64,000 nucleotides of DNA, from assembly GCF_963678835.2 (NCBI RefSeq), contig NZ_CAXXCH010000002.1, forward strand, positions 98,690 to 162,689, given 5' to 3'. This document shows, piece after piece, positions 1-64,000 of the stretch. Every line of letters starts with the position of its first letter. Position 1 is the first letter of the stretch. The translations under genes and the position numbers were made by a program. The notes under the pieces are model-generated. The model ran no database searches and was not told the DNA's origin. It saw nothing but the letters and a program-made list of their open reading frames with translations. The stretch comes from an uncultured Desulfuromonas sp. (GTDB lineage Bacteria > Desulfobacterota > Desulfuromonadia > Desulfuromonadales > Desulfuromonadaceae).

Positions 1-179
1 CACTTAAGCCAGCGCCGTTGCGGTTTGACGCCGCTGTGCTGTGATGCGCCCTGATAGGGCGACAGCGTTGGCACCCATAACGCGGCGTCATTGTTTTGCC
101 GGGCGCGTGGAACCAGGCGATAAACCAGATAAGGCAGTGGCAGCAGGGCCAGCGCCCATGGCCAGGCAAAGGCAATCAT
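1..179 (-). CDS. VWA/BatA-like protein, N-terminal fragment (gene runs off the left edge)
   Basis: Hand translation of the reverse strand from the ATG at 179..177 gives MIAFAWPWALALLPLPYLVYRLVPRARQNND..., a hydrophobic N-terminus typical of BatA-type VWA proteins. It has an ATGA overlap with the stop of the upstream DUF4381 gene. Its position fits the MoxR-DUF58-DUF4381-VWA operon order. It is absent from the ORF track because no stop lies inside the window. Confidence 0.5.
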   Translation of the reverse strand, partial: MIAFAWPWALALLPLPYLVYRLVPRARQNNDAALWVPTLSPYQGASQHSGVKPQRRWLK

Positions 180-667
180 GGCATCCTCCGTGGCTTGACG
201 GCTGGCAGGTGGTTGATCCAGCGGCGACACAGGCTGATCAGCTGATCTGGATGTTCCAGTTGCTCCTGACGCTGATACGGTCCCCGTGCCAACACCTGGC
301 CGACACCGGTGGTGAAGGGGGCATCGTCAAAGGGCTGATCGAGAAATGTCAGCCACTGCTGCCCCTCAAGTCCAGCGCAGTTGTGAGATGGATAATGGAG
401 GATGGCCATGTGGCGCAGAAGGCGTGACAGCTCGGGGATTAATGCCACCTCTTGCGGTGTTTGGCGACAGCGCTCTTCGAGCTCGGCCAGTTGACTCAGG
501 GCGATGCGGCGGTAATAACGGCACTGATGACGGTGACGCCACCAGGCTCCGATAACCACCAGCATGATGAACAAGCCAACGACCACCCACCAGCCGGGTG
601 CCGGCGGCCACCAGCTTATCGGGGCAGGAAGGTGGATGTCGCGTAATTGCAACGCCGCCGGGTTCAT
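176..667 (-). CDS. DUF4381-like small membrane protein of the MoxR/Bat-type operon
   Basis: 163-aa ORF with the N-terminal motif LRDIHLPAPISWWPPAPGWW followed by one TM helix. It has 4-nt overlaps with the genes on both sides. Confidence 0.7.
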   Translation of the reverse strand: MNPAALQLRDIHLPAPISWWPPAPGWWVVVGLFIMLVVIGAWWRHRHQCRYYRRIALSQLAELEERCRQTPQEVALIPELSRLLRHMAILHYPSHNCAGLEGQQWLTFLDQPFDDAPFTTGVGQVLARGPYQRQEQLEHPDQLISLCRRWINHLPAVKPRRMP

Positions 668-1611
668 GAGCGGCCTCCGTTGTCACGACCATGCCCGGTG
701 CCGCGCAGACAGTCCATGGGCTGGTCTGTGGTGGCGCACAGCAGCAGGCTGGCGCGCTGTTGCTGACAAAACTGGCTCAGTACATCAAGGTGGTCGGTGA
801 AGCGTTGCTGATAGTGATGACGAAAACTGTGGTCGTCACTGTTGAGCAGACCCTGGTCATGACCATCGCTGATCGGATAACAGCCGTTTTGCGGCAGAGA
901 GGCTTCCAGCGGGTCGTAGCAGAAAATCAGCCTTAACGAACAATGGCGTGCCAGCAGGATCAACTGTTCCTCGACCTGATGGTCCCACTGGGAAAAATCG
1001 CTGATCAGGGTGACCAGACTGCCGGGGCGGGCAACGCGGCGCAAACGGATCAGGGTGTTGAACAGGCGTTGCTGCGGAGCAAACGGTTGATGGGCCGGGC
1101 GTTGCCAGGCTGGAGCGTTGACCATCTGTTGCAGCAGACGCAGCACGCCACGTTTGCCGGACTGCGGGCGCAGCTCAACATGGCGCTCTTCTGAGAACAG
1201 AAACGCGCCAAGGCGATCGCCGTTTTTGTGCGCCTGCCAGCCGATCAGGGCCGCCAGATGGGAGGCCTGCACGGCTTTAAAACAGCCGCGGGTGGCAAAG
1301 AACATGGGGCGACGATAATCAAGGGCTACCAGCACCGGTCGCTCCCGTTCCTCCTGAAACAGCTTGGTGTGCGGTTTGCCGGTGCGTGCCGTGACTCGCC
1401 AATCAATGGTACGGATATCATCACCGTTCTGGTAGCTGCGCACTTCGGCGAACTCCATACCGCGTCCGCGCTGCTGGGAACGGTAGCTGCCGCTGAGTCG
1501 GGCACGACTCAAAGCCGGACGGCGCACACTGGCCTCCAACTGTTCGCGCAAGGCGATCAGTTGCGGCAAGGTAATGGTGATGCGTGAATTCATGTCCAAA
1601 TCAGGTTTCAT
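664..1611 (-). CDS. DUF58 domain protein (VWA-like, MoxR partner)
   Basis: 315-aa ORF with the RGRGMEFAEVRSYQNGDDIRTIDWRVTAR signature typical of DUF58. It lies directly downstream of the MoxR ATPase. Confidence 0.8.
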   Translation of the reverse strand: MKPDLDMNSRITITLPQLIALREQLEASVRRPALSRARLSGSYRSQQRGRGMEFAEVRSYQNGDDIRTIDWRVTARTGKPHTKLFQEERERPVLVALDYRRPMFFATRGCFKAVQASHLAALIGWQAHKNGDRLGAFLFSEERHVELRPQSGKRGVLRLLQQMVNAPAWQRPAHQPFAPQQRLFNTLIRLRRVARPGSLVTLISDFSQWDHQVEEQLILLARHCSLRLIFCYDPLEASLPQNGCYPISDGHDQGLLNSDDHSFRHHYQQRFTDHLDVLSQFCQQQRASLLLCATTDQPMDCLRGTGHGRDNGGRS

Positions 1612-1664
1612 GATGATCCTGACGCAAGAATGGTGCAGTAACGACGATGAACAACAGTGGATGA

Positions 1665-2627
1665 TTAAGGGATCGGGATGCGCTGCAGCAGTTGTCGCAC
1701 GAATTGATCCACGGTGATGCCCTGAGCTTCCGCCTCGTAGGTGAGCAGAATGCGGTGGCGCAACACATCGTAAGCCAGGTTCTGGATATCTTCGGGAGTG
1801 ACGAAATCACGTCCCTGCAGCCAGGCGCGGCTACGGGCACAGCGGTCCAAAGCAATGGTGGCGCGCGGACTGGCACCGTACTGAATCCACCCGGCCAGAT
1901 CGTCGCCATAAGCACGCGGATCGCGTGTCGCAAGGATGATCTGCAGCAGATATTCTTCCAGAGCATCGGCCAGATAGACATCGAGAACCGCAGCCCGCGC
2001 TTGCTTAAGCTGGCTGCGGGTCAGTTGCTCCAGCGGCGCTTCCGGGACATGAGCGGCTTCGCGACGGGCCAGTTGGAGGATCTGCCGTTCGGCCTCGGCG
2101 TTGGGGTAGTCGATCATCACATGGAGCAGAAAGCGGTCGAGTTGCGCTTCGGGCAACGGATAGGTGCCCTCCTGCTCAATGGGGTTCTGGGTGGCCATGA
2201 CCAGGAACGGTTCTTTGAGCGGATAGGTGGTCTGACCCACGGTGATCTGGCGTTCGGCCATGGCTTCGAGCAGTGCCGACTGCACCTTGGCCGGGGCACG
2301 GTTGATCTCGTCGGCCAGCACCAGATTGTGAAACAGCGGGCCCTGCTGGAATTCAAACTGGCCCTGCTGGGGGCGGTAGATCTCGGTGCCGGTCAAGTCG
2401 GCGGGCAGCAGGTCAGGGGTGAACTGAATGCGGTGAAAGCTGCCTTCGAGATGATCACCCAGCAGGCGGATGGCGCGGGTTTTGGCCAGGCCGGGAGCGC
2501 CTTCCACCAGCAGGTGGCCATCGGCGAGCAGGGCGATCAGCAGACGTTCAATCAGTAGAGGTTGGCCGATGATCTGCTGATCAAGGCGCTGACTGAGCTG
2601 AACCAAGTGCTGTTGAATTGTTTCCAT
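1665..2627 (-). CDS. MoxR-family AAA+ ATPase
   Basis: 320 aa. Walker A is GAPGLAKT, Walker B is LVLADEINRAPAKVQSALLEAM, and the length is typical of MoxR. Confidence 0.9.
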   Translation of the reverse strand: METIQQHLVQLSQRLDQQIIGQPLLIERLLIALLADGHLLVEGAPGLAKTRAIRLLGDHLEGSFHRIQFTPDLLPADLTGTEIYRPQQGQFEFQQGPLFHNLVLADEINRAPAKVQSALLEAMAERQITVGQTTYPLKEPFLVMATQNPIEQEGTYPLPEAQLDRFLLHVMIDYPNAEAERQILQLARREAAHVPEAPLEQLTRSQLKQARAAVLDVYLADALEEYLLQIILATRDPRAYGDDLAGWIQYGASPRATIALDRCARSRAWLQGRDFVTPEDIQNLAYDVLRHRILLTYEAEAQGITVDQFVRQLLQRIPIP

Positions 2628-2885
2628 GAATTATTCTCCATAGTTACACAGAATACTGCAGGTCAGGGTTCACGCTAATCATGCAATGGCGTAAATTCAA
2701 GGGGGTGTTGCGTAACTTATTGTTACAGGGTGGAAACAGTTGTACTCCTGCAATCGACAAGGGAAAAGGTGCAAATGCACAGTTCAGGGTTGTACTTTAA
2801 AAAAAACAGCAACATGCTATGATGCTTTGCCCTGTGGCTGTACAGTGTGGATGTGTGAAGGGCTTTTTTTGGATAAGGACAGAGC

Positions 2886-3713
2886 ATGAGCGATTTAACC
2901 GAAATCCCGCTGGGCAAGACCACCGAATACCCGAGTCAGTATGATGCGGGATTGCTGTATCCGGTGCCACGCTGTCTCAAGCGCGATGAACTGGGGATTG
3001 GCGAGCCGTTGCCGTTTTATGGCGAAGATGTGTGGAACAGCTATGAACTGTCGTGGCTCAACCGCAAGGGTAAGCCGGTGGTGGCATTGGCTGTGTTCCG
3101 TTTTTCCTGTCAGACGCCCAATCTGGTCGAGTCCAAATCGTTCAAGCTGTATCTCAACTCTCTCAATCAAACCCGCTTTGAGGATCAACAGGCGGTGATC
3201 GATTGTCTGCGACGCGATTTGAGCCAGGCCAGCGGCGGCTCAGTGACGGTTGAACTCTCTTCCCTCGATGATCAGAGCCTGTGGCAGGTGCAGACCTTGC
3301 CGGGCGAATGCCTTGACAGCCTTGATCTCGATGTGGAACATTATCAGCTCAATGCCGATCTGTTGCGCGATGCCGCAGATTCAGCCGACCCGGTTGAAGA
3401 AATCCTCTATAGTCACCTGCTTAAAAGCAATTGTTTGATTACGTCACAGCCCGATTGGGCCAGTGTGTGGATCTCGTATCGCGGTGGTCGTCTCGATCGT
3501 CAGGCGCTGTTGGCGTATCTGATTTCGTTTCGGCAGCACAACGAATTTCATGAACAGTGCGTGGAGCGGATTTTTACTGATCTGTTGCGTCACTGTCATC
3601 CACAATCCCTGACGGTTTACGCCCGTTATACCCGCCGTGGCGGCCTGGATATCAATCCCTGGCGCAGCACGGAGCCTGGAACCGCCCCTCAGTGGCGGTT
3701 GAGCCGTCAGTAA
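2886..3713 (+). CDS. queF: NADPH-dependent 7-cyano-7-deazaguanine (preQ0) reductase, long (type II) form
   Basis: 275 aa. Contains PLGKTTEYPSQYD, ESKSFKLYLNS and the C-terminal FHEQCVERIF motifs characteristic of bimodular QueF. Confidence 0.9.
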   Translation: MSDLTEIPLGKTTEYPSQYDAGLLYPVPRCLKRDELGIGEPLPFYGEDVWNSYELSWLNRKGKPVVALAVFRFSCQTPNLVESKSFKLYLNSLNQTRFEDQQAVIDCLRRDLSQASGGSVTVELSSLDDQSLWQVQTLPGECLDSLDLDVEHYQLNADLLRDAADSADPVEEILYSHLLKSNCLITSQPDWASVWISYRGGRLDRQALLAYLISFRQHNEFHEQCVERIFTDLLRHCHPQSLTVYARYTRRGGLDINPWRSTEPGTAPQWRLSRQ

Positions 3714-3774
3714 CATTCTTAGACCACCGGTCTTCCCCGTCGGGAGGAACCTGGATTTTTCAAGGAGTTACGTT

Positions 3775-4251
3775 ATGGAAGAGATGTCATCTGTTGTGTC
3801 GTCGTGCGTCGATCTCAGCGGCGACGACGGTTGGACCCCGTTTGATGCGCCGTCGCTGGTTGGGGCGTCGTTGCGTTTTGTTTCCGGTGAGCCGGATGGC
3901 AATCGTTACCGAGTACGCTATTACCGCAATGCCGAAGGGGAGTTGCGGGCGCGGATCTGGTTCGGCCCGGAAACCGAAGGCCCTCCGGGGCACTCACATG
4001 GTGGCGCCATGGCCGCGGTTTTTGACGAGGTGCTCGGTCTCGCGGCTTGGACCGCCGGTTATGGCATCGTTGTCGGCAATCTCAATGTCAGCTTTCGCAA
4101 CATGCTGCCGCTGGGAACGGTTGCTACTGTCGAGAGTACGGTGCTGTCGGCTGAAGGGCGTAAGATCAAGGTTCAAGGGCGTCTGGTGCATGGGGAGACG
4201 GTGTTTGCCGAGGCGGAGTGTTTGTGTATTACGTTGCCGGAGAAGTTTTAA
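3775..4251 (+). CDS. PaaI/hotdog-fold thioesterase family protein
   Basis: 158 aa. The HGGAMAAVFDEVLG motif and the length fit PaaI-type hotdog thioesterases. Confidence 0.7.
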   Translation: MEEMSSVVSSCVDLSGDDGWTPFDAPSLVGASLRFVSGEPDGNRYRVRYYRNAEGELRARIWFGPETEGPPGHSHGGAMAAVFDEVLGLAAWTAGYGIVVGNLNVSFRNMLPLGTVATVESTVLSAEGRKIKVQGRLVHGETVFAEAECLCITLPEKF

Positions 4252-4866
4252 ACGGAAGTAAGTGGTTCCTGAGATAGGGCTGCTTGCTCCGGCCATCTTC
4301 ATCCGTTTGCCTTGATGGTACGCACGTGACGTGGGCTTCCGCGCCCACACGTCGGGGCACTTTTGCGTCGACAAAAGTACCACAAAATCGACTCCCGGGC
4401 TTCGCGCTCTTCGAGTCCCCTCACTTCAGTCGCTTGCGCCGTGATATCGGCAAAAACTCGCTGACGCTCAAACAGTTTGCCGAAAACCATCACGACGACG
4501 CTCCTTGTGCTCGGCGCTGCAGTACGGGAGGGCTTGGGTGCTAAATAACACAATTCTGTAGGGTGGCCACCGGCCACCCGTTTAACTCGTGCCACGGAAG
4601 AGATAGGGAAAGACACAGGATAGTTATCAACGTTTTACGCCAAAGATGATGGTTGCAAGATTTGCCGAGCTAAAGGGAGGCAAACCGAACCTGCAATGCA
4701 TAACAGAAACAGACTCAGTGTAGGTTAATCCAGGTCCAGGAGAAGTTCAGCCGGTTTTTGCATCCTTTTGAGCGGCAAGTCAAAAGGATGTCGCCTGCCG
4801 GGGCGAGTCCCGGCGACCTTGACTTTGATCTTGAATCGTTTTGAAGTGCCACATTGAAAGACTCTC

Positions 4867-5715
4867 TCACAGCCCCGCATCTAACCGCTGCCGCAAATAA
4901 ACCGGAAACTTCGGCAGCCCCGATTGATACATCCCATAAAATTTATAGGTGATCACACTGCCGACAGCAGGTGGAGCCAGCCGCTCCTCATCACTGAAGC
5001 CACTGCCGATTTTGAACTGGACACCATCAGCCCGCTTTACCCGCAACGCCCCCAATCGTCCCTGATTTCTCCCTGTTCCGGCAAGGTGTTCCACAACCAC
5101 CGCTTCAGCATCCTCATAGCGTTTCACTTTAAGAATGGAATTGCTGCGCCCCGCTGTGTAACCAGCCTGCGGATCGCGGACGATCAAACCTTCACCACCT
5201 GCTTGAAGGATGCGTTCCAGTTCCGCTTCCATATGGCTGACCGATTGAATGGGAATCTGGGAGATGACATAGGCGTATGGTGATGGATGGTGTTGAAACC
5301 AATCCTGCGCCTTGACAATGCGCTGTTGAAACGAGCCTTGTTCCTGAGGAACATCAAAGATTGCCAGTCGTAACGTCAACCAGCCGGGATGGGGATTGTC
5401 CTGCATGACCATGCTGACGGTGTTTTCAAAACGGTTGCGGCCTGCCCACAATTCACCTTCAACGGCAAACGGTGGCAATCCGGCAATGAATTCTGCTGGA
5501 GGGTGGAGTGGGTGGCCGTTTTTCGACCACAACGTCTCTCCATCCCAAAAGCCGCGCACGCCGTCAAGTTTTTCACTCATCCACCAGCCCGTGACCGAAA
5601 CGGTGTCGTCATAGCTGTGTGGCCGCATCAGGGTGGCAGGCTCCATGGCCTGAGCTCTGTCAGCCAACCTGAATGGGCTGAAGACAAGTGCAACAATCAG
5701 CAGGATGCGGATCAT
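4867..5715 (-). CDS. Minimal ATP-dependent DNA ligase with N-terminal signal peptide (LigE type)
   Basis: 282 aa. The N-terminus MIRILLIVALVFSPFRLADRAQA looks like a signal peptide. The adenylation motif I is KLDGVR. Motifs EGELW, FDVP, GGEGLIVRD and ILKVK follow in the canonical order. The start has an ATGA overlap with the stop of the upstream kinase gene. Confidence 0.85.
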   Translation of the reverse strand: MIRILLIVALVFSPFRLADRAQAMEPATLMRPHSYDDTVSVTGWWMSEKLDGVRGFWDGETLWSKNGHPLHPPAEFIAGLPPFAVEGELWAGRNRFENTVSMVMQDNPHPGWLTLRLAIFDVPQEQGSFQQRIVKAQDWFQHHPSPYAYVISQIPIQSVSHMEAELERILQAGGEGLIVRDPQAGYTAGRSNSILKVKRYEDAEAVVVEHLAGTGRNQGRLGALRVKRADGVQFKIGSGFSDEERLAPPAVGSVITYKFYGMYQSGLPKFPVYLRQRLDAGL

Positions 5716-8315
5716 GAGAGGTCGGGGAGTGGCAGTCGCACGTAGGAGGTGGTGCCTTGGTGGAAGGTACTCTCGACCCAGATCTCACCATGATGGGCCT
5801 CAACAATATGTTTGGCAATGGACATCCCCAGACCGAGTCCGCCGACAGCGGTATTGGTGCCATCGACGCGGTAGAATTTGTTGAAAATCCGTTCTACCTG
5901 AGCCGGGGTCATGCCGATCCCTTGATCCGCAATGGTCAGCAAAAAGCCGTCCGGCCCTTGTCGGGTCTCAATCACAATATTGCCCCCCTCGGGAGAATAT
6001 TTTACCGCATTACTGAGCAGGTTCTCAATGACCTGGGCCATCTTGTTTTCATCGATGAACAGCACCCTGTCGCTGTCGTTGAGGTGGGTGATAAATTGAT
6101 GGTCTGGGCAACTGTCGCGATATTGTTCGATCAGTCCGACCAAGGTTGAGTGCAGGGGGGTCGGCTTTTGATCCAGGGTGATCAGGCGGCCGGATTCAAT
6201 GCGACTCAGGTCGAGAAGATCATCGACAATAGCAGCAAGGCTTTCAGATTTACTGGAGATGATCTGCAGATATTCCCGGCGTTCCTTTTCAGAAATATCC
6301 GGTGATTCCAGCAGCAGATCGGAAAAGCCAAGCATGGCGGTCAGTGGGGTGCGCAGCTCATGGGCTGCTGTGGAGATAAATTCACTTTTCAGCTGGGCCA
6401 TTTCACGACTACGGGTGACATCTTGCAGCAGGGTAATGGCGCCGCTGGGGATTGATTCGTTGTCATAAATGGCAGAAAAACGAGCCTGAATCACACGCAT
6501 CTCCTGGAGGGATTGATCCATCATTTCCACGTCAATGGTTGCGGTTGTTTTTTCCTGGGAGAGGATTGAGCCGAGTTCGTCGCTGAACACCTGGGCGTCG
6601 ACAATCGTTTCAACGAGCTGGCCGATCGCCTGGTTTTCATCAACATCCAGCAACTTTTGTGCGGCACGGTTGATCATGGTGATGTGGTGGTTACGGTCTG
6701 AAACGATCATCCCATCGGTCAATGAGGTGAGGATGGCGTTGATGTTGTTGCGTCCTTCCTCCGATTCCTGAAGGGCTTTTTTTAAAGCATGTTCAGTGGC
6801 TTTTTGCTGCGAAATATCTTTGTGGGTTCCGGTCAGGCGCAGCGGGTTGCCCTGCTGATCGCGGCTGACCACCATGCCGCGACCGAGAATCCATTTCCAG
6901 CCGCCCTGCTTGGTTCTCATGCGGAATTCTGAGGCAAAATGGGAGATTTCACCACGCATACAGCGTTCGTGAATCGGGCGAGTGGATTTCAAGTCATCCG
7001 GGTGAACCAGTTTCTCCCATTGCTCCAATCTCTGTTCGAGTTCATCCGGTTCATAGCCGAGCATACGACACCAGCGCTCATCGACGATATTGCTGCCGGT
7101 AGAGACATCCCAGTCCCAGAATCCATCCTGTGAGCCATCCAGAGCCAGGCGCAGCCGTTCCTCTTTTTCGTAGATAACCCGTTCGGCGATTTTACGAATG
7201 TGCAGGTTCCACAACAACAGGCCGATCAGCACCATTAACAGGACTCCGGCAACGCCAAGCAGCCAGAAATCCTGCTTGGCCACCGGATAAAACCTGGCTG
7301 GTTTGTTGATGCATCGGCTGTTGGCCGGCAGTTGGTCGGCTGTAATGCCGAAGCGTTTGAGTTCGACATCGTCGAACAGATACACGTTGGCATCACCGGT
7401 GATGACAGGCAGCTGACTCATCGGAACCCCGGAAAGAATTTGCTGAGCCAGGTGGGCTGCTTCCCGTCCCTGAGCTTCGCTACTGACAAGCTTACCGCCG
7501 ACCAGGCCATAACCGAGAGAGAAATCCCAAAAACTGTAGATGGGCACTGGGCAATTGTCATGTAATGCGGTCATTGATTCATGAAACGATAAAACTGTTC
7601 CGTTACGGCGGGTCAACACACTGCTGAGGAAAACCAGTTGTCCCGGTTTGAGGGTGGCGGCTTTTTTCTGCAGTTTTTCGATGGGGATATCGCGCCATAT
7701 GGTGATTTTGAGGCCCTGGCTGTAACGGCGCAGGCTGCTCTCGATATCGTGATTGATGGCCAGGTCCGTGGCTCCAAGCCGGCTGCCGATCAGGATCAGT
7801 TCCCGGCTGTTCGGATGTAGGGACAAGGCAACATCCAGGGTTTCTTCGACGCTGAGATCTTCCGCAACGCCGGTGATGTTCTGTTCGGCGGTAACATCGC
7901 GCGGATGAAAATCATTGACGCCGCAGAAGACGATGGGGCGGTCCGCAAACAGATCGTTACGGTGTTGCACCGCCAGATTGTAGGCATCATTATCCGTAAC
8001 CAGAACCAGATCAAAATCGAGGTGGCGCAATTTGTATTGAAGAAGAGTGAAATACCGCTGAAGGTAATCGTTACCGGGATTGCGCTTGGTGTCCATGTAC
8101 TCGACATAAAGGTGGACCGGCATGGAGCTGTTGTCAAAATACTGCTCAATGCCTCTTTGCAGGCCATCGGTCCACGCTAATCCAGCATGGTAGGAGTGAA
8201 GTACCAGGATGTTATGGAGGCGCTCTTGTGCGTGCAGCCCGCTGGGGATCAATAAAAAGGCCCACAGACTCAGCTGAATGATCGTGCGCAAGATTGTGGT
8301 TGTGAAAAAATGCAT
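5712..8315 (-). CDS. Sensor histidine kinase: periplasmic solute-binding-like domain, TM, two PAS domains, HisKA, HATPase
   Basis: The ORF 5712..8519 is trimmed to the internal ATG at 8315 (MHFFTTTILR..., hydrophobic leader). The H-box is FISTAAHELRTPLT. The G-boxes are DQGIGM and GGLGLGMSI. PAS-like blocks occur around WDWDVSTG and LTDGMIVSD. Confidence 0.85.
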   Translation of the reverse strand: MHFFTTTILRTIIQLSLWAFLLIPSGLHAQERLHNILVLHSYHAGLAWTDGLQRGIEQYFDNSSMPVHLYVEYMDTKRNPGNDYLQRYFTLLQYKLRHLDFDLVLVTDNDAYNLAVQHRNDLFADRPIVFCGVNDFHPRDVTAEQNITGVAEDLSVEETLDVALSLHPNSRELILIGSRLGATDLAINHDIESSLRRYSQGLKITIWRDIPIEKLQKKAATLKPGQLVFLSSVLTRRNGTVLSFHESMTALHDNCPVPIYSFWDFSLGYGLVGGKLVSSEAQGREAAHLAQQILSGVPMSQLPVITGDANVYLFDDVELKRFGITADQLPANSRCINKPARFYPVAKQDFWLLGVAGVLLMVLIGLLLWNLHIRKIAERVIYEKEERLRLALDGSQDGFWDWDVSTGSNIVDERWCRMLGYEPDELEQRLEQWEKLVHPDDLKSTRPIHERCMRGEISHFASEFRMRTKQGGWKWILGRGMVVSRDQQGNPLRLTGTHKDISQQKATEHALKKALQESEEGRNNINAILTSLTDGMIVSDRNHHITMINRAAQKLLDVDENQAIGQLVETIVDAQVFSDELGSILSQEKTTATIDVEMMDQSLQEMRVIQARFSAIYDNESIPSGAITLLQDVTRSREMAQLKSEFISTAAHELRTPLTAMLGFSDLLLESPDISEKERREYLQIISSKSESLAAIVDDLLDLSRIESGRLITLDQKPTPLHSTLVGLIEQYRDSCPDHQFITHLNDSDRVLFIDENKMAQVIENLLSNAVKYSPEGGNIVIETRQGPDGFLLTIADQGIGMTPAQVERIFNKFYRVDGTNTAVGGLGLGMSIAKHIVEAHHGEIWVESTFHQGTTSYVRLPLPDLS

Positions 8316-8584
8316 GAAACTTCCCAATGAACAAAAAAGTGTGAACGATGCGTATAAGTATGGCAAAAAAAAAGGAAGTTGTGCTTTTTTTAATGATCTT
8401 GTCCTGTTTTGCCGTATGGATCGGTTGTATGGTAACTTTGTCGGCTGCATGATAGAATGCGCCATTTGCCGTGCAGGAGAACCTGGACCCAACGGGTGCC
8501 AGGTTGGAAACGCGGTCATCTCATTGAATTGTCAACGTTGTTCCTTGAGCGCCACGCCTCGAAGGATTCTATTTTAAGGACGCT

Positions 8585-9988
8585 ATGGCCGAGAAAAATT
8601 TGCGATTTGCTACCCTGAGTGTGGTGTGCGTCGCGCACTTCCTGATGCCGTTTATGATGTCGGCCGTGGGTGTGGCGTTGCCGGTTATCGGCCGGGAATT
8701 CCATGCCAGCGCCGTACAGCTTGGCCTGATTGAGACCAGTTATGTGGCCTCGGCATCGATTTTTTTACTGGCCATGGGCCGACTTGGCGACATTGTCGGC
8801 CGCCGCAAAATCTTTCAGATCGGTCTTGGCCTGTTTACCCTGGCTGGTGGTTTGATCTCGCAGGCCTGGGCGGTTGATGTTGTGATCGGACTGCGTTTTT
8901 TTCAGGGCATGGGTGGGGCCATGGTCATGGCGACCACCATGGCGATTGTTGTGGCCGTGTTTCCGGAAAAAGATCGGGGCAAGGCTTTGGGCATTGCCGT
9001 TGCCAGTGTCTATGCTGGAATCTCCTGCGGGCCGTTTATCGGCGGCACCCTGGTGTCGATTCTCGGTTGGCGATCAATTTTTTATCTGTGTATACCCTTG
9101 GGCTTGACAGCTCTACTGACCACCACACTTCTGTTGCGCGATGAATGGGTTGGCGCGGCGGGAGAGCCGTTTGACTGGCAGGGTTGGTTGATCTATGCGG
9201 TGTCCATTGCGTCACTGGTTGTCGGGGCCACTCATCTTGCCGAAGGGGTGTTGTTTCGCGTGTTGCTGGCGGGTGGCGTTTGCGGTGTGGTTCTGTTCCT
9301 GTGGTTTGAGTCGCGACGCCGTTTCCCCTTGCTGAATATGGATTTGCTGCTGCACAACCGGGTGTTCGCCTTGAGTAATCTTGCGGCCATGTTCAACTAT
9401 GCCGGAACCTTCAGCATGACCTTTTTCCTCAGTTTATTTTTGCAGGTGGTGCTCGGTTTTGCGCCGCATGAGGCGGGCGGTGTCCTGATTATTCAACCCT
9501 TAGTGCAGACGCTGTTTTCGCCGGTTTGTGGGCGCCTGTCTGATCGCTATCCCGCAGACTGGGTGGCAACGGCAGGCATGGCCTTGTGTGCGCTGGGTAT
9601 CGGCATGGCCGCGACCTTGACGGCGGTCTCGCCGTTGTCTTTTATTGTGGTGATCCTGGTGGTGCTGGGGCTTGGCTTTGCCCTGTTCTCCTCACCGAAC
9701 ACGCGGGTGATCATGACCAGTGTTGCTGAGCGTGACCTGGGCGTGGCGTCCGGATTTTCCGCCAGCATGCGCACGCTCGGCATGATGGGCAGTATGACCA
9801 TTGTCACAGTGATTTTTTCCTGGCAGATGGCTGGCCAGCCAATCACCCCGCAGACCCAGGATTTATTTATTCAAAGCATGCACATCGCCCTGCTGATCTT
9901 CAGTGGGTTGTGTGCGATTGCTGTTTTCAGCTCGTTTGGTCGTCACCAATCCCCTTCAAAACAATCAGGAGTACTCAATGATGAGTGA
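8585..9988 (+). CDS. MFS transporter (drug/H+ antiporter-like, about 14 TM)
   Basis: 467 aa, hydrophobic throughout. The MFS motif A-like sequence GRLGDIVGRRK lies between TM2 and TM3. Confidence 0.85.
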   Translation: MAEKNLRFATLSVVCVAHFLMPFMMSAVGVALPVIGREFHASAVQLGLIETSYVASASIFLLAMGRLGDIVGRRKIFQIGLGLFTLAGGLISQAWAVDVVIGLRFFQGMGGAMVMATTMAIVVAVFPEKDRGKALGIAVASVYAGISCGPFIGGTLVSILGWRSIFYLCIPLGLTALLTTTLLLRDEWVGAAGEPFDWQGWLIYAVSIASLVVGATHLAEGVLFRVLLAGGVCGVVLFLWFESRRRFPLLNMDLLLHNRVFALSNLAAMFNYAGTFSMTFFLSLFLQVVLGFAPHEAGGVLIIQPLVQTLFSPVCGRLSDRYPADWVATAGMALCALGIGMAATLTAVSPLSFIVVILVVLGLGFALFSSPNTRVIMTSVAERDLGVASGFSASMRTLGMMGSMTIVTVIFSWQMAGQPITPQTQDLFIQSMHIALLIFSGLCAIAVFSSFGRHQSPSKQSGVLNDE

Positions 9989-11627
9989 TCATCGCATCCC
10001 CCGCACCGAATCAGCTTACACCTATCCCTTGTTGATCAAACATCTGTTGCAATCGCCACTGGTGCATCATCCACAACAGGAGATCGTCTACCGCGACCAG
10101 TTGCGTTATACGTATCGTGATCTGCATGAGCGGGTGTGTCGATTGGCCAACGCCTTGTTGTCTTCCGGAGTCAAGGCCGGTGATACGGTGGCCGTGATGG
10201 ACTGGGACAGCCACCGCTATCTGGAATGCTTTTTTGCCGTGCCGATGATTGGTGCGGTGTTGCATACGGTAAATGTCAAACTTTCTGCTGAGCAGATTCT
10301 TTACACCATTGACCATGCCGAAGACAACATATTGCTGGTCCATCGTGATTTTGTGCCGATCATTGAACAGATCAAGGGGCGCATCGATATGGTGGATCAT
10401 TATATTCTCCTCAACGACGGCGCGGCGGCGCTGGACAGCTCGATACCGTTTACGGCTGAATACGAATCATGGCTGGCTGATGCCTCGCCTTACGCGGAAT
10501 TCCCCGATTTTGATGAGAACACCCGGGCGACCACCTTTTACACCACCGGCACCACCGGCCTGCCCAAGGGGGTGTACTTCAGCCATCGTCAGCTGGTCCT
10601 GCATACCATGGGCGTCCTTGCCGCCCTCGGGACACCGCAGCACCAGGGCCGACTCCACCAAGGCGATGTCTATATGCCGATCACCCCCATGTTTCATGTG
10701 CACGCCTGGGGGCTGCCCTATGTGGCTACGGCTCTGGGCGTCAAACAGGTGTATCCGGGGCGCTATGCTCCAGAGGTGCTGTTGGAGCTGATCGATCGGG
10801 AGCAGGTGACTTTTTCCCACTGTGTGCCAACCATTCTACATATGCTGTTGAAAAGTTCCCATGTCGACCAGGTGGACCTGAGTCACTGGAAAGTGATTAT
10901 CGGTGGTTCGGCCATGTCGCGCAGTCTGTGCCTCGAAGCGATGCAGCGCGGGATTGACCTCTTTACCGGTTACGGCATGTCGGAAACCTGTCCGATTCTC
11001 TCTCTGGCGCATCTCGACGCTGAGATGCTTGAGCTGGAGGATGATGCCCAGGCGGAAATTCGCTGCAAAACCGGCCGCGCCATGCCGCTGGTCGATGTGC
11101 GGGTGGTTGATGAACAGATGCAGGAAGTGCCCCGCGATGGTCTCTCCACAGGTGAAATTGTTGTGCGTGCGCCGTGGCTAACCCAGGGTTATCTCAAAGA
11201 TACCCGCAATTCTGAACAGTTGTGGCAGGGCGGCTATCTGCACACCGGCGATGTAGCCACCCGCGATACTAAAAACTATCTGAAAATTACCGACCGCACT
11301 AAAGACGTGATCAAAAGCGGCGGCGAGTGGATCTCCTCACTGGAACTCGAAGACATCTTTTCCCATCATTCGGCTGTGGCCGAAGTGGCGGTCATTGCCC
11401 AGCCCGACGAAAAGTGGGGCGAACGGCCCCTGGCCCTGGTGGTGCTCAAGCCGGATCTGGAAACACCACCGGGGAAAAAGGAATTACTGGCGCTGCTGCA
11501 TGAATATACCGATACCGGCGTGATCTCCAAACAGGTGGTTCTGACCCGGTTTAAATTTGTCGATGCCATTGACAAGACCAGTGTCGGAAAAACAGATAAA
11601 CGCAGCCTGCGCGAGAAACATCTGTGA
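9978..11627 (+). CDS. AMP-dependent acyl-CoA synthetase/ligase (fatty-acid-CoA ligase family)
   Basis: The ORF is trimmed to the ATG at 9978, which follows CAGGAG. The AMP-binding motif is YTTGTTGLPKGV. TGD, DRTKDVIKSGGEWISS and a C-terminal GKTDKR are also present. Confidence 0.85.
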   Translation: MMSDHRIPRTESAYTYPLLIKHLLQSPLVHHPQQEIVYRDQLRYTYRDLHERVCRLANALLSSGVKAGDTVAVMDWDSHRYLECFFAVPMIGAVLHTVNVKLSAEQILYTIDHAEDNILLVHRDFVPIIEQIKGRIDMVDHYILLNDGAAALDSSIPFTAEYESWLADASPYAEFPDFDENTRATTFYTTGTTGLPKGVYFSHRQLVLHTMGVLAALGTPQHQGRLHQGDVYMPITPMFHVHAWGLPYVATALGVKQVYPGRYAPEVLLELIDREQVTFSHCVPTILHMLLKSSHVDQVDLSHWKVIIGGSAMSRSLCLEAMQRGIDLFTGYGMSETCPILSLAHLDAEMLELEDDAQAEIRCKTGRAMPLVDVRVVDEQMQEVPRDGLSTGEIVVRAPWLTQGYLKDTRNSEQLWQGGYLHTGDVATRDTKNYLKITDRTKDVIKSGGEWISSLELEDIFSHHSAVAEVAVIAQPDEKWGERPLALVVLKPDLETPPGKKELLALLHEYTDTGVISKQVVLTRFKFVDAIDKTSVGKTDKRSLREKHL

Positions 11628-11692
11628 GGTAACCACCCAGATATGCTTGAAAAAAAGTGCCGGGAGGGCTAGAGTACTCGACGACATGTTAA

Positions 11693-11752
11693 CGGGGATG
11701 GAGTTCTCCCGGTAACCGTCTGTCGATTTTTGCAGGCTGATGACTCCTGTAT
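11693..11752 (+). ncRNA. Fluoride riboswitch (crcB motif)
   Basis: The sequence GGGGAUGGAGUUCUCCCGGUAACCGUC...GGCUGAUGACUCCUGU matches the conserved crcB core (GGNGAUGGNGUUCNCC..AACCGCC..GCUNAUGANNCCUAC) nearly position for position. Its 3' segment is shared with a downstream terminator stem. It is followed by a CLC-type channel. Confidence 0.85.
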
Positions 11753-11791
11753 GAAGGCTTTGTTTGCAAAGCTTTCGTACAGGAGTTTTTT
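11744..11791 (+). terminator. Riboswitch expression-platform intrinsic terminator
   Basis: CTCCTGTA..(loop)..TACAGGAG followed by TTTTTTG. The 5' arm overlaps the riboswitch 3' pseudoknot segment (ACUCCUGU). Confidence 0.75.
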
Positions 11792-11877
11792 GTGGACGGC
11801 TTTTTGTCAAAGGATTTGTTTTATCCATTTTTCCGTGATCATTGTGGGATCACAATTGTGTTCAAGGAGAAATTATC

Positions 11878-13239
11878 ATGCCGATACGCTGGGATGTGCG
11901 TGAACATTTGAGCCTCGGCTGGTTTGTGGTGCGCTGGTTGCTGATGATCGCACCGGTTGCCGCCCTGATCGGTTCCAGTGTGGCTTTTTTCCTCTGGTTG
12001 CTGGCCGAGGCCACTCAGACGCGTTGGGCGCACCCTGAGCTGGTGTTTGGGTTGCCGCTGGCCGGTATCTTTATTGTCTGGTGCTATCACTCCATGGGCA
12101 GTACTGCCGGGGGCGGCAACAATCTGGTTATGGAGCAGATCCACCAACCCGGTGCCGGGATTCCCAAACGGATGATGCCGCTGGTGTTGTTTGCCACGGT
12201 GATCACCCACCTGTTCGGCGGTTCGGCCGGTCGCGAGGGAACTGCCGTGCAGATGGGCGGCAGCATTGCCCAGGTGTTCAGTCGGCCATTTCGTCTCAGC
12301 GAGGAGGATACGCGTATTCTCCTCACCTGCGGGGTGGCCGCTGGTTTTGGCGCGGTTTTCGGCACGCCTTTGGCCGGAGCGATCTTTGCTCTGGAAGTTC
12401 TCGCCGTAGGCAAGATGCGTTACGAGGCTTTGATCCCGTGCCTGATGGCCAGTTTGCTCGGTGATCTGGTGTGTACCGCCTGGGGCATTGGTCATACCCA
12501 ATATCAGATTGTTGCCCCGGAGCTGCATATTGACGCAGCGGTTGCCCATGTATCGCTGGTGTTGGCGGCCAAGGTGATGCTGGCGTCGATTCTGTTCGGC
12601 CTGGCCGGGTTCCTGTTTGCCGAGATCACCCATGCGTTGTCCGGGCTGTTTAAAAAATACGTGCCTCGCTACTGGTTGCGTCCGGTGATTGGTGCGGTTG
12701 TTGTCCTTGGCATCAGTTTTCTGCTCGGTACCCGCGATTATCTGGGTCTTGGTGTCGGTTCGGCAAGTGGCGACGGCATCTCCATTGTCAATGCCTTTTC
12801 CGGAGTCGGCGTCACGCCGTGGAGCTGGTGGTGGAAACTGCTGCTGACCGCCATTACCTTGAGCAGTGGCTTCAAGGGTGGCGAAGTGACGCCGTTGTTT
12901 TTTGTCGGCGCAACTCTGGGCGCGGCATTGGCCGGGGTCCTCGACGTGCCAGTGGATTTACTGGCCGGCATTGGGTTCATTGCCGTGTTCGCCGGTGCCA
13001 CCAACACACCACTGGCGTGTACCCTGATGGGTGTGGAACTGTTTGGTGCTCAGTATCTGGAGTATTTTGCCATCGCCTGTTTTTTGTCCTATCTGTTCAG
13101 TGGTCACTCCAGTATTTATCTGTCACAACAGATTGCCGCACCCAAGGGCGGTGTTTTTCGATATCGGGGGGTGGATACCCTCAAGTCGGCGCGTGATGCT
13201 CGCCGTTTCTGGTGGCGTCGCCAGTCGCCTGATGAATAG
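11878..13239 (+). CDS. CLC-family channel/antiporter, fluoride-specific (CLC-F / EriC-F) type
   Basis: Trimmed to the ATG at 11878, which follows AAGGAGA. CLC signature blocks [19 protein letters not shown] and [11 protein letters not shown] are present. It sits directly behind a fluoride riboswitch. Confidence 0.8.
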
Positions 13240-13254
13240 GGAGTTGTCATCATA

Positions 13255-13863
13255 ATGTCTGAAATGAATGCCACACTCGAAACGATAGTCCGGCGTCACA
13301 GTATTCGTAAATTTACCGATCAACCGGTGAGTGAAGAGATGCTACAAACCATTCTGCATGCTGCCAACCAAGCGCCTTCTGCGCATAATCAGCAATCCTG
13401 GCGCTTTGTCGTGGTGACGGGAGAGAGGAAACGTCAACTGGCGGAACTGGTCAAACAACGCGCAACAGATTTTCCCAAAGCGTCCTCAGCTCTGCTGCGC
13501 ATGGCCGCACGCAGCATCGCAACCGCTCCGGTGGTGGTGGCCGTGGCCAATACTGGTGAGCTGATCGAGCATGGTACCAAACTCTTTCAATTGGAAGATG
13601 CCCATATCAGCCTGGATTTTTTCCGCACCATGGAGATTCAAAGTTCCGCGGCAGCCGTGGAAAATATGTTGTTGGCGGCCACCGCTTTGGGGCTTGGCAG
13701 CGTCTGGTTGGGTGTTTTGTTTTTGATCAAGGATGACGTGATGGCATTGCTTGGTGAAAGACAGGGCGAGTTTATGGCGGTTGTTCCCATTGGTTATGCT
13801 GAGCGGGACAGCCAGGGGCCGAAAAAAAGAGCCACCGATGTGGTGATGCGACGGCTGGATTAA
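13255..13863 (+). CDS. Nitroreductase-family (FMN) oxidoreductase
   Basis: 202 aa. The N-terminus RRHSIRKFTDQPV and APSAHNQQSWRFVVV are typical of the nitroreductase fold. Confidence 0.8.
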   Translation: MSEMNATLETIVRRHSIRKFTDQPVSEEMLQTILHAANQAPSAHNQQSWRFVVVTGERKRQLAELVKQRATDFPKASSALLRMAARSIATAPVVVAVANTGELIEHGTKLFQLEDAHISLDFFRTMEIQSSAAAVENMLLAATALGLGSVWLGVLFLIKDDVMALLGERQGEFMAVVPIGYAERDSQGPKKRATDVVMRRLD

Positions 13864-14044
13864 TTTTAATAAAATGTAATGCCTGTGCGCTTGAGTCCAT
13901 GAAATTGTGGTGTTACATTAAAAAATGGAAAATATTGTTGAGCTGTTTTATTTAGTTTATTTGATATGACAAGGATACTTTTATTGGGTGTGCCCGAAAG
14001 GGTGCGCTGCTTTGACTCCCTCTTTTAGGTTCGGAGACCCTTCC

Positions 14045-15985
14045 ATGAAAAACTTGTCCATCAAAGTCAAGATCATAGGCGTTAGTATCCTGCTGCCCAC
14101 ACTGCTGTTGTGTGGCCTGTTCGTCGCTTATGTGGTTCAGGAAAAGAACACGGCTGTTGCGACTTATGTTGACAAAGCCCGTACCATTACCGTGACGGTT
14201 GAATCCACCCGTGAAGGGATGGAAGATCTGTATCAGAAAAGTGTTTTTACGCCGCAGATGTTGCGCGAGTTTGCCGATAGTGGCCATGCGGATAAATTGC
14301 TTGCTTCTGTGCCTGTGGTGTCGTCGTGGAATGCGGCCATGCGCAAGGCCCGTGAAGGGGGCTATGAATTCAAGGTGCCCAAATTCAGTCCGCGTAATCC
14401 AGCCAACGAGCCGGATGCTGTGGAAGCCCGGGCTTTGAAGAAAATGAAAGCGGAAAATCTCAGCGAATATTACGAGATTGATGAACAGCTCAACGCGGTG
14501 CGCTATTTTCGCCCGGTCCGCTTGAGCGAAATTTGCCTGACTTGTCATGGCGATCCAGCAACCTCCGCACAAGTCTGGGGTAACGAACAGGGGCTTGATC
14601 CCACCGGCGCTCGAATGGAGAACTGGCATGTTGGTGAAATTCACGGCGCCTTTGAGGTCGTCCAGTCCCTGGATGCTGCTGATGCCCAACTGGCGGCGTC
14701 GTTGTGGAAGGGCGGTGGCGCCGTCGCCGGTGGTTTGATTATTTTTGCTGTTTTGTTGACCTTGTTTGTCATGCAGAATCTGATCCAGCCGTTGAGCAAA
14801 AGTGTCGCTATGATCGAGGCCATGGGCGAAGGGAAGCTTGACCAGCGTCTGAGCTTTAAAAATAACGACGAAATGGGTCGTATGGGCCGGGCCATGGATG
14901 CCTTTGCCGACAGCCTTCAGCATGAAATTCTCACCGCTTTCAACAAGTTGGCCCAGGGTGATTTTACGTTTGCCGCCCACGGTTTGATCAAGCAACCACT
15001 GGCGCAAGCTAACGATGCGTTGAACGACAGCATGGGGCAGGTGCAATTGGCCGGCAACCAGATCTCCTCCGGTGCCGACCAGATTTCCGATACCAGCCAG
15101 GCACTGTCACAGGCCGCCACCGAGCAGGCCAGCTCACTCGAAGAGATCTCTGCATCCATGAGCGAAATGGCGTCGCGGACCAAGCAGAATGCCGATAATG
15201 CCGTGCAGGCCAACCTGTTGGCGGCTCAGGCCAGTACTGCGGCATCCAAAGGCAATGAACAAATGCAGGAGATGGTGGGGGCCATGGGTGAAATTAACGA
15301 ATCGGCCCAAAATATTTCCCGTATCATCAAGGTTATTGACGAGATTGCTTTTCAGACCAACCTGCTGGCATTGAATGCTGCTGTTGAAGCGGCGCGTGCC
15401 GGCCAACACGGCAAAGGTTTTGCCGTTGTCGCCGAGGAGGTTCGTAACCTGGCGGCCCGCAGCGCCAAAGCGGCCAGTGAAACGGCCGAATTGATTGAAG
15501 GAGCTGTTCAGAAAGCCGGCAACGGTACCCAGATTGCCGAAAGCACTGCCGAGGCCCTGGACGGTATTGTTACAGGGATTACCAAGGTCTCTGACCTGGT
15601 CGGTGAAATTGCCGCCGCTTCCGACGAACAGACTCAGGGCATTTCGCAGGTCAGTATCGGCCTGACACAGATTGATGAAGTGACCCAGCAAAATACCGCT
15701 AATGCCGTGCAGTGTGCCGCAACCTCTGAGCAGTTGGCTGCACAGGCTGCGCAACTGCAGGAGATGCTGGCAGGATTCACCCTCTATTCGACACGGCAAC
15801 AGCCCCCTGTGAGCGTGAAGCCGGTGTCTGCGCCGCAACCGGCGTTGACGTCACCGCCAGCGGTTCAGTCGACCGCAGCGCCACAGCAGACAGCAAACAG
15901 CTCTTCCGACAGTGGATGGGGTGGTGTGGTTGATAATGGCAGTGATTTCATTGCCTTGGACGATGATGAGTTCGGAAAATATTGA
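14045..15985 (+). CDS. Methyl-accepting chemotaxis protein with a periplasmic c-type-heme (CXXCH) sensor domain
   Basis: Trimmed to the ATG at 14045 ([19 protein letters not shown]1). The motif CLTCH at 14534..14548 lies between the two TM segments. A HAMP domain follows. The highly conserved MCP signalling hairpin is [40 protein letters not shown]. Confidence 0.85.
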
Positions 15986-16007
15986 GATTCTTCCTCAGGG
16001 AATAACT

Positions 16008-16038
16008 AAAAAGGCCCGCACCGTGTGTGGGCCTTTTT
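16008..16038 (+). terminator. Intrinsic terminator after the MCP gene
   Basis: AAAAAGGCCCGCA-loop-TGTGGGCCTTTTT hairpin with flanking A and T runs, 23 nt after the stop. Confidence 0.7.
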
Positions 16039-16103
16039 AGTTGGAACCGCTCAAAACTACGGTTTATCAAATAACGCGATAACGAACGTCGGTCAGCGTC
16101 TGG

Positions 16104-16436
16104 GTGAAGATGGTGGCCAGAGCCACAGCGGATTCGTCGTTTTCAGCTTTGATCACCGATGCCATAGCGGCAATGGCACCACCGCCGCAGATAGCGGTTC
16201 CGCAGGAGGTCCGCATCCCGTTGCAGGTGGGTCATAGCGACCAGATTGAACAGGCGGTTCATGACGGCCAACTTGATGTCGGACTCATTGAAAGACCGTG
16301 TCACCTGAAAAGCTTTGAGTGTCGCTACTGGCGGTACAAACCGAACTGGAGCATGGTTGGTTGCTGTGCAGATGTCTTTGGATTTCGTCAGCTCAGTGTG
16401 CTGATCAGCCCGGACCGTCTTGCAGCGTTGGATTGA
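16104..16436 (+). pseudogene. Possible remnant of a LysR-type regulator (effector-binding domain fragment only)
   Basis: The 110-aa ORF contains IPLQVGHSDQIEQAVHDGQLDVGLIE. This resembles the start of LysR substrate-binding domains (l.vG.t..i...v..g.lDlGlie). There is no HTH region and no complete C-terminal part. The call is weak. Confidence 0.3.
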
Positions 16437-16473
16437 GGCGATTGATGACGCTGCAACAGAGAAAGAAGCGCGG

Positions 16474-17919
16474 TTAAAGCTGTGCAATCACTTCACAACG
16501 GTTTTTTCCGTTCTGCTTGGCGATGTACAGAGCCTGATCTGACCGTTTCAGTAAGGTGTCGGGGCTATCCTGATCACGGTATTCCACCACGCCGAAGCTG
16601 GCCGTGGTGTACAACGTTTTTTCTTCGTAGTCGATGGCATAAGCCTGAATGGCCAGTCGAATCGACTCAGCACGCTTCAGAGCATCGTCGAGCTGGCAAT
16701 GCTTCAGCAGTACGAGAAACTCTTCGCCTCCCCAGCGGCCGACAACATCACAACCACGCAGCTCTTTTGACACAATGTCGGCGACGTTCTGCAACACCGC
16801 GTCGCCGGCCATGTGGCCATGGGTGTCGTTGATCTGTTTGAAATTATCGAGATCAAACAGGATGACACTGAACGGAACCTGATGACGCTGTTGCTCTCTG
16901 AACAGTTGCAACAGGTGAAGGTCGATGGCCTGACGATTGGCAATGCGCGTCAGCTTGTCGGTCAGGGCCATCTCTTCCAAACGTTTCTGATAACGGTTGA
17001 TGTTTATCTGCGTCAGTGAGACGACAATCAGGGTGACCGTGAAGCAAATCGTCAGATTTATCAGCAGAGTCAGGCGAATCTGCCGCAGCATCGCCTCCTC
17101 TGATTGTTCCACCATCAAGTACCAGCCAAATTCAGAAATGTAGCGGGTATTGAGGTGAAAGGTTTCGCCGTCACGTTGGTAAATCAAGGTGTTCTGCTGT
17201 TCGTTGAGCAGTTGATCCACATGCGCGTTTAAGCCGTCAATATCGGTTAGAGAGGTGATTGTTGCCGGGAAATCCTTGCCGGCCAGAGTCAGTACGCCTT
17301 GCGGGTCGACAAAGAAAATCGTTCGCTGATAATCCCGTTGGTAGGTTGCAATCAGGGTTTTTACCGCAGAAACGGTGAGTCCGACACCGGTGGCGCCGAT
17401 AAACTGGCCCTGATAATCCTTCACCCGGTAATTGATGAAAATGGTCATGCTGTCGTGATTGGCCATGTCCGGGTCGACATTGATTTCGTAGTCCTCTTGC
17501 ATGTCGCGGACGCGGAAATACCACAAATCGCGCGGTTCATCCGGTGATACGTTTTTCAGAATACCATCGGCATAGTAGTAGCGATAGGTGCGATCCGAGA
17601 CAAAGAAACTGGTAAAGGTCCCGTAGCGCTGCTTGATCTCGTTGAGGTAGCGGACCATTTTGTCTGCGTGCTGTTCCCCTTCCGTGACCCAATCACGCAA
17701 AAACGTATCACTGGCCATCAGCGATGAGATAAACAGAGGCTGCAGCAGATCGCGCTGAATCTCCGAATAGATGGTGTCACTGGTCAGCGGCAGCTCACTG
17801 TCGTCAATCCGCGCGCGCAAGGCGTTGAGCGCAGCATAATAGCTCGCCAGGCTGGTGAGGAGAAATCCACTGGCCAAAAGCAGGGTTAAGATAACAATGA
17901 GGCGGCGTTTGCTGATCAT
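16474..17919 (-). CDS. Diguanylate cyclase with periplasmic Cache-like sensor domain
   Basis: 481 aa. The order is N-terminal TM, about 270 aa of periplasmic domain, second TM, then GGDEF with GGEEF. A canonically spaced I-site is present (RGCD, then five residues, then GGEEF). Confidence 0.85.
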   Translation of the reverse strand: MISKRRLIVILTLLLASGFLLTSLASYYAALNALRARIDDSELPLTSDTIYSEIQRDLLQPLFISSLMASDTFLRDWVTEGEQHADKMVRYLNEIKQRYGTFTSFFVSDRTYRYYYADGILKNVSPDEPRDLWYFRVRDMQEDYEINVDPDMANHDSMTIFINYRVKDYQGQFIGATGVGLTVSAVKTLIATYQRDYQRTIFFVDPQGVLTLAGKDFPATITSLTDIDGLNAHVDQLLNEQQNTLIYQRDGETFHLNTRYISEFGWYLMVEQSEEAMLRQIRLTLLINLTICFTVTLIVVSLTQININRYQKRLEEMALTDKLTRIANRQAIDLHLLQLFREQQRHQVPFSVILFDLDNFKQINDTHGHMAGDAVLQNVADIVSKELRGCDVVGRWGGEEFLVLLKHCQLDDALKRAESIRLAIQAYAIDYEEKTLYTTASFGVVEYRDQDSPDTLLKRSDQALYIAKQNGKNRCEVIAQL

Positions 17920-17946
17920 TCATACGGTCCAGTGCGCAAGGGTGGA

Positions 17947-18402
17947 TCAAAAAATTGAGGCAATGCGTTCGTAGGATTTGCTCAAGCGTTTACTTGTCAT
18001 CTTTAATAGCCCCTTGAGCAACTTCAGACCCAATGTGGGGTTGGTTTGAATTAATGCTTCAAATCTGTCGTTGGACAGAAACAGCAGCTCTACATCCGTA
18101 ATCGCTTCAGCACTGACGGAACGGACATTGTCTGTCAGCAGGCACAGTTCACCGACGACAGAGCCGGGACCGTAAGTGCCGACGATAATATAGCGGTCGG
18201 AAAACTCGGTCATTTTCTTAATGCCCAGACGCCCCTTCAGAATAAACGCCACCTGATTATCATCGTCCCCTTCGTTCCACAGAGTTTCACCCGATTGAGC
18301 ACGCTGATGGGTGCAGAACTTCAGCAAGCTGGAGATCTCCTCTTTGGGCATGTCGCGAAAAAAGCGAAATTTGTCTTGCGCTAACGCAGGTAAAGACGTC
18401 AT
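17947..18402 (-). CDS. Cyclic-nucleotide-binding (cNMP/CAP-effector) domain protein
   Basis: 151 aa. FILKGRLGI...GPGSVVGELCLL is typical of a cNMP-binding beta-barrel. It lies upstream of, and on the same strand as, the diguanylate cyclase gene. Confidence 0.8.
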   Translation of the reverse strand: MTSLPALAQDKFRFFRDMPKEEISSLLKFCTHQRAQSGETLWNEGDDDNQVAFILKGRLGIKKMTEFSDRYIIVGTYGPGSVVGELCLLTDNVRSVSAEAITDVELLFLSNDRFEALIQTNPTLGLKLLKGLLKMTSKRLSKSYERIASIF

Positions 18403-18517
18403 GGTAACAGTCCATTATTTAATGTTAGAGGCAGGGGAATGTTAACGTTATTTGGCAATATGTCAATGAAAACCCGGCCCGTTCAATGGTATACAGAGAG
18501 AGGAAGGAGTTTTTTGC

Positions 18518-19015
18518 GTGGAGCAGTCTCAGGATGAGAAATTTATGCGCCGTGCCCTTGATCTGGCTCGCCAAGCTGAGCAACTCGGTGAGGTGCCGGT
18601 AGGCGCTGTCATCGTGCACGACGGCAAAGTTATTGCCGCTGCAGGTAATCGTCGCGAAACCTGGCAGGATCCCACCGCCCATGCCGAGTTGATCGCTCTG
18701 CGTGAGGCGGCGAAACGCATTGATTCCTGGCGTCTCGAAGAGACAACACTGTATGTTACTCTGGAACCCTGTGTCATGTGTATGGGTGGCATTATTCTGT
18801 CGCGAATTCCCCGCCTGGTTTTTGGTGCCCGCGATCCACGTGTCGGTGCCGTCGGCTCGGTATTTGACCTGGCTGACGACGAGCGTTTTAACCACCGGGT
18901 CGCGGTTTGTGAAGGCGTACTTGCCTCGGAATGCAGCGAAATTCTCACGGAATTTTTTCGTCAATTGCGTCAAAAGAAAAAGGCTGCTAGAATGCGCTCC
19001 GCAAACGACGAGTAA
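18518..19015 (+). CDS. tadA: tRNA adenosine(34) deaminase
   Basis: 165 aa. The zinc motifs are HAELIALREA and PCVMCMGGI. It starts at a GTG after GGAAGGAG. An alternative ATG lies at 18545. Confidence 0.9.
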   Translation: MEQSQDEKFMRRALDLARQAEQLGEVPVGAVIVHDGKVIAAAGNRRETWQDPTAHAELIALREAAKRIDSWRLEETTLYVTLEPCVMCMGGIILSRIPRLVFGARDPRVGAVGSVFDLADDERFNHRVAVCEGVLASECSEILTEFFRQLRQKKKAARMRSANDE

Positions 19016-19026
19016 ATCATGATTGC

Positions 19027-19114
19027 GGAGAGGTGTCCGAGCGGCCGAAGGTGATTGACTCGAAATCAATTGTCCCGAAAGGGACCGGGAGTTCGAATCT
19101 CCCCCTCTCCGCCA
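19027..19114 (+). tRNA. tRNA-Ser (anticodon CGA)
   Basis: Cloverleaf folded by hand. The acceptor is GGAGAGG/CCTCTCC. The anticodon stem is ATTGA/TCAAT with loop CU-CGA-AA. It has a long variable arm (GTCCC-GAAA-GGGAC), a TTCGAATC T-loop and an encoded CCA. Confidence 0.95.
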
Positions 19115-19162
19115 TTAATAAACAAAAGGACGTTGCCCAACGGGTGACGTCCTTTTGTTTTT
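19094..19162 (+). repeat. Direct repeat copy 1: 3' end of tRNA-Ser(CGA) plus its terminator
   Basis: CGAATCTCCCCCTCTCCGCCATTAATAAACAAAAGGACGTTGCCCAACGGGTGACGTCCTTTTGTTTTT. This is repeated 350 nt downstream with a handful of substitutions or indels. Confidence 0.85.
19124..19162 (+). terminator. Intrinsic terminator after tRNA-Ser
   Basis: AAAAGGACGT-loop-ACGTCCTTTT followed by GTTTTT. Confidence 0.8.
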
Positions 19163-19220
19163 ATACGCTGTTGGGAGATTCGAAGCGCAGCGAGCGCTGA
19201 CTGAATGTCAGAAAAGCGGT

Positions 19221-19370
19221 CAGTGCTTGAACACAGTCAATTTTGTCATCGGAGTGCCCCCTGTAGGAGCGAATTTATTCGCGAATTGTTCTGGACATTG
19301 ATCCTTTTCATGATGGGAATTCGCGGCTGAAGCCGCTCCTATAAGATACAATTTTAATTATGCTGAAGTA
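19221..19370 (+). repeat. REP-like 150-nt extragenic element, copy A
   Basis: It contains the palindromic core CTGTAGGAGCGAATTTATTCGCGAATT...GAATTCGCGGCTGAAGCCGCTCCTA. It aligns along its whole length with 33820..33970 in the same orientation. Confidence 0.85.
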
Positions 19371-19442
19371 CTAGGGACGGCCGCGTCAGCGAGCGAAGGG
19401 GAGCCGACGCAGTCAAACACAGGAAGTGTTTGGCGTAGTAGG

Positions 19443-19512
19443 CGAATCTCGCCCGCTCCGCCATTTAATAAACAAAAAGACGCTGCCCAACGGGTGACGT
19501 CCTTTTTGTTTT
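19443..19512 (+). repeat. Direct repeat copy 2: att-like partial tRNA-Ser 3' end plus terminator
   Basis: CGAATCTCGCCCGCTCCGCCATTTAATAAACAAAAAGACGCTGCCCAACGGGTGACGTCCTTTTTGTTTT aligns by eye to 19094..19162. Confidence 0.85.
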
Positions 19513-19588
19513 GGTGTCCTTGAGCGAGAGACCGCGTAGAAAAATGTCCCAACTCCCTTTAAAATCAAACGAAAGTCCTTCGGTGTTG

Positions 19589-19798
19589 AGTTTTTACGAT
19601 AATCTCTTAAGTTTCAAAAAAAGAAGAAATTGAGAGACAAACAGATTTGAGCTTTAAGTTTTTATGTCAAATTCTTTTGAGTTTCAAAAAAAGAAGAAAT
19701 TGAGAGACAAACAGATTTGAGCTTTAAGTTTTTATGCTAAACTGTTTTGCATCTCAAAAAAGCAAAAAAAATAATGACAAAGCTATTTGGAGATAATT
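19589..19798 (+). repeat. Three tandem units of about 70 bp (two with a 56-nt perfect core, the third degenerate)
   Basis: The core GTTTCAAAAAAAGAAGAAATTGAGAGACAAACAGATTTGAGCTTTAAGTTTTTATG occurs at 19611..19666 and again exactly at 19681..19736. The third unit (19729..19798) keeps the frame TTTTTATGCTAAAC...TCTCAAAAAAGC. The array ends 42 nt before the fic start. Confidence 0.9.
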
Positions 19799-19839
19799 TA
19801 TTTGAATTTTCAATAGTCAAAGTGAGTGGGTAAAACATT

Positions 19840-20961
19840 ATGGAACACAGTTTAGAAAATGCGGTTGGCTATCATTACGGAAAGTTTCCTCCTGAGAATC
19901 TTGATTATGGACGCCTGGTGCAACCTCTCGTAGAGGCAACCGATGCTTTAGCACGCTATGACCAGATGCTGAAAACTATGCACAATAGTGAAATATTGCT
20001 CGCACCTTTGCGAAATCAAGAGGCCGTCATTTCCTCGCGGATGGAGGGAACGGTGAGCACAATGGATGAAATTTTACAATATGAAGCGGACTATAGTGGT
20101 GAATCAGGTGAGGTCGGTGATGTGCGATCTGAGGTTATTGAAACAATCTTGTATCAACGTGCATTGAAGGCAACGCAGCAAGCTATATCAGATGGTTATG
20201 GCCTTTCGAAGTCTCTGATTAAATCAATCCATCAACGCTTGTTGTCTTTGGGGCGTGGAGCTAAAAAATCACCAGGACAATTTAAAACCGAACAAAATTA
20301 TTTGGCGGATAAATTCAAAAAAAATATCCTGTTTGTGCCAATTTCTCCGGAATCATTGGAATCCGGTTTGGATCATCTTTTTGACTATGTCCATAACAGC
20401 ACAGAACCTGTTTTAATCAAAACGGGGATCACTCATGTCGAGTTTGAAGCTCTTCATCCATTCAAAGACGGTAATGGCCGTATAGGGCGAATGCTTATTA
20501 CATTGATGCTGTGGAATTGTGGTCTGATTTCCGCACCTCATTTTTATATCAGTGGCTTTTTCGAAGAGAATAAAGACACCTATATTGATACAATGCGAAG
20601 TGTTTCTGATACAGGAGACTGGGAGAGCTGGTGTGTCTTTTTTTTGAAAGCTTTAGAGCAGCAAGCGATTAGAAATTTAGAGATTGCTGAAAATATAAAA
20701 ACTTTATATGAAGAAATGAAGTCTAAGTTTTCAGAATTGTTGTCTTCAAAATGGAGTGTAAATGCCTTGGATTTTGTTTTTACAAATCCAGTATTTAGAA
20801 ATAACAAATTTACAAACAACAGCGAGATTCCTCCTGGAACTGCTGCCCGGTTTACACGTATTCTTTTAGATGAAGGACTGATTATTGCTAAAGAAGAAGC
20901 CTCTGGCCGCCGACCAGCGCTTTATTCTTTTGAGCCGTTAATGCAATTGGTCAGAGTTTAG
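19840..20961 (+). CDS. Fic-family protein (Fic_N + Fic core + C-terminal wHTH-like), canonical active site
   Basis: 373 aa. The active-site motif HPFKDGNGRIGR is intact. The N-terminal inhibitory-helix motif SSRMEG fits (S/T)xxxE(G/N). The coding sequence is very AT-rich (17/60 G+C in a sample line). Confidence 0.9.
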   Translation: MEHSLENAVGYHYGKFPPENLDYGRLVQPLVEATDALARYDQMLKTMHNSEILLAPLRNQEAVISSRMEGTVSTMDEILQYEADYSGESGEVGDVRSEVIETILYQRALKATQQAISDGYGLSKSLIKSIHQRLLSLGRGAKKSPGQFKTEQNYLADKFKKNILFVPISPESLESGLDHLFDYVHNSTEPVLIKTGITHVEFEALHPFKDGNGRIGRMLITLMLWNCGLISAPHFYISGFFEENKDTYIDTMRSVSDTGDWESWCVFFLKALEQQAIRNLEIAENIKTLYEEMKSKFSELLSSKWSVNALDFVFTNPVFRNNKFTNNSEIPPGTAARFTRILLDEGLIIAKEEASGRRPALYSFEPLMQLVRV

Positions 20962-21055
20962 AAAGGCGACTAATTCTATCGCAGGTTATTTTATAAATAC
21001 GAAAAAGATGTTGTCGTGGGTTAGCGTCCTTCAAATCTTTGGGTTGTGAGAATTT

Positions 21056-22690
<1,635 letters not shown>

Positions 22691-22889
22691 GGTGGTTCCT
22701 TGCTGATCATGTCAGGTCACAGGTTGTGGTTAAGTGCGTGGGAATAGCATGGTTGACGACAAGACACAAGGATAAACGGGGTGTTACGGTCGAGAAACTG
22801 AAAACAACCCTGATGCGCTAAAAGACTCGACAAGCCGGCTCATTAGGCATTACTCTGCGATCTAACACGAATCTGACAAGGAGGCCTCC

Positions 22890-23588
22890 ATGTGGGCGGA
22901 TAATCCGATGGTTAACAGCCAGTTCCTGTTGATTTTAAAGTTGGTTTTGGCCTTTATTGCCGGCACCATGGTCGGTATTGAACGCGAGAAGCACGGCCGT
23001 CCGGCCGGGCTGCGCACCCATATTTTGGTGTGTGTCGGCGCGTGCCTGATGATGGTGGTGTCCGAAGGGGTGTTTTTCAAATTTGGCCATCTTTCAGCCG
23101 AAAGCGTGGTGCGCCTTGATCCGGGGCGTATCGGCGCACAGATTATTACCGGCATCGGTTTTCTCGGCGCCGGGGTGATCCTTAAAGAGGGGGTGTCGGT
23201 ACGTGGACTGACCACGGCCGCCTGTCTGTGGTATGTGGCCGGTTTGGGCATGGCTTTCGGTATGGGCATGTTTCTCATTGGCGCGGTTGCCACAGCCCTG
23301 GCCCTGATCGCCCTGATTGCCATGAAAAAACTGGAACCGGTGCTGAAAAAGGATCGTTTTCTCAACCTGTGTGTGGTGACCGGCTCTGAGGTGGATGTGC
23401 TGGATCAATTGCAGCAGGTGTTTACCAACCATCAGGTGTTTGTTTTCAATATCGAGCAGGATATCAATCTGATGGAAAAGCAACGTCGCTACGACTTTGT
23501 CTTGACCCGCCATCAACAACGGATCGGCCGGGATCTGGTCGGAGAAATTCTCGAACTCAACGGTGTGATTCGAGTGCGTTACAAGTAG
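22890..23588 (+). CDS. MgtC/SapB family membrane protein
   Basis: 232 aa. The N-terminal block GIEREKHGRPAGLRTHILVCVGA is diagnostic of MgtC. An ACT-like C-terminal domain follows. Confidence 0.85.
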   Translation: MWADNPMVNSQFLLILKLVLAFIAGTMVGIEREKHGRPAGLRTHILVCVGACLMMVVSEGVFFKFGHLSAESVVRLDPGRIGAQIITGIGFLGAGVILKEGVSVRGLTTAACLWYVAGLGMAFGMGMFLIGAVATALALIALIAMKKLEPVLKKDRFLNLCVVTGSEVDVLDQLQQVFTNHQVFVFNIEQDINLMEKQRRYDFVLTRHQQRIGRDLVGEILELNGVIRVRYK

Positions 23589-24064
23589 GTGGGGGAGCTG
23601 TTCCTGATGGTGAAAAGAGCGGCCGGGGGCCGTCCGCCAGCGGTGGTTTTCTGGACAGTGTGCTCCATGCATGCTACTTTGAAAGGCCTCTGGTCTTCGG
23701 ACCTGCTTTGTTGTTTCTTTTTTGTCCTATCGCGCCCGTGGTTGTCGTGGTTTTATCCGCAGGGGAAAACTCCCGGGAAATCAAGACAGTCACGTCCCTG
23801 TATTCTCTAGGAGAGATACGCGGATGAAGGTTCCCTGTTTTTACCAAAGCACATCACTGTAAGAAGGCTTCCTGCTGAAGCCTTGGACGTGGCCTGGCCT
23901 GTTAACGGCTGGTCCGATCCACCCGTGTCGCGCAATTGGCGTGATGCTGTAGGATTCTTGCGCCCAAAATACAGTGTCAGGGGGCTTGGGATGAGGACGC
24001 GTTGGTTCTGGATGCCGCCACGGGAAACACTCTTGTGGCGCTGTCCACCAAGGGAGATTTTTCA

Positions 24065-24880
24065 ATGATACGACGTTTTTATTTTTTCAGCGTTTTGGGT
24101 GCAGTGATCCTGTTGCTGACCACCGTCGGTTGCAAGCCTTATTTTGTGTTGGCCACCCAGCAGGACAAAATCATGCTGGAGCAGGTGCTGGATCAGGAGA
24201 CACAGCAATTGGATCAGTTGGATACGCTGACCGGGCGCCTTGAATCGATGCAGGATGATCTGGTTGCCCATCAGTCGCAGTCCATTACTGAGCTCCAGCA
24301 GAGAATGGCGAACCAGGATAAACAGCTGATGGCGTTGAAAAATCAGCTGGCAGAACTGGATCAGGCCTTTGAAAACTTAAGGCAGGAGCATTCCGCAGAG
24401 CCGGTTCGCTACAACGACATGCAAAGTGTGGCGGTCGACACCGATACGACGGCCAAACAGGTGATTGGTGCGGTGGAGCAAGTGTATATTTCTCCGCCCG
24501 GTCTTTTGCTGAATGCTCGCATTGATACCGGTGCCACAACCTCCTCCATTGATGCCCGCAATGTCGAGCCGTTTGAGCGCGACGGCAAACGATGGGTCCG
24601 TTTTGAAATCACCGATCCGGAGAGTGACGAGCCGGTTGTGCTGGAGTGCCGGGTGGTGCGTCGGGTCAAAATTATTCAGGCCATCACCGAAGAGAAAGAG
24701 CGTCGCTATGTGGTGGAACTGCTGGTTGCCCTCGGCAATGTGACGCGCAGTGCCGAATTTACCTTGTCGGACCGTGATCATGTCGAATATCCGGTGTTGA
24801 TTGGGCGCAATATCCTCATGGATTCAATGACCGTGGATGTCAGCAAGAAGTTCCTCTCCGTCCCGACCCATTCCTATTAA
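24065..24880 (+). CDS. Lipoprotein with coiled coil and C-terminal retropepsin-like domain (DUF785, annotated 'ATP-dependent zinc protease' family)
   Basis: Trimmed to the ATG at 24065. The lipobox is LLLTTVGC. A Gln-rich coiled coil follows. The C-terminal block ARIDTGATTSSIDA...WVRFEI...LSDRDHVEYPVLIGRNIL matches my recollection of the DUF785/RimB-like family. Confidence 0.7.
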   Translation: MIRRFYFFSVLGAVILLLTTVGCKPYFVLATQQDKIMLEQVLDQETQQLDQLDTLTGRLESMQDDLVAHQSQSITELQQRMANQDKQLMALKNQLAELDQAFENLRQEHSAEPVRYNDMQSVAVDTDTTAKQVIGAVEQVYISPPGLLLNARIDTGATTSSIDARNVEPFERDGKRWVRFEITDPESDEPVVLECRVVRRVKIIQAITEEKERRYVVELLVALGNVTRSAEFTLSDRDHVEYPVLIGRNILMDSMTVDVSKKFLSVPTHSY

Positions 24881-24892
24881 CGGATTATCCCG

Positions 24893-26410
24893 ATGCCTAG
24901 AGTTCTCTTTTACAGTGTTATTGTCGCGTTGTTTGTTCTCGGGCTGGGGTTGATGTGGGTACGGCATGCCCAGACCAATGTGCCGTTGCTTCCCGGCGAA
25001 CAAGCCGAAGTGTGGCTGGTTGAGGCCAAAATCAATTTCAGTGCAAAAGGTGGCCCGGTTCGAGTCAGTCTGGATATTCCGGATCATCTGCCCCGTTTCA
25101 AGATGGTCAACGAGCAGGCCGCATCGCCCGGCTATGGTTATTCCGTGGTTGATGCCGGTGACGGCAACCGCCGGGCGGTGTGGACGATTCGTAATTCCAC
25201 CGGCCCGCAAACGCTCTATTATAAGATCCAGGTGACTCCCGAACCGTTGTCCGAGGTCAGCCGGGTTGCCGCGCCGCGAGCACCGCTGGAAATTTTCTGG
25301 GAGGAATCCCAGTTCGGTGCGGCGCGCCATGTTCTGGAGCTTGCTCATGCTCGGTCGGATTCAGTCCTGACCATGTGCAGTGAATTGATCAAGCTTGTGA
25401 ATGCCGGCGATAAAGACCAGAATGTTTCCCTGCTGCTGTCCTCAATGCCGGTGGAGATTCTGCTTGAAAGACTTTTTAATTACGCGGGGATTCCCACCCG
25501 GATTGTCAAAGGTCTTTACTTGGAAGAGAACCGCCATAACCTGAAGCTTGCCCCGGTGCTGATCGTCTATGACAGCGGCGGTTGGGTGATGTTTGATCCG
25601 GTCTCAGGGGTGCAGGGTCCCCCGGAAAATTTCATGCTGTGGAACCTTGATGATTTCTCGTTGCTTGATGTCAGCGGCGGGCGCAGCTCCAAGGTCAGTT
25701 TTGCCGTGACCCGCCAGAGTATTTCCGCCAAGCAGCTGGCGTTTGATGGTCCTGCGGAGACCCGTTTTTCCCTGTTTGACATGCAACGGCTGCCGGTAGA
25801 AGAGCAGAATATGCTCAAGGTGATGTTGCTGTTGCCGCTGGGGGCGCTGGTGGTGGTTTTTATGAATGTCATTGTCGGGGTCCGCACCTCCAGCACCTTT
25901 ATGCCGATTTTGATCGCGTTGTCCTTTCTGCAGACTGCTTTGCTGCCCGGTTTGATCAGTTTTATCGCCATTGTTTCTTTTGGATTGTTGCTGCGCAGCT
26001 ACTTGTCCCACTTCAATCTGTTGCTGGTGGCGCGCATCTCCACCATCGTTATCCTGGTGTTGATGATCATTGTCTTCTCCAGCCTGTTCGGTTATCGGAT
26101 TGGCTTTAACACCGGTATGACCGTCACGTTTTTCCCGGTGATCATCATTGCCTGGACCATTGAACGTATGTCGATTCTGTGGGAAGACGAAGGGCCGCGT
26201 GAGGTGGTGGTGCAAGGTGGCGGCAGCTTGCTGGTGGCCATCTGTGCCTATCTGCTGATGAGCTGGTCAACGGCCGCCTATCTAAGCTTCAACTTTCCCG
26301 AACTCAACCTGATCGTCCTCGCCCTGATCATGACCATGGGCAATTACACCGGCTACAAGTGGACTGAGTTGCGTCGTTTCCGGGCGTTGCGGCTCAAGTT
26401 GAGGCTGTGA
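24893..26410 (+). CDS. Membrane protein: N-terminal inactive-transglutaminase-like extracytoplasmic domain fused to a 7-TM C-terminal half
   Basis: 505 aa. The order is one N-terminal TM, about 290 aa of soluble region, then about 7 hydrophobic helices. The family assignment is recalled from the conserved pairing with RimK-related ligases and has not been verified. Confidence 0.6.
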   Translation: MPRVLFYSVIVALFVLGLGLMWVRHAQTNVPLLPGEQAEVWLVEAKINFSAKGGPVRVSLDIPDHLPRFKMVNEQAASPGYGYSVVDAGDGNRRAVWTIRNSTGPQTLYYKIQVTPEPLSEVSRVAAPRAPLEIFWEESQFGAARHVLELAHARSDSVLTMCSELIKLVNAGDKDQNVSLLLSSMPVEILLERLFNYAGIPTRIVKGLYLEENRHNLKLAPVLIVYDSGGWVMFDPVSGVQGPPENFMLWNLDDFSLLDVSGGRSSKVSFAVTRQSISAKQLAFDGPAETRFSLFDMQRLPVEEQNMLKVMLLLPLGALVVVFMNVIVGVRTSSTFMPILIALSFLQTALLPGLISFIAIVSFGLLLRSYLSHFNLLLVARISTIVILVLMIIVFSSLFGYRIGFNTGMTVTFFPVIIIAWTIERMSILWEDEGPREVVVQGGGSLLVAICAYLLMSWSTAAYLSFNFPELNLIVLALIMTMGNYTGYKWTELRRFRALRLKLRL

Positions 26411-27372
26411 TGTTGTTCAAAAGCTTGCGTGACATGGGCATTCTCGGCATGAACGCCCGCAATATTGAGTTCATTGGTCGTTACAATCAGCGCAGTCTCT
26501 ATCCGCTGGTGGATGACAAACTCAAAACCAAGAAGCTTGCCCAGCGTTTTGATATCCCCGCGCCAAAGCTGCATTTTGTCATCCGTGAGCAGCACCGGCT
26601 GAGAAATGCGGAAAATCTGTTTCGCAAAATCGACGGCTTTGCCATCAAACCGGCTAAAGGCTCCGGCGGCAAAGGGATTCTGGTGATTCGTGCCCAGGAA
26701 CAGGGTCGCTTTGTCACCACTTCGGGGGCGCGTCTTGATCTCAACGATATTAAACGGCATATCTCCAACATTCTGGCCGGGCTGTATTCTCTGGCCGGCA
26801 CACCGGATGTAGCGATTGTCGAAGAGCTAGTGGCGTTTTCCGAGATGTTCACCGGCTACTCCTATCAAGGTGTTCCCGATATTCGTATTGTCGTGTTTCA
26901 GGGCTACCCGGTGATGGCCATGCTGCGCTTGGCCACCCAGCGCTCCGACGGCAAGGCCAATCTCCATCAGGGCGCCATTGGCGTCGGGCTCGATATCGCC
27001 ACCGGCTCCTCTCTCGATGCTGTGCAGTTCTCCATGCCGCTGGAGATTCATCCCGACACCGGCAAATCGTTGGCGGGTATCGATATCCCCGGCTGGCAGG
27101 AGATCCTCTATCTGGCGGCACGCTGTTATGATATGACCGGTCTCGGCTATATCGGCACTGATATTGTTCTCGATAGCGGCAAGCGTCCGCTGTTGCTCGA
27201 ACTCAACGCCCGTCCCGGCCTGTCGATCCAGGCCGCCAACGGCCAGGGGCTGTTACCGCGTCTGCGCCATATTGAGAACCTGACCGTTAAACACACCAGT
27301 GCCGAAGAGCGGGTTGACTACGTTCTTGCAACGTTCGGATCGACAGCTTCTGTCTCGCCTTATTCTTTTTAA
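26407..27372 (+). CDS. Alpha-L-glutamate-ligase-related ATP-grasp protein (RimK-like)
   Basis: 321 aa. ATP-grasp blocks are KPAKGSGGKGI, IVEE and IGTDIVLD...LLELNARPGLSIQ. The start overlaps the upstream stop (GTGATG). An alternative ATG lies at 26410. Confidence 0.8.
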   Translation: MMLFKSLRDMGILGMNARNIEFIGRYNQRSLYPLVDDKLKTKKLAQRFDIPAPKLHFVIREQHRLRNAENLFRKIDGFAIKPAKGSGGKGILVIRAQEQGRFVTTSGARLDLNDIKRHISNILAGLYSLAGTPDVAIVEELVAFSEMFTGYSYQGVPDIRIVVFQGYPVMAMLRLATQRSDGKANLHQGAIGVGLDIATGSSLDAVQFSMPLEIHPDTGKSLAGIDIPGWQEILYLAARCYDMTGLGYIGTDIVLDSGKRPLLLELNARPGLSIQAANGQGLLPRLRHIENLTVKHTSAEERVDYVLATFGSTASVSPYSF

Positions 27373-27470
27373 ATTTTTAGTGAAGCGGGTGCTTGATTAT
27401 ATTTTAGGTGCCCGCCTTCTTTCTTAAGTAGTGTTTTATGTTTATATCGTAGTAAAAACGTAGAAAACGT

Positions 27471-27499
27471 TTGACTCTTGCCTCCTGTTTTTGTATCTA
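27471..27499 (+). promoter_or_regulatory. Possible sigma70-type promoter of the STAND gene
   Basis: TTGACT (27471..27476), a 17-nt spacer, then TATCTA (27494..27499). The -10 hexamer is poor, so this is tentative. Confidence 0.3.
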
Positions 27500-27533
27500 T
27501 TGTGTAACTTGGCGGATACGCATGGAGGCTGTC

Positions 27534-30500
27534 ATGAAAAAAGAAGCTCTTTCGTCACGAGCAATTGCCCGTAATATTCCCTTGATTTTGGATGAACTTG
27601 GAAAAGCAGATCGAGCACGAATAACCGCAGTTTCAGAGTTATTCAAGGATGCAAAAGAGGTCAATCTGGGCCAATTGCTTCAAGAGCTTTTTCCTGATCA
27701 GCACTCGCGTGAGACCGCTCTTACCGCATTGCGTCAGTTTCGTAAACGATTGAGCGATGCCGCTGAAGAAGCTGGCATTCGGTTTAAGCTGGAAGTTGAT
27801 AGTCTCAAGAAAAATTCTCCGGACGAAAGAACCTGCTGGTTTATCGGCGAAAGTGGTGCCGAGCAGGCTATTTCAAGATTGGTTGAAGGGGAAACGGCTT
27901 TAGTTGATCGTTCAAGCCAGGGGGCGTATGAAATTCGTGATGATAAAATTGTTATTCGCTATTTTGTGTCTTATGCACATAAGGACAAAAAGCTTAAACA
28001 AGACTTCTGTGAGAGACTGTCAGACCAGCTAAACGTTTCATCCAACTATTATTTTGAACAATGGAATGACGAACTGTTGCTGGTTGGTGATGACTGGAAA
28101 GATGAAATTGCCAAAGCAATTGAGAATTGTCATTTCGGTCTGCTGCTGGTTTCAAACAGCTTTTTGGCAAGTCGTTTTATTACAGAGCAAGAGCTACCCC
28201 ATTTTGTCCCCAATAAGCTGGATCGCCCAGAGCCAGGTAAACGAGCTATTCCCGTCGCCTTATCCAAGGTTTTGTTGGATGGAAGCGTTGATCTTAAAGG
28301 GCTTCAAACATATCAGATTTTCCACGATCAAGAGGGAAAGCCTTTTTCTCAGAGGCGCGGAGAAAAAAAAGATCAATTTATCAATGAGCTTTTCCAGCAA
28401 ATTGTTTCAGTAATAAGCACTCGCTTGGTCGTTCCTGAAAGAAAATCCTATAACTATAAGCGTAGTGAAGAGTTCGAAAGATGTTTTTGCCAAGCTATAG
28501 ATGAGCGAAGTTTGGATTGCTATATCGACTCAACGGGATGTATGAGCTCTCTGGATAAATTAAGAGAAGAAGTTGATCCTGAAGAGTTTGATCAACGTAT
28601 CGATGCCGTTACGCAGTTGCTTAATTGGTCCGAAAGCTCTGATTCTCCAGCATACTTTGCCTTGCTGGGCAGCTTGGGTATGGGTAAAACCAGTACCTGT
28701 CTTGAATTTGCCAAACGATTGCTCCATCATCGTAAAAAGAAACCTGAACTTCCCTTGCCAATCTATTTTGACCTGAGACTCCTTGGCGAAAAAGCAAAAC
28801 AAGAGCCTGATCTATCCACCATTATCGAAACCGTATTACGGAAAAGTTGGCGTGGTGGTCTAGAACCCACAGATTTTTCAGCAGCCGAAATCATTGATCT
28901 CGTTCAGCTGCAAGGTGCTATTGCCATCTGGGACGGGATTGATGAAGTTCTTGTTCATTTGACTCCTGCAGGAGGGCAAAGTTTTATTCGTGAATTGCTT
29001 CGGTTGTTGCCACCTTCCGTCATTCAAAAGAACTCGACTCACGGGAAAATGCTTTTCAGTTGTCGAACGCACTATTTCAGAACGCTCCGAGAACAGAAAA
29101 ACTTTTTTTTGGGAGAAGAGCGCGAGGGGATGAAGGTTGAAGATTACCGCGCCTTGATTTTATTGCCTTTTTCCGAAGAGCAGATTCTTCAATATCTTGA
29201 AGAGCATGTTCCTGATCGAGAACCTGAAGAGCTGTTAGATATTATTCAGTCAATTCATAACCTTTCAGAGATGGCAGAGCGTCCCTATACGCTTCGGTTG
29301 ATCGCGGATCAGATTTCTCACTTGGAGCAATTAAAGTTGCAGGGTGTGACAGTCACTGGCGTAACGCTTTATCGTCATATGGTGGAATCGTGGCTTGAAA
29401 GAGATATTGGCAAACATCAACTGACCCCTCATCACAAGCAGTTGCTGATGGAGTTTCTAGCTGCTGAGCTGTGGACACAGGGGCGACGGGACTGGGAAAT
29501 TGATGATCTTGAACAATGGTTAATTGACTTTTTTGAAAGTCATCCTTCGATTGCCGCTCACTATCATGGAAAAAATCGTGAACTCATAAAAGAAGATTTA
29601 CGTACGGCGACATTTCTTGTCCGCGAAGGAGAGAAAACTTTTCGTTTTGCACACAGCTCTTTATTAGAGTTCTTTTTAGCCTGCTACTTGTATCGAGCTC
29701 TTTGCGAAAATCAGATAGAGCGTTGGGACATTGAAGTGGTTAGTCCTGAAACAATTGATTTTTTAGGGCAATTGTTGCTTGAAAGCAATCAAAGAAAAAA
29801 AGAAATAGCTCTTAAGAGTATGTCTGCCATAGCGCGGATGCCTTTAGCACTCAAAGCGAAGAAACTGGTGCTGTCTTATTTTTTAAAATCTTATGGCACA
29901 AGTTATCCGAAGGCTTCGCTTATGGGAGGTGTTTTTGACAAGATTGATCTGAGTGGTGTGAATATAGAAGGTCGTGCGGAACAAAAAATCAACTTTCGAT
30001 CAACTTCCTGGCGAGATAGCAATTTGACACAAGCTCGATTTCGTCATGTTGATTTTGGATCAGCTATTTTCAGCGGAAGTGATCTTGTGCGAACAGAGTT
30101 TATTGATTGTGACATGGTGAGAAATGATTTTAATCATTGCGAATTGGTTGGAACGGTTTTTCGCAAATGTGATTTGACCGCATCATGTTTAGACGATATC
30201 AGGTCTTATCGCTGTAAATTTTTGTATTGCAGGATGGATCAGATGGAAGCCCTGAATCTGAGTCCGCCCTCCATTTTTACTGTGCCAATTGCAAATCAAC
30301 GTGTTGAAAAAGTCTTTCAACAAAAGAACAAAAGGCTATTGATAGCAGGAGGACAGATAGGGTCGATAACAACTTTTTGTTTTATTAAAAGTACTTTCTT
30401 AGCTTCTGGCGGATTAGATGGAACGATAAGACTATGGGATCTGCGTAGCGGAGAATGCCTTCAGCTCTTTGAAGGGCATGAAGGGGAGGTCAGCAGTGTT

Positions 30501-32252
30501 GCCTTTGGTGAGAATGGTCAACTAGTATCCAGCGGATTTGATGGGACGATTCGGTTGTGGAATGTGAGCAAAGGAACGTCTTCCAATGTTCTCAAGGGGC
30601 ATGATGGTGGGGTTAACAGTGTAGCCTTTGGAGGTGATGGGTCTCTGGTCTCCTGCGGGGATGATGGAACGATACGGTTATGGGATATCGACAGAGGGGT
30701 CTGCCGACAAATTTTAAATGGTCACGATGGTGGGGTTAACAGGATACTCTTTGGAGGTGATGGGTCTCTGGTCTCCTGTGGATTTGACGGAACTATCCGG
30801 ATGTGGGACGTGTGCAGTGGAGCATGCTGTCAAGTTTTTAGAGGTCATGATGGTGAGGTCACTAGCATAGCCTTAGAAAATGACTATTTGGTCTCAGGCG
30901 GGGTAGACGGAACAATTAAGCTATGGAGTGTGAGCAGTGGAGTATGCCACAAAGTTTTTGAGGCTCATGATGAATGGGTTTCTGATGTAGCCTTTGGAGA
31001 TGATGGGGTTTTGGCTTCCTGCGGATTTGACGGAACTATCCGGCTGTGGGACATGTGCAGTGGCGTATGCGATCAAGTTCTTAAAGGTCATAATGGTGAG
31101 GTTCACAGTGTGGCTTATAGCGATAGTGGTTTTTTGGTCTCCTGTGGAGAGGATGGAACTGTCCGATTGTGGGATGTAGGCAGTGGTGTGTGTCACCAGG
31201 TTCTCAGAGGCTATGGATGGATGGTTACCAGTGTAGCCTTAAGGGGAGGCCGTTTAGTTACCGCTGGATTGGATGGGACGATTCGACTTTGGGATGTGAA
31301 GAGCGGCACGTGCTTCATGAATCTCAAGGGTCACGGAGTGTTGATTAACAGCGTAGCCTTTGGAGATGATGGGGTCCTGGCTTCTTGCGGATTTGACGGA
31401 ACAGTCCGGCTGTGGGATGTAAGTACTGGAATATGCCGATATATCCTCGATGGTCACGATCAGTGGGTAAATAGTATTGCTTTTGGAGAAGGCGGTCGCT
31501 TGGCCTCTGGTGGCTCAGATGGGACGATACAGTTATGGGATATAGAAAGTGGAGCCTGCCACCAGATTTTTAAGGGGCACGATGGACAGGTTCTTAGCAT
31601 GGCTTTTGGTAAAAATGGGGATCTCGCTTCTGGCGGAGCTGATGGATCGATAAAATTATGGGATGTGGGTGATGGAACATGTCGACGGATCCTTGAAGGA
31701 CATAAAAATGAGATTAACAGTATAGTCTTTTGTGATAATGATGCCTTAGCTTCTTGCGGAATAGATGGAGCGATTTTTTTATGGAATGTAGATAGTGGGG
31801 CATGCCGCCAAATTTTTAAGGAAAATGATAGCTGGCAAAACAGCTTGGCCTTTGATAAGAGGGGCCGACTGGCTTCCGCCGGGGCCGATGGGACAGTTCG
31901 ATTATGGGATGTGGAGAGCGGAGCATGCCTTAAAATTCTAAAGGGTCATCATGGGTGGGGTTCTGATGTAGCCTTTGGAGAAGGGGAAACTCTGGTTTCC
32001 AGCGGAGTAGACGGGGTTGTTCGGCTGTGGGATGTTGCGACAGAGACCGAGAAACTGATCCTTGCTTTTTTTGATAAGCACTCTTGGGCCGCTATTGATC
32101 CTGTTACTGAAAATATTTTGCAAGTTTATGGAGACTTTTGGCGTTATCTTTCTTGGAACGTTCCTTATTTAGAAACATCGAATATAGAAATCTTACCCAT
32201 AGAAAGTTTCGGCCCTTTGCCCTTAGAGGCAGAAGTCAGAAGTTGTAACTGA
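27534..32252 (+). CDS. STAND/NLR-like protein: unknown N-terminal module - TIR - NACHT NTPase - pentapeptide repeats - 14 WD40 repeats
   Basis: The ORF 27471..32252 is trimmed to the ATG at 27534, 5 nt after GGAGG. TIR block: RYFVSYAHKD...GLLLVSNSFLASRFITEQELPHF. NACHT block: Walker A GSLGMGKTS, Walker B IAIWDGIDEV, then FSCRTHYF. About 15 A(D/N)LXX-type pentapeptides follow. Then come 14 units ending in DGT(I/V)RLWD. The whole gene is AT-richer than its neighbours. Confidence 0.9.
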   Translation: MKKEALSSRAIARNIPLILDELGKADRARITAVSELFKDAKEVNLGQLLQELFPDQHSRETALTALRQFRKRLSDAAEEAGIRFKLEVDSLKKNSPDERTCWFIGESGAEQAISRLVEGETALVDRSSQGAYEIRDDKIVIRYFVSYAHKDKKLKQDFCERLSDQLNVSSNYYFEQWNDELLLVGDDWKDEIAKAIENCHFGLLLVSNSFLASRFITEQELPHFVPNKLDRPEPGKRAIPVALSKVLLDGSVDLKGLQTYQIFHDQEGKPFSQRRGEKKDQFINELFQQIVSVISTRLVVPERKSYNYKRSEEFERCFCQAIDERSLDCYIDSTGCMSSLDKLREEVDPEEFDQRIDAVTQLLNWSESSDSPAYFALLGSLGMGKTSTCLEFAKRLLHHRKKKPELPLPIYFDLRLLGEKAKQEPDLSTIIETVLRKSWRGGLEPTDFSAAEIIDLVQLQGAIAIWDGIDEVLVHLTPAGGQSFIRELLRLLPPSVIQKNSTHGKMLFSCRTHYFRTLREQKNFFLGEEREGMKVEDYRALILLPFSEEQILQYLEEHVPDREPEELLDIIQSIHNLSEMAERPYTLRLIADQISHLEQLKLQGVTVTGVTLYRHMVESWLERDIGKHQLTPHHKQLLMEFLAAELWTQGRRDWEIDDLEQWLIDFFESHPSIAAHYHGKNRELIKEDLRTATFLVREGEKTFRFAHSSLLEFFLACYLYRALCENQIERWDIEVVSPETIDFLGQLLLESNQRKKEIALKSMSAIARMPLALKAKKLVLSYFLKSYGTSYPKASLMGGVFDKIDLSGVNIEGRAEQKINFRSTSWRDSNLTQARFRHVDFGSAIFSGSDLVRTEFIDCDMVRNDFNHCELVGTVFRKCDLTASCLDDIRSYRCKFLYCRMDQMEALNLSPPSIFTVPIANQRVEKVFQQKNKRLLIAGGQIGSITTFCFIKSTFLASGGLDGTIRLWDLRSGECLQLFEGHEGEVSSVAFGENGQLVSSGFDGTIRLWNVSKGTSSNVLKGHDGGVNSVAFGGDGSLVSCGDDGTIRLWDIDRGVCRQILNGHDGGVNRILFGGDGSLVSCGFDGTIRMWDVCSGACCQVFRGHDGEVTSIALENDYLVSGGVDGTIKLWSVSSGVCHKVFEAHDEWVSDVAFGDDGVLASCGFDGTIRLWDMCSGVCDQVLKGHNGEVHSVAYSDSGFLVSCGEDGTVRLWDVGSGVCHQVLRGYGWMVTSVALRGGRLVTAGLDGTIRLWDVKSGTCFMNLKGHGVLINSVAFGDDGVLASCGFDGTVRLWDVSTGICRYILDGHDQWVNSIAFGEGGRLASGGSDGTIQLWDIESGACHQIFKGHDGQVLSMAFGKNGDLASGGADGSIKLWDVGDGTCRRILEGHKNEINSIVFCDNDALASCGIDGAIFLWNVDSGACRQIFKENDSWQNSLAFDKRGRLASAGADGTVRLWDVESGACLKILKGHHGWGSDVAFGEGETLVSSGVDGVVRLWDVATETEKLILAFFDKHSWAAIDPVTENILQVYGDFWRYLSWNVPYLETSNIEILPIESFGPLPLEAEVRSCN
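27948..28410 (+). other. TIR domain segment of the STAND protein
   Basis: IVIRYFVSYAHKDKKLKQDF...WKDEIAKAIENCHFGLLLVSNSFLASRFITEQEL. Candidate catalytic Glu codons are at 28185..28187 and 28191..28193. Confidence 0.8.
28600..29700 (+). other. NACHT-type P-loop NTPase module (approximate limits)
   Basis: The Walker A Lys codon is at 28686..28688 (GMGKTS). The hhhhDGxDE Walker B motif and a downstream SCRTHYF sensor-like motif are present. The helical/winged-helix continuation runs to about FFLACYLYRAL. Confidence 0.75.
29925..30245 (+). repeat. Pentapeptide-repeat region (about 15 units) inside the STAND protein
   Basis: SNLTQ ARFRH VDFGS AIFSG SDLVR TEFID CDMVR NDFNH CELVG TVFRK CDLTA SCLDD. 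The 5-residue periodicity has the central hydrophobic F/L typical of quadrilateral beta-helices. Confidence 0.75.
30361..32100 (+). repeat. 14 tandem WD40 units (123-126 nt period), enough for two 7-bladed propellers
   Basis: Counted by hand: 14 occurrences of the (D/G)G(T/S/A/V)(I/V)(R/K/Q/F)(L/M)W(D/N/S) blade end. Several stretches of DNA are near-identical between units, for example 30603..30658 vs 30726..30781, and 30987..31051 vs 31353..31417. Confidence 0.9.
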
Positions 32253-32280
32253 CATGATTGCTTAATTGGGAGGAATATCC

Positions 32281-33804
32281 ATGTCAAAACCGGTCAGCAT
32301 GGGACTGAGCAAATCACTGCTGCTTAAGGGGTTTCAATGCCCGAAAGCATTGTGGCTTACCAAGCGGCCACCGGAGTTCGTGCTGCCCGAGCGCCCCGAT
32401 CTCGAAGCCAAGTTTCGCGCAGGCACCGAAGTGGGTATCCTTGCCCAACAGCTTTATCCCGGCGGGGTCGAAGTGCCTTATGAAGGGCTGACCGTTCCGG
32501 CCCAGCTGGCCAAGACCAAAGAACTGATCGAGCAGGGGGCGGACGTCATTTACGAGGCGTCGTTTTCGTTTTCCGCCATCTTTGTCAAGGTCGACCTGCT
32601 GGTGCGTGACGGCGATCAGTGGCAGATTCATGAAGTGAAAATGGGCACCTCGGTTAAGGATGTCAATCTCGACGATGTGGCGATCCAGCACTATGTGTTG
32701 AATGGCTGCGGGCTGTCGATTTCCAAATCCTTCCTCGTCCATATCGACAACAGCTACGTGCGTCACGGTGAGATTGACGTGCAGCAGCTGTTTTGCAGCG
32801 AAGAGGTCACCACCCAAGTCAAGGTGCGTCTGCAGCACATTCCCGACGGCGTGCGCGAGCTGCGCGAAACCCTGCGCCAGCTCAACGAGCCGGACCTCGA
32901 CATCGGCCCGCACTGTACCGATCCGTTTGAGTGTGATTTCATCCCCTACTGCTGGCAGCACATTCCACCCAACTCGGTGTTCGATCTGCGCGGGCGCGGC
33001 ATCAACACGTTTGACCTCTACCGGCGCGGCGTGGTGACCTTTGACGAGATTCCCCTCGACGAACTCAATGCCAAGCAGCGCCAGCAGGTGGAAGCGACGT
33101 TACACCAGCAGGACACAATTCATGCCGAGGGCGTGCAGGCGTTTCTCGACACCCTGTGGTATCCGCTCTATCACCTCGATTTTGAAACCTTCAGCACGCC
33201 GATCCCCAAATTTGATGGCACCCGTCCCTATCAGCAGGTGTCGTTTCAATATTCCATCCACGCCCAACAGTCTACCGGGGCTGAAGCACAGCATTTTGAC
33301 TATCTGGCCCCGCCCAACATTGACCCGCGTCGCGAACTGGTCGAGCAGCTGCTGGCGGTGATCCCGGCAGAGGCGTGCATCCTTACCTACAACCAGAGTT
33401 TCGAAAAGGGGGTGTTGCGTGAGCTGGCCAACCTGTTTCCCGATCTGGCCGACGCCCTCCACCAGCGCATTGACAACATCCGCGACCTGATGGAGCCGTT
33501 TCGCAAGCGCGACCTGTACCGTTGGCAGATGCAGGGCTCCTACTCCATCAAGGAGGTGTTGCCCGCCATGGTGCCGGAGCTGAATTACCAGGAGCTGACC
33601 ATTGCCGACGGCTCAGCCGCCATGCAGGCCTATCACACCATGTGCGCCATGGAGCCGAGTGAAGAGCTGGACCAGCTGCGCCGCGACCTGCTGCGTTACT
33701 GTGAGATGGACACCTGGGCCATGGTCAAGGTGCTGGAGGCGTTGATTGAGGTGTCTGTTCCCCACGGAGACACGGAGGCACGGAGAAGTTCAAAACCAGA
33801 CTAA
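32281..33804 (+). CDS. DUF2779-like protein: N-terminal Cas4/RecB-like PD-(D/E)XK nuclease with 4-Cys cluster, plus a C-terminal exonuclease-like half
   Basis: Trimmed to the ATG at 32281, which follows GGGAGGAA. The N-terminus is SKSLLLKGFQCPKALWL. The distal Cys triad is HCTDPFECDFIPYCW (one early Cys plus C-x5-C-x5-C). The block YHLDFETF is consistent with a DEDD/RNase-H-like exonuclease start. The family name is from memory. Confidence 0.7.
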   Translation: MSKPVSMGLSKSLLLKGFQCPKALWLTKRPPEFVLPERPDLEAKFRAGTEVGILAQQLYPGGVEVPYEGLTVPAQLAKTKELIEQGADVIYEASFSFSAIFVKVDLLVRDGDQWQIHEVKMGTSVKDVNLDDVAIQHYVLNGCGLSISKSFLVHIDNSYVRHGEIDVQQLFCSEEVTTQVKVRLQHIPDGVRELRETLRQLNEPDLDIGPHCTDPFECDFIPYCWQHIPPNSVFDLRGRGINTFDLYRRGVVTFDEIPLDELNAKQRQQVEATLHQQDTIHAEGVQAFLDTLWYPLYHLDFETFSTPIPKFDGTRPYQQVSFQYSIHAQQSTGAEAQHFDYLAPPNIDPRRELVEQLLAVIPAEACILTYNQSFEKGVLRELANLFPDLADALHQRIDNIRDLMEPFRKRDLYRWQMQGSYSIKEVLPAMVPELNYQELTIADGSAAMQAYHTMCAMEPSEELDQLRRDLLRYCEMDTWAMVKVLEALIEVSVPHGDTEARRSSKPD

Positions 33805-33819
33805 AAAGAGATACCGGAC

Positions 33820-33970
33820 CAGTGCTCGGACACACTCCATTTTGTCATCGAAAAGAGCATCTGTAGGAGCGAATTTATTCGCGAATTGTTCTGGTCATTG
33901 ATCCTTATCATGATGGGAATTCGCGGCTGAAGCCGCTCCTACAATGTACAATTTTAAATATGCTGACGTA
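33820..33970 (+). repeat. REP-like 150-nt extragenic element, copy B
   Basis: It aligns with 19221..19370, sharing the identical core CTGTAGGAGCGAATTTATTCGCGAATTGTTCTGG and GATGGGAATTCGCGGCTGAAGCCGCTCCTA. The antisense ORF 33908..34105 is just its translation. Confidence 0.85.
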
Positions 33971-34233
33971 CGAGCAGGATGTTGAAAAAGTCCCGTCCGG
34001 GGATTTTTCAACGACGCAAGCCGAAAATGCAATTTCTGTCTTGCTCACAAAATCAAGGACTTGAAAACCTTTCCTTGACTTTGATCGCCCGTCCATGGGC
34101 TCCACAATCTGTTTTACAACAGCCTGCTAGAAGAGTTTCAGAAGTTTTTAGCTTTAAGGTTTTCCTCCGTGTCTCAGTATCTCGTGGTAGAAAAGGCTTT
34201 CAATAAAAACAATCCCATCATAATGGACTCCTG

Positions 34234-35481
34234 ATGCGTTTTATTCATACTTCTGACATTCACCTCGGCAAAACCTACCGCAATGCACCTGGCGAAACCG
34301 AGCGTTACGATGACTTTTTCACCTGTCTGGCCCAGATCGTTGCCGATGCCGTGACCGAACAGGTTGATGCGCTGCTGATCGGCGGCGATCTGTTTCATGT
34401 CGGCCAGATTTTGCCCAAGACCTTTGCCAAAACCATTGAAACCCTGCAGCCGCTCAAAGATGCTGGCATCCCTTGCATTGCCATTGAGGGCAACCACGAC
34501 TGGATTCACCGCCGTGACAGTATTTCGTGGATGGAGGCGCTGTCGCAGATGGGCTATATCAAGCTGCTGCGTCCGGCACGCACCGACGAGGGCGGCTATC
34601 ACTTTGCGACCTTTGACGAGGAAGCCGGTATGGGCGGCCACGTCAAAATCGGTGATGTGAATATCTACGGCCTCGGTTATATCGGTGCCCAGGCGGGCAG
34701 CCATGTTGAGCGGATTTGTCAGGCCGTAACCACGGACAACAACCTGTTGTTGTTCCATGTCGGTATCTGGAGTTATTCGCCGGTGGAGATCGGCAACATG
34801 AAGCCGGACGAAGCCCATCCGCTGGCGGAGACATTCAGCTACGTGGCACTGGGCCATGGCCATAAACCCTACGTGGTGAAAACGCCCGACGGCACGCCCT
34901 ATGCCTACAATCCCGGCTCGCCGGAACGGGTCAATTTCGGTGAAGAAACGTATGACAAAGGCTATTACTTCGTCAGTATTGAGGATGGCCATGTCTCGGT
35001 AGAGTTCAAAACCACCATGCCACGGCCGATGATGGTGGCGACCATTGATCTGGGCGGTGCCCCGCATGCTGATGAGGCCATGGATTCCTTTGCTCGTCAG
35101 GTGCAGGAACTTGTCGCTGAGAAGACGGATAACCGCCGCCCATTGCTGGAACTGAAGCTGGTTGGCAAGGTGGGCTTCCATCCGTTTGAATTGGGCCGCG
35201 AGCGGTTGCGTGCCGCCCTCGACGACATCGCCCAGCCTTTGCATGTCGAAATCAAAAATCATCTATCGCTGGTCACCCGCGCCAAAGACAACGCTACCGC
35301 CAAGAAGAGCCTGAGCGAGATTGAGCAGGATGTGTTGCATGAGCTGGTGGGCGCGTCGAGTGACTATCAAGGCCGCGAAGAGGAACTGGTAAAGCTGTCT
35401 TTGCTGTTGCGCGATGCCGTGCAGAAGGGCGATGTCGATGGCGATGAGCTGTTGGCGTTGCTCGATGGGGAGGGAGCGTAA
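34234..35481 (+). CDS. sbcD: SbcD/Mre11-family metallophosphoesterase nuclease
   Basis: 415 aa. Phosphoesterase motifs occur in order: TSDIHLG, GGDLFH, GNHD, and further His motifs. It sits directly upstream of an SMC-like ATPase with a 1-nt gap. Confidence 0.85.
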   Translation: MRFIHTSDIHLGKTYRNAPGETERYDDFFTCLAQIVADAVTEQVDALLIGGDLFHVGQILPKTFAKTIETLQPLKDAGIPCIAIEGNHDWIHRRDSISWMEALSQMGYIKLLRPARTDEGGYHFATFDEEAGMGGHVKIGDVNIYGLGYIGAQAGSHVERICQAVTTDNNLLLFHVGIWSYSPVEIGNMKPDEAHPLAETFSYVALGHGHKPYVVKTPDGTPYAYNPGSPERVNFGEETYDKGYYFVSIEDGHVSVEFKTTMPRPMMVATIDLGGAPHADEAMDSFARQVQELVAEKTDNRRPLLELKLVGKVGFHPFELGRERLRAALDDIAQPLHVEIKNHLSLVTRAKDNATAKKSLSEIEQDVLHELVGASSDYQGREEELVKLSLLLRDAVQKGDVDGDELLALLDGEGA

Positions 35482-35482
35482 C

Positions 35483-37960
35483 ATGCAAATTCTTTCCATC
35501 CATCTGAAAAACATCAAATCCCACCGCGATACCACGCTGAACTTTGCGCTTGGCATCAATGTGTTGTCCGGCCCCAACGGTGTCGGCAAGAGTACCGTGT
35601 TTGAAGCAATCGGCTATGCATTGTTCGGCGTGGATGCTCAGAGCTTTGTCGGCAAGGTGGATCGGTTTGTCTCCATTGGTGCCAAACGTGGCGAGATTGG
35701 TGTCACCTTTATGGTGGGCGAGGAGAATTATCAGGTCAGCCGCACCGTGGGTACGCCGAGCAAGTGGCTGTTGGCCAAGGAGGTCGGCGGTGATTTCGAG
35801 GTGGAGGAGCACAAGGACATCAAGGAAACCGAGGCACGGCTCAAAGAATTGCTCGGGCTGGACAACGGTCGCTCCCTGGCGGAGCAGTTTGAGTTGGTGA
35901 TCGGTCCGTTTCAGAATGAATTCCTCGGCCCGTTCGTTGAAAAGCGGCCGACAACACGGCGCAACAAGTTTGACGAGATTCTCGGCATTGACTCATGGCG
36001 TAAGACGTTCAGCGAGACCAATGCCTTGCAAAAAGCGATCAAAAATAAGGTCGAGGTGTTGGAAGGGGCCATCGGACCGCTCAAGGATCAGGTGGCACTG
36101 TTGCCGGAAAAACGGGGTGCGCATAAAGCCGCCAAGCAGGATCACGCGACAACGGCCAAAGAGCTGACCGATAAACAGCAGAAACTCCAGCAGCTTCTGG
36201 AACAGCTCAAGGCCTTTGATGATCGTGAACAGGCCCTGCGTCAGGTGACGGTCGAGGTGGAAAAACTCGCCGAGCGCATTGACAACGGCCATGAAAAAAT
36301 TACCCGGCAAAAGATCTTGATCGTTGAGGCGGAGAAGTCACGCCAGCTTGTTGCCGACAACGCGGCCGGAAAGCAGGCTTATGAACAGGCGGAGCAGCGT
36401 TTGACCGGGTTGCGCGAACAACAGAAGCAACAACGGCGTCTTGAGCAGGAGCTGGCCGCCTTGACCAATCAGAGTTCCGCGTTGACCGCCAGTATTGAGA
36501 CGGAGACCAAAGGGATTGCCGTGGCCCGTCAGGAGCTGGTTGCAGAACGGGAGGCGCTGAAACAGAAATCTGCGCTGCTGAATATTGCCGAGACGGTGCA
36601 GCAACGAGCCGAGCAGTTGCCGCAGTTGCGTGAGACCATCAAGCAACAGCGCGACCAGTTGGGTCGTCTGGATGGTCGTCGCTTTGGTTTGGAAGAGGGC
36701 CGTGACAAGCTCGGTGAAGGGGTGTGCCCGTTTTTTCAGGAAAAATGCCTGAACCTCGCCGAAAGTCCGTCCGCAGATGTGTTTTCCGTCAAGCTGGATG
36801 AGCTGGCAGGGGCGCGCAGCCGCGTGCAGGAAGAGTTGCTTGATCTGGAGCGGCAAGAAGCTGAAGCGGTGAAGGCCCATGAGCAGATCCAGGCGCTTGT
36901 GGTGCAGCGGAAGGCCGTGGAGGAACAGGTGGGACAGCTGGAAGGCCGTGGTAAAGAGCTTGATCGTCGTGAGTCTGCTCTGTCTAGCACACAAAAAGAG
37001 CTTGAATTGTTGCGTCAACGTCTGGCCGCCAAACAGGAAGAACTGGCGACCTTTACCTCGCTCACTGCGGAGATTGAAACGGCTGAAGCCGCTGTGAAGC
37101 TTCATCAGCAGGCACGTGATCTTTACGTGGCCCATCAGGGGCAGGCGGCTAAGCTGGAAGGGTTGCAGCTGGAGTTGGCTAAATTTGAGGCGTTTCTAAA
37201 ACAGCTTCAGGGTGAACTGGCGACGAAACAGCAGGAACAGAAGACTCTCGCCGAACACTATGATGCTAAAGCGCACCAGTCCTTGCGTGACGAAAAGGAT
37301 GGCCTTGGTCGTGACGTCGGTTCGCTGGGGACGAAGTTGCAAAGCCTGGCGCAGGACATGACGCGGTTGGCCGCTGAAATCGACGCCTTGAAGGCCATCG
37401 AACACGAGATTATGGCCAAACAGGCCCAAATCAAAGCCTATGGCGAGAAAGAAGAACTGGTCAAATTTCTGCGCAACAGGGTGTTCAACAAAGTGTCGGC
37501 GTCCTTATCGGAGCGCTTTCGTGAAGAGATCAGCCAGCGAGCCAATCAAATTTACCGCATCATTGCCGAGGTCGATGAGGAACTGGCCTGGGGTGACAAC
37601 TACCAGATCGTGCTGCGTGACATGGTCGATGGCGAACTGCGCGAGCGCGCTGATGATCAGCTCTCCGGTGGCCAGACCATGAGTGCGGTGGTCGCCCTGC
37701 GCTTGGCGATGTTGCAGACCATTGGCGCACGCATTGCCTTTTTTGACGAGCCGACCTCCAATCTGGATGCCGCCCGCCGCGAAAACCTGGCCCATGCTTT
37801 TCGTGCCATCGATGTCGGCAAGGAAGAGGTGACGGAGCACTGGTACGACCAGCTGTTTCTCATCAGCCACGATGTGGCATTCACTGAAGTGACCGACCAG
37901 ATGATCGACTTGGATCGCATGGATTCATGCCAAGAAGAAGACGTGTCATGCCGTACGTGA
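35483..37960 (+). CDS. sbcC: SbcC/Rad50-family ATPase, compact (about 825 aa), with C-x6-C in place of a CXXC hook
   Basis: Trimmed to the ATG at 35483. Walker A is GPNGVGKST. A long Gln/Glu/Leu coiled coil follows. The central VCPFFQEKC lies at 36725..36748. The signature motif is LSGGQ and Walker B is IAFFDEP. Confidence 0.85.
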   Translation: MQILSIHLKNIKSHRDTTLNFALGINVLSGPNGVGKSTVFEAIGYALFGVDAQSFVGKVDRFVSIGAKRGEIGVTFMVGEENYQVSRTVGTPSKWLLAKEVGGDFEVEEHKDIKETEARLKELLGLDNGRSLAEQFELVIGPFQNEFLGPFVEKRPTTRRNKFDEILGIDSWRKTFSETNALQKAIKNKVEVLEGAIGPLKDQVALLPEKRGAHKAAKQDHATTAKELTDKQQKLQQLLEQLKAFDDREQALRQVTVEVEKLAERIDNGHEKITRQKILIVEAEKSRQLVADNAAGKQAYEQAEQRLTGLREQQKQQRRLEQELAALTNQSSALTASIETETKGIAVARQELVAEREALKQKSALLNIAETVQQRAEQLPQLRETIKQQRDQLGRLDGRRFGLEEGRDKLGEGVCPFFQEKCLNLAESPSADVFSVKLDELAGARSRVQEELLDLERQEAEAVKAHEQIQALVVQRKAVEEQVGQLEGRGKELDRRESALSSTQKELELLRQRLAAKQEELATFTSLTAEIETAEAAVKLHQQARDLYVAHQGQAAKLEGLQLELAKFEAFLKQLQGELATKQQEQKTLAEHYDAKAHQSLRDEKDGLGRDVGSLGTKLQSLAQDMTRLAAEIDALKAIEHEIMAKQAQIKAYGEKEELVKFLRNRVFNKVSASLSERFREEISQRANQIYRIIAEVDEELAWGDNYQIVLRDMVDGELRERADDQLSGGQTMSAVVALRLAMLQTIGARIAFFDEPTSNLDAARRENLAHAFRAIDVGKEEVTEHWYDQLFLISHDVAFTEVTDQMIDLDRMDSCQEEDVSCRT

Positions 37961-38064
37961 ATATCCAAAATTACCAAAGAGGGGGCGACGGCCGAACAGA
38001 ACGAAACCATTACCGTTTGTCGTCAGCAGGGGAAATAGTGCCTGCCCTGTTATAAGCTGTTTTT

Positions 38065-38808
38065 TTATGTGGACGCCTGTTGAAGGCGTTTCTCCAGGGC
38101 ATTGACCAGTTGATGGGATAGCAGGTTGATAAACGGCTGATGGTCACCGTTGTGCGCCGCACGGACGGCACTCAGGTACGCGTCACGTTGATCGGGGGGG
38201 ATCACAGCCATGGGGTAGCCACATTGCAACAAGGCCAGATTGAGCAGCAGGCGGGCGACGATGTCATTGGCGGTGGCGAACGGGTGGATGGCCATGCATT
38301 GGTTGTGCAGCCAGGCGGCATAAACCAGGGGGGCGCTTTGCTGACGTTGTTGTTCGCACTGACCGATCAGGGCGTTGACTGCTGCGGGGATTTCGGCTGG
38401 TGACGGTGGCATAAAGCTGGTTTCGCTGATCGTTACATGTTCTGAGCGAAATTTTCCGGCCAGCTCGGCATCAAGGCGGTAGCTGTACAGTTGATGCAGG
38501 GCGCAGATATGGGCTGACTCCAGGCCGTCAAGACGGGCCAGAAGATAGAGCATATTAAACGCTTCGCTGTGGCCGAGAATCTGCACGTGGTGACTGAGCG
38601 GTTTGCCGCCGATGGCGATATCTTCAGTAAGAATTCGGCGGGTTTCTTCAAGAGTAAGCTGATTGCCTGCCAGAGCTGTACTGCTCCAGGTCAAAGCCAG
38701 GCGATCCACTTCACGTTGGTGGCGTTGCTGTTGTACGGTTAACGGCGGCAGCAGGCGGCAGGCTTCGGCCAGTTTTGCAACCTGTAAACTTTTGTCAGAA
38801 TAAACCAT
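38065..38808 (-). CDS. Fic-fold protein with degenerate catalytic and inhibitory motifs
   Basis: 247 aa. HPFATANDIVAR occupies the position of HPFx(D/E)GNGRxxR. STALAGN occupies the position of the (S/T)xxxE(G/N) inhibitory motif. Confidence 0.65.
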   Translation of the reverse strand: MVYSDKSLQVAKLAEACRLLPPLTVQQQRHQREVDRLALTWSSTALAGNQLTLEETRRILTEDIAIGGKPLSHHVQILGHSEAFNMLYLLARLDGLESAHICALHQLYSYRLDAELAGKFRSEHVTISETSFMPPSPAEIPAAVNALIGQCEQQRQQSAPLVYAAWLHNQCMAIHPFATANDIVARLLLNLALLQCGYPMAVIPPDQRDAYLSAVRAAHNGDHQPFINLLSHQLVNALEKRLQQAST

Positions 38809-38963
38809 GGGACTCCCTGGTGAAGTGGAAAAGCACCCCCCAACAATAGCATGGAAACACTACGGTGATGGCGTGATCCTCTAAAAATGTAAGAAAAACA
38901 CTTTCGACTTTCGCTGAATCAGGTACTATTTTAATTTTCTGTGTCTATTCATGTGAGGGCTCT

Positions 38964-41900
38964 GTGGCGGAACAACGACGGATAATCACGCTGTTTTTGG
39001 TGATGATACTGGTAGCGGTAGGTGTTGGTGGTGCTACCATGTGGACGCTTTATCGTGTGGAAGTGGGCGATGAGGTCTCCCATCTGCGCTCTATTGCCTA
39101 TAGTCAGGCGCGTTTTATTGAACGGGCGGTTGACTTTGTCCTCCATGATGTCGATGGCGTCAACAAGGATCAGGCTCTGGACCTGATCCGTTCCTGTTAT
39201 CACGGTATGCTCAAAGATGACCAGCGTGGCGAATTTGTTATTGGCCGCCGTCATCTTGATGAAATTGAGTTTATTGTCCATCGCCAGGCTGCGAGTCTTT
39301 GCAAAGGGACAGTGATCCCATTTTCTTCCGGTCAAGCTGAGCCGATGCGGCGCGCATTGCTTGGTGAAAGTGGTGTGATGGAGTTCAGCGATTGCGATGG
39401 GGGGTTGTCGCTTGCCGCCTATGAACCGATCCATCGTCTTAACCTCGGGCTGGTGGTTAAAGTTGAACTGTCCAGCCTGAAGCAGCCCTTTTTAGACGCC
39501 ACCCCCTACCTGTCGTTAGTGGCTGGGGTGCTGGTGCTGACCGGTACCTTTCTGTTCTGGAAAATCACCCGTCCCCTTCTGCGCGAACTGGAAAACAAGG
39601 AGCTGCGTTACCGGACTCTGTTTGAAAACACAGCCGATGGCGTGTTTGTTGTTAAAGGGGGAACAATCCTTAAAACCAACGGCCAGGGCTGTCTGTTGCT
39701 CGACCACTGTGAGGATGATGTTGTCGGTCAGGAGGTGAGTTCCTTTGCTCCGGAATTTCAACCTGACGGGCGTAGTTCTTTATCGGTAGCGCGTCATTAT
39801 GCCGAAATAGCGATGCGTGAAGGAACACAGTTTTTTTCCTGGCAATATTTGCGTGGCGGCAATCTGCGTGAGGCGGACGTTGTGCTACAGCCGTTGCGGC
39901 TTGATGGCGATGATGTGGTTTTGGCCACCATGCGCGATGTCACTGATTTTCGTGAGGTGGAGCGTTCCTTGCGCGAACGCGAGCGCCATTATCGGGCGAT
40001 TTTTGAATTGGGCTCCAACGGTTTCATGCTCTACCGCAGAAATGGTCAGTTGGTGGATGCCAACCCGGCGGCCTGCCGCATGTATGGTTACGAACTGGAG
40101 GAGTTGCTCAGTTTGACCCTCAGCGAACGGATTCGTGCCGACGATTGTGCCAATTATCTGGATAGTGTCGCCCAGACCATCCGTTCGGATGAGGGCTGTC
40201 ATATGGAGCTACGCGGTATCCATCGCGACGGCAGCCTGATCCATTTTGATGTTTGTCTGGAATCGTTCTCCTGGCGGGGGGAGATCTTGTGCCTGACCAC
40301 GGTTGTGGATGTCACCGAACGGAAGAAGGCCGAACGTTCTGCCCAATGTGAAGAGATTCGGATGGAAGCGCTGCTCACGTTGCAGCAGATGCTCGAGTTT
40401 CCGGAAAAACAGGTGTGCCATTACATTCTCGGCCAGGCATTGCGTATTTGTGACAGCCATGGCGGTTTTTTGGCGGTGACAGGTGGCGGTTGTGCCGAGC
40501 TGACCATTAAGGCGAGCAATCTCAAGGACGGCAGTGACTGGTTTGAACGACAGATTGGTCTGCCGGATTGCCGCCAGCCGCAATTGTACAATCATCGCCT
40601 GCAGGAATGGTTGGATCGAGATCTGAACTATGATCGTTACCTGCAGGTGCCGCTACTGGAAAACGGTCATATTGTTGCCGTGATTGGTTTGCTTGACAAG
40701 GATGAACCGTACAGCGATTTTGATATCCGCCAGATGATGTTGTTGTTACAGGGAACCTGGCAGCGGCTGCAACGCAATCGCTCCATTCTGGCCATGCGTC
40801 AGGCCAAAGAGGAAGCCGAGGCTGCCAACCAGGCCAAGAGTGAGTTTCTGGCGGTGGTCAGCCATGAGATTCGTACGCCGATGACGGTGACCATCGCTGC
40901 TTTGCAACAGGTGTTGGAGTCGTCGCTGGATGATGAGCAGCGTCAATACCTGACCATGGCGAATGATGCGTCCGATTCGTTGTTAAGCTTGATCAACGAT
41001 ATTCTTGATTTTTCCAAAATCGAAGCAGAAAAGCTGGTGCTGGAGGAGTCACCGTTTAACTTGCGTGAATGTATTGAAAATGTGGTGGCGATTCTCGGTG
41101 TTAATGCCCGTCAGAAAGGATTACGCCTTGAGCTGGCCGACAATGCCTCGTTGCCCGATCTGTTGCTGGGCGATCAGCATCGGGTGCGACAGATCCTCGT
41201 CAACCTGGTGAGCAATGCGATTAAATTTACCGAACAGGGCCGAGTGTGTGTCAAGGTCGACGCTGAAGAGCAGGATGGCCATTACCTGATCCATGTGGCG
41301 GTGTGTGATACGGGCATCGGTATTGACGAGTCATTGCGTGAGCGGGTGTTTGAAAGCTTCAGCCAGGCGGACAGCTCGACGACGCGTAAATATGGCGGCA
41401 CCGGTCTGGGCCTGGCCATTTGTAAAGGATTGGTGGAGCAAATGGGGGGGACGATTGGCGTGGAGAGCTGTCAGGACGATACGCAGGGCAGTTGCTTCTA
41501 CTTTTTATTGCCGATGCGCGTTGCCGATGGTGCCTTGGTTGCACCGACGGACAGAGCGACACCGCGACCACCGGTCAAAAATTGTATGGGGCGTCGTGTG
41601 TTGTTGGTTGAAGATGATGATGCCACTGCGACCCTGATGAAAGTGCGGCTGCAGGAGTTCCATCTGTGTGTTGATCGGGTCAGTGACGGGCTGGCGGCCG
41701 TTGAACGCTGTCTGAAGCGGTCTTACGATCTGGTGTTGATGGATTACCACATGCCGCAGATGGATGGACTGACCGCCACCGAACAGATTCGCAATGCCGG
41801 AGTAACCGTCCCCATCGTCGGACTGACGGCCTTTTCCGATGGTCGCCAATGGGACGAATTTCAACAGGTGGGACTCAATGCCTGTCTGACCAAGCCGGTC

Positions 41901-41969
41901 AAAGTTGAACAGTTGCGTCAGTTGGTTGCGAAATTCCTCAATACGCACGATGGTGGGGAGAACCTATGA
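38964..41969 (+). CDS. Hybrid sensor histidine kinase / response regulator (extracytoplasmic domain, PAS x2, GAF-like, HisKA, HATPase, REC)
   Basis: 1001 aa with a GTG start. The H-box is [14 protein letters not shown]. The N and G boxes are [14 protein letters not shown] and GGTGLGLAI. The C-terminal REC domain is VLLVEDD...[14 protein letters not shown]...TKP. Confidence 0.85.
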
Positions 41970-43444
41970 GTGTGACGAAGCTGCTGCAACGCTGGTTGCC
42001 ACAGCGCTACGGCTACAATCTGGTTGTTGTCGGTGCCGGTGCCGCCGGACTCGTCAGCGCCTATCTGGCCGCTGCGGCCGGGGCGCGAGTGGCGCTGATT
42101 GAACAGGCACGCATGGGCGGTGATTGCCTCAATCGTGGCTGCGTGCCGAGCAAAGCACTGCTCCGCGCAGCTCATCTGGCCCAGCAGATGCGCCAGGCGG
42201 ACCGCTACGGCCTGCCGAGGCAAGACATCGAGGTCGATTTTGCCCAGGTTATGGAGCGGGTCCAACAGGCCATTCGTACAATTGAACCGCACGATTCCGT
42301 TGAACGTTACCAGGCGTTGGGAGTGGACTGTTTTCACGGCCAGGCGCGTCTGCTTTCCGGGCATGAGGTGGCGGTCGGTGATCGGGTGCTGACGACACGC
42401 AGGATCGTGTTGGCCACGGGGGCAACGCCTGTGGTTCCGGAGTTGCCGGGTTTGGACAGTGTTGACTATTATACCTCAGACACCATCTGGTCGTTGCGGC
42501 GGCAGCCGCGCCGTTTGATTGTCGTGGGAGGTGGCCCCATCGGTTGTGAATTGGCCCAGGCGTTCAACCGGCTTGGCAGTCAGGTGGTTCAGGTGGTGCA
42601 TGGCGAACGGTTGCTGAAGCGGGAGGATCGCGCCGTTTCCGAACTGGTTCAGCAGGTGTTCCATGGCGAAGGGGTTGAACTGTGTCTGAACCATGAGGGG
42701 CTGCAGGTGGCCAGCCAACAGGGCGAGATTGTTTTGACCTGCCGTGTTGGTGAAGAGACACGCACAATTCATGGTGATGCCCTGTTATTTGCCGTTGGCC
42801 GCCAACCGATGACACAGGGCCTGGGTCTTGATGCGCTGGAAGTGACTGTTGAACGACATGGCGCGTTGCAGGCCGATGGGATGTTACGCACCTCTGTGCC
42901 GAGCATTTATTGTGCCGGAGATGTGGTCGGACCGTATCAGTTTACCCACATGGCCGCCCATCAGGCGGCAACGGCCAGTATGAATGCGTTATTTGATCGT
43001 GTCTGGCGACGACGCGTTGATCAGAGCCTGGTGCCCTGGACCACTTTTGTCGATCCGGAAGTTGCGCGTGTCGGCGTCAACGAACAGGAGGCGCAGCGCC
43101 AGGGACTCGCTTATGAACTCAGCCGGTTTGATTACGGCGAACTGGATCGTGCGGTGACGGATGGTCATACGCGCGGCTGGATTCAGGTGTTGACCGTGCC
43201 CGGCAAAGACACCATCCTCGGTGTGACTATTGTCGGAGCTCATGCCGGTGATTGTCTGGCGGAATTTGTTCTGGCCATGAAAAACGGTCTCGGTCTGAAG
43301 AAAATTCTTGCCGCGATTCATGTTTATCCCACGTTGGCTGAAGGAAATAAACTGGTGGCGGGGGACTGGCAGCGCCGCCATCTTCCGGCTGCGCTCATGC
43401 CTTGGCTGAAGCGTTTTCATGGCTGGATGCGGAGAGTTTCGTGA
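41966..43444 (+). CDS. Class I pyridine-nucleotide-disulfide oxidoreductase (dihydrolipoamide dehydrogenase / mercuric-reductase-like)
   Basis: 492 aa. The FAD motif is VVGAGAAG. The redox-active disulfide is [13 protein letters not shown]. The NAD motif is VGGGPIG. The C-terminal dimerisation His-Pro-type motif is IHVYPTLAE. Confidence 0.85.
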
Positions 43445-44235
43445 CCCGTTGTTTTTTGATTGCGCTGTTGCTGATGTTCCCCTTAACGTCCCATGCCTTT
43501 GATCAGAGCCATGCGCAGTGGACCGACCAGTTGCAAAAATATGTGGTCTGGGTGCACAACGGGGTGGCCTCCAAAGTTAATTATGCGGCTTGGAAAAAAG
43601 ATCGTGGCAATTTAAACCGCTATCTGGAGCAGCTTTCCAATGTCAGCAAACAGGAGTACCAGCGCTGGTCTCGTGACCAACAGCTGGCCTTTCTTATCAA
43701 TGCCTACAACGCGTTTACCGTGGCCCTGGTGCTGAAAAATTATCCGGTAGATTCGATCAAAGAGATCGGGTTCTGGTTCCGTTCACCATGGAAACAGCGA
43801 TTTTTTACGCTGCTCGGTGAGGACCGTTCACTCGATGATATTGAGCACCGGATGATTCGCGGACGTAGCGGCTTTGACGAGCCAAGGATCCATTTTGCCC
43901 TGGTGTGTGCCTCGGTCGGCTGTCCGGCGTTGCCGAACGAGGCGTTTGTTGCCGTTGACCTTGACAAAAAACTTGATGAAGCGGTGTCCCGTTTTCTCTC
44001 GGACCGGCAACGCAATCGGTTTAATGTCACAACAGGACAGCTGGAGGTCTCGTCTATTTTCGATTGGTACGGCAACGATTTTATCGGTTTTCGCGGCAGT
44101 AAGACATTGCAAGATTTTTTTCGCCCTTATGCGCCACAGCTCAGTGGCGACCTGGTGGGGCAAAAACGGATTCGTGAGGGAACAGCCCCGTTGTCGTTTT
44201 TGCCGTATGACTGGACGCTTAATGATTATCGCTGA
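43441..44235 (+). CDS. DUF547 domain protein with signal peptide
   Basis: The GTG at 43441 has a GTGA overlap with the upstream stop. The leader is [18 protein letters not shown]. The block RIHFALVCASVGCPAL is characteristic of DUF547. Confidence 0.75.
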   Translation: MTRCFLIALLLMFPLTSHAFDQSHAQWTDQLQKYVVWVHNGVASKVNYAAWKKDRGNLNRYLEQLSNVSKQEYQRWSRDQQLAFLINAYNAFTVALVLKNYPVDSIKEIGFWFRSPWKQRFFTLLGEDRSLDDIEHRMIRGRSGFDEPRIHFALVCASVGCPALPNEAFVAVDLDKKLDEAVSRFLSDRQRNRFNVTTGQLEVSSIFDWYGNDFIGFRGSKTLQDFFRPYAPQLSGDLVGQKRIREGTAPLSFLPYDWTLNDYR

Positions 44236-44278
44236 CCGAGGCGATATTATTGCCCGGCACGACAGGTAAGAAAAAGTC

Positions 44279-44307
44279 TTTACAGCGTCGGCAATGCTGT
44301 GTACTAT
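44279..44307 (+). promoter_or_regulatory. Probable sigma70 promoter of tRNA-Ser(GGA)
   Basis: TTTACA, a 17-nt spacer, then TACTAT. The -10 hexamer ends 18 nt before the mature tRNA 5' end. Confidence 0.45.
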
Positions 44308-44325
44308 TTGCGCCTCATGTAATGC

Positions 44326-44415
<90 letters not shown>

Positions 44416-44576
44416 TACATGACAACGAAGCGGGCGAATCTTACCCTCTTCGTGAAGATTTTCATACAATTGAAGTCGCACGCAGGGCTTCAGAGTCGGT
44501 GCTGTTACAGCCCGTCGCCAAAGCGTAGTTCGGTCGGCAGGCCAATGCGCTGTTTTTGTTTGTAGGGTGGAATCCA

Positions 44577-44706
44577 TTGCCGTCAGAAGCGGCAGTCAGG
44601 TCCCGCGCAACGGACGGTCGTGAACCCCGTCAGGCCCGGAAGGGAGCAGCGGTAACGATTTAGTCGGTGTGCCGCGGGGGTGCCTGGCTGCCACTTGTGG
44701 CGGCAA
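44577..44706 (+). ncRNA. ffs: Signal recognition particle RNA (small bacterial 4.5S type; ends approximate)
   Basis: The domain IV core GUCAGGCCCGGAAGGGAGCAGC closely matches GUCAGGUCCGGAAGGAAGCAGC of E. coli 4.5S RNA. The terminal helix is TTGCCG.../...CGGCAA, followed by TTTTGTTTT. It occupies the classical position upstream of dnaX. Confidence 0.85.
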
Positions 44707-44879
44707 TTTTGTTTTGGTGTTACCCGTTCCGTTTGTTCCATGACGGATAGCCGTTGATTTTGCCGGTGATTCCCCGCATACTGAGGGCCCAGCGGTCGGT
44801 CCGCTCCGACAGTGCTGCACGGTCATTTTCTTTAACCTGAATCAGTGGATGGTTCCGGTTTAGCCCAAGGTTGCTCTTC

Positions 44880-46667
44880 ATGTCCTATCTGGTTATGGCG
44901 CGAAAGTGGCGTCCGCAAACATTTGCTGATCTGGTCGGTCAGGAACATGTCAGTCGTACATTGGCCAATGCGATTGCCAGTGGCCGTGTCCATCATGCCT
45001 TTCTGTTTACCGGAGCGCGTGGCGTCGGCAAAACCTCGGCGGCGCGGATTCTCGCTAAAGCGCTGAACTGCGAAAATGGACCGTCGGCGGAACCGTGCAA
45101 TCAGTGCCGGCATTGTGAAGAGATCTCCAGCGGTCACAGTGTCGATGTGTTTGAGATCGATGGCGCCTCCAATACCGGCGTTGATGATGTGCGTGAACTG
45201 CGAGAAACACTGCGCTACATGCCGTCACAGTGCCGCTATAAGATTTTCATCATTGACGAAGTGCACATGCTGTCGATCAATGCCTTTAATGCTCTACTTA
45301 AGACCCTCGAAGAACCTCCTGAGCACGTCAAATTCATCTTTGCCACCACGGAACCGCATAAAATTCCCGTCACTATTCTGTCGCGCTGCCAACGCTTTGA
45401 TTTTCGTAAAATTCCTGCGCCGAAGGTTGTGGCGCAATTGCGGCGTATTGTCGATGCCGAGAATATTACCATCTCTGATCGTGCCCTGGCCTTGATTGCC
45501 CAGCGCGGCGGCGGCAGCATGCGTGACAGTCTGTCCACCCTCGATCAGGTGGTGGCATTCTGTTCCGAGCAGGTGGCCGACGAAGATGTCCAGGGCTTGC
45601 TGGGTATGGTGGATCGTCGCTTGTTGTTTGATGCCTTGGAAGGGTGTATGCGTCAGGATTGCTCCATGGTGCTCAATGTGGTGCGGCGTGTTGATGATCT
45701 CGGACACTCTTTCCGACAGTTCTGCCAGGAGTTGGTTGAAACGGTGCGCCAGGCGATTCTCTGTTCTCTGGTTGAAAACCCTGAGGAAGATCTGGGGGTG
45801 TTTGGTGATGAGCTTCATGCTCTCAAGGCACTGAGCGCTCTGGCTGGCCAGGATGACTGGCAACGGTTGCTCAGCATGTTGATTAAGGTTGAAACGGAAC
45901 TGTCCGCCTCCTCTTTTCCGCGTCTGCTGGTCGAAATGGCCTTGGTGCGGGCGGCGAGTCTGCCACCGGCTAAAGATATTGCCGGTCTGATTCGTAAAGT
46001 GGAGGCCCTCGAAGGAGGCTATTCTTCGGGGACGATTCCGCGGCCGCAATCGGAGCAGGCACCGCCGGTATCAGCGATGATGCCAACGGATTCTGCTGCT
46101 CCTGTGTCGCCGGCTCCGGCCGCTGCCCCGCAACCAGCGCCCTCACCCGCTCCGTCGGCGTCGGTTGCTGTGGAACCGCAACCGGCTGCACCCGTTGTCG
46201 CTGAGGCGCCTGCACCGATGGCTGATCCGCCACCGGTCGCGACACGGCAGGGCGGAGCAGCTCCGAGCGATTGGTCGCAGTTGGTCGCTGGTGTTCGAGG
46301 GAAGTCGCCTTCGCTGGCGTCGCTGTTGGAATACGGTAGTCTGATGAAGATGGCGCTGCCGGAATTGGTGATCGGCTACCCCTCGTCGTCGTTTCATCTG
46401 CAACAGATGAATGATGTCGAATCCCGCGAGCGTCTGACACAGCTGGTGCGTGACTTATACGGGCTGGAGCTGGATCTGAAAATTCAGGCGCTGACCAATG
46501 ACGCTTCCGGGCCGCCGTCTCTGGTCGAAACGAAAAAAAAAAAGGAGAGTGACCGCGAGCGACGCTTGCGTGAAGACGCTCTGACCCACCCGACGGTGAA
46601 GAGGGCAATTGAAATATTTTCCGGTGATATTGAGTCGGTGACCCCGATTGATAAAGGTTTTGTTTAA
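44880..46667 (+). CDS. dnaX: DNA polymerase III subunits gamma/tau
   Basis: Trimmed to the ATG at 44880 (MSYLVMARKWRPQTF). Walker A is GARGVGKTS. The zinc module is CNQCRHC, and SRC is present. A Pro/Ala-rich linker and a C-terminal domain follow. Confidence 0.9.
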   Translation: MSYLVMARKWRPQTFADLVGQEHVSRTLANAIASGRVHHAFLFTGARGVGKTSAARILAKALNCENGPSAEPCNQCRHCEEISSGHSVDVFEIDGASNTGVDDVRELRETLRYMPSQCRYKIFIIDEVHMLSINAFNALLKTLEEPPEHVKFIFATTEPHKIPVTILSRCQRFDFRKIPAPKVVAQLRRIVDAENITISDRALALIAQRGGGSMRDSLSTLDQVVAFCSEQVADEDVQGLLGMVDRRLLFDALEGCMRQDCSMVLNVVRRVDDLGHSFRQFCQELVETVRQAILCSLVENPEEDLGVFGDELHALKALSALAGQDDWQRLLSMLIKVETELSASSFPRLLVEMALVRAASLPPAKDIAGLIRKVEALEGGYSSGTIPRPQSEQAPPVSAMMPTDSAAPVSPAPAAAPQPAPSPAPSASVAVEPQPAAPVVAEAPAPMADPPPVATRQGGAAPSDWSQLVAGVRGKSPSLASLLEYGSLMKMALPELVIGYPSSSFHLQQMNDVESRERLTQLVRDLYGLELDLKIQALTNDASGPPSLVETKKKKESDRERRLREDALTHPTVKRAIEIFSGDIESVTPIDKGFV

Positions 46668-46683
46668 CGTTTAAAAGGAGAGA

Positions 46684-47001
46684 ATGATGGCAAAAGGGTT
46701 AGGAAACATGATGAAGCAGGCCCAGCAGATGCAGCAGAAAATGGCGCGCATCCAGGAAGAGGTGGCCAAGCAGGAGATCGAAGCCAGCGCCGGTGGCGGA
46801 ATGGTTACCGTGGTGGTGAATGGCAAGCAGGAGATTTTGTCGATCAAGATTGATCCGAATGTTGTTGATCCTCAGGATGTTGATATGTTGCAGGATCTGA
46901 TTCTGGTGGCGACCAATGAAGCGGTTCGCAAAAGCCAGGATATCATGCAGCAGGAGATGTCGAAATTGACCGGCGGGATGAATATCCCCGGTCTGTTTTA
47001 A
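46684..47001 (+). CDS. ybaB: Nucleoid-associated protein YbaB/EbfC
   Basis: 105 aa. MMKQAQQMQQKM...GGGMVTVVVNG is typical of the family. Position is dnaX-ybaB-recR synteny. Confidence 0.9.
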   Translation: MMAKGLGNMMKQAQQMQQKMARIQEEVAKQEIEASAGGGMVTVVVNGKQEILSIKIDPNVVDPQDVDMLQDLILVATNEAVRKSQDIMQQEMSKLTGGMNIPGLF

Positions 47002-47028
47002 CGCCGTTCCATATGGATTTAAAACATC

Positions 47029-47069
47029 AGCCACTGTCGCGCCTTTAGCCGATAGTGGCTTTTGTTTTT
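47029..47069 (+). terminator. Possible intrinsic terminator between ybaB and recR
   Basis: AGCCACT-(18-nt loop)-AGTGGCT followed by TTTGTTTTTG. The loop is large, so confidence is moderate. Confidence 0.45.
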
Positions 47070-47224
47070 GTGTTTTCAGCGAGTTAATGTCGTGTTTACC
47101 GAAGGTATTTTCTTTGGCACACGATATGGTAAAATACGTTTTAAGTTTTATTTTTGCTGAAAAAAGTACACTTTCCTTAAAAAATAGAACGCTATTTTAA
47201 ATTGTTGGATTTTCTGAGGACTTC

Positions 47225-47824
47225 ATGCTAGACTCAATTCCCTCATTGAACCGATTGATCGTGGAGCTGGGAAAGTTCCCCGGTATCGGGCGTAAAACAG
47301 CAACCCGACTTGCTTTTCACGTGATGCAGCAGTCGGACGAGCAGTCACAGGCTCTGGTCGAAGCCATTCAGAATCTGAAACAGCGTGTTCAGTTTTGTTC
47401 GACCTGCTTTCATGTGACGGAGCAGGATCCCTGTGTGTTGTGCACCAGCACCAGTCGTGACGACAGCCTGCTGTGTGTGGTGGAGCAGCCGCAGGATCTG
47501 ATGGCCATAGAACGCGGCCACAGTTACCGCGGGCGTTACCATGTGCTGCATGGCGTGCTGTCACCGCTTGATGGTGTCGGCCCGGATGATTTGAAGATTG
47601 CCGAGCTGATTGAGCGGGTGCGGCAGGGAAACTTCAACGAGGTGATCGTCGCCACCAATTTCTCCATTGAGGGGGAAGCAACGGCTCTGTATTTGAGCCG
47701 ATTGTTGCAGCCGTTTGGGGTGCGGATCACACGGCTGGCTCATGGCATTCCTATGGGCAGCGATCTTGAGTATGTTGATGATGCGACTGTCGGGCGCGCG
47801 ATTGAAGGTCGTCGCGATTTGTAA
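47225..47824 (+). CDS. recR: Recombination protein RecR
   Basis: 199 aa. The helix-hairpin-helix is LPGIG-like (FPGIGRKTA). The zinc finger is C-x2-C...C-x2-C (CSTCFHVTEQDPCVLC). A Toprim domain is present. Confidence 0.95.
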   Translation: MLDSIPSLNRLIVELGKFPGIGRKTATRLAFHVMQQSDEQSQALVEAIQNLKQRVQFCSTCFHVTEQDPCVLCTSTSRDDSLLCVVEQPQDLMAIERGHSYRGRYHVLHGVLSPLDGVGPDDLKIAELIERVRQGNFNEVIVATNFSIEGEATALYLSRLLQPFGVRITRLAHGIPMGSDLEYVDDATVGRAIEGRRDL

Positions 47825-47920
47825 GGCAGTCGATTGCATGTGAAGTGATGAAGGACATATCTGGTTTGACGGATCAGCGTTGATCGTCGAAGTTTTTGAC
47901 ACCATTAAAAGGAGGAACAC

Positions 47921-50900
47921 ATGTCGCGTAAGATGGTAAACATCGATGGCAATACCGCCGCGGCTCATGTCGCTCATGCGACCAATGAGGTCGTTGCGAT
48001 TTATCCCATCACCCCGTCTTCGGTTATGGGTGAAATTTCCGACGCCAAAAGTGCGGCGGGCGAGAAAAACATCTGGGGGACGATCCCCAAAGTTGTTGAG
48101 ATGCAATCCGAAGGCGGTGCTTCCGGTGCTGTCCACGGTGCTCTGCAGGCTGGTGCGCTGACCACGACCTTTACCGCGTCGCAAGGTCTGTTGCTGATGA
48201 TCCCCAACATGTACAAGATTGCCGGTGAGTTGACCTCAACGGTTTTTCATGTTTCAGCCCGTGCCATTTCGGCTCAGGCGCTGTCCATCTTCGGCGACCA
48301 TTCCGACGTCATGTCCTGCCGCCCCTGCGGCTGGGGTATGCTGTGCTCCAACACCGTTCAGGAGGTCATGGACTTTGCTCTGTTGGCTCAGTCCACCACC
48401 CTGCGCACGCGCATCCCCTTCCTGCACTATTTTGACGGCTTCCGCACGTCCCACGAAGTTCAAAAGGTTGAAGAACTGACTCAGGATGATATGCGTGCCT
48501 TGATCGATGACGACCTGGTACGTGCCCATAAAGCGCGTTCCCTGTCTCCGGATCATCCGGTACTGCGTGGTACGGCTCAAAACCCGGACGTGTACTTCCA
48601 GGGCCGTGAGACCGTCACCAAGTTTTACGAGTCGATTCCTGACGTGCTGCAAGGCGAAATGGATAAGCTGGCCAAGCTGGTCGGTCGTCAGTACAAGCTG
48701 GTCGATTATGTTGGTGCTCCCGATGCCGAGAAGGTGATCATCGTTATGGGGTCCGGTGCCGACACGGTTGAAGAGCTGGTCGAGCATATGGCGTCTCAAG
48801 GTGAGAAGGTTGGTGTTCTCAAGGTGCGTCTGTTCTTGCCGTTCCCGACCAAGGCTTTTGCTGAAGCCATGCCGGCTTCCGTTAAGAAGATTGCTGTTCT
48901 TGATCGTACCAAGGAGCCCGGCTCCCTGGGTGAGCCTCTCTACCAGGCGGTACGTACTGCCATTGGCGAAGCCATGGAAGAAGGCATCTACAAAGGCGAC
49001 GGTTACCCGAAAGTTGTCGGCGGCCGTTTCGGCCTTGGTTCCTACGAGTTTACTCCGGGTATGGCCAAGTCCGTGTTTGACAACCTCGATGCGGCGAAGT
49101 CCAAGAACCATTTTGTCGTTGGTATTAAAGACGATGTGACCGGCAACAGCCTCGATTTCGATCCCAACTTCAAAGTGCCTTCCGACTGCTACGCGGCGAT
49201 GTTTTACGGTCTGGGTTCAGACGGTACGGTTGGTGCCAATAAAAACTCCATCAAGATTATCGGTGAGACCACGGACAATAAGGTTCAGGCCTACTTTGTC
49301 TATGACTCCAAAAAAGCGGGCAGCATGACCACCAGTCACCTGCGTTTCGGTAAGAAGGCCATCAAGTCGCCTTACCTGATCGACAGTGCTGATTTTATCG
49401 CTTGCCATAACTTCTCTTTCCTCGAGAAGTACGACATCCTCAGCAACATCAACGAGGGTGGCACCTTCCTCCTCAACAGCCCCTACGGCAAAGATGAGAT
49501 CTGGAATAACATTCCCAAGGAAGTTCAGCAGCAGATTGTTGACAAGAAGCTGAAGTTCTTCGTTATCGACGGTGTGCGCCTCGGTGAGGAGATCGGCCTC
49601 GGTCCCCGCATCAACGTCATCATGCAAACGGCATTCTTCAAAATCTCCGGCATTATTCCGCTGGACACCGCGATTGCCGAAATCAAGGACGCCATTGTTA
49701 AATCTTACGGCAAAGCCGGTGAAAAAGTTGTCGCCATGAACCAGGAAGCGGTTGACCGCGCCCTGGAAGAGATCCATGAAGTGACTCCCGGCGCTGTCGG
49801 CAGCCAGCTGCACATTCACGGTGCGATCGAAGGGGAGGCTCCTGAGTTCGTTAAGAACACCACCGCTGCGATCATTGAAGGTAAAGGTCAGGATCTGCCC
49901 ATCTCGGCCATGCCCGCTGACGGAACCTTCCCCACCGGCACCGCCAAATACGAGAAGCGTAACATTGCCGTTAACATCCCGGTATGGGAGCAGGATCTGT
50001 GTATTCAATGTGGTATCTGTTCCTTCGTCTGCCCTCATGCCTCAATCCGCATGAAGGCCTACGATCCGGCTGAGCTTGACGGTGCTCCCGAGACCTTTAA
50101 GTCTGTTGACGCCAAAGGCAAAGAGATGGCCGGCATGAAGTTCACCTTGCAGGTCGCTCCTGAGGACTGCACCGGTTGTGGTGCCTGTGTTCACAACTGC
50201 CCGGCCAAGAGCAAGGAAGAGGAAGGCAAGAAAGCCATCAATATGACCTTCCAGGCGCCGCTACGTGAGTCAGAGGCCGCTAACTGGGAGTTTTTCCTCA
50301 ATCTTCCCGATCCTGACGAGAAGTTATTCAAGCGCCAGACCCTCAAAGGCAGCCAGTTCCTGCCGCCGACCTTTGAGTTTTCCGGTGCCTGTGCCGGTTG
50401 TGGTGAGACGCCGTTCGTCAAACTGCTTTCCCAGCTGTTTGGTGACCGTGCCCTGATCGCCAACGCCACCGGTTGTTCCTCCATCTATGGTGGTAACCTG
50501 CCGACCACCCCTTGGACCACGCGTAAAGACGGTCTGGGTCCGGCATGGAGTAACTCCCTGTTCGAGGACAACGCCGAATTTGGTTACGGCATGCGCCTGT
50601 CCGTCGACAAATTCAAGGAGTACGCTCAGGAGCTGCTTGCTGACGCTTCCGGCAAGCTGTGTGAAGCCGGCAGTGAGTATGCCGACCTGATCAAGGAGAT
50701 CCAGGGTGCTGATCAAAGCACGCAGGAAGGGATCGACGCTCAGCGCGCCCGCATCGCTACGTTGAAGGCCGGTCTGGAAAAATGCCCGGACAACAACTCC
50801 AAGCAGCTGTTGTCTGTTGCCGATTATCTGGTTGAAAAATCAGTCTGGATTGTCGGTGGTGACGGCTGGGCCTATGACATCGGTTACGGCGGTCTGGACC

Positions 50901-51493
50901 ATGTTCTTGCTTCCGGCGAGAATGTCAACGTGCTGGTTCTCGACACCGAGGTGTACTCCAACACCGGTGGTCAGGCGTCCAAGGCAACACCGCTTGGCGC
51001 GGTCGCTCAATTCGCCGCCGGTGGTAAGCGTATGGGCAAAAAGGACCTTGGCATGATCAGCATGACCTACGGCAATATTTATGTTGCTAAGGTGTCCATG
51101 GCCAACCCGGCTCAGTGCGTCAAGGCCTTCCTTGAAGCCGAAGCTTATGATGGCCCGTCCATTATCCTGGCCTACAGCCACTGCATCGCCCACGGTATCA
51201 ACATGACCACCGCCGTAGACGAGTGTAAAAAGGCGGTTAACTCCGGTCACTGGCCGCTGTTCCGCTACGATCCCCGTCTGACCGAGCAAGGCAAGAATCC
51301 GTTGCAGCTCGACAGCAAGGATCCGAGCATCAGCTTTGAGGACTATGCTTACGGTGAGAACCGCTTCCGTGTCCTTAAGAAAGCCCAGCCGGAAGTGGCT
51401 GAGCGTCTGATGTCTCAGGCCACCAAGGAAACCTCAGCCCGTTTCGATCTGTACAAGAAACTGGCGGATATGGATCCGGATTGCGGTAAGTGA
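47921..51493 (+). CDS. nifJ: Pyruvate:ferredoxin (flavodoxin) oxidoreductase, single-polypeptide type
   Basis: 1190 aa. The N-terminus is DGNTAAAHVAHATNEVVAIYPITPSS. Two ferredoxin-like clusters are CIQCGICSFVCP and CTGCGACVHNCP. The TPP domain is GGDGWAYDIGYGGLDH. Confidence 0.95.
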   Translation: MSRKMVNIDGNTAAAHVAHATNEVVAIYPITPSSVMGEISDAKSAAGEKNIWGTIPKVVEMQSEGGASGAVHGALQAGALTTTFTASQGLLLMIPNMYKIAGELTSTVFHVSARAISAQALSIFGDHSDVMSCRPCGWGMLCSNTVQEVMDFALLAQSTTLRTRIPFLHYFDGFRTSHEVQKVEELTQDDMRALIDDDLVRAHKARSLSPDHPVLRGTAQNPDVYFQGRETVTKFYESIPDVLQGEMDKLAKLVGRQYKLVDYVGAPDAEKVIIVMGSGADTVEELVEHMASQGEKVGVLKVRLFLPFPTKAFAEAMPASVKKIAVLDRTKEPGSLGEPLYQAVRTAIGEAMEEGIYKGDGYPKVVGGRFGLGSYEFTPGMAKSVFDNLDAAKSKNHFVVGIKDDVTGNSLDFDPNFKVPSDCYAAMFYGLGSDGTVGANKNSIKIIGETTDNKVQAYFVYDSKKAGSMTTSHLRFGKKAIKSPYLIDSADFIACHNFSFLEKYDILSNINEGGTFLLNSPYGKDEIWNNIPKEVQQQIVDKKLKFFVIDGVRLGEEIGLGPRINVIMQTAFFKISGIIPLDTAIAEIKDAIVKSYGKAGEKVVAMNQEAVDRALEEIHEVTPGAVGSQLHIHGAIEGEAPEFVKNTTAAIIEGKGQDLPISAMPADGTFPTGTAKYEKRNIAVNIPVWEQDLCIQCGICSFVCPHASIRMKAYDPAELDGAPETFKSVDAKGKEMAGMKFTLQVAPEDCTGCGACVHNCPAKSKEEEGKKAINMTFQAPLRESEAANWEFFLNLPDPDEKLFKRQTLKGSQFLPPTFEFSGACAGCGETPFVKLLSQLFGDRALIANATGCSSIYGGNLPTTPWTTRKDGLGPAWSNSLFEDNAEFGYGMRLSVDKFKEYAQELLADASGKLCEAGSEYADLIKEIQGADQSTQEGIDAQRARIATLKAGLEKCPDNNSKQLLSVADYLVEKSVWIVGGDGWAYDIGYGGLDHVLASGENVNVLVLDTEVYSNTGGQASKATPLGAVAQFAAGGKRMGKKDLGMISMTYGNIYVAKVSMANPAQCVKAFLEAEAYDGPSIILAYSHCIAHGINMTTAVDECKKAVNSGHWPLFRYDPRLTEQGKNPLQLDSKDPSISFEDYAYGENRFRVLKKAQPEVAERLMSQATKETSARFDLYKKLADMDPDCGK

Positions 51494-51518
51494 TCCCGTC
51501 TTGAACTGTGATATTAAA

Positions 51519-51550
51519 AGCTCCCGGAGAACTCTTCGGGAGCTTTTTTT
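51519..51550 (+). terminator. Intrinsic terminator after the PFOR gene
   Basis: AGCTCCCG-loop-CGGGAGCT followed by a T7 run. Confidence 0.8.
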
Positions 51551-51701
51551 ATGGCGAAAAGGGGGATGCTGTCCGGTTAATGTTTTGTTCAGCTCCCCTT
51601 AATGCTGTTGCGTGGATGACAGGCGAAATGCTATAACGAGTGTCTGGGCTTTGAAACCTCTGGCATAAGCCGACAAACCATGACCTTTGGGGAGACTGCG
51701 C

Positions 51702-52199
51702 ATGTTTGGCTCTCAGGCTACCTTTGTTCTTTACGATGACGAAGTCGTCAAAGTAAAAGAAATACTCGATAATCTTCTAAAAGCGTCCAACGCAAAATCA
51801 ATCTATCTGGTCGATAAAAACGGTCAGATGATTGCGACGTCCGGGGATGTCAGTGGTATGGATACCACCAGTCTGGCATCATTGACTGCGGGCAATATTG
51901 CCGCTACCGGAGGCTTGGCCAAGCTGGTTGGAGAGAAAGAGTTCGCCATACAGTTTCACGAAGGGGAGAAGGATAATATTCATATCTCCATTGTGGGTGG
52001 GCGCGTTATCTTGGTGATTATCTTTGATGAACGTAGTTCACTGGGGCTGGTACGACTCCGGGTTAAAAAAGCCAGCATGGCCCTTGGAGCGTTGTTTGAT
52101 GAGATCAGCTCAAAAAGCAGTGACCAGGCGAGTGGTCGGGAGCGAAGCAATCCGTTCGCAGAGATTACCGACGATGATATCGACAATCTGTTCAGCTAA
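51702..52199 (+). CDS. mglB: Roadblock/LC7 domain protein (MglB-type GAP)
   Basis: Trimmed to the ATG at 51702. It has a Roadblock-like fold sequence ([16 protein letters not shown]) and an acidic C-terminal tail. It lies immediately upstream of mglA. Confidence 0.8.
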
Positions 52200-52210
52200 G
52201 GATCTTCACC

Positions 52211-52801
52211 ATGTCTTTTATCAACTACGCCTCGCGTGAGATTAACTGCAAAATTGTTTATTACGGCCCCGGGTTGTGTGGAAAAACAACCAATTTGCAG
52301 CATGTCTACCAAAAAACGGCGCCGGATTCCAAGGGCAAGATGATCTCCCTGGCCACAGAATCGGAGCGGACGCTGTTTTTTGACTTTTTGCCCCTGGCTC
52401 TGGGCGAGGTGCGCGGCTTTAAAACCCGCTTTCATCTTTATACCGTCCCAGGTCAGGTGTTTTATGATGCCTCACGTAAATTGATCCTCAAGGGGGTCGA
52501 TGGTGTGGTATTTGTTGCCGACTCTCAGGAAGAGCGGATGGACGCCAATATCGAGAGCCTTGAGAACCTGCGCGACAATCTCGAAGAGCAGGGCTACGAT
52601 CTCGACAAACTGCCGTATGTGGTGCAGTACAATAAACAAGACCTGCCCAATTTGAGTCCGATCGAAGAGCTGCAGCGGTTTGTCAATCCGACCAAGGTTC
52701 CTGAATTCAAGGCCTGCGCCATGAGCGGGGTTGGAGTGTTCGAAACCCTTAAAGCCATTGCCAAACTTGTCCTACTCGATTTGAAAAAAGGTGGGCGATA
52801 A
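52211..52801 (+). CDS. mglA: Ras-like GTPase MglA (polarity/motility regulator)
   Basis: 196 aa. [34 protein letters not shown] and NKQD are diagnostic of MglA. Confidence 0.9.
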
Positions 52802-52817
52802 AAACGTTAAAAAACTG

Positions 52818-52846
52818 TTGACAAGGTTTTGGGGAAACAGTATATT
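52818..52846 (+). promoter_or_regulatory. Near-consensus sigma70 promoter of tRNA-Asn
   Basis: TTGACA (52818..52823), a 17-nt spacer, then TATATT (52841..52846), 21 nt upstream of the tRNA. Confidence 0.55.
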
Positions 52847-52867
52847 CCCCGTCGTCGTAAAGACTGA

Positions 52868-52943
52868 TCCCCGATAGCTCAGTTGGTAGAGCAGGTGACT
52901 GTTAATCACCCTGTCGCAAGTTCGAGTCTTGCTCGGGGAGCCA
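52868..52943 (+). tRNA. tRNA-Asn (anticodon GTT)
   Basis: The acceptor is TCCCCGA/TCGGGGA. The D stem is GCTC/GAGC. The anticodon stem is GGTGA/TCACC with loop CU-GTT-AA. The T arm is GCAAG-TTCGAGT-CTTGC, with an encoded CCA. Confidence 0.95.
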
Positions 52944-52952
52944 AAAAATCCA

Positions 52953-52989
52953 AGAGGCTGTGAATTTATTTTCACAGCCTCTTTTTTTA
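52953..52989 (+). terminator. Intrinsic terminator after tRNA-Asn
   Basis: AGAGGCTGTGAA-loop-TTCACAGCCTCT followed by TTTTTTT. Confidence 0.8.
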
Positions 52990-53073
52990 TTTGTGCTGTA
53001 CAGTTGTCTAAATCTCGCTATAGTTGGCGTTTATTTGCTTGAAGTTTCTCTTTTAATTTACGATAACTGTATT

Positions 53074-53550
53074 ATGAGAAAATATTTCCCCTTCCGGATT
53101 GACGAAACCTGGTATGCCCTGCCGCTCGAGTTGGTGGAGACGGTGGTGCGTTCTGTGGCACTGATTACGCTGCCCGAGGCGGCCAGCGGTCTGCTGGGGT
53201 TGATCGATTATAAAGGGATCGTTTATCCGGTTGTGGATTTGCGTTTTCGGCTGCATAAGCCGTCCCAACCTGTTGGTGTGGACCAGAGAATCGTTTTGGC
53301 CCATCGTGGCGAGCAGATTGTGGCTTTCCTGGCGGATGAGGTGGAGTCGGTGATCGAAGTGTCAGACGCCCGGTTGAAACAGTCGGCTGACATTTTTCCG
53401 GACATGGACAGCTATGTGACGGCGATTCTCTGGCATGATGAAAAAAAGCTACAGTTATGCGATGCCGAGACTTTTTTGTACTTTGACCACGAATTGCTTG
53501 AGGGTTACAAGGACGAAACGGTCTCCTCGAAGCCGACAACAGACCAATAG
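53074..53550 (+). CDS. cheW: CheW-like coupling protein (WspB-like position)
   Basis: Trimmed to the ATG at 53074. FRIDETWYALPLELVETV...GLIDYKGIVYPVVDLR is a typical CheW core. Confidence 0.8.
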   Translation: MRKYFPFRIDETWYALPLELVETVVRSVALITLPEAASGLLGLIDYKGIVYPVVDLRFRLHKPSQPVGVDQRIVLAHRGEQIVAFLADEVESVIEVSDARLKQSADIFPDMDSYVTAILWHDEKKLQLCDAETFLYFDHELLEGYKDETVSSKPTTDQ

Positions 53551-53562
53551 CGGGGCAAATGG

Positions 53563-55059
53563 ATGGATGCGGCACAGGTGGTTTCACCGGAGACATGTCA
53601 TGAGCTCAGTGCGTTTGTGCACAAACGGTTCGGCATGTTTTTTCCTCCGGAACGCCATAACGACCTGTTGCGTGCTGTAAGTCGTGCCTGTGATGAATCG
53701 GGTTTTAGTGATCCGCAAGCCTATGTTGACTGGGTGCTAGCGGCACCGCACAGTGACAAAGAGCTGGAACCGCTGGTGACCAGCCTGACGATTGGTGAAA
53801 CCTATTTTTTTCGTGATCCAGGATTGTTTGCCGCGTTGCGCGAAGTGGTCGTTCCGCAACGCATCCGTCAAGCCAGAGAAACCAAAACCTTACGGGTGTG
53901 GAGTGCGGGATGCAGTACCGGCGAAGAACCCTATTCCATCGCCATGTTGCTCGATCATTACGGCCTGATCAACAGTGACTGGTCGGTTGATTTGCTGGCC
54001 ACGGATGTCAATGTCAAGTCGTTGCGCCATGCCCGTAAAGGCATCTATTCGCGTTGGTCGTTTCGCGGGCTGTCTGCACCGATGCAGCAGCGTTATTTTG
54101 ATGCCGTTGATGACCATCACTGGCAGCTCAAGGAGTCAATCCGTCAACGGGTCGATTTCAGTTATCTGAATCTGGCCGCGCCGCCGTTTCGTATCGGCGA
54201 CAATGCACGGTGTCGCTGTGATATTATCCTGTGCCGCAACGTCTTGATGTATTTCTCGCGTGAGCTGCGTGAACAGATTCTTGCCGAGCTGTCCCGCATG
54301 CTTGATGACGGCGGTTGGCTGGTGGTGAGTCCAAGTGAGGCGGGCCTGGTCGCGGTGGATGGTTTGCATTCGGTCCACATCAAGGGCATGGTGTTACACC
54401 GAAAAGGGGTGGGCGAGGTGCCGCAGTCTGTTTGCCCTCCGGTGCTGTTGAAGCGGGTTGTTGCATCTAAAAAAACGCAGATGAAGGCATCCGTGCCGCC
54501 TGCTAAAGATGCCAGGGCGGCAGTGAACGTACCCCGTCCTGCCATTCCTCCAGAGGAATTGCCGTTGACGGTGGATCATTGCATGGAGCTGGTTGAGCAA
54601 GGGGGATATACCCAGGCCATGGCGCAGCTGGAGAACCTGCTGTCTTGCTGTCAATCGGATCGGCGAGAGCTGGCGCGAGTTAACCTGCTGCTGGCCAAGT
54701 GCTATGCCAATGTCGGTCATACCGATCAGGCGCAGGAAAATCTGGAGGAGGCCTTGCGCCTCGATCAGATGAATCCGGCCGCCCATTATCTCAACGGCGT
54801 GATTGCGTTGGAAAAGCAGGATGTTGACCGGGCCAGGCAGAGTTTTGAACGAGCTCTCTATCTGGATGAGGGCTATATTATGGCCCAATTGTCCATGGGG
54901 ATGTTGCAGGGCCAAAGTGGTGACATGACGCAAAAGAACAAATCGTTTGCTCGTATTCACGTGCTTCTTGACCGGTTGGCTGAGGATGCGGTGATCCCCG
55001 ATTCCGGGGGGATGACAGCGGCGCATTTGCGTTTGTCGTTAAAAACTGACCATGAGTGA
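53563..55059 (+). CDS. cheR: CheR-type methyltransferase with C-terminal TPR domain (WspC-like)
   Basis: 498 aa. ETYFFRD and the SAM motif LRVWSAGCSTGEEPYS are present. The C-terminal 150 aa or so are TPR-like. Confidence 0.85.
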   Translation: MDAAQVVSPETCHELSAFVHKRFGMFFPPERHNDLLRAVSRACDESGFSDPQAYVDWVLAAPHSDKELEPLVTSLTIGETYFFRDPGLFAALREVVVPQRIRQARETKTLRVWSAGCSTGEEPYSIAMLLDHYGLINSDWSVDLLATDVNVKSLRHARKGIYSRWSFRGLSAPMQQRYFDAVDDHHWQLKESIRQRVDFSYLNLAAPPFRIGDNARCRCDIILCRNVLMYFSRELREQILAELSRMLDDGGWLVVSPSEAGLVAVDGLHSVHIKGMVLHRKGVGEVPQSVCPPVLLKRVVASKKTQMKASVPPAKDARAAVNVPRPAIPPEELPLTVDHCMELVEQGGYTQAMAQLENLLSCCQSDRRELARVNLLLAKCYANVGHTDQAQENLEEALRLDQMNPAAHYLNGVIALEKQDVDRARQSFERALYLDEGYIMAQLSMGMLQGQSGDMTQKNKSFARIHVLLDRLAEDAVIPDSGGMTAAHLRLSLKTDHE

Positions 55060-55583
55060 AAAGAGCAATGGCTGATTCGCGTGAACAACGGATTTTGCAA
55101 CAGCGTGCCGAGCAGTTGGCGCGCCCGGACGACACCATCATGGTGGGACATCTGCTGCCGGTGGTCGAGTTCCGTCTTGCTCAGGAAGTGTATGCTTTTG
55201 AACTGGTGCAGGTGAAAAAGGTGGTGCCGGTGTCGGCTCTGGTCGCTTTGCCCGGAGCGCCGTCCTTTGTTGCCGGGATCACCCATTTCTCGGGCCAGAT
55301 TCTGTCTGTGGTCGATTTGCGTAGTTTTTTTGAATTGCCGATGCCGAAGAACGACAGCCGCCAGAAGTTGATGATTCTACGTGACCGCGACATGCAGATG
55401 GCAGTACTCGCTGAAGAGATTCTCGGTGTCCGCGAGTTGGAAGAGCAGCGCCTGCAAACAGGATTGCCGACATTGACCGGAGTGCGTGAGCGTTATCTCA
55501 AGGGCGTGTCACCGGATCAGACCATTGTTCTTGATGTGGCGAAAATCCTGACTGATGAGCGATTGATTGTCGATCAGGCCTGA
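55056..55583 (+). CDS. cheW: CheW-like coupling protein (WspD-like position)
   Basis: 175 aa. FRLAQEVYAFELVQVKKV...GITHFSGQILSVVDLR. The GTG start overlaps the cheR stop. An alternative ATG lies at 55068. Confidence 0.85.
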   Translation: MKRAMADSREQRILQQRAEQLARPDDTIMVGHLLPVVEFRLAQEVYAFELVQVKKVVPVSALVALPGAPSFVAGITHFSGQILSVVDLRSFFELPMPKNDSRQKLMILRDRDMQMAVLAEEILGVRELEEQRLQTGLPTLTGVRERYLKGVSPDQTIVLDVAKILTDERLIVDQA

Positions 55584-55659
55584 ATAAATAAACCCGACCG
55601 GCGCGCTGGTGACAACGCATCTGGCGGAGTGTAACTTGTTGAATCTGGTGGAGGGATTC

Positions 55660-57924
55660 ATGAATTTTTTGCGTACGAGCCTGAAAAAACGTTTGGTGCT
55701 TCAGTTCCTTCTTGTGGCACTGATTCCCATCGGCATTGTGGAGTTTCTCAGCTTTAACGCAACGCGCGATGCACTTGATAAAGCCGCGTTGGAGAAGGTG
55801 CAGATGGTCAACGATGTCAACCGGGAACGGTTGCTGGAGTACTTTGACGATCTGTTTACCGATCTGGAAGTGCTGGCGAGGTCGCAAGATGTTGATACGG
55901 CGCTGAGCCTGCTCGGCAATTATCACCAACGTACCGGCCAGAAGGGCAACGCCCCCTTTGATGTGACCTCCTCCTCATATCGCGAGATTTTTAAAAATAT
56001 TGATCCCTTTCTGCGAGACTTCCTGATTAATTATGAATATCACGATCTGCTGTTGATTTGTGGCGAGCATGGTCATGTGATGTACAGCATTGAGCAGGAA
56101 AGTGACTTTGGTGCCAATCTCAGTCATGGCTCGTTAAGCAACAGTGCTCTGGCGACCGCCTGGAGTCAGGTGATGAACGGTAGCAAACAGGTGGTCCTTG
56201 ATTTTGTCGATTACGAGCCGAGTGGTATGCCCATCGCGTTTGCCGCAGTGCCGGTTCTCAACGCGCAAGGCCAACCCAGAGCCGTGATTGCCGTCAAAAT
56301 AAGCATTGATGCCATCAATGAGATTGTTGAAGACCACGGTCAGTTTGGTGCCACCGGCGAGAGCTATGTGGTCGGCAGTGATACCATGCTCCGCTCTGAG
56401 TTGCGCTTCGCCCCCGGTCAGGTGTTGAAGCAGCAGGTGGCGACACCGGCCATAGAGCAGGCCATTAACGACCAGGCCAGTCTCGGCTTTGAAACCAACT
56501 ATGCCGGTAAAAATGTGCTTGGTGCCTATGATGGTGTCGGCTTTAACGAGCGTGGCTACGGTTTTGAATGGGTGGTGGTCAGTGAGATTGAGGTCGACGA
56601 AGCCCTGGCCCCGGTTTCTGTGCTGCGGTTGCATATCCTGTTGATAAGTATACCGGTGGCACTGCTGGCCTGCTGGTTCGGCTGGTGGGCCGCGGGCAAG
56701 ATTGTTGCGCCGGTGCGTCGGATGCTGGTTAACTTTGAGCATCTGGCTGAGGGTGATTTGGAGCAGACCGATGCTCATGTGACCTGCCATGATGAATTGG
56801 GACGGATGCAAAAAGCGTTTGCCCGCATGTTGCGCAGCTTTCGTCAGCGCAACGAACAGATTGCCCGGATTGCCGCCGGTGACCTGAATGTCGATGTGGA
56901 GATCGCCTCCGAACGCGACAAGCTGGGACTGGCCATGCGGGAGATGGTCGACAGTCTCAAGACCATCACCGTCTCGGCACGGCATATCTCCGAAGGGGAT
57001 CTGAGCGTCGAAATCGTTGAACGCAGTGACCACGATGAGCTGGGTCTGGCCTTGAAGATGATGATCACCAATTTGCGTGACATTATCGGTGAGCTGGTCT
57101 CAGGCACCACAACGCTGGCGGCGTCCGTCAGCCAGCTGTCCACCACTTCGTCGTTGCTTGCCGCCAGTGCGGCGGAAACGTCCAGCTCCATGGCTGAAGT
57201 CACGGCGACGGTTGATGAAGTGCGTCAGACCTCCCAGGTGTCGAGTGATCGTGCCCAAGATGTGGCCACCACATCGGAAGAGGCCAGCCGTTATTCGGAA
57301 CAGGGCAGTGAAGCGACGCAGAAGACCGCCGCCGGCATGAGCGTCATCAAGGAGGAGATGGATTATATCGCCGAGAGCATTGTTTCACTCAGTGAGCAGA
57401 GCCAGAATGTCGGTGAGATTGTCGACACCGTGACCGATCTGGCGGATCAGTCAAACTTGCTGTCGGTAAATGCCTCTATTGAGGCGGCCAAGGCCGGTGA
57501 GCACGGCAAAGGGTTTACCGTGGTCGCTCAGGAGGTGAAATCTCTCGCCGCACAGTCCAAGCAGTCAACGGAACAGATCAAACGTATTCTCAGCGATATC
57601 CAAAAAGCCACCGGATCTGCGGTGATGGCCACTGAACGCGGTACCAAAGCAGTGCAGGCCGGGGTTGATCTGATGTCGCAGACCGAAGAAACCTTCCAGG
57701 TGATGACCGGGAATATCAATGCCTCGGCTGAATTTGCCATGCAAATCGCCTCCTCCAGTCAGCAGCAACTGGCTGGGGTTGAGCAGGTGGCTCAGGCGAT
57801 GTTGACCATCAAAGATGCCGGGCAGCAGAATATGGACAGTGCCCGTCAGCTGGAAGATGCCACCCAGCGTCTTGAAGCCCTGGCCAACAACCTTAAGCAG
57901 CTCTCCGAGCGGTTTACCCTGTAA
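55660..57924 (+). CDS. Methyl-accepting chemotaxis protein with large periplasmic (double-Cache-like) domain and tandem HAMP (WspA-like role)
   Basis: Trimmed to the ATG at 55660, which follows GGAGGG. There are two TM segments flanking about 290 aa. The signalling hairpin is LADQSNLLSVNASIEAAKAGEHGKGFTVVAQEVKSLA. Confidence 0.85.
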   Translation: MNFLRTSLKKRLVLQFLLVALIPIGIVEFLSFNATRDALDKAALEKVQMVNDVNRERLLEYFDDLFTDLEVLARSQDVDTALSLLGNYHQRTGQKGNAPFDVTSSSYREIFKNIDPFLRDFLINYEYHDLLLICGEHGHVMYSIEQESDFGANLSHGSLSNSALATAWSQVMNGSKQVVLDFVDYEPSGMPIAFAAVPVLNAQGQPRAVIAVKISIDAINEIVEDHGQFGATGESYVVGSDTMLRSELRFAPGQVLKQQVATPAIEQAINDQASLGFETNYAGKNVLGAYDGVGFNERGYGFEWVVVSEIEVDEALAPVSVLRLHILLISIPVALLACWFGWWAAGKIVAPVRRMLVNFEHLAEGDLEQTDAHVTCHDELGRMQKAFARMLRSFRQRNEQIARIAAGDLNVDVEIASERDKLGLAMREMVDSLKTITVSARHISEGDLSVEIVERSDHDELGLALKMMITNLRDIIGELVSGTTTLAASVSQLSTTSSLLAASAAETSSSMAEVTATVDEVRQTSQVSSDRAQDVATTSEEASRYSEQGSEATQKTAAGMSVIKEEMDYIAESIVSLSEQSQNVGEIVDTVTDLADQSNLLSVNASIEAAKAGEHGKGFTVVAQEVKSLAAQSKQSTEQIKRILSDIQKATGSAVMATERGTKAVQAGVDLMSQTEETFQVMTGNINASAEFAMQIASSSQQQLAGVEQVAQAMLTIKDAGQQNMDSARQLEDATQRLEALANNLKQLSERFTL

Positions 57925-57936
57925 CGGGAATGAACG

Positions 57937-60276
57937 ATGGATGAGCAGCAACTGCTGATAATGCTCCGCGAGGCCTTCAAAGAGGAGGCCCTTGAGCGCC
58001 TGACCAGTCTTTCGTCCTGCCTGGTGCAACTGGAACGGGTAGAAGACGATATGGCGGGTAGTGACCCCCTTGAGGTCGCCTTTCGTGAAGCGCACAGCCT
58101 CAAAGGGGCGGCGCGGTCTGTGTCGCTAAGCGATATCGAGTCGTTGTGTCAGACCCTTGAAAGCGTGTTGTCGCAGGTCAAAAAAGGTCTGTGTACCCTG
58201 CAGACGGATGATTTTGATCTGTTGCACAATTGTGTGCGGGTCATGGAGGCATTTCTCGATCATTTTTCCACGACTCAGGAAGCGGATTACCGGAAACAGG
58301 TAGCACCGCTCATCAGCCAGTTACAGCAGCTGAGTGAACCTTGTAAACAGGTTGCAAAAGCGGTTGAGCCACAACCCGACAGTGAGGTGCAGCCTGCTGT
58401 TGAAGCCGCTGCCGTTGCGGCCCCCGACCCGGCAGACCCCTCCAAAGCGACTGCGCCTCATGTTTCCTCCGCAGTCCCACCTGACCCCGCTGAAAGAACC
58501 TCTCCATCCGTGGCAACTAAAGATGGGACGTTACGGGTTTCCATCCATCACCTTGACAGCGTGATGCAAAAGGCGGAAAGCCTGATTACCCTGAAATTGA
58601 CCGTGTCCGAACGCCATCATGAGAGTCTGAGCATGGCCCAGGCGTTTGAGCTTTGGCACAAAGATTGGAATCAGGTGGCCCCCCAGTTGCGACGCTTGCA
58701 AAACCGTTCCGATGACCTGGACTGTGACGATGCACAACGGGCCATGGACAGTCTGCTCGGCTATATTGAGCGCACGCACAATGCTCTGCAGAGTCTGGAA
58801 ACCCAGGTTTCCCGTCAGCAACAGCGTCTGCTGCAGGATAAAGCCACCACCGCCACCTTGATTGACGAACTGCTCGAAGAGATCAAAGAGATCATCATGG
58901 TGCCGTTTGCCAATCTGTCGGCCAGCTTTCCTCGCACCGTGCGCGAGGTGGCGCGAACTCAGGGCAAAGAGGTTGATCTGCTGGTGGAGGGGGATGAGAC
59001 TGAAATTGACAAGCGGATTCTCGAGATGCTTTCATCACCGTTGACCCATCTGATTCGCAACGCGATTGATCACGGCATTGAATTGCCTCAGACCCGCCTG
59101 GCTGCCGGCAAACAAGCCAAGGCGCGGCTGCAGGTCTCTTTGGCCCGAACTCAGGGAGGTCGCGTCGAAGTGCGGATCTGTGATGACGGTGCCGGGATCG
59201 ATCTTGACCGGGTGCGCGCTCAGGCCGTTGACAGGCAGTTGCTCACTGAGCAGGCTGCTGCCGAATTGAGTGATGAGGAGGCGGCATGGCTGATATTCAA
59301 TTCCGGGCTGTCGACCAGTTCCATGATCACCGAGATTTCCGGGCGTGGCTTGGGTATGGCGATTGTTAAGGAAAAGGTTGAGGATCTTGGTGGTCATCTG
59401 CATGTTGAGACGCGGCAAGGTCAGGGAACCTGTTTCAAACTGCATGTTCCGGTGAGCCTGGCGGTATTCAAGGGTATTCTCATCCAGACGCGAGGTGCTG
59501 AGTTGATTGTGCCGACCGTCATGGTGGAGCGGGTCCTTAAAGTGTCCCGCCAGTCGATCCGCACGGTGGAAAACCGTGAAGTGATTTGTGTTGATGGTGA
59601 AAACCTGTCCCTGGTCAACCTCGGTGGCCTGTTGGCGATCACCGACCGCCCTATCACCCAGACCGACCAGATTCATGTAGTTGTGGTGCATGACAGTGAG
59701 CAACGGATCGGTTTCGTCGTCGATGACGTCGATGGTGAATATGAATTACTGGTCAAGGGACTCGGCGAGCAGTTGCGTCATGTGCGCTTTTTTTCCGGTG
59801 CGTCTGTGTTGGGTGACGGTCGGGTGGTGCCGGTTCTCGATGCCCGTGATCTGCTGTCTGCGCCGATGGAGGGTGCCGGGAAAATTCGCAACGATAACAC
59901 CGACCAGCAGATGGCGCGGCGGATTCTTGCGGTGGATGACTCTATCACCTCACGCATGTTGATTAAAAACATTCTCGAAGCCGCAGGGTATCAGGTCACC
60001 ACCGCGATTGACGGTGAAGATGCCTTTGACAAGCTGACGATCGGGGTATTTGACTTGGTGGTCAGTGACGTGGAAATGCCGCAGCTCGACGGTTTTGGAC
60101 TAACCTCGCGCATCCGGGCGACGGAGAGTGTTCAGGAGATCCCGGTGATCCTGGTCACCAGCCTTGAATCGGCGGAAGACAAGGAAAAAGGCATTGTTGC
60201 CGGAGCCAATGCCTATATTGTCAAACGAAGCTTTGATCAAAGCAATCTGCTTGATACAATACAGCGATTGATTTAA
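57937..60276 (+). CDS. cheA: CheA histidine kinase fused to a C-terminal receiver (WspE-like)
   Basis: 779 aa. The Hpt domain is FREAHSLKGAARS. The HATPase blocks are HLIRNAIDHGIE, DDGAGID and GRGLGMAI. A CheW-like domain follows, then REC (ILAVDDS...DLVVSDVEMPQLDG...VKR). Confidence 0.9.
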   Translation: MDEQQLLIMLREAFKEEALERLTSLSSCLVQLERVEDDMAGSDPLEVAFREAHSLKGAARSVSLSDIESLCQTLESVLSQVKKGLCTLQTDDFDLLHNCVRVMEAFLDHFSTTQEADYRKQVAPLISQLQQLSEPCKQVAKAVEPQPDSEVQPAVEAAAVAAPDPADPSKATAPHVSSAVPPDPAERTSPSVATKDGTLRVSIHHLDSVMQKAESLITLKLTVSERHHESLSMAQAFELWHKDWNQVAPQLRRLQNRSDDLDCDDAQRAMDSLLGYIERTHNALQSLETQVSRQQQRLLQDKATTATLIDELLEEIKEIIMVPFANLSASFPRTVREVARTQGKEVDLLVEGDETEIDKRILEMLSSPLTHLIRNAIDHGIELPQTRLAAGKQAKARLQVSLARTQGGRVEVRICDDGAGIDLDRVRAQAVDRQLLTEQAAAELSDEEAAWLIFNSGLSTSSMITEISGRGLGMAIVKEKVEDLGGHLHVETRQGQGTCFKLHVPVSLAVFKGILIQTRGAELIVPTVMVERVLKVSRQSIRTVENREVICVDGENLSLVNLGGLLAITDRPITQTDQIHVVVVHDSEQRIGFVVDDVDGEYELLVKGLGEQLRHVRFFSGASVLGDGRVVPVLDARDLLSAPMEGAGKIRNDNTDQQMARRILAVDDSITSRMLIKNILEAAGYQVTTAIDGEDAFDKLTIGVFDLVVSDVEMPQLDGFGLTSRIRATESVQEIPVILVTSLESAEDKEKGIVAGANAYIVKRSFDQSNLLDTIQRLI

Positions 60277-60388
60277 ATCGTGAAATGGATCAACCGCTTC
60301 GCTCATTGTGCGCCGTGGGGGAACGGTACGACGCGATGGCATCGGCGTGAATTTCAGCAGTAAGGGCCAGACTGACAACGAGGAACAC

Positions 60389-61321
60389 ATGCAGCAGCAG
60401 TTCAAAGTGTTATTGGTTGAGGACAGCCGTACCCAGGCATTGCGGTTCCAGTTTATGCTGGAAGCGCACGGCTTTAATGCGGTCGTGGTCTGTAATGGCC
60501 GCGAAGCCCTTGATCGCCTCAAACAGGAATATTTTCCGATCATCATCACCGACTGGGTGATGCCGGAGATGGATGGCGTCGAGCTGTGCCAGGCGATCCG
60601 CAGCCGCAAGTTCGATGGCTATGTGTTTATCTTCCTGGTCACTTCCAAGGATGATCCCGATGACATTGTCGCCGGTTTACAGGCCGGTGCAGACGATTAC
60701 CTGACCAAGCCGGTCTCTGAACTGGAACTGATGGCGCGCCTCAATACCGCCAAGCGGGTCATTGACTTGGAACGTTCTTTGAAAAAGCGTAATGAAGAGG
60801 TGCTCCATCTGTCGGTGACCGACGCCTTGACTGAAGTTCACAATCGCAGTTATTTCAACACCCAATGTCCATCGTTTATCGCCCGCGCAGTGCGTTCACG
60901 CCAGCCGGTTTCGTGTATGATTTGTGATGCCGATCATTTTAAAAAAGTCAATGATACCTTTGGTCATTTGGCCGGTGATCGGGTGTTGCAGGCGTTTGCT
61001 GTCTGTCTCAAAGAACAGGTGCGCCAGGGACTTGACCTGCTGGTGCGCTATGGTGGTGAAGAGTTTGTCGTTGTTTTGTCCGATACCGACAGTGACATCG
61101 CGCTGGCTGTCGCCGAGCGGATGCGCCAGTCCATCGAAAAGTTATCCATCACCTGGGAGGACCAGACCATCTCTCTTACGGCCAGTTTTGGTGTTGTCAG
61201 CTACTTACCTGAAACCATATGCCATCTGCTTAGTGTTGAACAATTGATGGCGGCGGCGGATGAAGCACTTTATGCGGCCAAGGAAGCGGGGCGTAACTGC
61301 GTTCGCCGGGTGACGTTATGA
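60389..61321 (+). CDS. Response regulator diguanylate cyclase (REC-GGDEF, WspR-like) 1
   Basis: Trimmed to the ATG at 60389. The REC domain is VLLVEDS...IIITDWVMPEMDG...TKP. The GGDEF domain has GGEEF. Confidence 0.85.
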   Translation: MQQQFKVLLVEDSRTQALRFQFMLEAHGFNAVVVCNGREALDRLKQEYFPIIITDWVMPEMDGVELCQAIRSRKFDGYVFIFLVTSKDDPDDIVAGLQAGADDYLTKPVSELELMARLNTAKRVIDLERSLKKRNEEVLHLSVTDALTEVHNRSYFNTQCPSFIARAVRSRQPVSCMICDADHFKKVNDTFGHLAGDRVLQAFAVCLKEQVRQGLDLLVRYGGEEFVVVLSDTDSDIALAVAERMRQSIEKLSITWEDQTISLTASFGVVSYLPETICHLLSVEQLMAAADEALYAAKEAGRNCVRRVTL

Positions 61322-62345
61322 TCCGGGTGCTGATTGCCGAAGATTCCGCCTCTTCTCGTGCCTATCTCAAGTTTATCGTTGATTCCGCCGACGATATGGA
61401 AGTGGTGGCCGTGGCTGAAAACGGTGAGCAGGCTGCGGAATTGACCCGTCGTATGCATCCCGATGTGGTGGCCATGGATATCCATATGCCGGTTCTTGAC
61501 GGTTGCAGCGCCACCCGCCAGATCATGGCCAGTTGTCCGACGCCGGTGGTGATTGTCAGCAGTCTGGTCAATGGCAGTGCGTCTCAGGAGACCTTTCGCA
61601 TTCTCGAAGCCGGTGCGGTGGCCGCAGTGCCCAAACCCAGTGGTCCCAAAAGCAAGGCGGCGGTCGAGGATCGGCACAAGCTGCTATGCGCCCTGCGTCA
61701 GGTCGCCGGGCTGCAAGTCACCGCACCTGCGGAATCGTCCGCAACAACCGCAGTCGATTCGTCGGAAAAAAAGCCACCTGTCGTTATAAACTGGTTGTGG
61801 TTGGTGCCTCCACGGGCGGTCCGGTGGCTCTGCAAAATATGTTGCGCCAGTTGCCAGCCGGTTTTCCTTTGCCGATCCTGGTCGTCCAGCATATTTCTCC
61901 CGGTTTTGTTCCGGGGATGGTACAGTGGCTGCAAAATGACTGCGCTCTATCGCTGTGCGTGGCTGAAAACGGTCAGAGTATCAAACCGGGTGTGGTTTAT
62001 TTTGCTCCGGACGATTTGCATATGGGCGTGACCTCCGCAGGGCGGATTGTTCTTAAAGAGGGGCCGATGATGCACAGTGTACGACCGGCGGTTTCCTATT
62101 TGTTTCAGTCCACGGCCCGCGCTTACGGCGGTGATGTGGTTGGTGTCCTGATGACCGGCATGGGCCGCGATGGTGCCGCAGAGTTACTGACGTTGCAGCA
62201 GCAGGGTGCCGTGACGCTGATTCAGAATAAAGACAGTTGCGTCGTCTACGGTATGCCCGGTGAAGCGGAGCGGCTCGGGGCCGGTATGTATAAACTGTGT
62301 CCGGAGCGGATTGGTCAGCAGTTGATTCACCTGTGTTGCCGTTAG
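61318..62345 (+). pseudogene. cheB: CheB/WspF-type methylesterase (REC + CheB_methylest) split over two frames at an A7 tract
   Basis: Frame A (61318..) encodes the REC domain (VLIAEDS...DVVAMDIHMPVLDG...PKP), then runs out of frame to 62031. Frame A-1, from about 61773, encodes KLVVVGASTGGP...VVQHISPGF...GMGRDGA to 62345. The switch point is gaA AAA AAG at 61765..61773. This could be an assembly error, a true frameshift, or -1 recoding. Confidence 0.8.
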
Positions 62346-62385
62346 CCGCGAGCGCGTGATTCTTTTTGATGTTAAAGGTAGGGTT

Positions 62386-63498
62386 ATGAGTTTATTGCAG
62401 GCCCGAAATGTCGATATCCTGGTCGTTGAAGACAGTTATACCCAGGCCTTAAAGCTGGAGCAACTGTTTGAAGAAGAGGGGCTGAGCGTTGCCTGTGCCG
62501 ATGGGTCATCGCGGGCTCTGTTGTGGCTGGAGAACTATCGTCCGGCACTGATTATCAGCGATGTGGTGATGCCTGATATGGATGGATTCGAGTTGTGCCG
62601 CCAGATCAAGGGACATGAAGGTACCCGCCAGGTTCCGGTGGTGTTGCTGACGCGACTTTCCGAACCCGAAGATATTGTTCGTGGACTGGAATGTGGTGCC
62701 GATCACTTTGTCACCAAGCCGTTCGACTGCAGTCTGCTGGTCTCTCAGGTGCACAACATCCTGTTGAATCAGAAAATTCGTCGCCAGAAGCACAGCGAAG
62801 ACGGGGTGGAGATCTATTTTGCCGGCAAGAAACATGTGATCAACTCGGAGCGATCACAGATTCTTGACTTGCTGCTGTCCACCTACGAAGGGGCGTTGCA
62901 GCAAAAGCGTGAGCTGGAGCGGATGAACGAGCAGCTTAACGACGCGCTCGACACCATCAAAAAACGCAACGCCGAGATTGCCGAGCTGGCGGTGCGCGAT
63001 TCCTTGACCGGCAGTTTTAACCGTGGCTATTTCAACGAGACGTTTCCCGGCGCGATTCGCCGCGCGCAACGTTATCAGCAGAGTTTGTCGCTGATCATGT
63101 GTGATATCGATCATTTCAAGTTGATCAATGACCACTATGGCCACCAGACCGGTGACCGGGTGATCAAAAGTGTCGCACAGGGCTTGGCTGAATCGCTGCG
63201 CCAGGGGGTTGACTGGCTGGCCCGCTATGGCGGTGAGGAGTTCGTCGTCGTTCTTCCAGAAACCAATCTGGAGGGAGCTCTGGTGGTGGCGGAACGGATG
63301 CGACAGAGTATTGCCGGCCAGGAGATCGCCTGTGATCCGCAGAGTATCCGTCTGACGGCCAGCTTTGGCGTGGCCGGATGTGATCCGGAACACGCCAGTA
63401 TGCTGACGGCCAATGGCATGATTGCCGCGGCAGACCGTTGTCTGTATCAGTCTAAAAAAGAGGGGCGCAACTGCTGCTGCTCAAAAAGTCTCAAATAG
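62386..63498 (+). CDS. Response regulator diguanylate cyclase (REC-GGDEF, WspR-like) 2
   Basis: Trimmed to the ATG at 62386. The REC domain is ILVVEDS...ALIISDVVMPDMDG...TKP. A coiled-coil linker follows. The GGDEF domain has GGEEF. Confidence 0.85.
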   Translation: MSLLQARNVDILVVEDSYTQALKLEQLFEEEGLSVACADGSSRALLWLENYRPALIISDVVMPDMDGFELCRQIKGHEGTRQVPVVLLTRLSEPEDIVRGLECGADHFVTKPFDCSLLVSQVHNILLNQKIRRQKHSEDGVEIYFAGKKHVINSERSQILDLLLSTYEGALQQKRELERMNEQLNDALDTIKKRNAEIAELAVRDSLTGSFNRGYFNETFPGAIRRAQRYQQSLSLIMCDIDHFKLINDHYGHQTGDRVIKSVAQGLAESLRQGVDWLARYGGEEFVVVLPETNLEGALVVAERMRQSIAGQEIACDPQSIRLTASFGVAGCDPEHASMLTANGMIAAADRCLYQSKKEGRNCCCSKSLK

Positions 63499-63544
63499 CG
63501 GCATCCCGCTGGTGTCAAACCGATGGCGCTGAACGAGGTCGTTG

Positions 63545-64000
63545 TTATTGAAGCACATCCGGTCGGCCCAGGATCTCGTCGAGGGGGTTGTTCTCAACGA
63601 CTTTTTTCGGTGTGATCTCTTCAACGTGAATCTCAAAGGTTAGCTCTTTGCCGGCCAGAGGGTGATTGGCGTCCAGAGTTATTTCCTCTTCCGTGGCCGC
63701 GGCCACCATCACATAAAACAGAGAACCGTCTTTATTGGTCACCTCGATCTGACTTCCCACCTTGTAGTGGATGTTGTCCGGCAGGCTGCTGCGATCGAGT
63801 GTTTCGATCAGAGACTTCTTGGTCGGGCCATAAGCTTTTTCTGCCGGGATGCTGACGGTTTTGGTTTCGCCGCGCACCATGCCGACGACTGCCTCGTCGA
63901 AACCTTCAATCACTTCCTGTTTGCCGATAATGAATGACAACGGATCCTTATCCGTTGAGGTGTCGAAAACCGTTCCGTCACTCAGAGTGCCGGTATAATG
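63545..64000 (-). CDS. FKBP-type peptidyl-prolyl isomerase with insert-in-flap domain (SlyD/FkpB-like), 5' end beyond the window
   Basis: The ORF track starts at an internal Met. The same frame stays open to the window edge and reads ...HYTGTLSDGTVFDTSTDKDPLSFIIGKQEVIEGFDEAVVGM, a classical FKBP core. Confidence 0.85.
   Translation of the reverse strand, partial: HYTGTLSDGTVFDTSTDKDPLSFIIGKQEVIEGFDEAVVGMVRGETKTVSIPAEKAYGPTKKSLIETLDRSSLPDNIHYKVGSQIEVTNKDGSLFYVMVAAATEEEITLDANHPLAGKELTFEIHVEEITPKKVVENNPLDEILGRPDVLQ

Follow-up and report, generated by a model that had tools for sequence, protein, structure and literature searches.

Our analysis identifies, in a 64,000-nucleotide window of chromosomal DNA from a Desulfuromonas-like bacterium, a 1,572-codon gene that is in all probability not native to its surroundings. 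On balance we favor reading it as a horizontally acquired, stand-alone bNACHT-type STAND gene with the clade 11 architecture, working as an anti-phage abortive-infection sensor. The features on which this reading is built are the following, in window coordinates.

27385..27415, + strand: terminator-like hairpin (12-bp stem, 6 G-C pairs, T-rich tail) closing the Zn-protease / 7TM-transglutaminase / ATP-grasp operon
27416..27533, + strand: AT-rich leader with the ribosome-binding site GGAGG at 27524-27528 (direct sequence reading)
27534..32252, + strand: coding sequence of the NNH6-TIR-NACHT-pentapeptide-WD40 protein, 1,572 aa (ORF list, translation, GC/GC3, full-length homologues)
27561..27878, + strand: NACHT N-terminal helical domain 6 (NNH6), aa 10-115 (PF22737, E 2e-28)
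27963..28331, + strand: TIR domain (TIR_2), aa 144-266 (PF13676, E 2e-13)
28584..29888, + strand: NACHT-type STAND NTPase with nucleotide-binding, helical and winged-helix parts, aa 351-785 (PF05729, E 2.6e-5)
29913..30242, + strand: pentapeptide-repeat beta-helix of about 21-22 units, aa 794-903 (PF00805, E 3e-13)
30321..32036, + strand: fourteen WD40 blades with a period of 41 aa / 123 nt, aa 930-1501 (Pfam WD40, 14 stretches, E 6e-111)
32037..32252, + strand: 71-aa C-terminal tail and stop codon (translation)
32253..32280, + strand: 28-nt spacer to the DUF2779 gene, with the ribosome-binding site GGGAGG at 32269-32274 (direct sequence reading)

Reading frame and modules

The open reading frame spans 27471..32252, and its likely start is ATG 27534, a choice supported by homologue alignments that begin at residue 1-8. 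The extent given in the first-pass annotation was thus reproduced by the ORF list, the upstream ribosome-binding site and the homologue alignments, and the 4.7-kb frame is intact and fully open.

The N-terminal ~138 residues, previously left unassigned, contain the Pfam domain NNH6. Its AlphaFold2 model is confident (pLDDT >90) and consists of helices and three short strands, and Foldseek returned no solved-structure neighbor for it. NNH6 is kept in relatives in which PNP_UDP_1 replaces TIR in the effector slot, and we therefore take it, from these comparisons, to be the fixed cap at the N-terminus of proteins in this NACHT branch, where it would probably help to dock or release the effector. 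The TIR domain that follows matches those of TLR1/2, TIRAP, AbTir, SARM1, SPARTA and SpbK in Foldseek with a probability of about 1. Its candidate catalytic glutamate, E220 (codon 28191-28193), occupies the same alignment column as the Glu of '...W-TEYEL' in 7uxr and that of '...W-TNYEL' in AbTir, both bacterial TIR NADases, and is conserved in at least 90% of 47-55 homologues. We thus predict that the TIR domain is an NAD+-consuming effector.

The Pfam NACHT match (aa 376-561) scores 24.6 bits, just below the 26.7 cut-off. The Walker A motif (G379-T386), the Walker B / NACHT signature D467-G-I-D-E471 (28932-28946) and the 'SCRTH' motif containing R511 are invariant or nearly so across the family. 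The model of this region has a pLDDT of 86.9, and its best Foldseek matches are the animal NLRs NLRP14, NLRP9, NLRC4, NOD2, NLRP3 and NAIP5 (E 2e-11 to 1e-8), followed by Cdc6/ORC and Avs4. Profile and fold searches therefore bear out the earlier assignment of both domains, the NACHT profile match remaining sub-cut-off. The codons put forward for mutagenesis are also the right ones: 28686..28688 encodes the Walker A lysine K385, and 28185..28193 encodes E218-Q219-E220, of which E220 is the conserved residue.

The pentapeptide stretch, which links NACHT to the propellers, had been credited with about 15 repeats; we count the 21-22 in-phase units in an unbroken 5-residue register. The AlphaFold2 model has a matching strand periodicity of 5 residues, and Foldseek pairs the helix with AlbG and 6fls. 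The count of 14 WD40 blades was correct. All 14 are in register, with a mean pairwise identity of 0.49 in the blade alignment, and are underlain by a DNA repeat family of 123-nt period. Among solved structures, the best match to the family profile is 2ymu, the 14-blade WRAP propeller of Nostoc (E 6e-204), and Apaf-1 is also matched (E about 1e-115). The blades are expected to form two 7-bladed propellers, and we predict that these are the sensor. In the family alignment, the C-terminal tail carries a conserved consensus, '...AWRxLGW...PAExFGxLP'.

Composition and genomic setting

The gene has a GC content of 0.444 and a GC3 of 0.387, compared with GC3 values of 0.646 for the ATP-grasp gene, 0.746 for the DUF2779 gene and 0.682 and 0.664 for two other flanking genes, in agreement with the earlier remark that it is poorer in GC than both neighbors; the sample lines cited for that remark (25/60 G+C at 27541 and 34/60 at 32401) are exact. 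When the 64-kb sequence is scanned in 4.7-kb windows, GC is lowest at this gene, 5.0 sd under the mean for non-overlapping windows of that length (z = -5). GC and GC3 are low in all five modules (GC of 0.45 in NNH6, 0.41 in TIR, 0.43 in NACHT, 0.40 in the pentapeptide helix and 0.47 in WD40). Since three homologues (L149, L150 and L152) have the GC content of their own hosts, the low GC is particular to the Desulfuromonas-like copy.

As the first-pass annotation had it, the gene occupies the whole gap between the RimK-like ATP-grasp gene, whose stop codon ends at 27372, and the DUF2779 gene, whose true start is ATG 32281, 28 nt beyond the stop of the NACHT gene. The foreign segment is bounded on the left by the hairpin, which begins 13 nt past the ATP-grasp stop codon, and on the right by the spacer 32253..32280, in which no terminator-like site was called; GC is back at 0.58-0.60 from about 32400. 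We presume that the gene has its own promoter within the leader. A sigma-70 consensus scan called no site in the 161-nt upstream spacer, and a by-eye reading suggests, as a promoter candidate, TTGACT at 27472 with a weak TATCTA downstream of it.

In relatives, the gene is absent from the 64 ATP-grasp loci whose downstream sequence extends for 5 kb or more and from the 16 DUF2779 loci that have 5 kb or more of upstream sequence. The slot 5' of DUF2779 differs in every relative and holds a type I restriction-modification system in one (L097). Because the composition is foreign and the gene is missing beside either flank in relatives, we consider it a horizontally acquired, single-gene insertion, a claim that rests on composition and flank comparison. 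The insertion proposed earlier stands on these two counts; a true empty site in a near-identical genome was not found, nor did we see an integrase, transposase or flanking repeats that explain the arrival of the gene.

The nearest defense-type gene, SoFic, is 6.6 kb off, with housekeeping-looking genes between, so that the NACHT gene lies outside any tight defense island and its defense context is weak. The five homologues that we examined are likewise solitary, each in an unrelated neighborhood (dnaE/sucCD; hpn-like genes/aspS; a glg cluster; hisS/ispG; and, for Cystobacter L154, mostly unannotated genes), and no conserved partner gene was found beside them in their different genomes. Three of the five are near other defense or toxin-antitoxin-like genes; a ParE-RHH toxin-antitoxin pair, a DUF2442 and NTase_sub_bind pair, and HEC-01 adjoin some of them. 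Of the database checks, PADLOC gave weak ThsB-like TIR matches (E 2.6e-6) and no full-length model for the protein, NCBIfam has no equivalog for it, and no relatives were found on viral contigs.

The family and related systems

The first-pass annotation could not match the five-module arrangement to any characterized system. Sequence searches and the catalogue of Kibby et al. indicate that it is already catalogued and widespread rather than novel, with dozens of database proteins sharing the order. At E <= 1e-30, 794 cluster representatives match, and at least 62 of the best 150 homologues share the full five-module set in this order. Full-length homologues are 32-46% identical, the closest reaching 46% over its full length and 55% over aa 1-800. 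In relatives, the effector slot holds a TIR, a divergent TIR, PNP_UDP_1 or an unrecognized domain on a constant NNH6 and NACHT-repeat chassis. The family has many members in Myxococcota (Cystobacter, Hyalangium, Archangium). Its carriers are often social or multicellular (Myxococcota, Frankia, cyanobacteria), organisms in which other cell-death roles have been proposed, an observation that counts against an antiphage reading.

The architecture appears to match clade 11 of Kibby et al., an assignment made by module architecture. Clade 11 is listed in their Table S1 with NACHT, pentapeptide and beta-propeller modules, and its N-terminal effectors are swappable (TIR, PNPase, nuclease, caspase, SIR2), with NNH6 present or absent (bioRxiv 10.1101/2022.07.19.500537); the same variable effector on a NACHT-pentapeptide-propeller chassis is seen here. 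The Table S1 entry WP_063793287.1 from Frankia sp. (NNH6 4-114, NACHT 356-720, pentapeptide 831-868, propeller 935-1585; bioRxiv 10.1101/2022.07.19.500537) has the module order and spacing of our protein, with an unannotated gap where the latter has its TIR; the literal string NNH6+TIR is absent from that table. The domains listed for the 27 tested bNACHT proteins include neither a beta-propeller nor pentapeptides (bioRxiv 10.1101/2022.07.19.500537), and we found no propeller-bearing bNACHT among experimentally tested proteins.

A diverse range of bNACHT proteins confer phage protection on E. coli, for which the Walker A lysine is required. They include bNACHT09, a 957-aa TIR-NACHT protein of E. 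coli with antiphage activity against T2, T3, T4, T5, T7 and lambda. Like our protein, bNACHT09 is a one-gene system with an N-terminal TIR fused to a NACHT NTPase, but it lacks NNH6, pentapeptides and WD40. Between the two, sequence similarity does not extend beyond the P-loop (44 aa, E 4e-4), which implies a different NACHT clade and a different sensor. Avs/AVAST proteins are also single-protein STAND sensors, with an N-terminal toxic effector and C-terminal repeats that bind conserved phage proteins, and Avs4 (8dgf) is a significant Foldseek match (E 6e-7). However, Avs sensors are mainly TPR-like helical repeats and not WD40, our NTPase bears the NACHT-specific D-G-h-D-E signature, and none of the PADLOC Avs models matched the protein.

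WRAP (Npun_R6612, 2ymu) of Nostoc punctiforme carries, as here, a C-terminal 14-blade WD40 region forming two 7-bladed propellers on a STAND ATPase. According to PMC9218822, which credits the WRAP and TIR-STAND pair to Dunin-Horkawicz et al. 2014, TIR and propeller are on two separate co-transcribed STAND proteins, and the blades of WRAP hardly differ from one another; in our protein the modules are fused and the blades more divergent. Apaf-1 and the animal NLRs NLRC4, NOD2 and NLRP3 share the tripartite logic of effector or adaptor, STAND NTPase and repeat sensor. Apaf-1 has two WD40 propellers, as predicted here, and animal NLRs provide the nearest fold to the NACHT module. Yet Apaf-1 joins an NB-ARC (AP-ATPase) to a CARD adaptor in place of NACHT and a predicted enzymatic TIR, animal NLRs sense with LRR rather than WD40, and both lack NNH6 and the pentapeptide helix. 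[quoted passage not shown] Their DUF4062 is a TIR-like family distinct from the canonical TIR_2 found here, and Kibby et al. place TEP1 in another NACHT clade, clade 16 (bioRxiv 10.1101/2022.07.19.500537).

Functional interpretation

Domain order and fold matches agree with the NLR-like conflict sensor first suggested, which we keep as the best functional reading, and we infer an antiphage function by analogy. The same architecture might instead serve regulated cell death, self/non-self recognition or stress surveillance, as in fungal HET-E/NWD NACHT-WD40 incompatibility proteins or 'guard' NLRs that watch a host process, which we judge unlikely. The abundance of the family in Myxococcota, the NNH6 member listed for Frankia and the remark of Kibby et al. 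(bioRxiv 10.1101/2022.07.19.500537) that multicellular bacteria are enriched in NACHT proteins favor such a role. So do the very uniform, recently amplified blades of several homologues (mean identity 0.86-0.91), a pattern described for WRAP and fungal NACHT-WD40 proteins, and bNACHT25, which reportedly senses perturbation of host DnaJ and not a phage protein directly. However, a recent single-gene import is a better fit to a shared 'pan-immune' gene than to a lineage-specific recognition system, and all tested roles of bacterial NACHT/STAND proteins with toxic effectors have so far been antiphage. Moreover, the host is a Desulfuromonas-like bacterium, and we know of no social life cycle in this group.

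We give somewhat less credence to the TIR acting as a signal generator, whose cyclic-ADPR-type or related nucleotide would activate a separate effector from another locus, as in Thoeris and type IV Thoeris/caspase systems. The ThsB-like models are its best matches in the defense library, and the closest solved TIR relatives, 7uxr and AbTir, reportedly make cADPR isomers (Manik et al. 2022). Nevertheless, no ThsA, SLOG, Macro, SAVED or caspase-type partner adjoins the gene, the five homologues have no conserved neighbor, and a PNP-type phosphorylase in the same slot of relatives better fits a self-contained toxic effector than a signaling module.

It seems to us very improbable that the imported gene is silent or decaying and persists as a passenger of no current use to this host. 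Expression may be limited by a codon composition very unlike that of the host (GC3 0.39), the scan called no sigma-70-like promoter, and disrupted propeller genes are reported to be common in the WRAP branch; on the other hand, the long open frame with its good ribosome-binding site, the retention of all family-invariant catalytic and structural residues, the 14 of 14 blades in register and the confident models argue for a working protein. We disfavor most strongly an old core gene whose low GC is a mere by-product of repeats: the WD40 region is compositionally unusual by itself (GC skew as high as +0.39), but the low GC/GC3 spans five modules, homologues elsewhere share the GC of their own hosts, the gene is missing in all relatives having either flank, and even the closest homologue is distant.

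By analogy, then, the protein most likely senses phage as a single-protein system and brings about the death of the infected cell. Our working model draws on Apaf-1, animal NLRs, Avs and the tested bNACHT proteins. At rest, the nucleotide-bound NACHT module would be held closed by the propellers and the beta-helix. A phage protein, or a host factor perturbed by the phage, would bind at the variable faces of the WD40 propellers and so allow nucleotide exchange and NACHT oligomerization. The N-terminal TIR domains would then cluster and complete their NADase active sites around E220, and NAD+ would be depleted or turned into ADPR-type products, so that growth of the infected cell would stop before phage release.

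Gene boundaries and protein modules

The gene occupies most of one open frame of the + strand:

27471-32252, + strand, open frame
27524-27528, + strand, GGAGG, six bases before the start codon
27534-32252, + strand, NLR-type gene, probable start ATG 27534

Since the alignments of homologues to the NLR-type protein begin at their own residues 1-8, we consider ATG 27534 a sound start, and counting from it gives the same 1,572 codons that the first-pass annotation had reported. The domain-level reading made there was also correct. The helical N-terminus that it had left unassigned is NNH6, one of the NNH domains named by Kibby et al. (bioRxiv 10.1101/2022.07.19.500537).

Modules of the NLR-type protein and their profile matches
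aa 10-115: NNH6 ("NACHT N-terminal helical domain 6", PF22737), E 2e-28
aa 144-266: TIR_2 (PF13676), E 2e-13
aa 376-561: NACHT (PF05729), E 2.6e-5, 24.6 bits against a cut-off of 26.7
aa 794-903: pentapeptide repeats, about 21-22 units in unbroken register, E 3e-13
aa 930-1501: 14 WD40 blades, period 41 aa, mean pairwise identity 0.49, E 6e-111

Because the Pfam NACHT match is marginal, the NACHT module was examined by its motifs and its fold; PF05729 is present in the precomputed database Pfam lists of most homologues. The NTPase motifs are intact. Walker A (GxxGxGK[TS]) reads G379-S-L-G-M-G-K385-T386, with G, K and T invariant in 61 aligned relatives. The Walker B signature D[GAS]hDE, by which Kibby et al. 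(bioRxiv 10.1101/2022.07.19.500537) tell NACHT apart from the remaining STAND NTPases, reads D467-G468-I469-D470-E471, and its D, G, D and E do not vary within the family alignment; across 47-61 homologues both motifs are invariant or nearly so. The AlphaFold2 model of aa 341-940 (pLDDT 86.9, pTM 0.78) has NLRP14, NLRP9, NLRC4, NOD2, NLRP3 and NAIP5 as its top Foldseek PDB matches (E 2e-11 to 1e-8), with ORC/Cdc6 and Avs4 ranking below the animal NLRs. The predicted structure thus presents the features of a NACHT fold, namely an AAA+ core with a helical and winged-helix extension, nearest to NACHT proteins, and for its C-terminal part the matches are AlbG and 6fls, both pentapeptide proteins.

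The AlphaFold2 model of aa 1-345 reached a pLDDT of 88.3. Its TIR half matched the TIRs of TLR1/2, TIRAP, AbTir, SARM1, SPARTA and SpbK with a Foldseek probability of about 1 and a TM (target) of 0.5-0.62, and Foldseek found no solved-structure neighbour for its NNH6 half. The TIR motif is intact as well: in sequence alignments to two bacterial TIR NADases, E220 (...SRFITEQE-L) falls on the Glu of the TEYEL motif of 7uxr and of the TNYEL motif of AbTir (7uwg/7uxu), the latter Glu being catalytic in AbTir, and it is retained in at least 90% of the homologues. The fold and the conserved Glu at the catalytic position together predict an NADase-type TIR.

Against solved structures, the family profile matched the 14-blade Nostoc WRAP propeller (2ymu) with E 6e-204 and Apaf-1 with about 1e-115. 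An Apaf-1-like AP-ATPase was considered and set aside: the likeness to Apaf-1 is limited to the WD40 part, there is no NB-ARC Pfam match, and NACHT NLRs top the fold search. The mean pairwise blade identity, 0.49 in the NLR-type protein, is 0.91, 0.87, 0.86 and 0.73 in four homologous proteins (P0050, P0017, P0051 and P0002, respectively), which suggests recent amplification or homogenisation of WD40 blades in those genomes, as in WRAP. The work on WRAP had already connected prokaryotic innate immunity with STAND proteins, TIR domains and WD40 arrays that were amplified recently (PMC9218822).

Base composition and genomic setting

The composition of the gene is foreign to its surroundings. The 60-base sample lines of the first-pass annotation contained, on recounting, the same 25 and 34 G+C. 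The gene as a whole has a GC content of 0.444, against a mean of 0.538 (sd 0.019, non-overlapping 4.7-kb windows), and is the minimum-GC 4.7-kb window of the sequence (z = -5.0); its GC3 is 0.387, against 0.646 in the ATP-grasp gene upstream, 0.746 in the DUF2779 gene downstream, and 0.682 and 0.664 in two further neighbours. Low GC is common to all five modules and is not confined to the repeats. Since three of five homologues match the GC of their own host, the low value points to a recent import rather than to a family trait. The edges of the segment are well marked:

27385-27415, terminator-like hairpin with a 12-bp stem, at the left edge, ending the upstream operon
32281, ATG start of the DUF2779 gene with the RBS GGGAGG, at the right edge, 28 nt after the stop of the NLR-type gene

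Two local features of the segment are recorded here. An exact 12-nt repeat, TTGCTTAATTGG, occurs at 32258-32269, in the 28-nt spacer, and at 28617-28628, inside the NLR-type gene, most likely by chance. The WD40-coding region at 30400-32000 shows a GC skew that climbs to +0.30 to +0.39, against about 0-0.15 elsewhere, presumably from the repeated Gly/Asp/Trp-rich blade codons and not from a replication strand bias.

The window is chromosomal, with dnaX, pyruvate:ferredoxin oxidoreductase, chemotaxis and signalling genes, and three tRNAs. On the upstream side, the ATP-grasp protein shares 86% identity with that of one Desulfuromonas MAG and 74-75% with those of others, and the Zn-protease/7TM-transglutaminase/ATP-grasp cluster to which it belongs is kept in 80 loci; of these, 64 extend at least 5 kb downstream, and none of the 64 carries the NLR-type gene or DUF2779. 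On the downstream side, seven metagenomic relatives (L092, L097, L100, L103, L104, L118 and L146) retain the order DUF2779-SbcD-SbcC, and the NLR-type gene is absent from all 16 DUF2779 loci with at least 5 kb of upstream sequence. No two of the three relatives examined have the same gene ahead of DUF2779: in L097 the place is taken by a type I restriction-modification system, in L100 by a DUF2868/DUF3482 pair and in L103 by DUF2797 with GGT. This may be a variable integration spot. An empty site was sought by scanning genomes with the ATP-grasp protein and metagenomes with DUF2779, which yielded many relatives of each flank. The closest contigs (L118 and L146, SbcD 92-94% identical) start inside DUF2779, the upstream side being absent from them; remoter relatives keep either flank without the NLR-type gene, and in none of them are the two flanks adjacent. 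In SbcCD, the contigs JTFO01012629.1 and ERZ1673962 NODE-8479 show 92-96% identity.

Beside the NLR-type gene there is no integrase or transposase ORF and no adjoining tRNA, and the direct and inverted repeats that flank it are only short, chance-level ones. A scan of viral contigs with the family alignment found no relative. The family behaves as solitary and mobile: five homologues on long contigs all stand alone, without a shared neighbour, and three of them have further genes of conflict type close by.

Contexts of the five homologues on long contigs
L149: flanked by dnaE and sucCD, beside a ParE-RHH toxin-antitoxin pair (L149 14954-15476)
L150: flanked by hpn-like genes and aspS, with a HEC-01 candidate defence pair 3 kb away (HEC-01A/B, L150 4801-6691, E 4e-140 and 2e-72)
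L153: flanked by hisS and ispG, next to the small genes DUF2442 and NTase_sub_bind (L153 15119-15799)
Azospirillum: inside a glycogen/trehalose cluster
Cystobacter: mostly unannotated genes around

DUF2779 was considered as a functional partner, as the spacer between the stop of the NLR-type gene and the DUF2779 start measures only 28 nt and no terminator was found in it. This was rejected, since DUF2779 has host composition, is absent beside the five homologues, and keeps its synteny with SbcCD in relatives that lack the NLR-type gene. A Lamassu-like defence pair of SbcC and SbcD is less likely than a housekeeping SbcCD, because the LmuB/SMC-type matches are weak and relatives have DUF2779, SbcD and SbcC in the same conserved order. 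A Thoeris system was rejected, the ThsB-like matches of the TIR being weak (E 2.6e-6, PADLOC), the neighbours being the ATP-grasp cluster and DUF2779/SbcCD with no ThsA-type (SIR2/SLOG, Macro, TM) gene adjoining, and no partner being conserved in the five homologue loci.

Three observations concern the neighbours themselves. The cluster at 24002-27372 consists of a Zn-dependent protease (PF05618), an inactive-transglutaminase/7TM protein and an ATP-grasp protein (ATPgrasp_ST), in an order that is constant in the loci L001-L080 of Desulfuromonas, Marinobacter, Halieaceae and others; because this order is kept while all surroundings differ, the cluster behaves as a portable module. The DUF2779 protein, encoded with SbcD and SbcC in the region 32281-37960, has a weak Cas4-like nuclease match and an RNase-H-like domain. 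A second low-GC patch (19027-20961, GC 0.37-0.47), lying directly after a tRNA-Ser(cga) (19027-19114), holds a single gene, that of a Fic/DOC protein at 19840-20961 which PADLOC matches as the defence candidate SoFic (E 5e-105). The patch, at a distance of 6.6 kb upstream from the NLR-type gene, resembles a tRNA-associated defence islet of its own that consists of one gene.

Homologues, variable slot and class assignment

A word-indexed search retrieved about 45 full-length homologues (1,490-1,660 aa, 32-46% identity), with the same Pfam families among the entries listed, from Azospirillum, Roseococcus, Acidobacteriia, Cystobacter, Hyalangium and Archangium, as well as partial entries from Accumulibacter and Gemmatimonadales. 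Their public names ("WD40 repeat", "TIR domain-containing protein") are uninformative, and exact-sequence look-ups of the NLR-type and ATP-grasp proteins matched no record. At E <= 1e-30, an exhaustive search with aa 1-800 gave 794 cluster representatives, of which the nearest is 55% identical, and architectures were scored in the best 150 with the protein's own domains as probes.

Architectures among the best 150 of 794 representatives
NNH6 + TIR + NACHT + pentapeptide + WD40: 62
NNH6 + TIR + NACHT + WD40: 21
NNH6 + NACHT + pentapeptide + WD40: 20
TIR + NACHT + pentapeptide + WD40: 12

The arrangement, for which the first-pass annotation knew of no match, is of a known, catalogued kind. Eight members in which the probes found no TIR (and found NNH6 in seven) were scanned with Pfam over their N-termini. 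NNH6 was present in all eight, and the slot between NNH6 and NACHT held a PNP_UDP_1 phosphorylase in three, a divergent TIR in two and nothing recognised in three. Since the scans find NNH6 throughout and differing slot contents, the chassis is constant and the slot that holds the TIR is variable, a pattern expected of the effector position in a conflict protein. The mean identity of homologues to the NLR-type protein is 0.49-0.55 in TIR/NACHT, 0.36-0.38 in WD40 and 0.29 in the pentapeptide region, values by which the predicted repeat sensor is more diverged than the signalling core.

Kibby et al. (bioRxiv 10.1101/2022.07.19.500537) catalogued bNACHT proteins in their Table S1. In that table, clade 11 is largely NACHT + pentapeptide + beta-propeller, preceded by modules among which are NA-iREase1, PNPase, TIR, caspase, SIR2 and trypsin, with NNH5 or NNH6 caps, and NNH6 appears, among the rows compared, in clade 11 only. 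One entry, NNH6+NACHT+Pentapeptide+BetaPropeller of Frankia sp. R43, has coordinates that nearly coincide with those of the NLR-type protein; others are TIR+NACHT+Pentapeptide_4+BetaPropeller from Actinomyces and NNH6+PNPase+NACHT+WD40 from Cellvibrio mixtus (bioRxiv 10.1101/2022.07.19.500537). The literal combination NNH6+TIR is absent from Table S1 and abundant in sequence databases. Judged by its architecture, the NLR-type protein fits bNACHT clade 11.

The 27 proteins that Kibby et al. tested carry LRR, HEAT, REase, TIR, TM, NNH1 or NCH1 modules, none of them a propeller or pentapeptide repeats, and defence by the tested bNACHT proteins depends on the Walker A lysine (bioRxiv 10.1101/2022.07.19.500537). 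With bNACHT09, the tested E. coli TIR-NACHT protein, the NLR-type protein has the P-loop region alone in common. A 2026 survey of defence-associated STANDs mentions WD40 sensors and bacterial Apaf-1 orthologues, and its experiments, in the passages covered here, deal with other sensor families, mostly TPR-like. An assignment to Avs (AVAST) was discarded, as no Avs model is among the PADLOC matches, the sensor is WD40 and not TPR, and the match to Avs4 is one of general STAND fold. Searches of PADLOC and NCBIfam with the NLR-type protein gave no full-length model and no equivalog.

Proposed mechanism and significance

In Apaf-1, the WD40 propellers are folded back onto the ATPase and stay there until cytochrome c is bound, and in human TEP1, NWD1 and NWD2 a TIR-like NADase is likewise followed by NACHT and then WD40 (bioRxiv 10.64898/2026.05.01.722283, which also summarises the work on Apaf-1). 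By analogy with Apaf-1, NLRC4, NLRP3, Avs4 and the tested bNACHT proteins, we infer that the propellers would hold the NACHT module closed, with the beta-helix as a rigid connector, until they bind a protein of a phage or a host factor that a phage has altered. Nucleotide exchange would then lead to NACHT oligomerisation, the TIR domains, once clustered, would become active NADases around E220, and the loss of NAD+ would stop the cell. The architecture of the gene and its import are near certain, and an antiphage role with NADase output is a plausible prediction. The explanation as a whole, an imported bNACHT-type gene acting through propeller-triggered NACHT oligomerisation, TIR NADase and antiphage arrest, appears to us fairly probable.

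The pentapeptide beta-helix fold of Qnr, MfpA and AlbG mimics B-form DNA. We give a small chance to a joint reading in which the pentapeptide helix would be a DNA-mimic bait and NNH6 a new gating cap for the effector of the slot. Such a bait could target, together with the WD40 faces, phage proteins that bind or modify DNA; the helix, which is placed invariantly, may then be more than a spacer, and the recognition principle may be unlike that of the tested bacterial STAND sensors. If this were true, the NLR-type protein would be a fused, minimal bacterial counterpart of TEP1 and NWD1.

The gene opens no new category of system. The propeller-bearing NACHT branch appears to bear the closest likeness to Apaf-1 and to the eukaryotic NWD/TEP1 proteins, and bacterial NLR-like proteins with WD40 sensors have been catalogued computationally; we found no experimental tests of them in the literature, which makes this gene a reasonable experimental candidate. 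It is a convenient test case, being a clean single-gene import, seemingly self-contained and with its motifs intact. Together with the obvious point mutants, K385A and E220A, it could show whether the propellers recognise phage proteins, as well as what the conserved pentapeptide helix and the NNH6 cap contribute. For annotation, the result means that a full NLR-type conflict protein stands behind a gene for which public records give no more than the label "WD40 repeat protein" or "TIR domain-containing protein".
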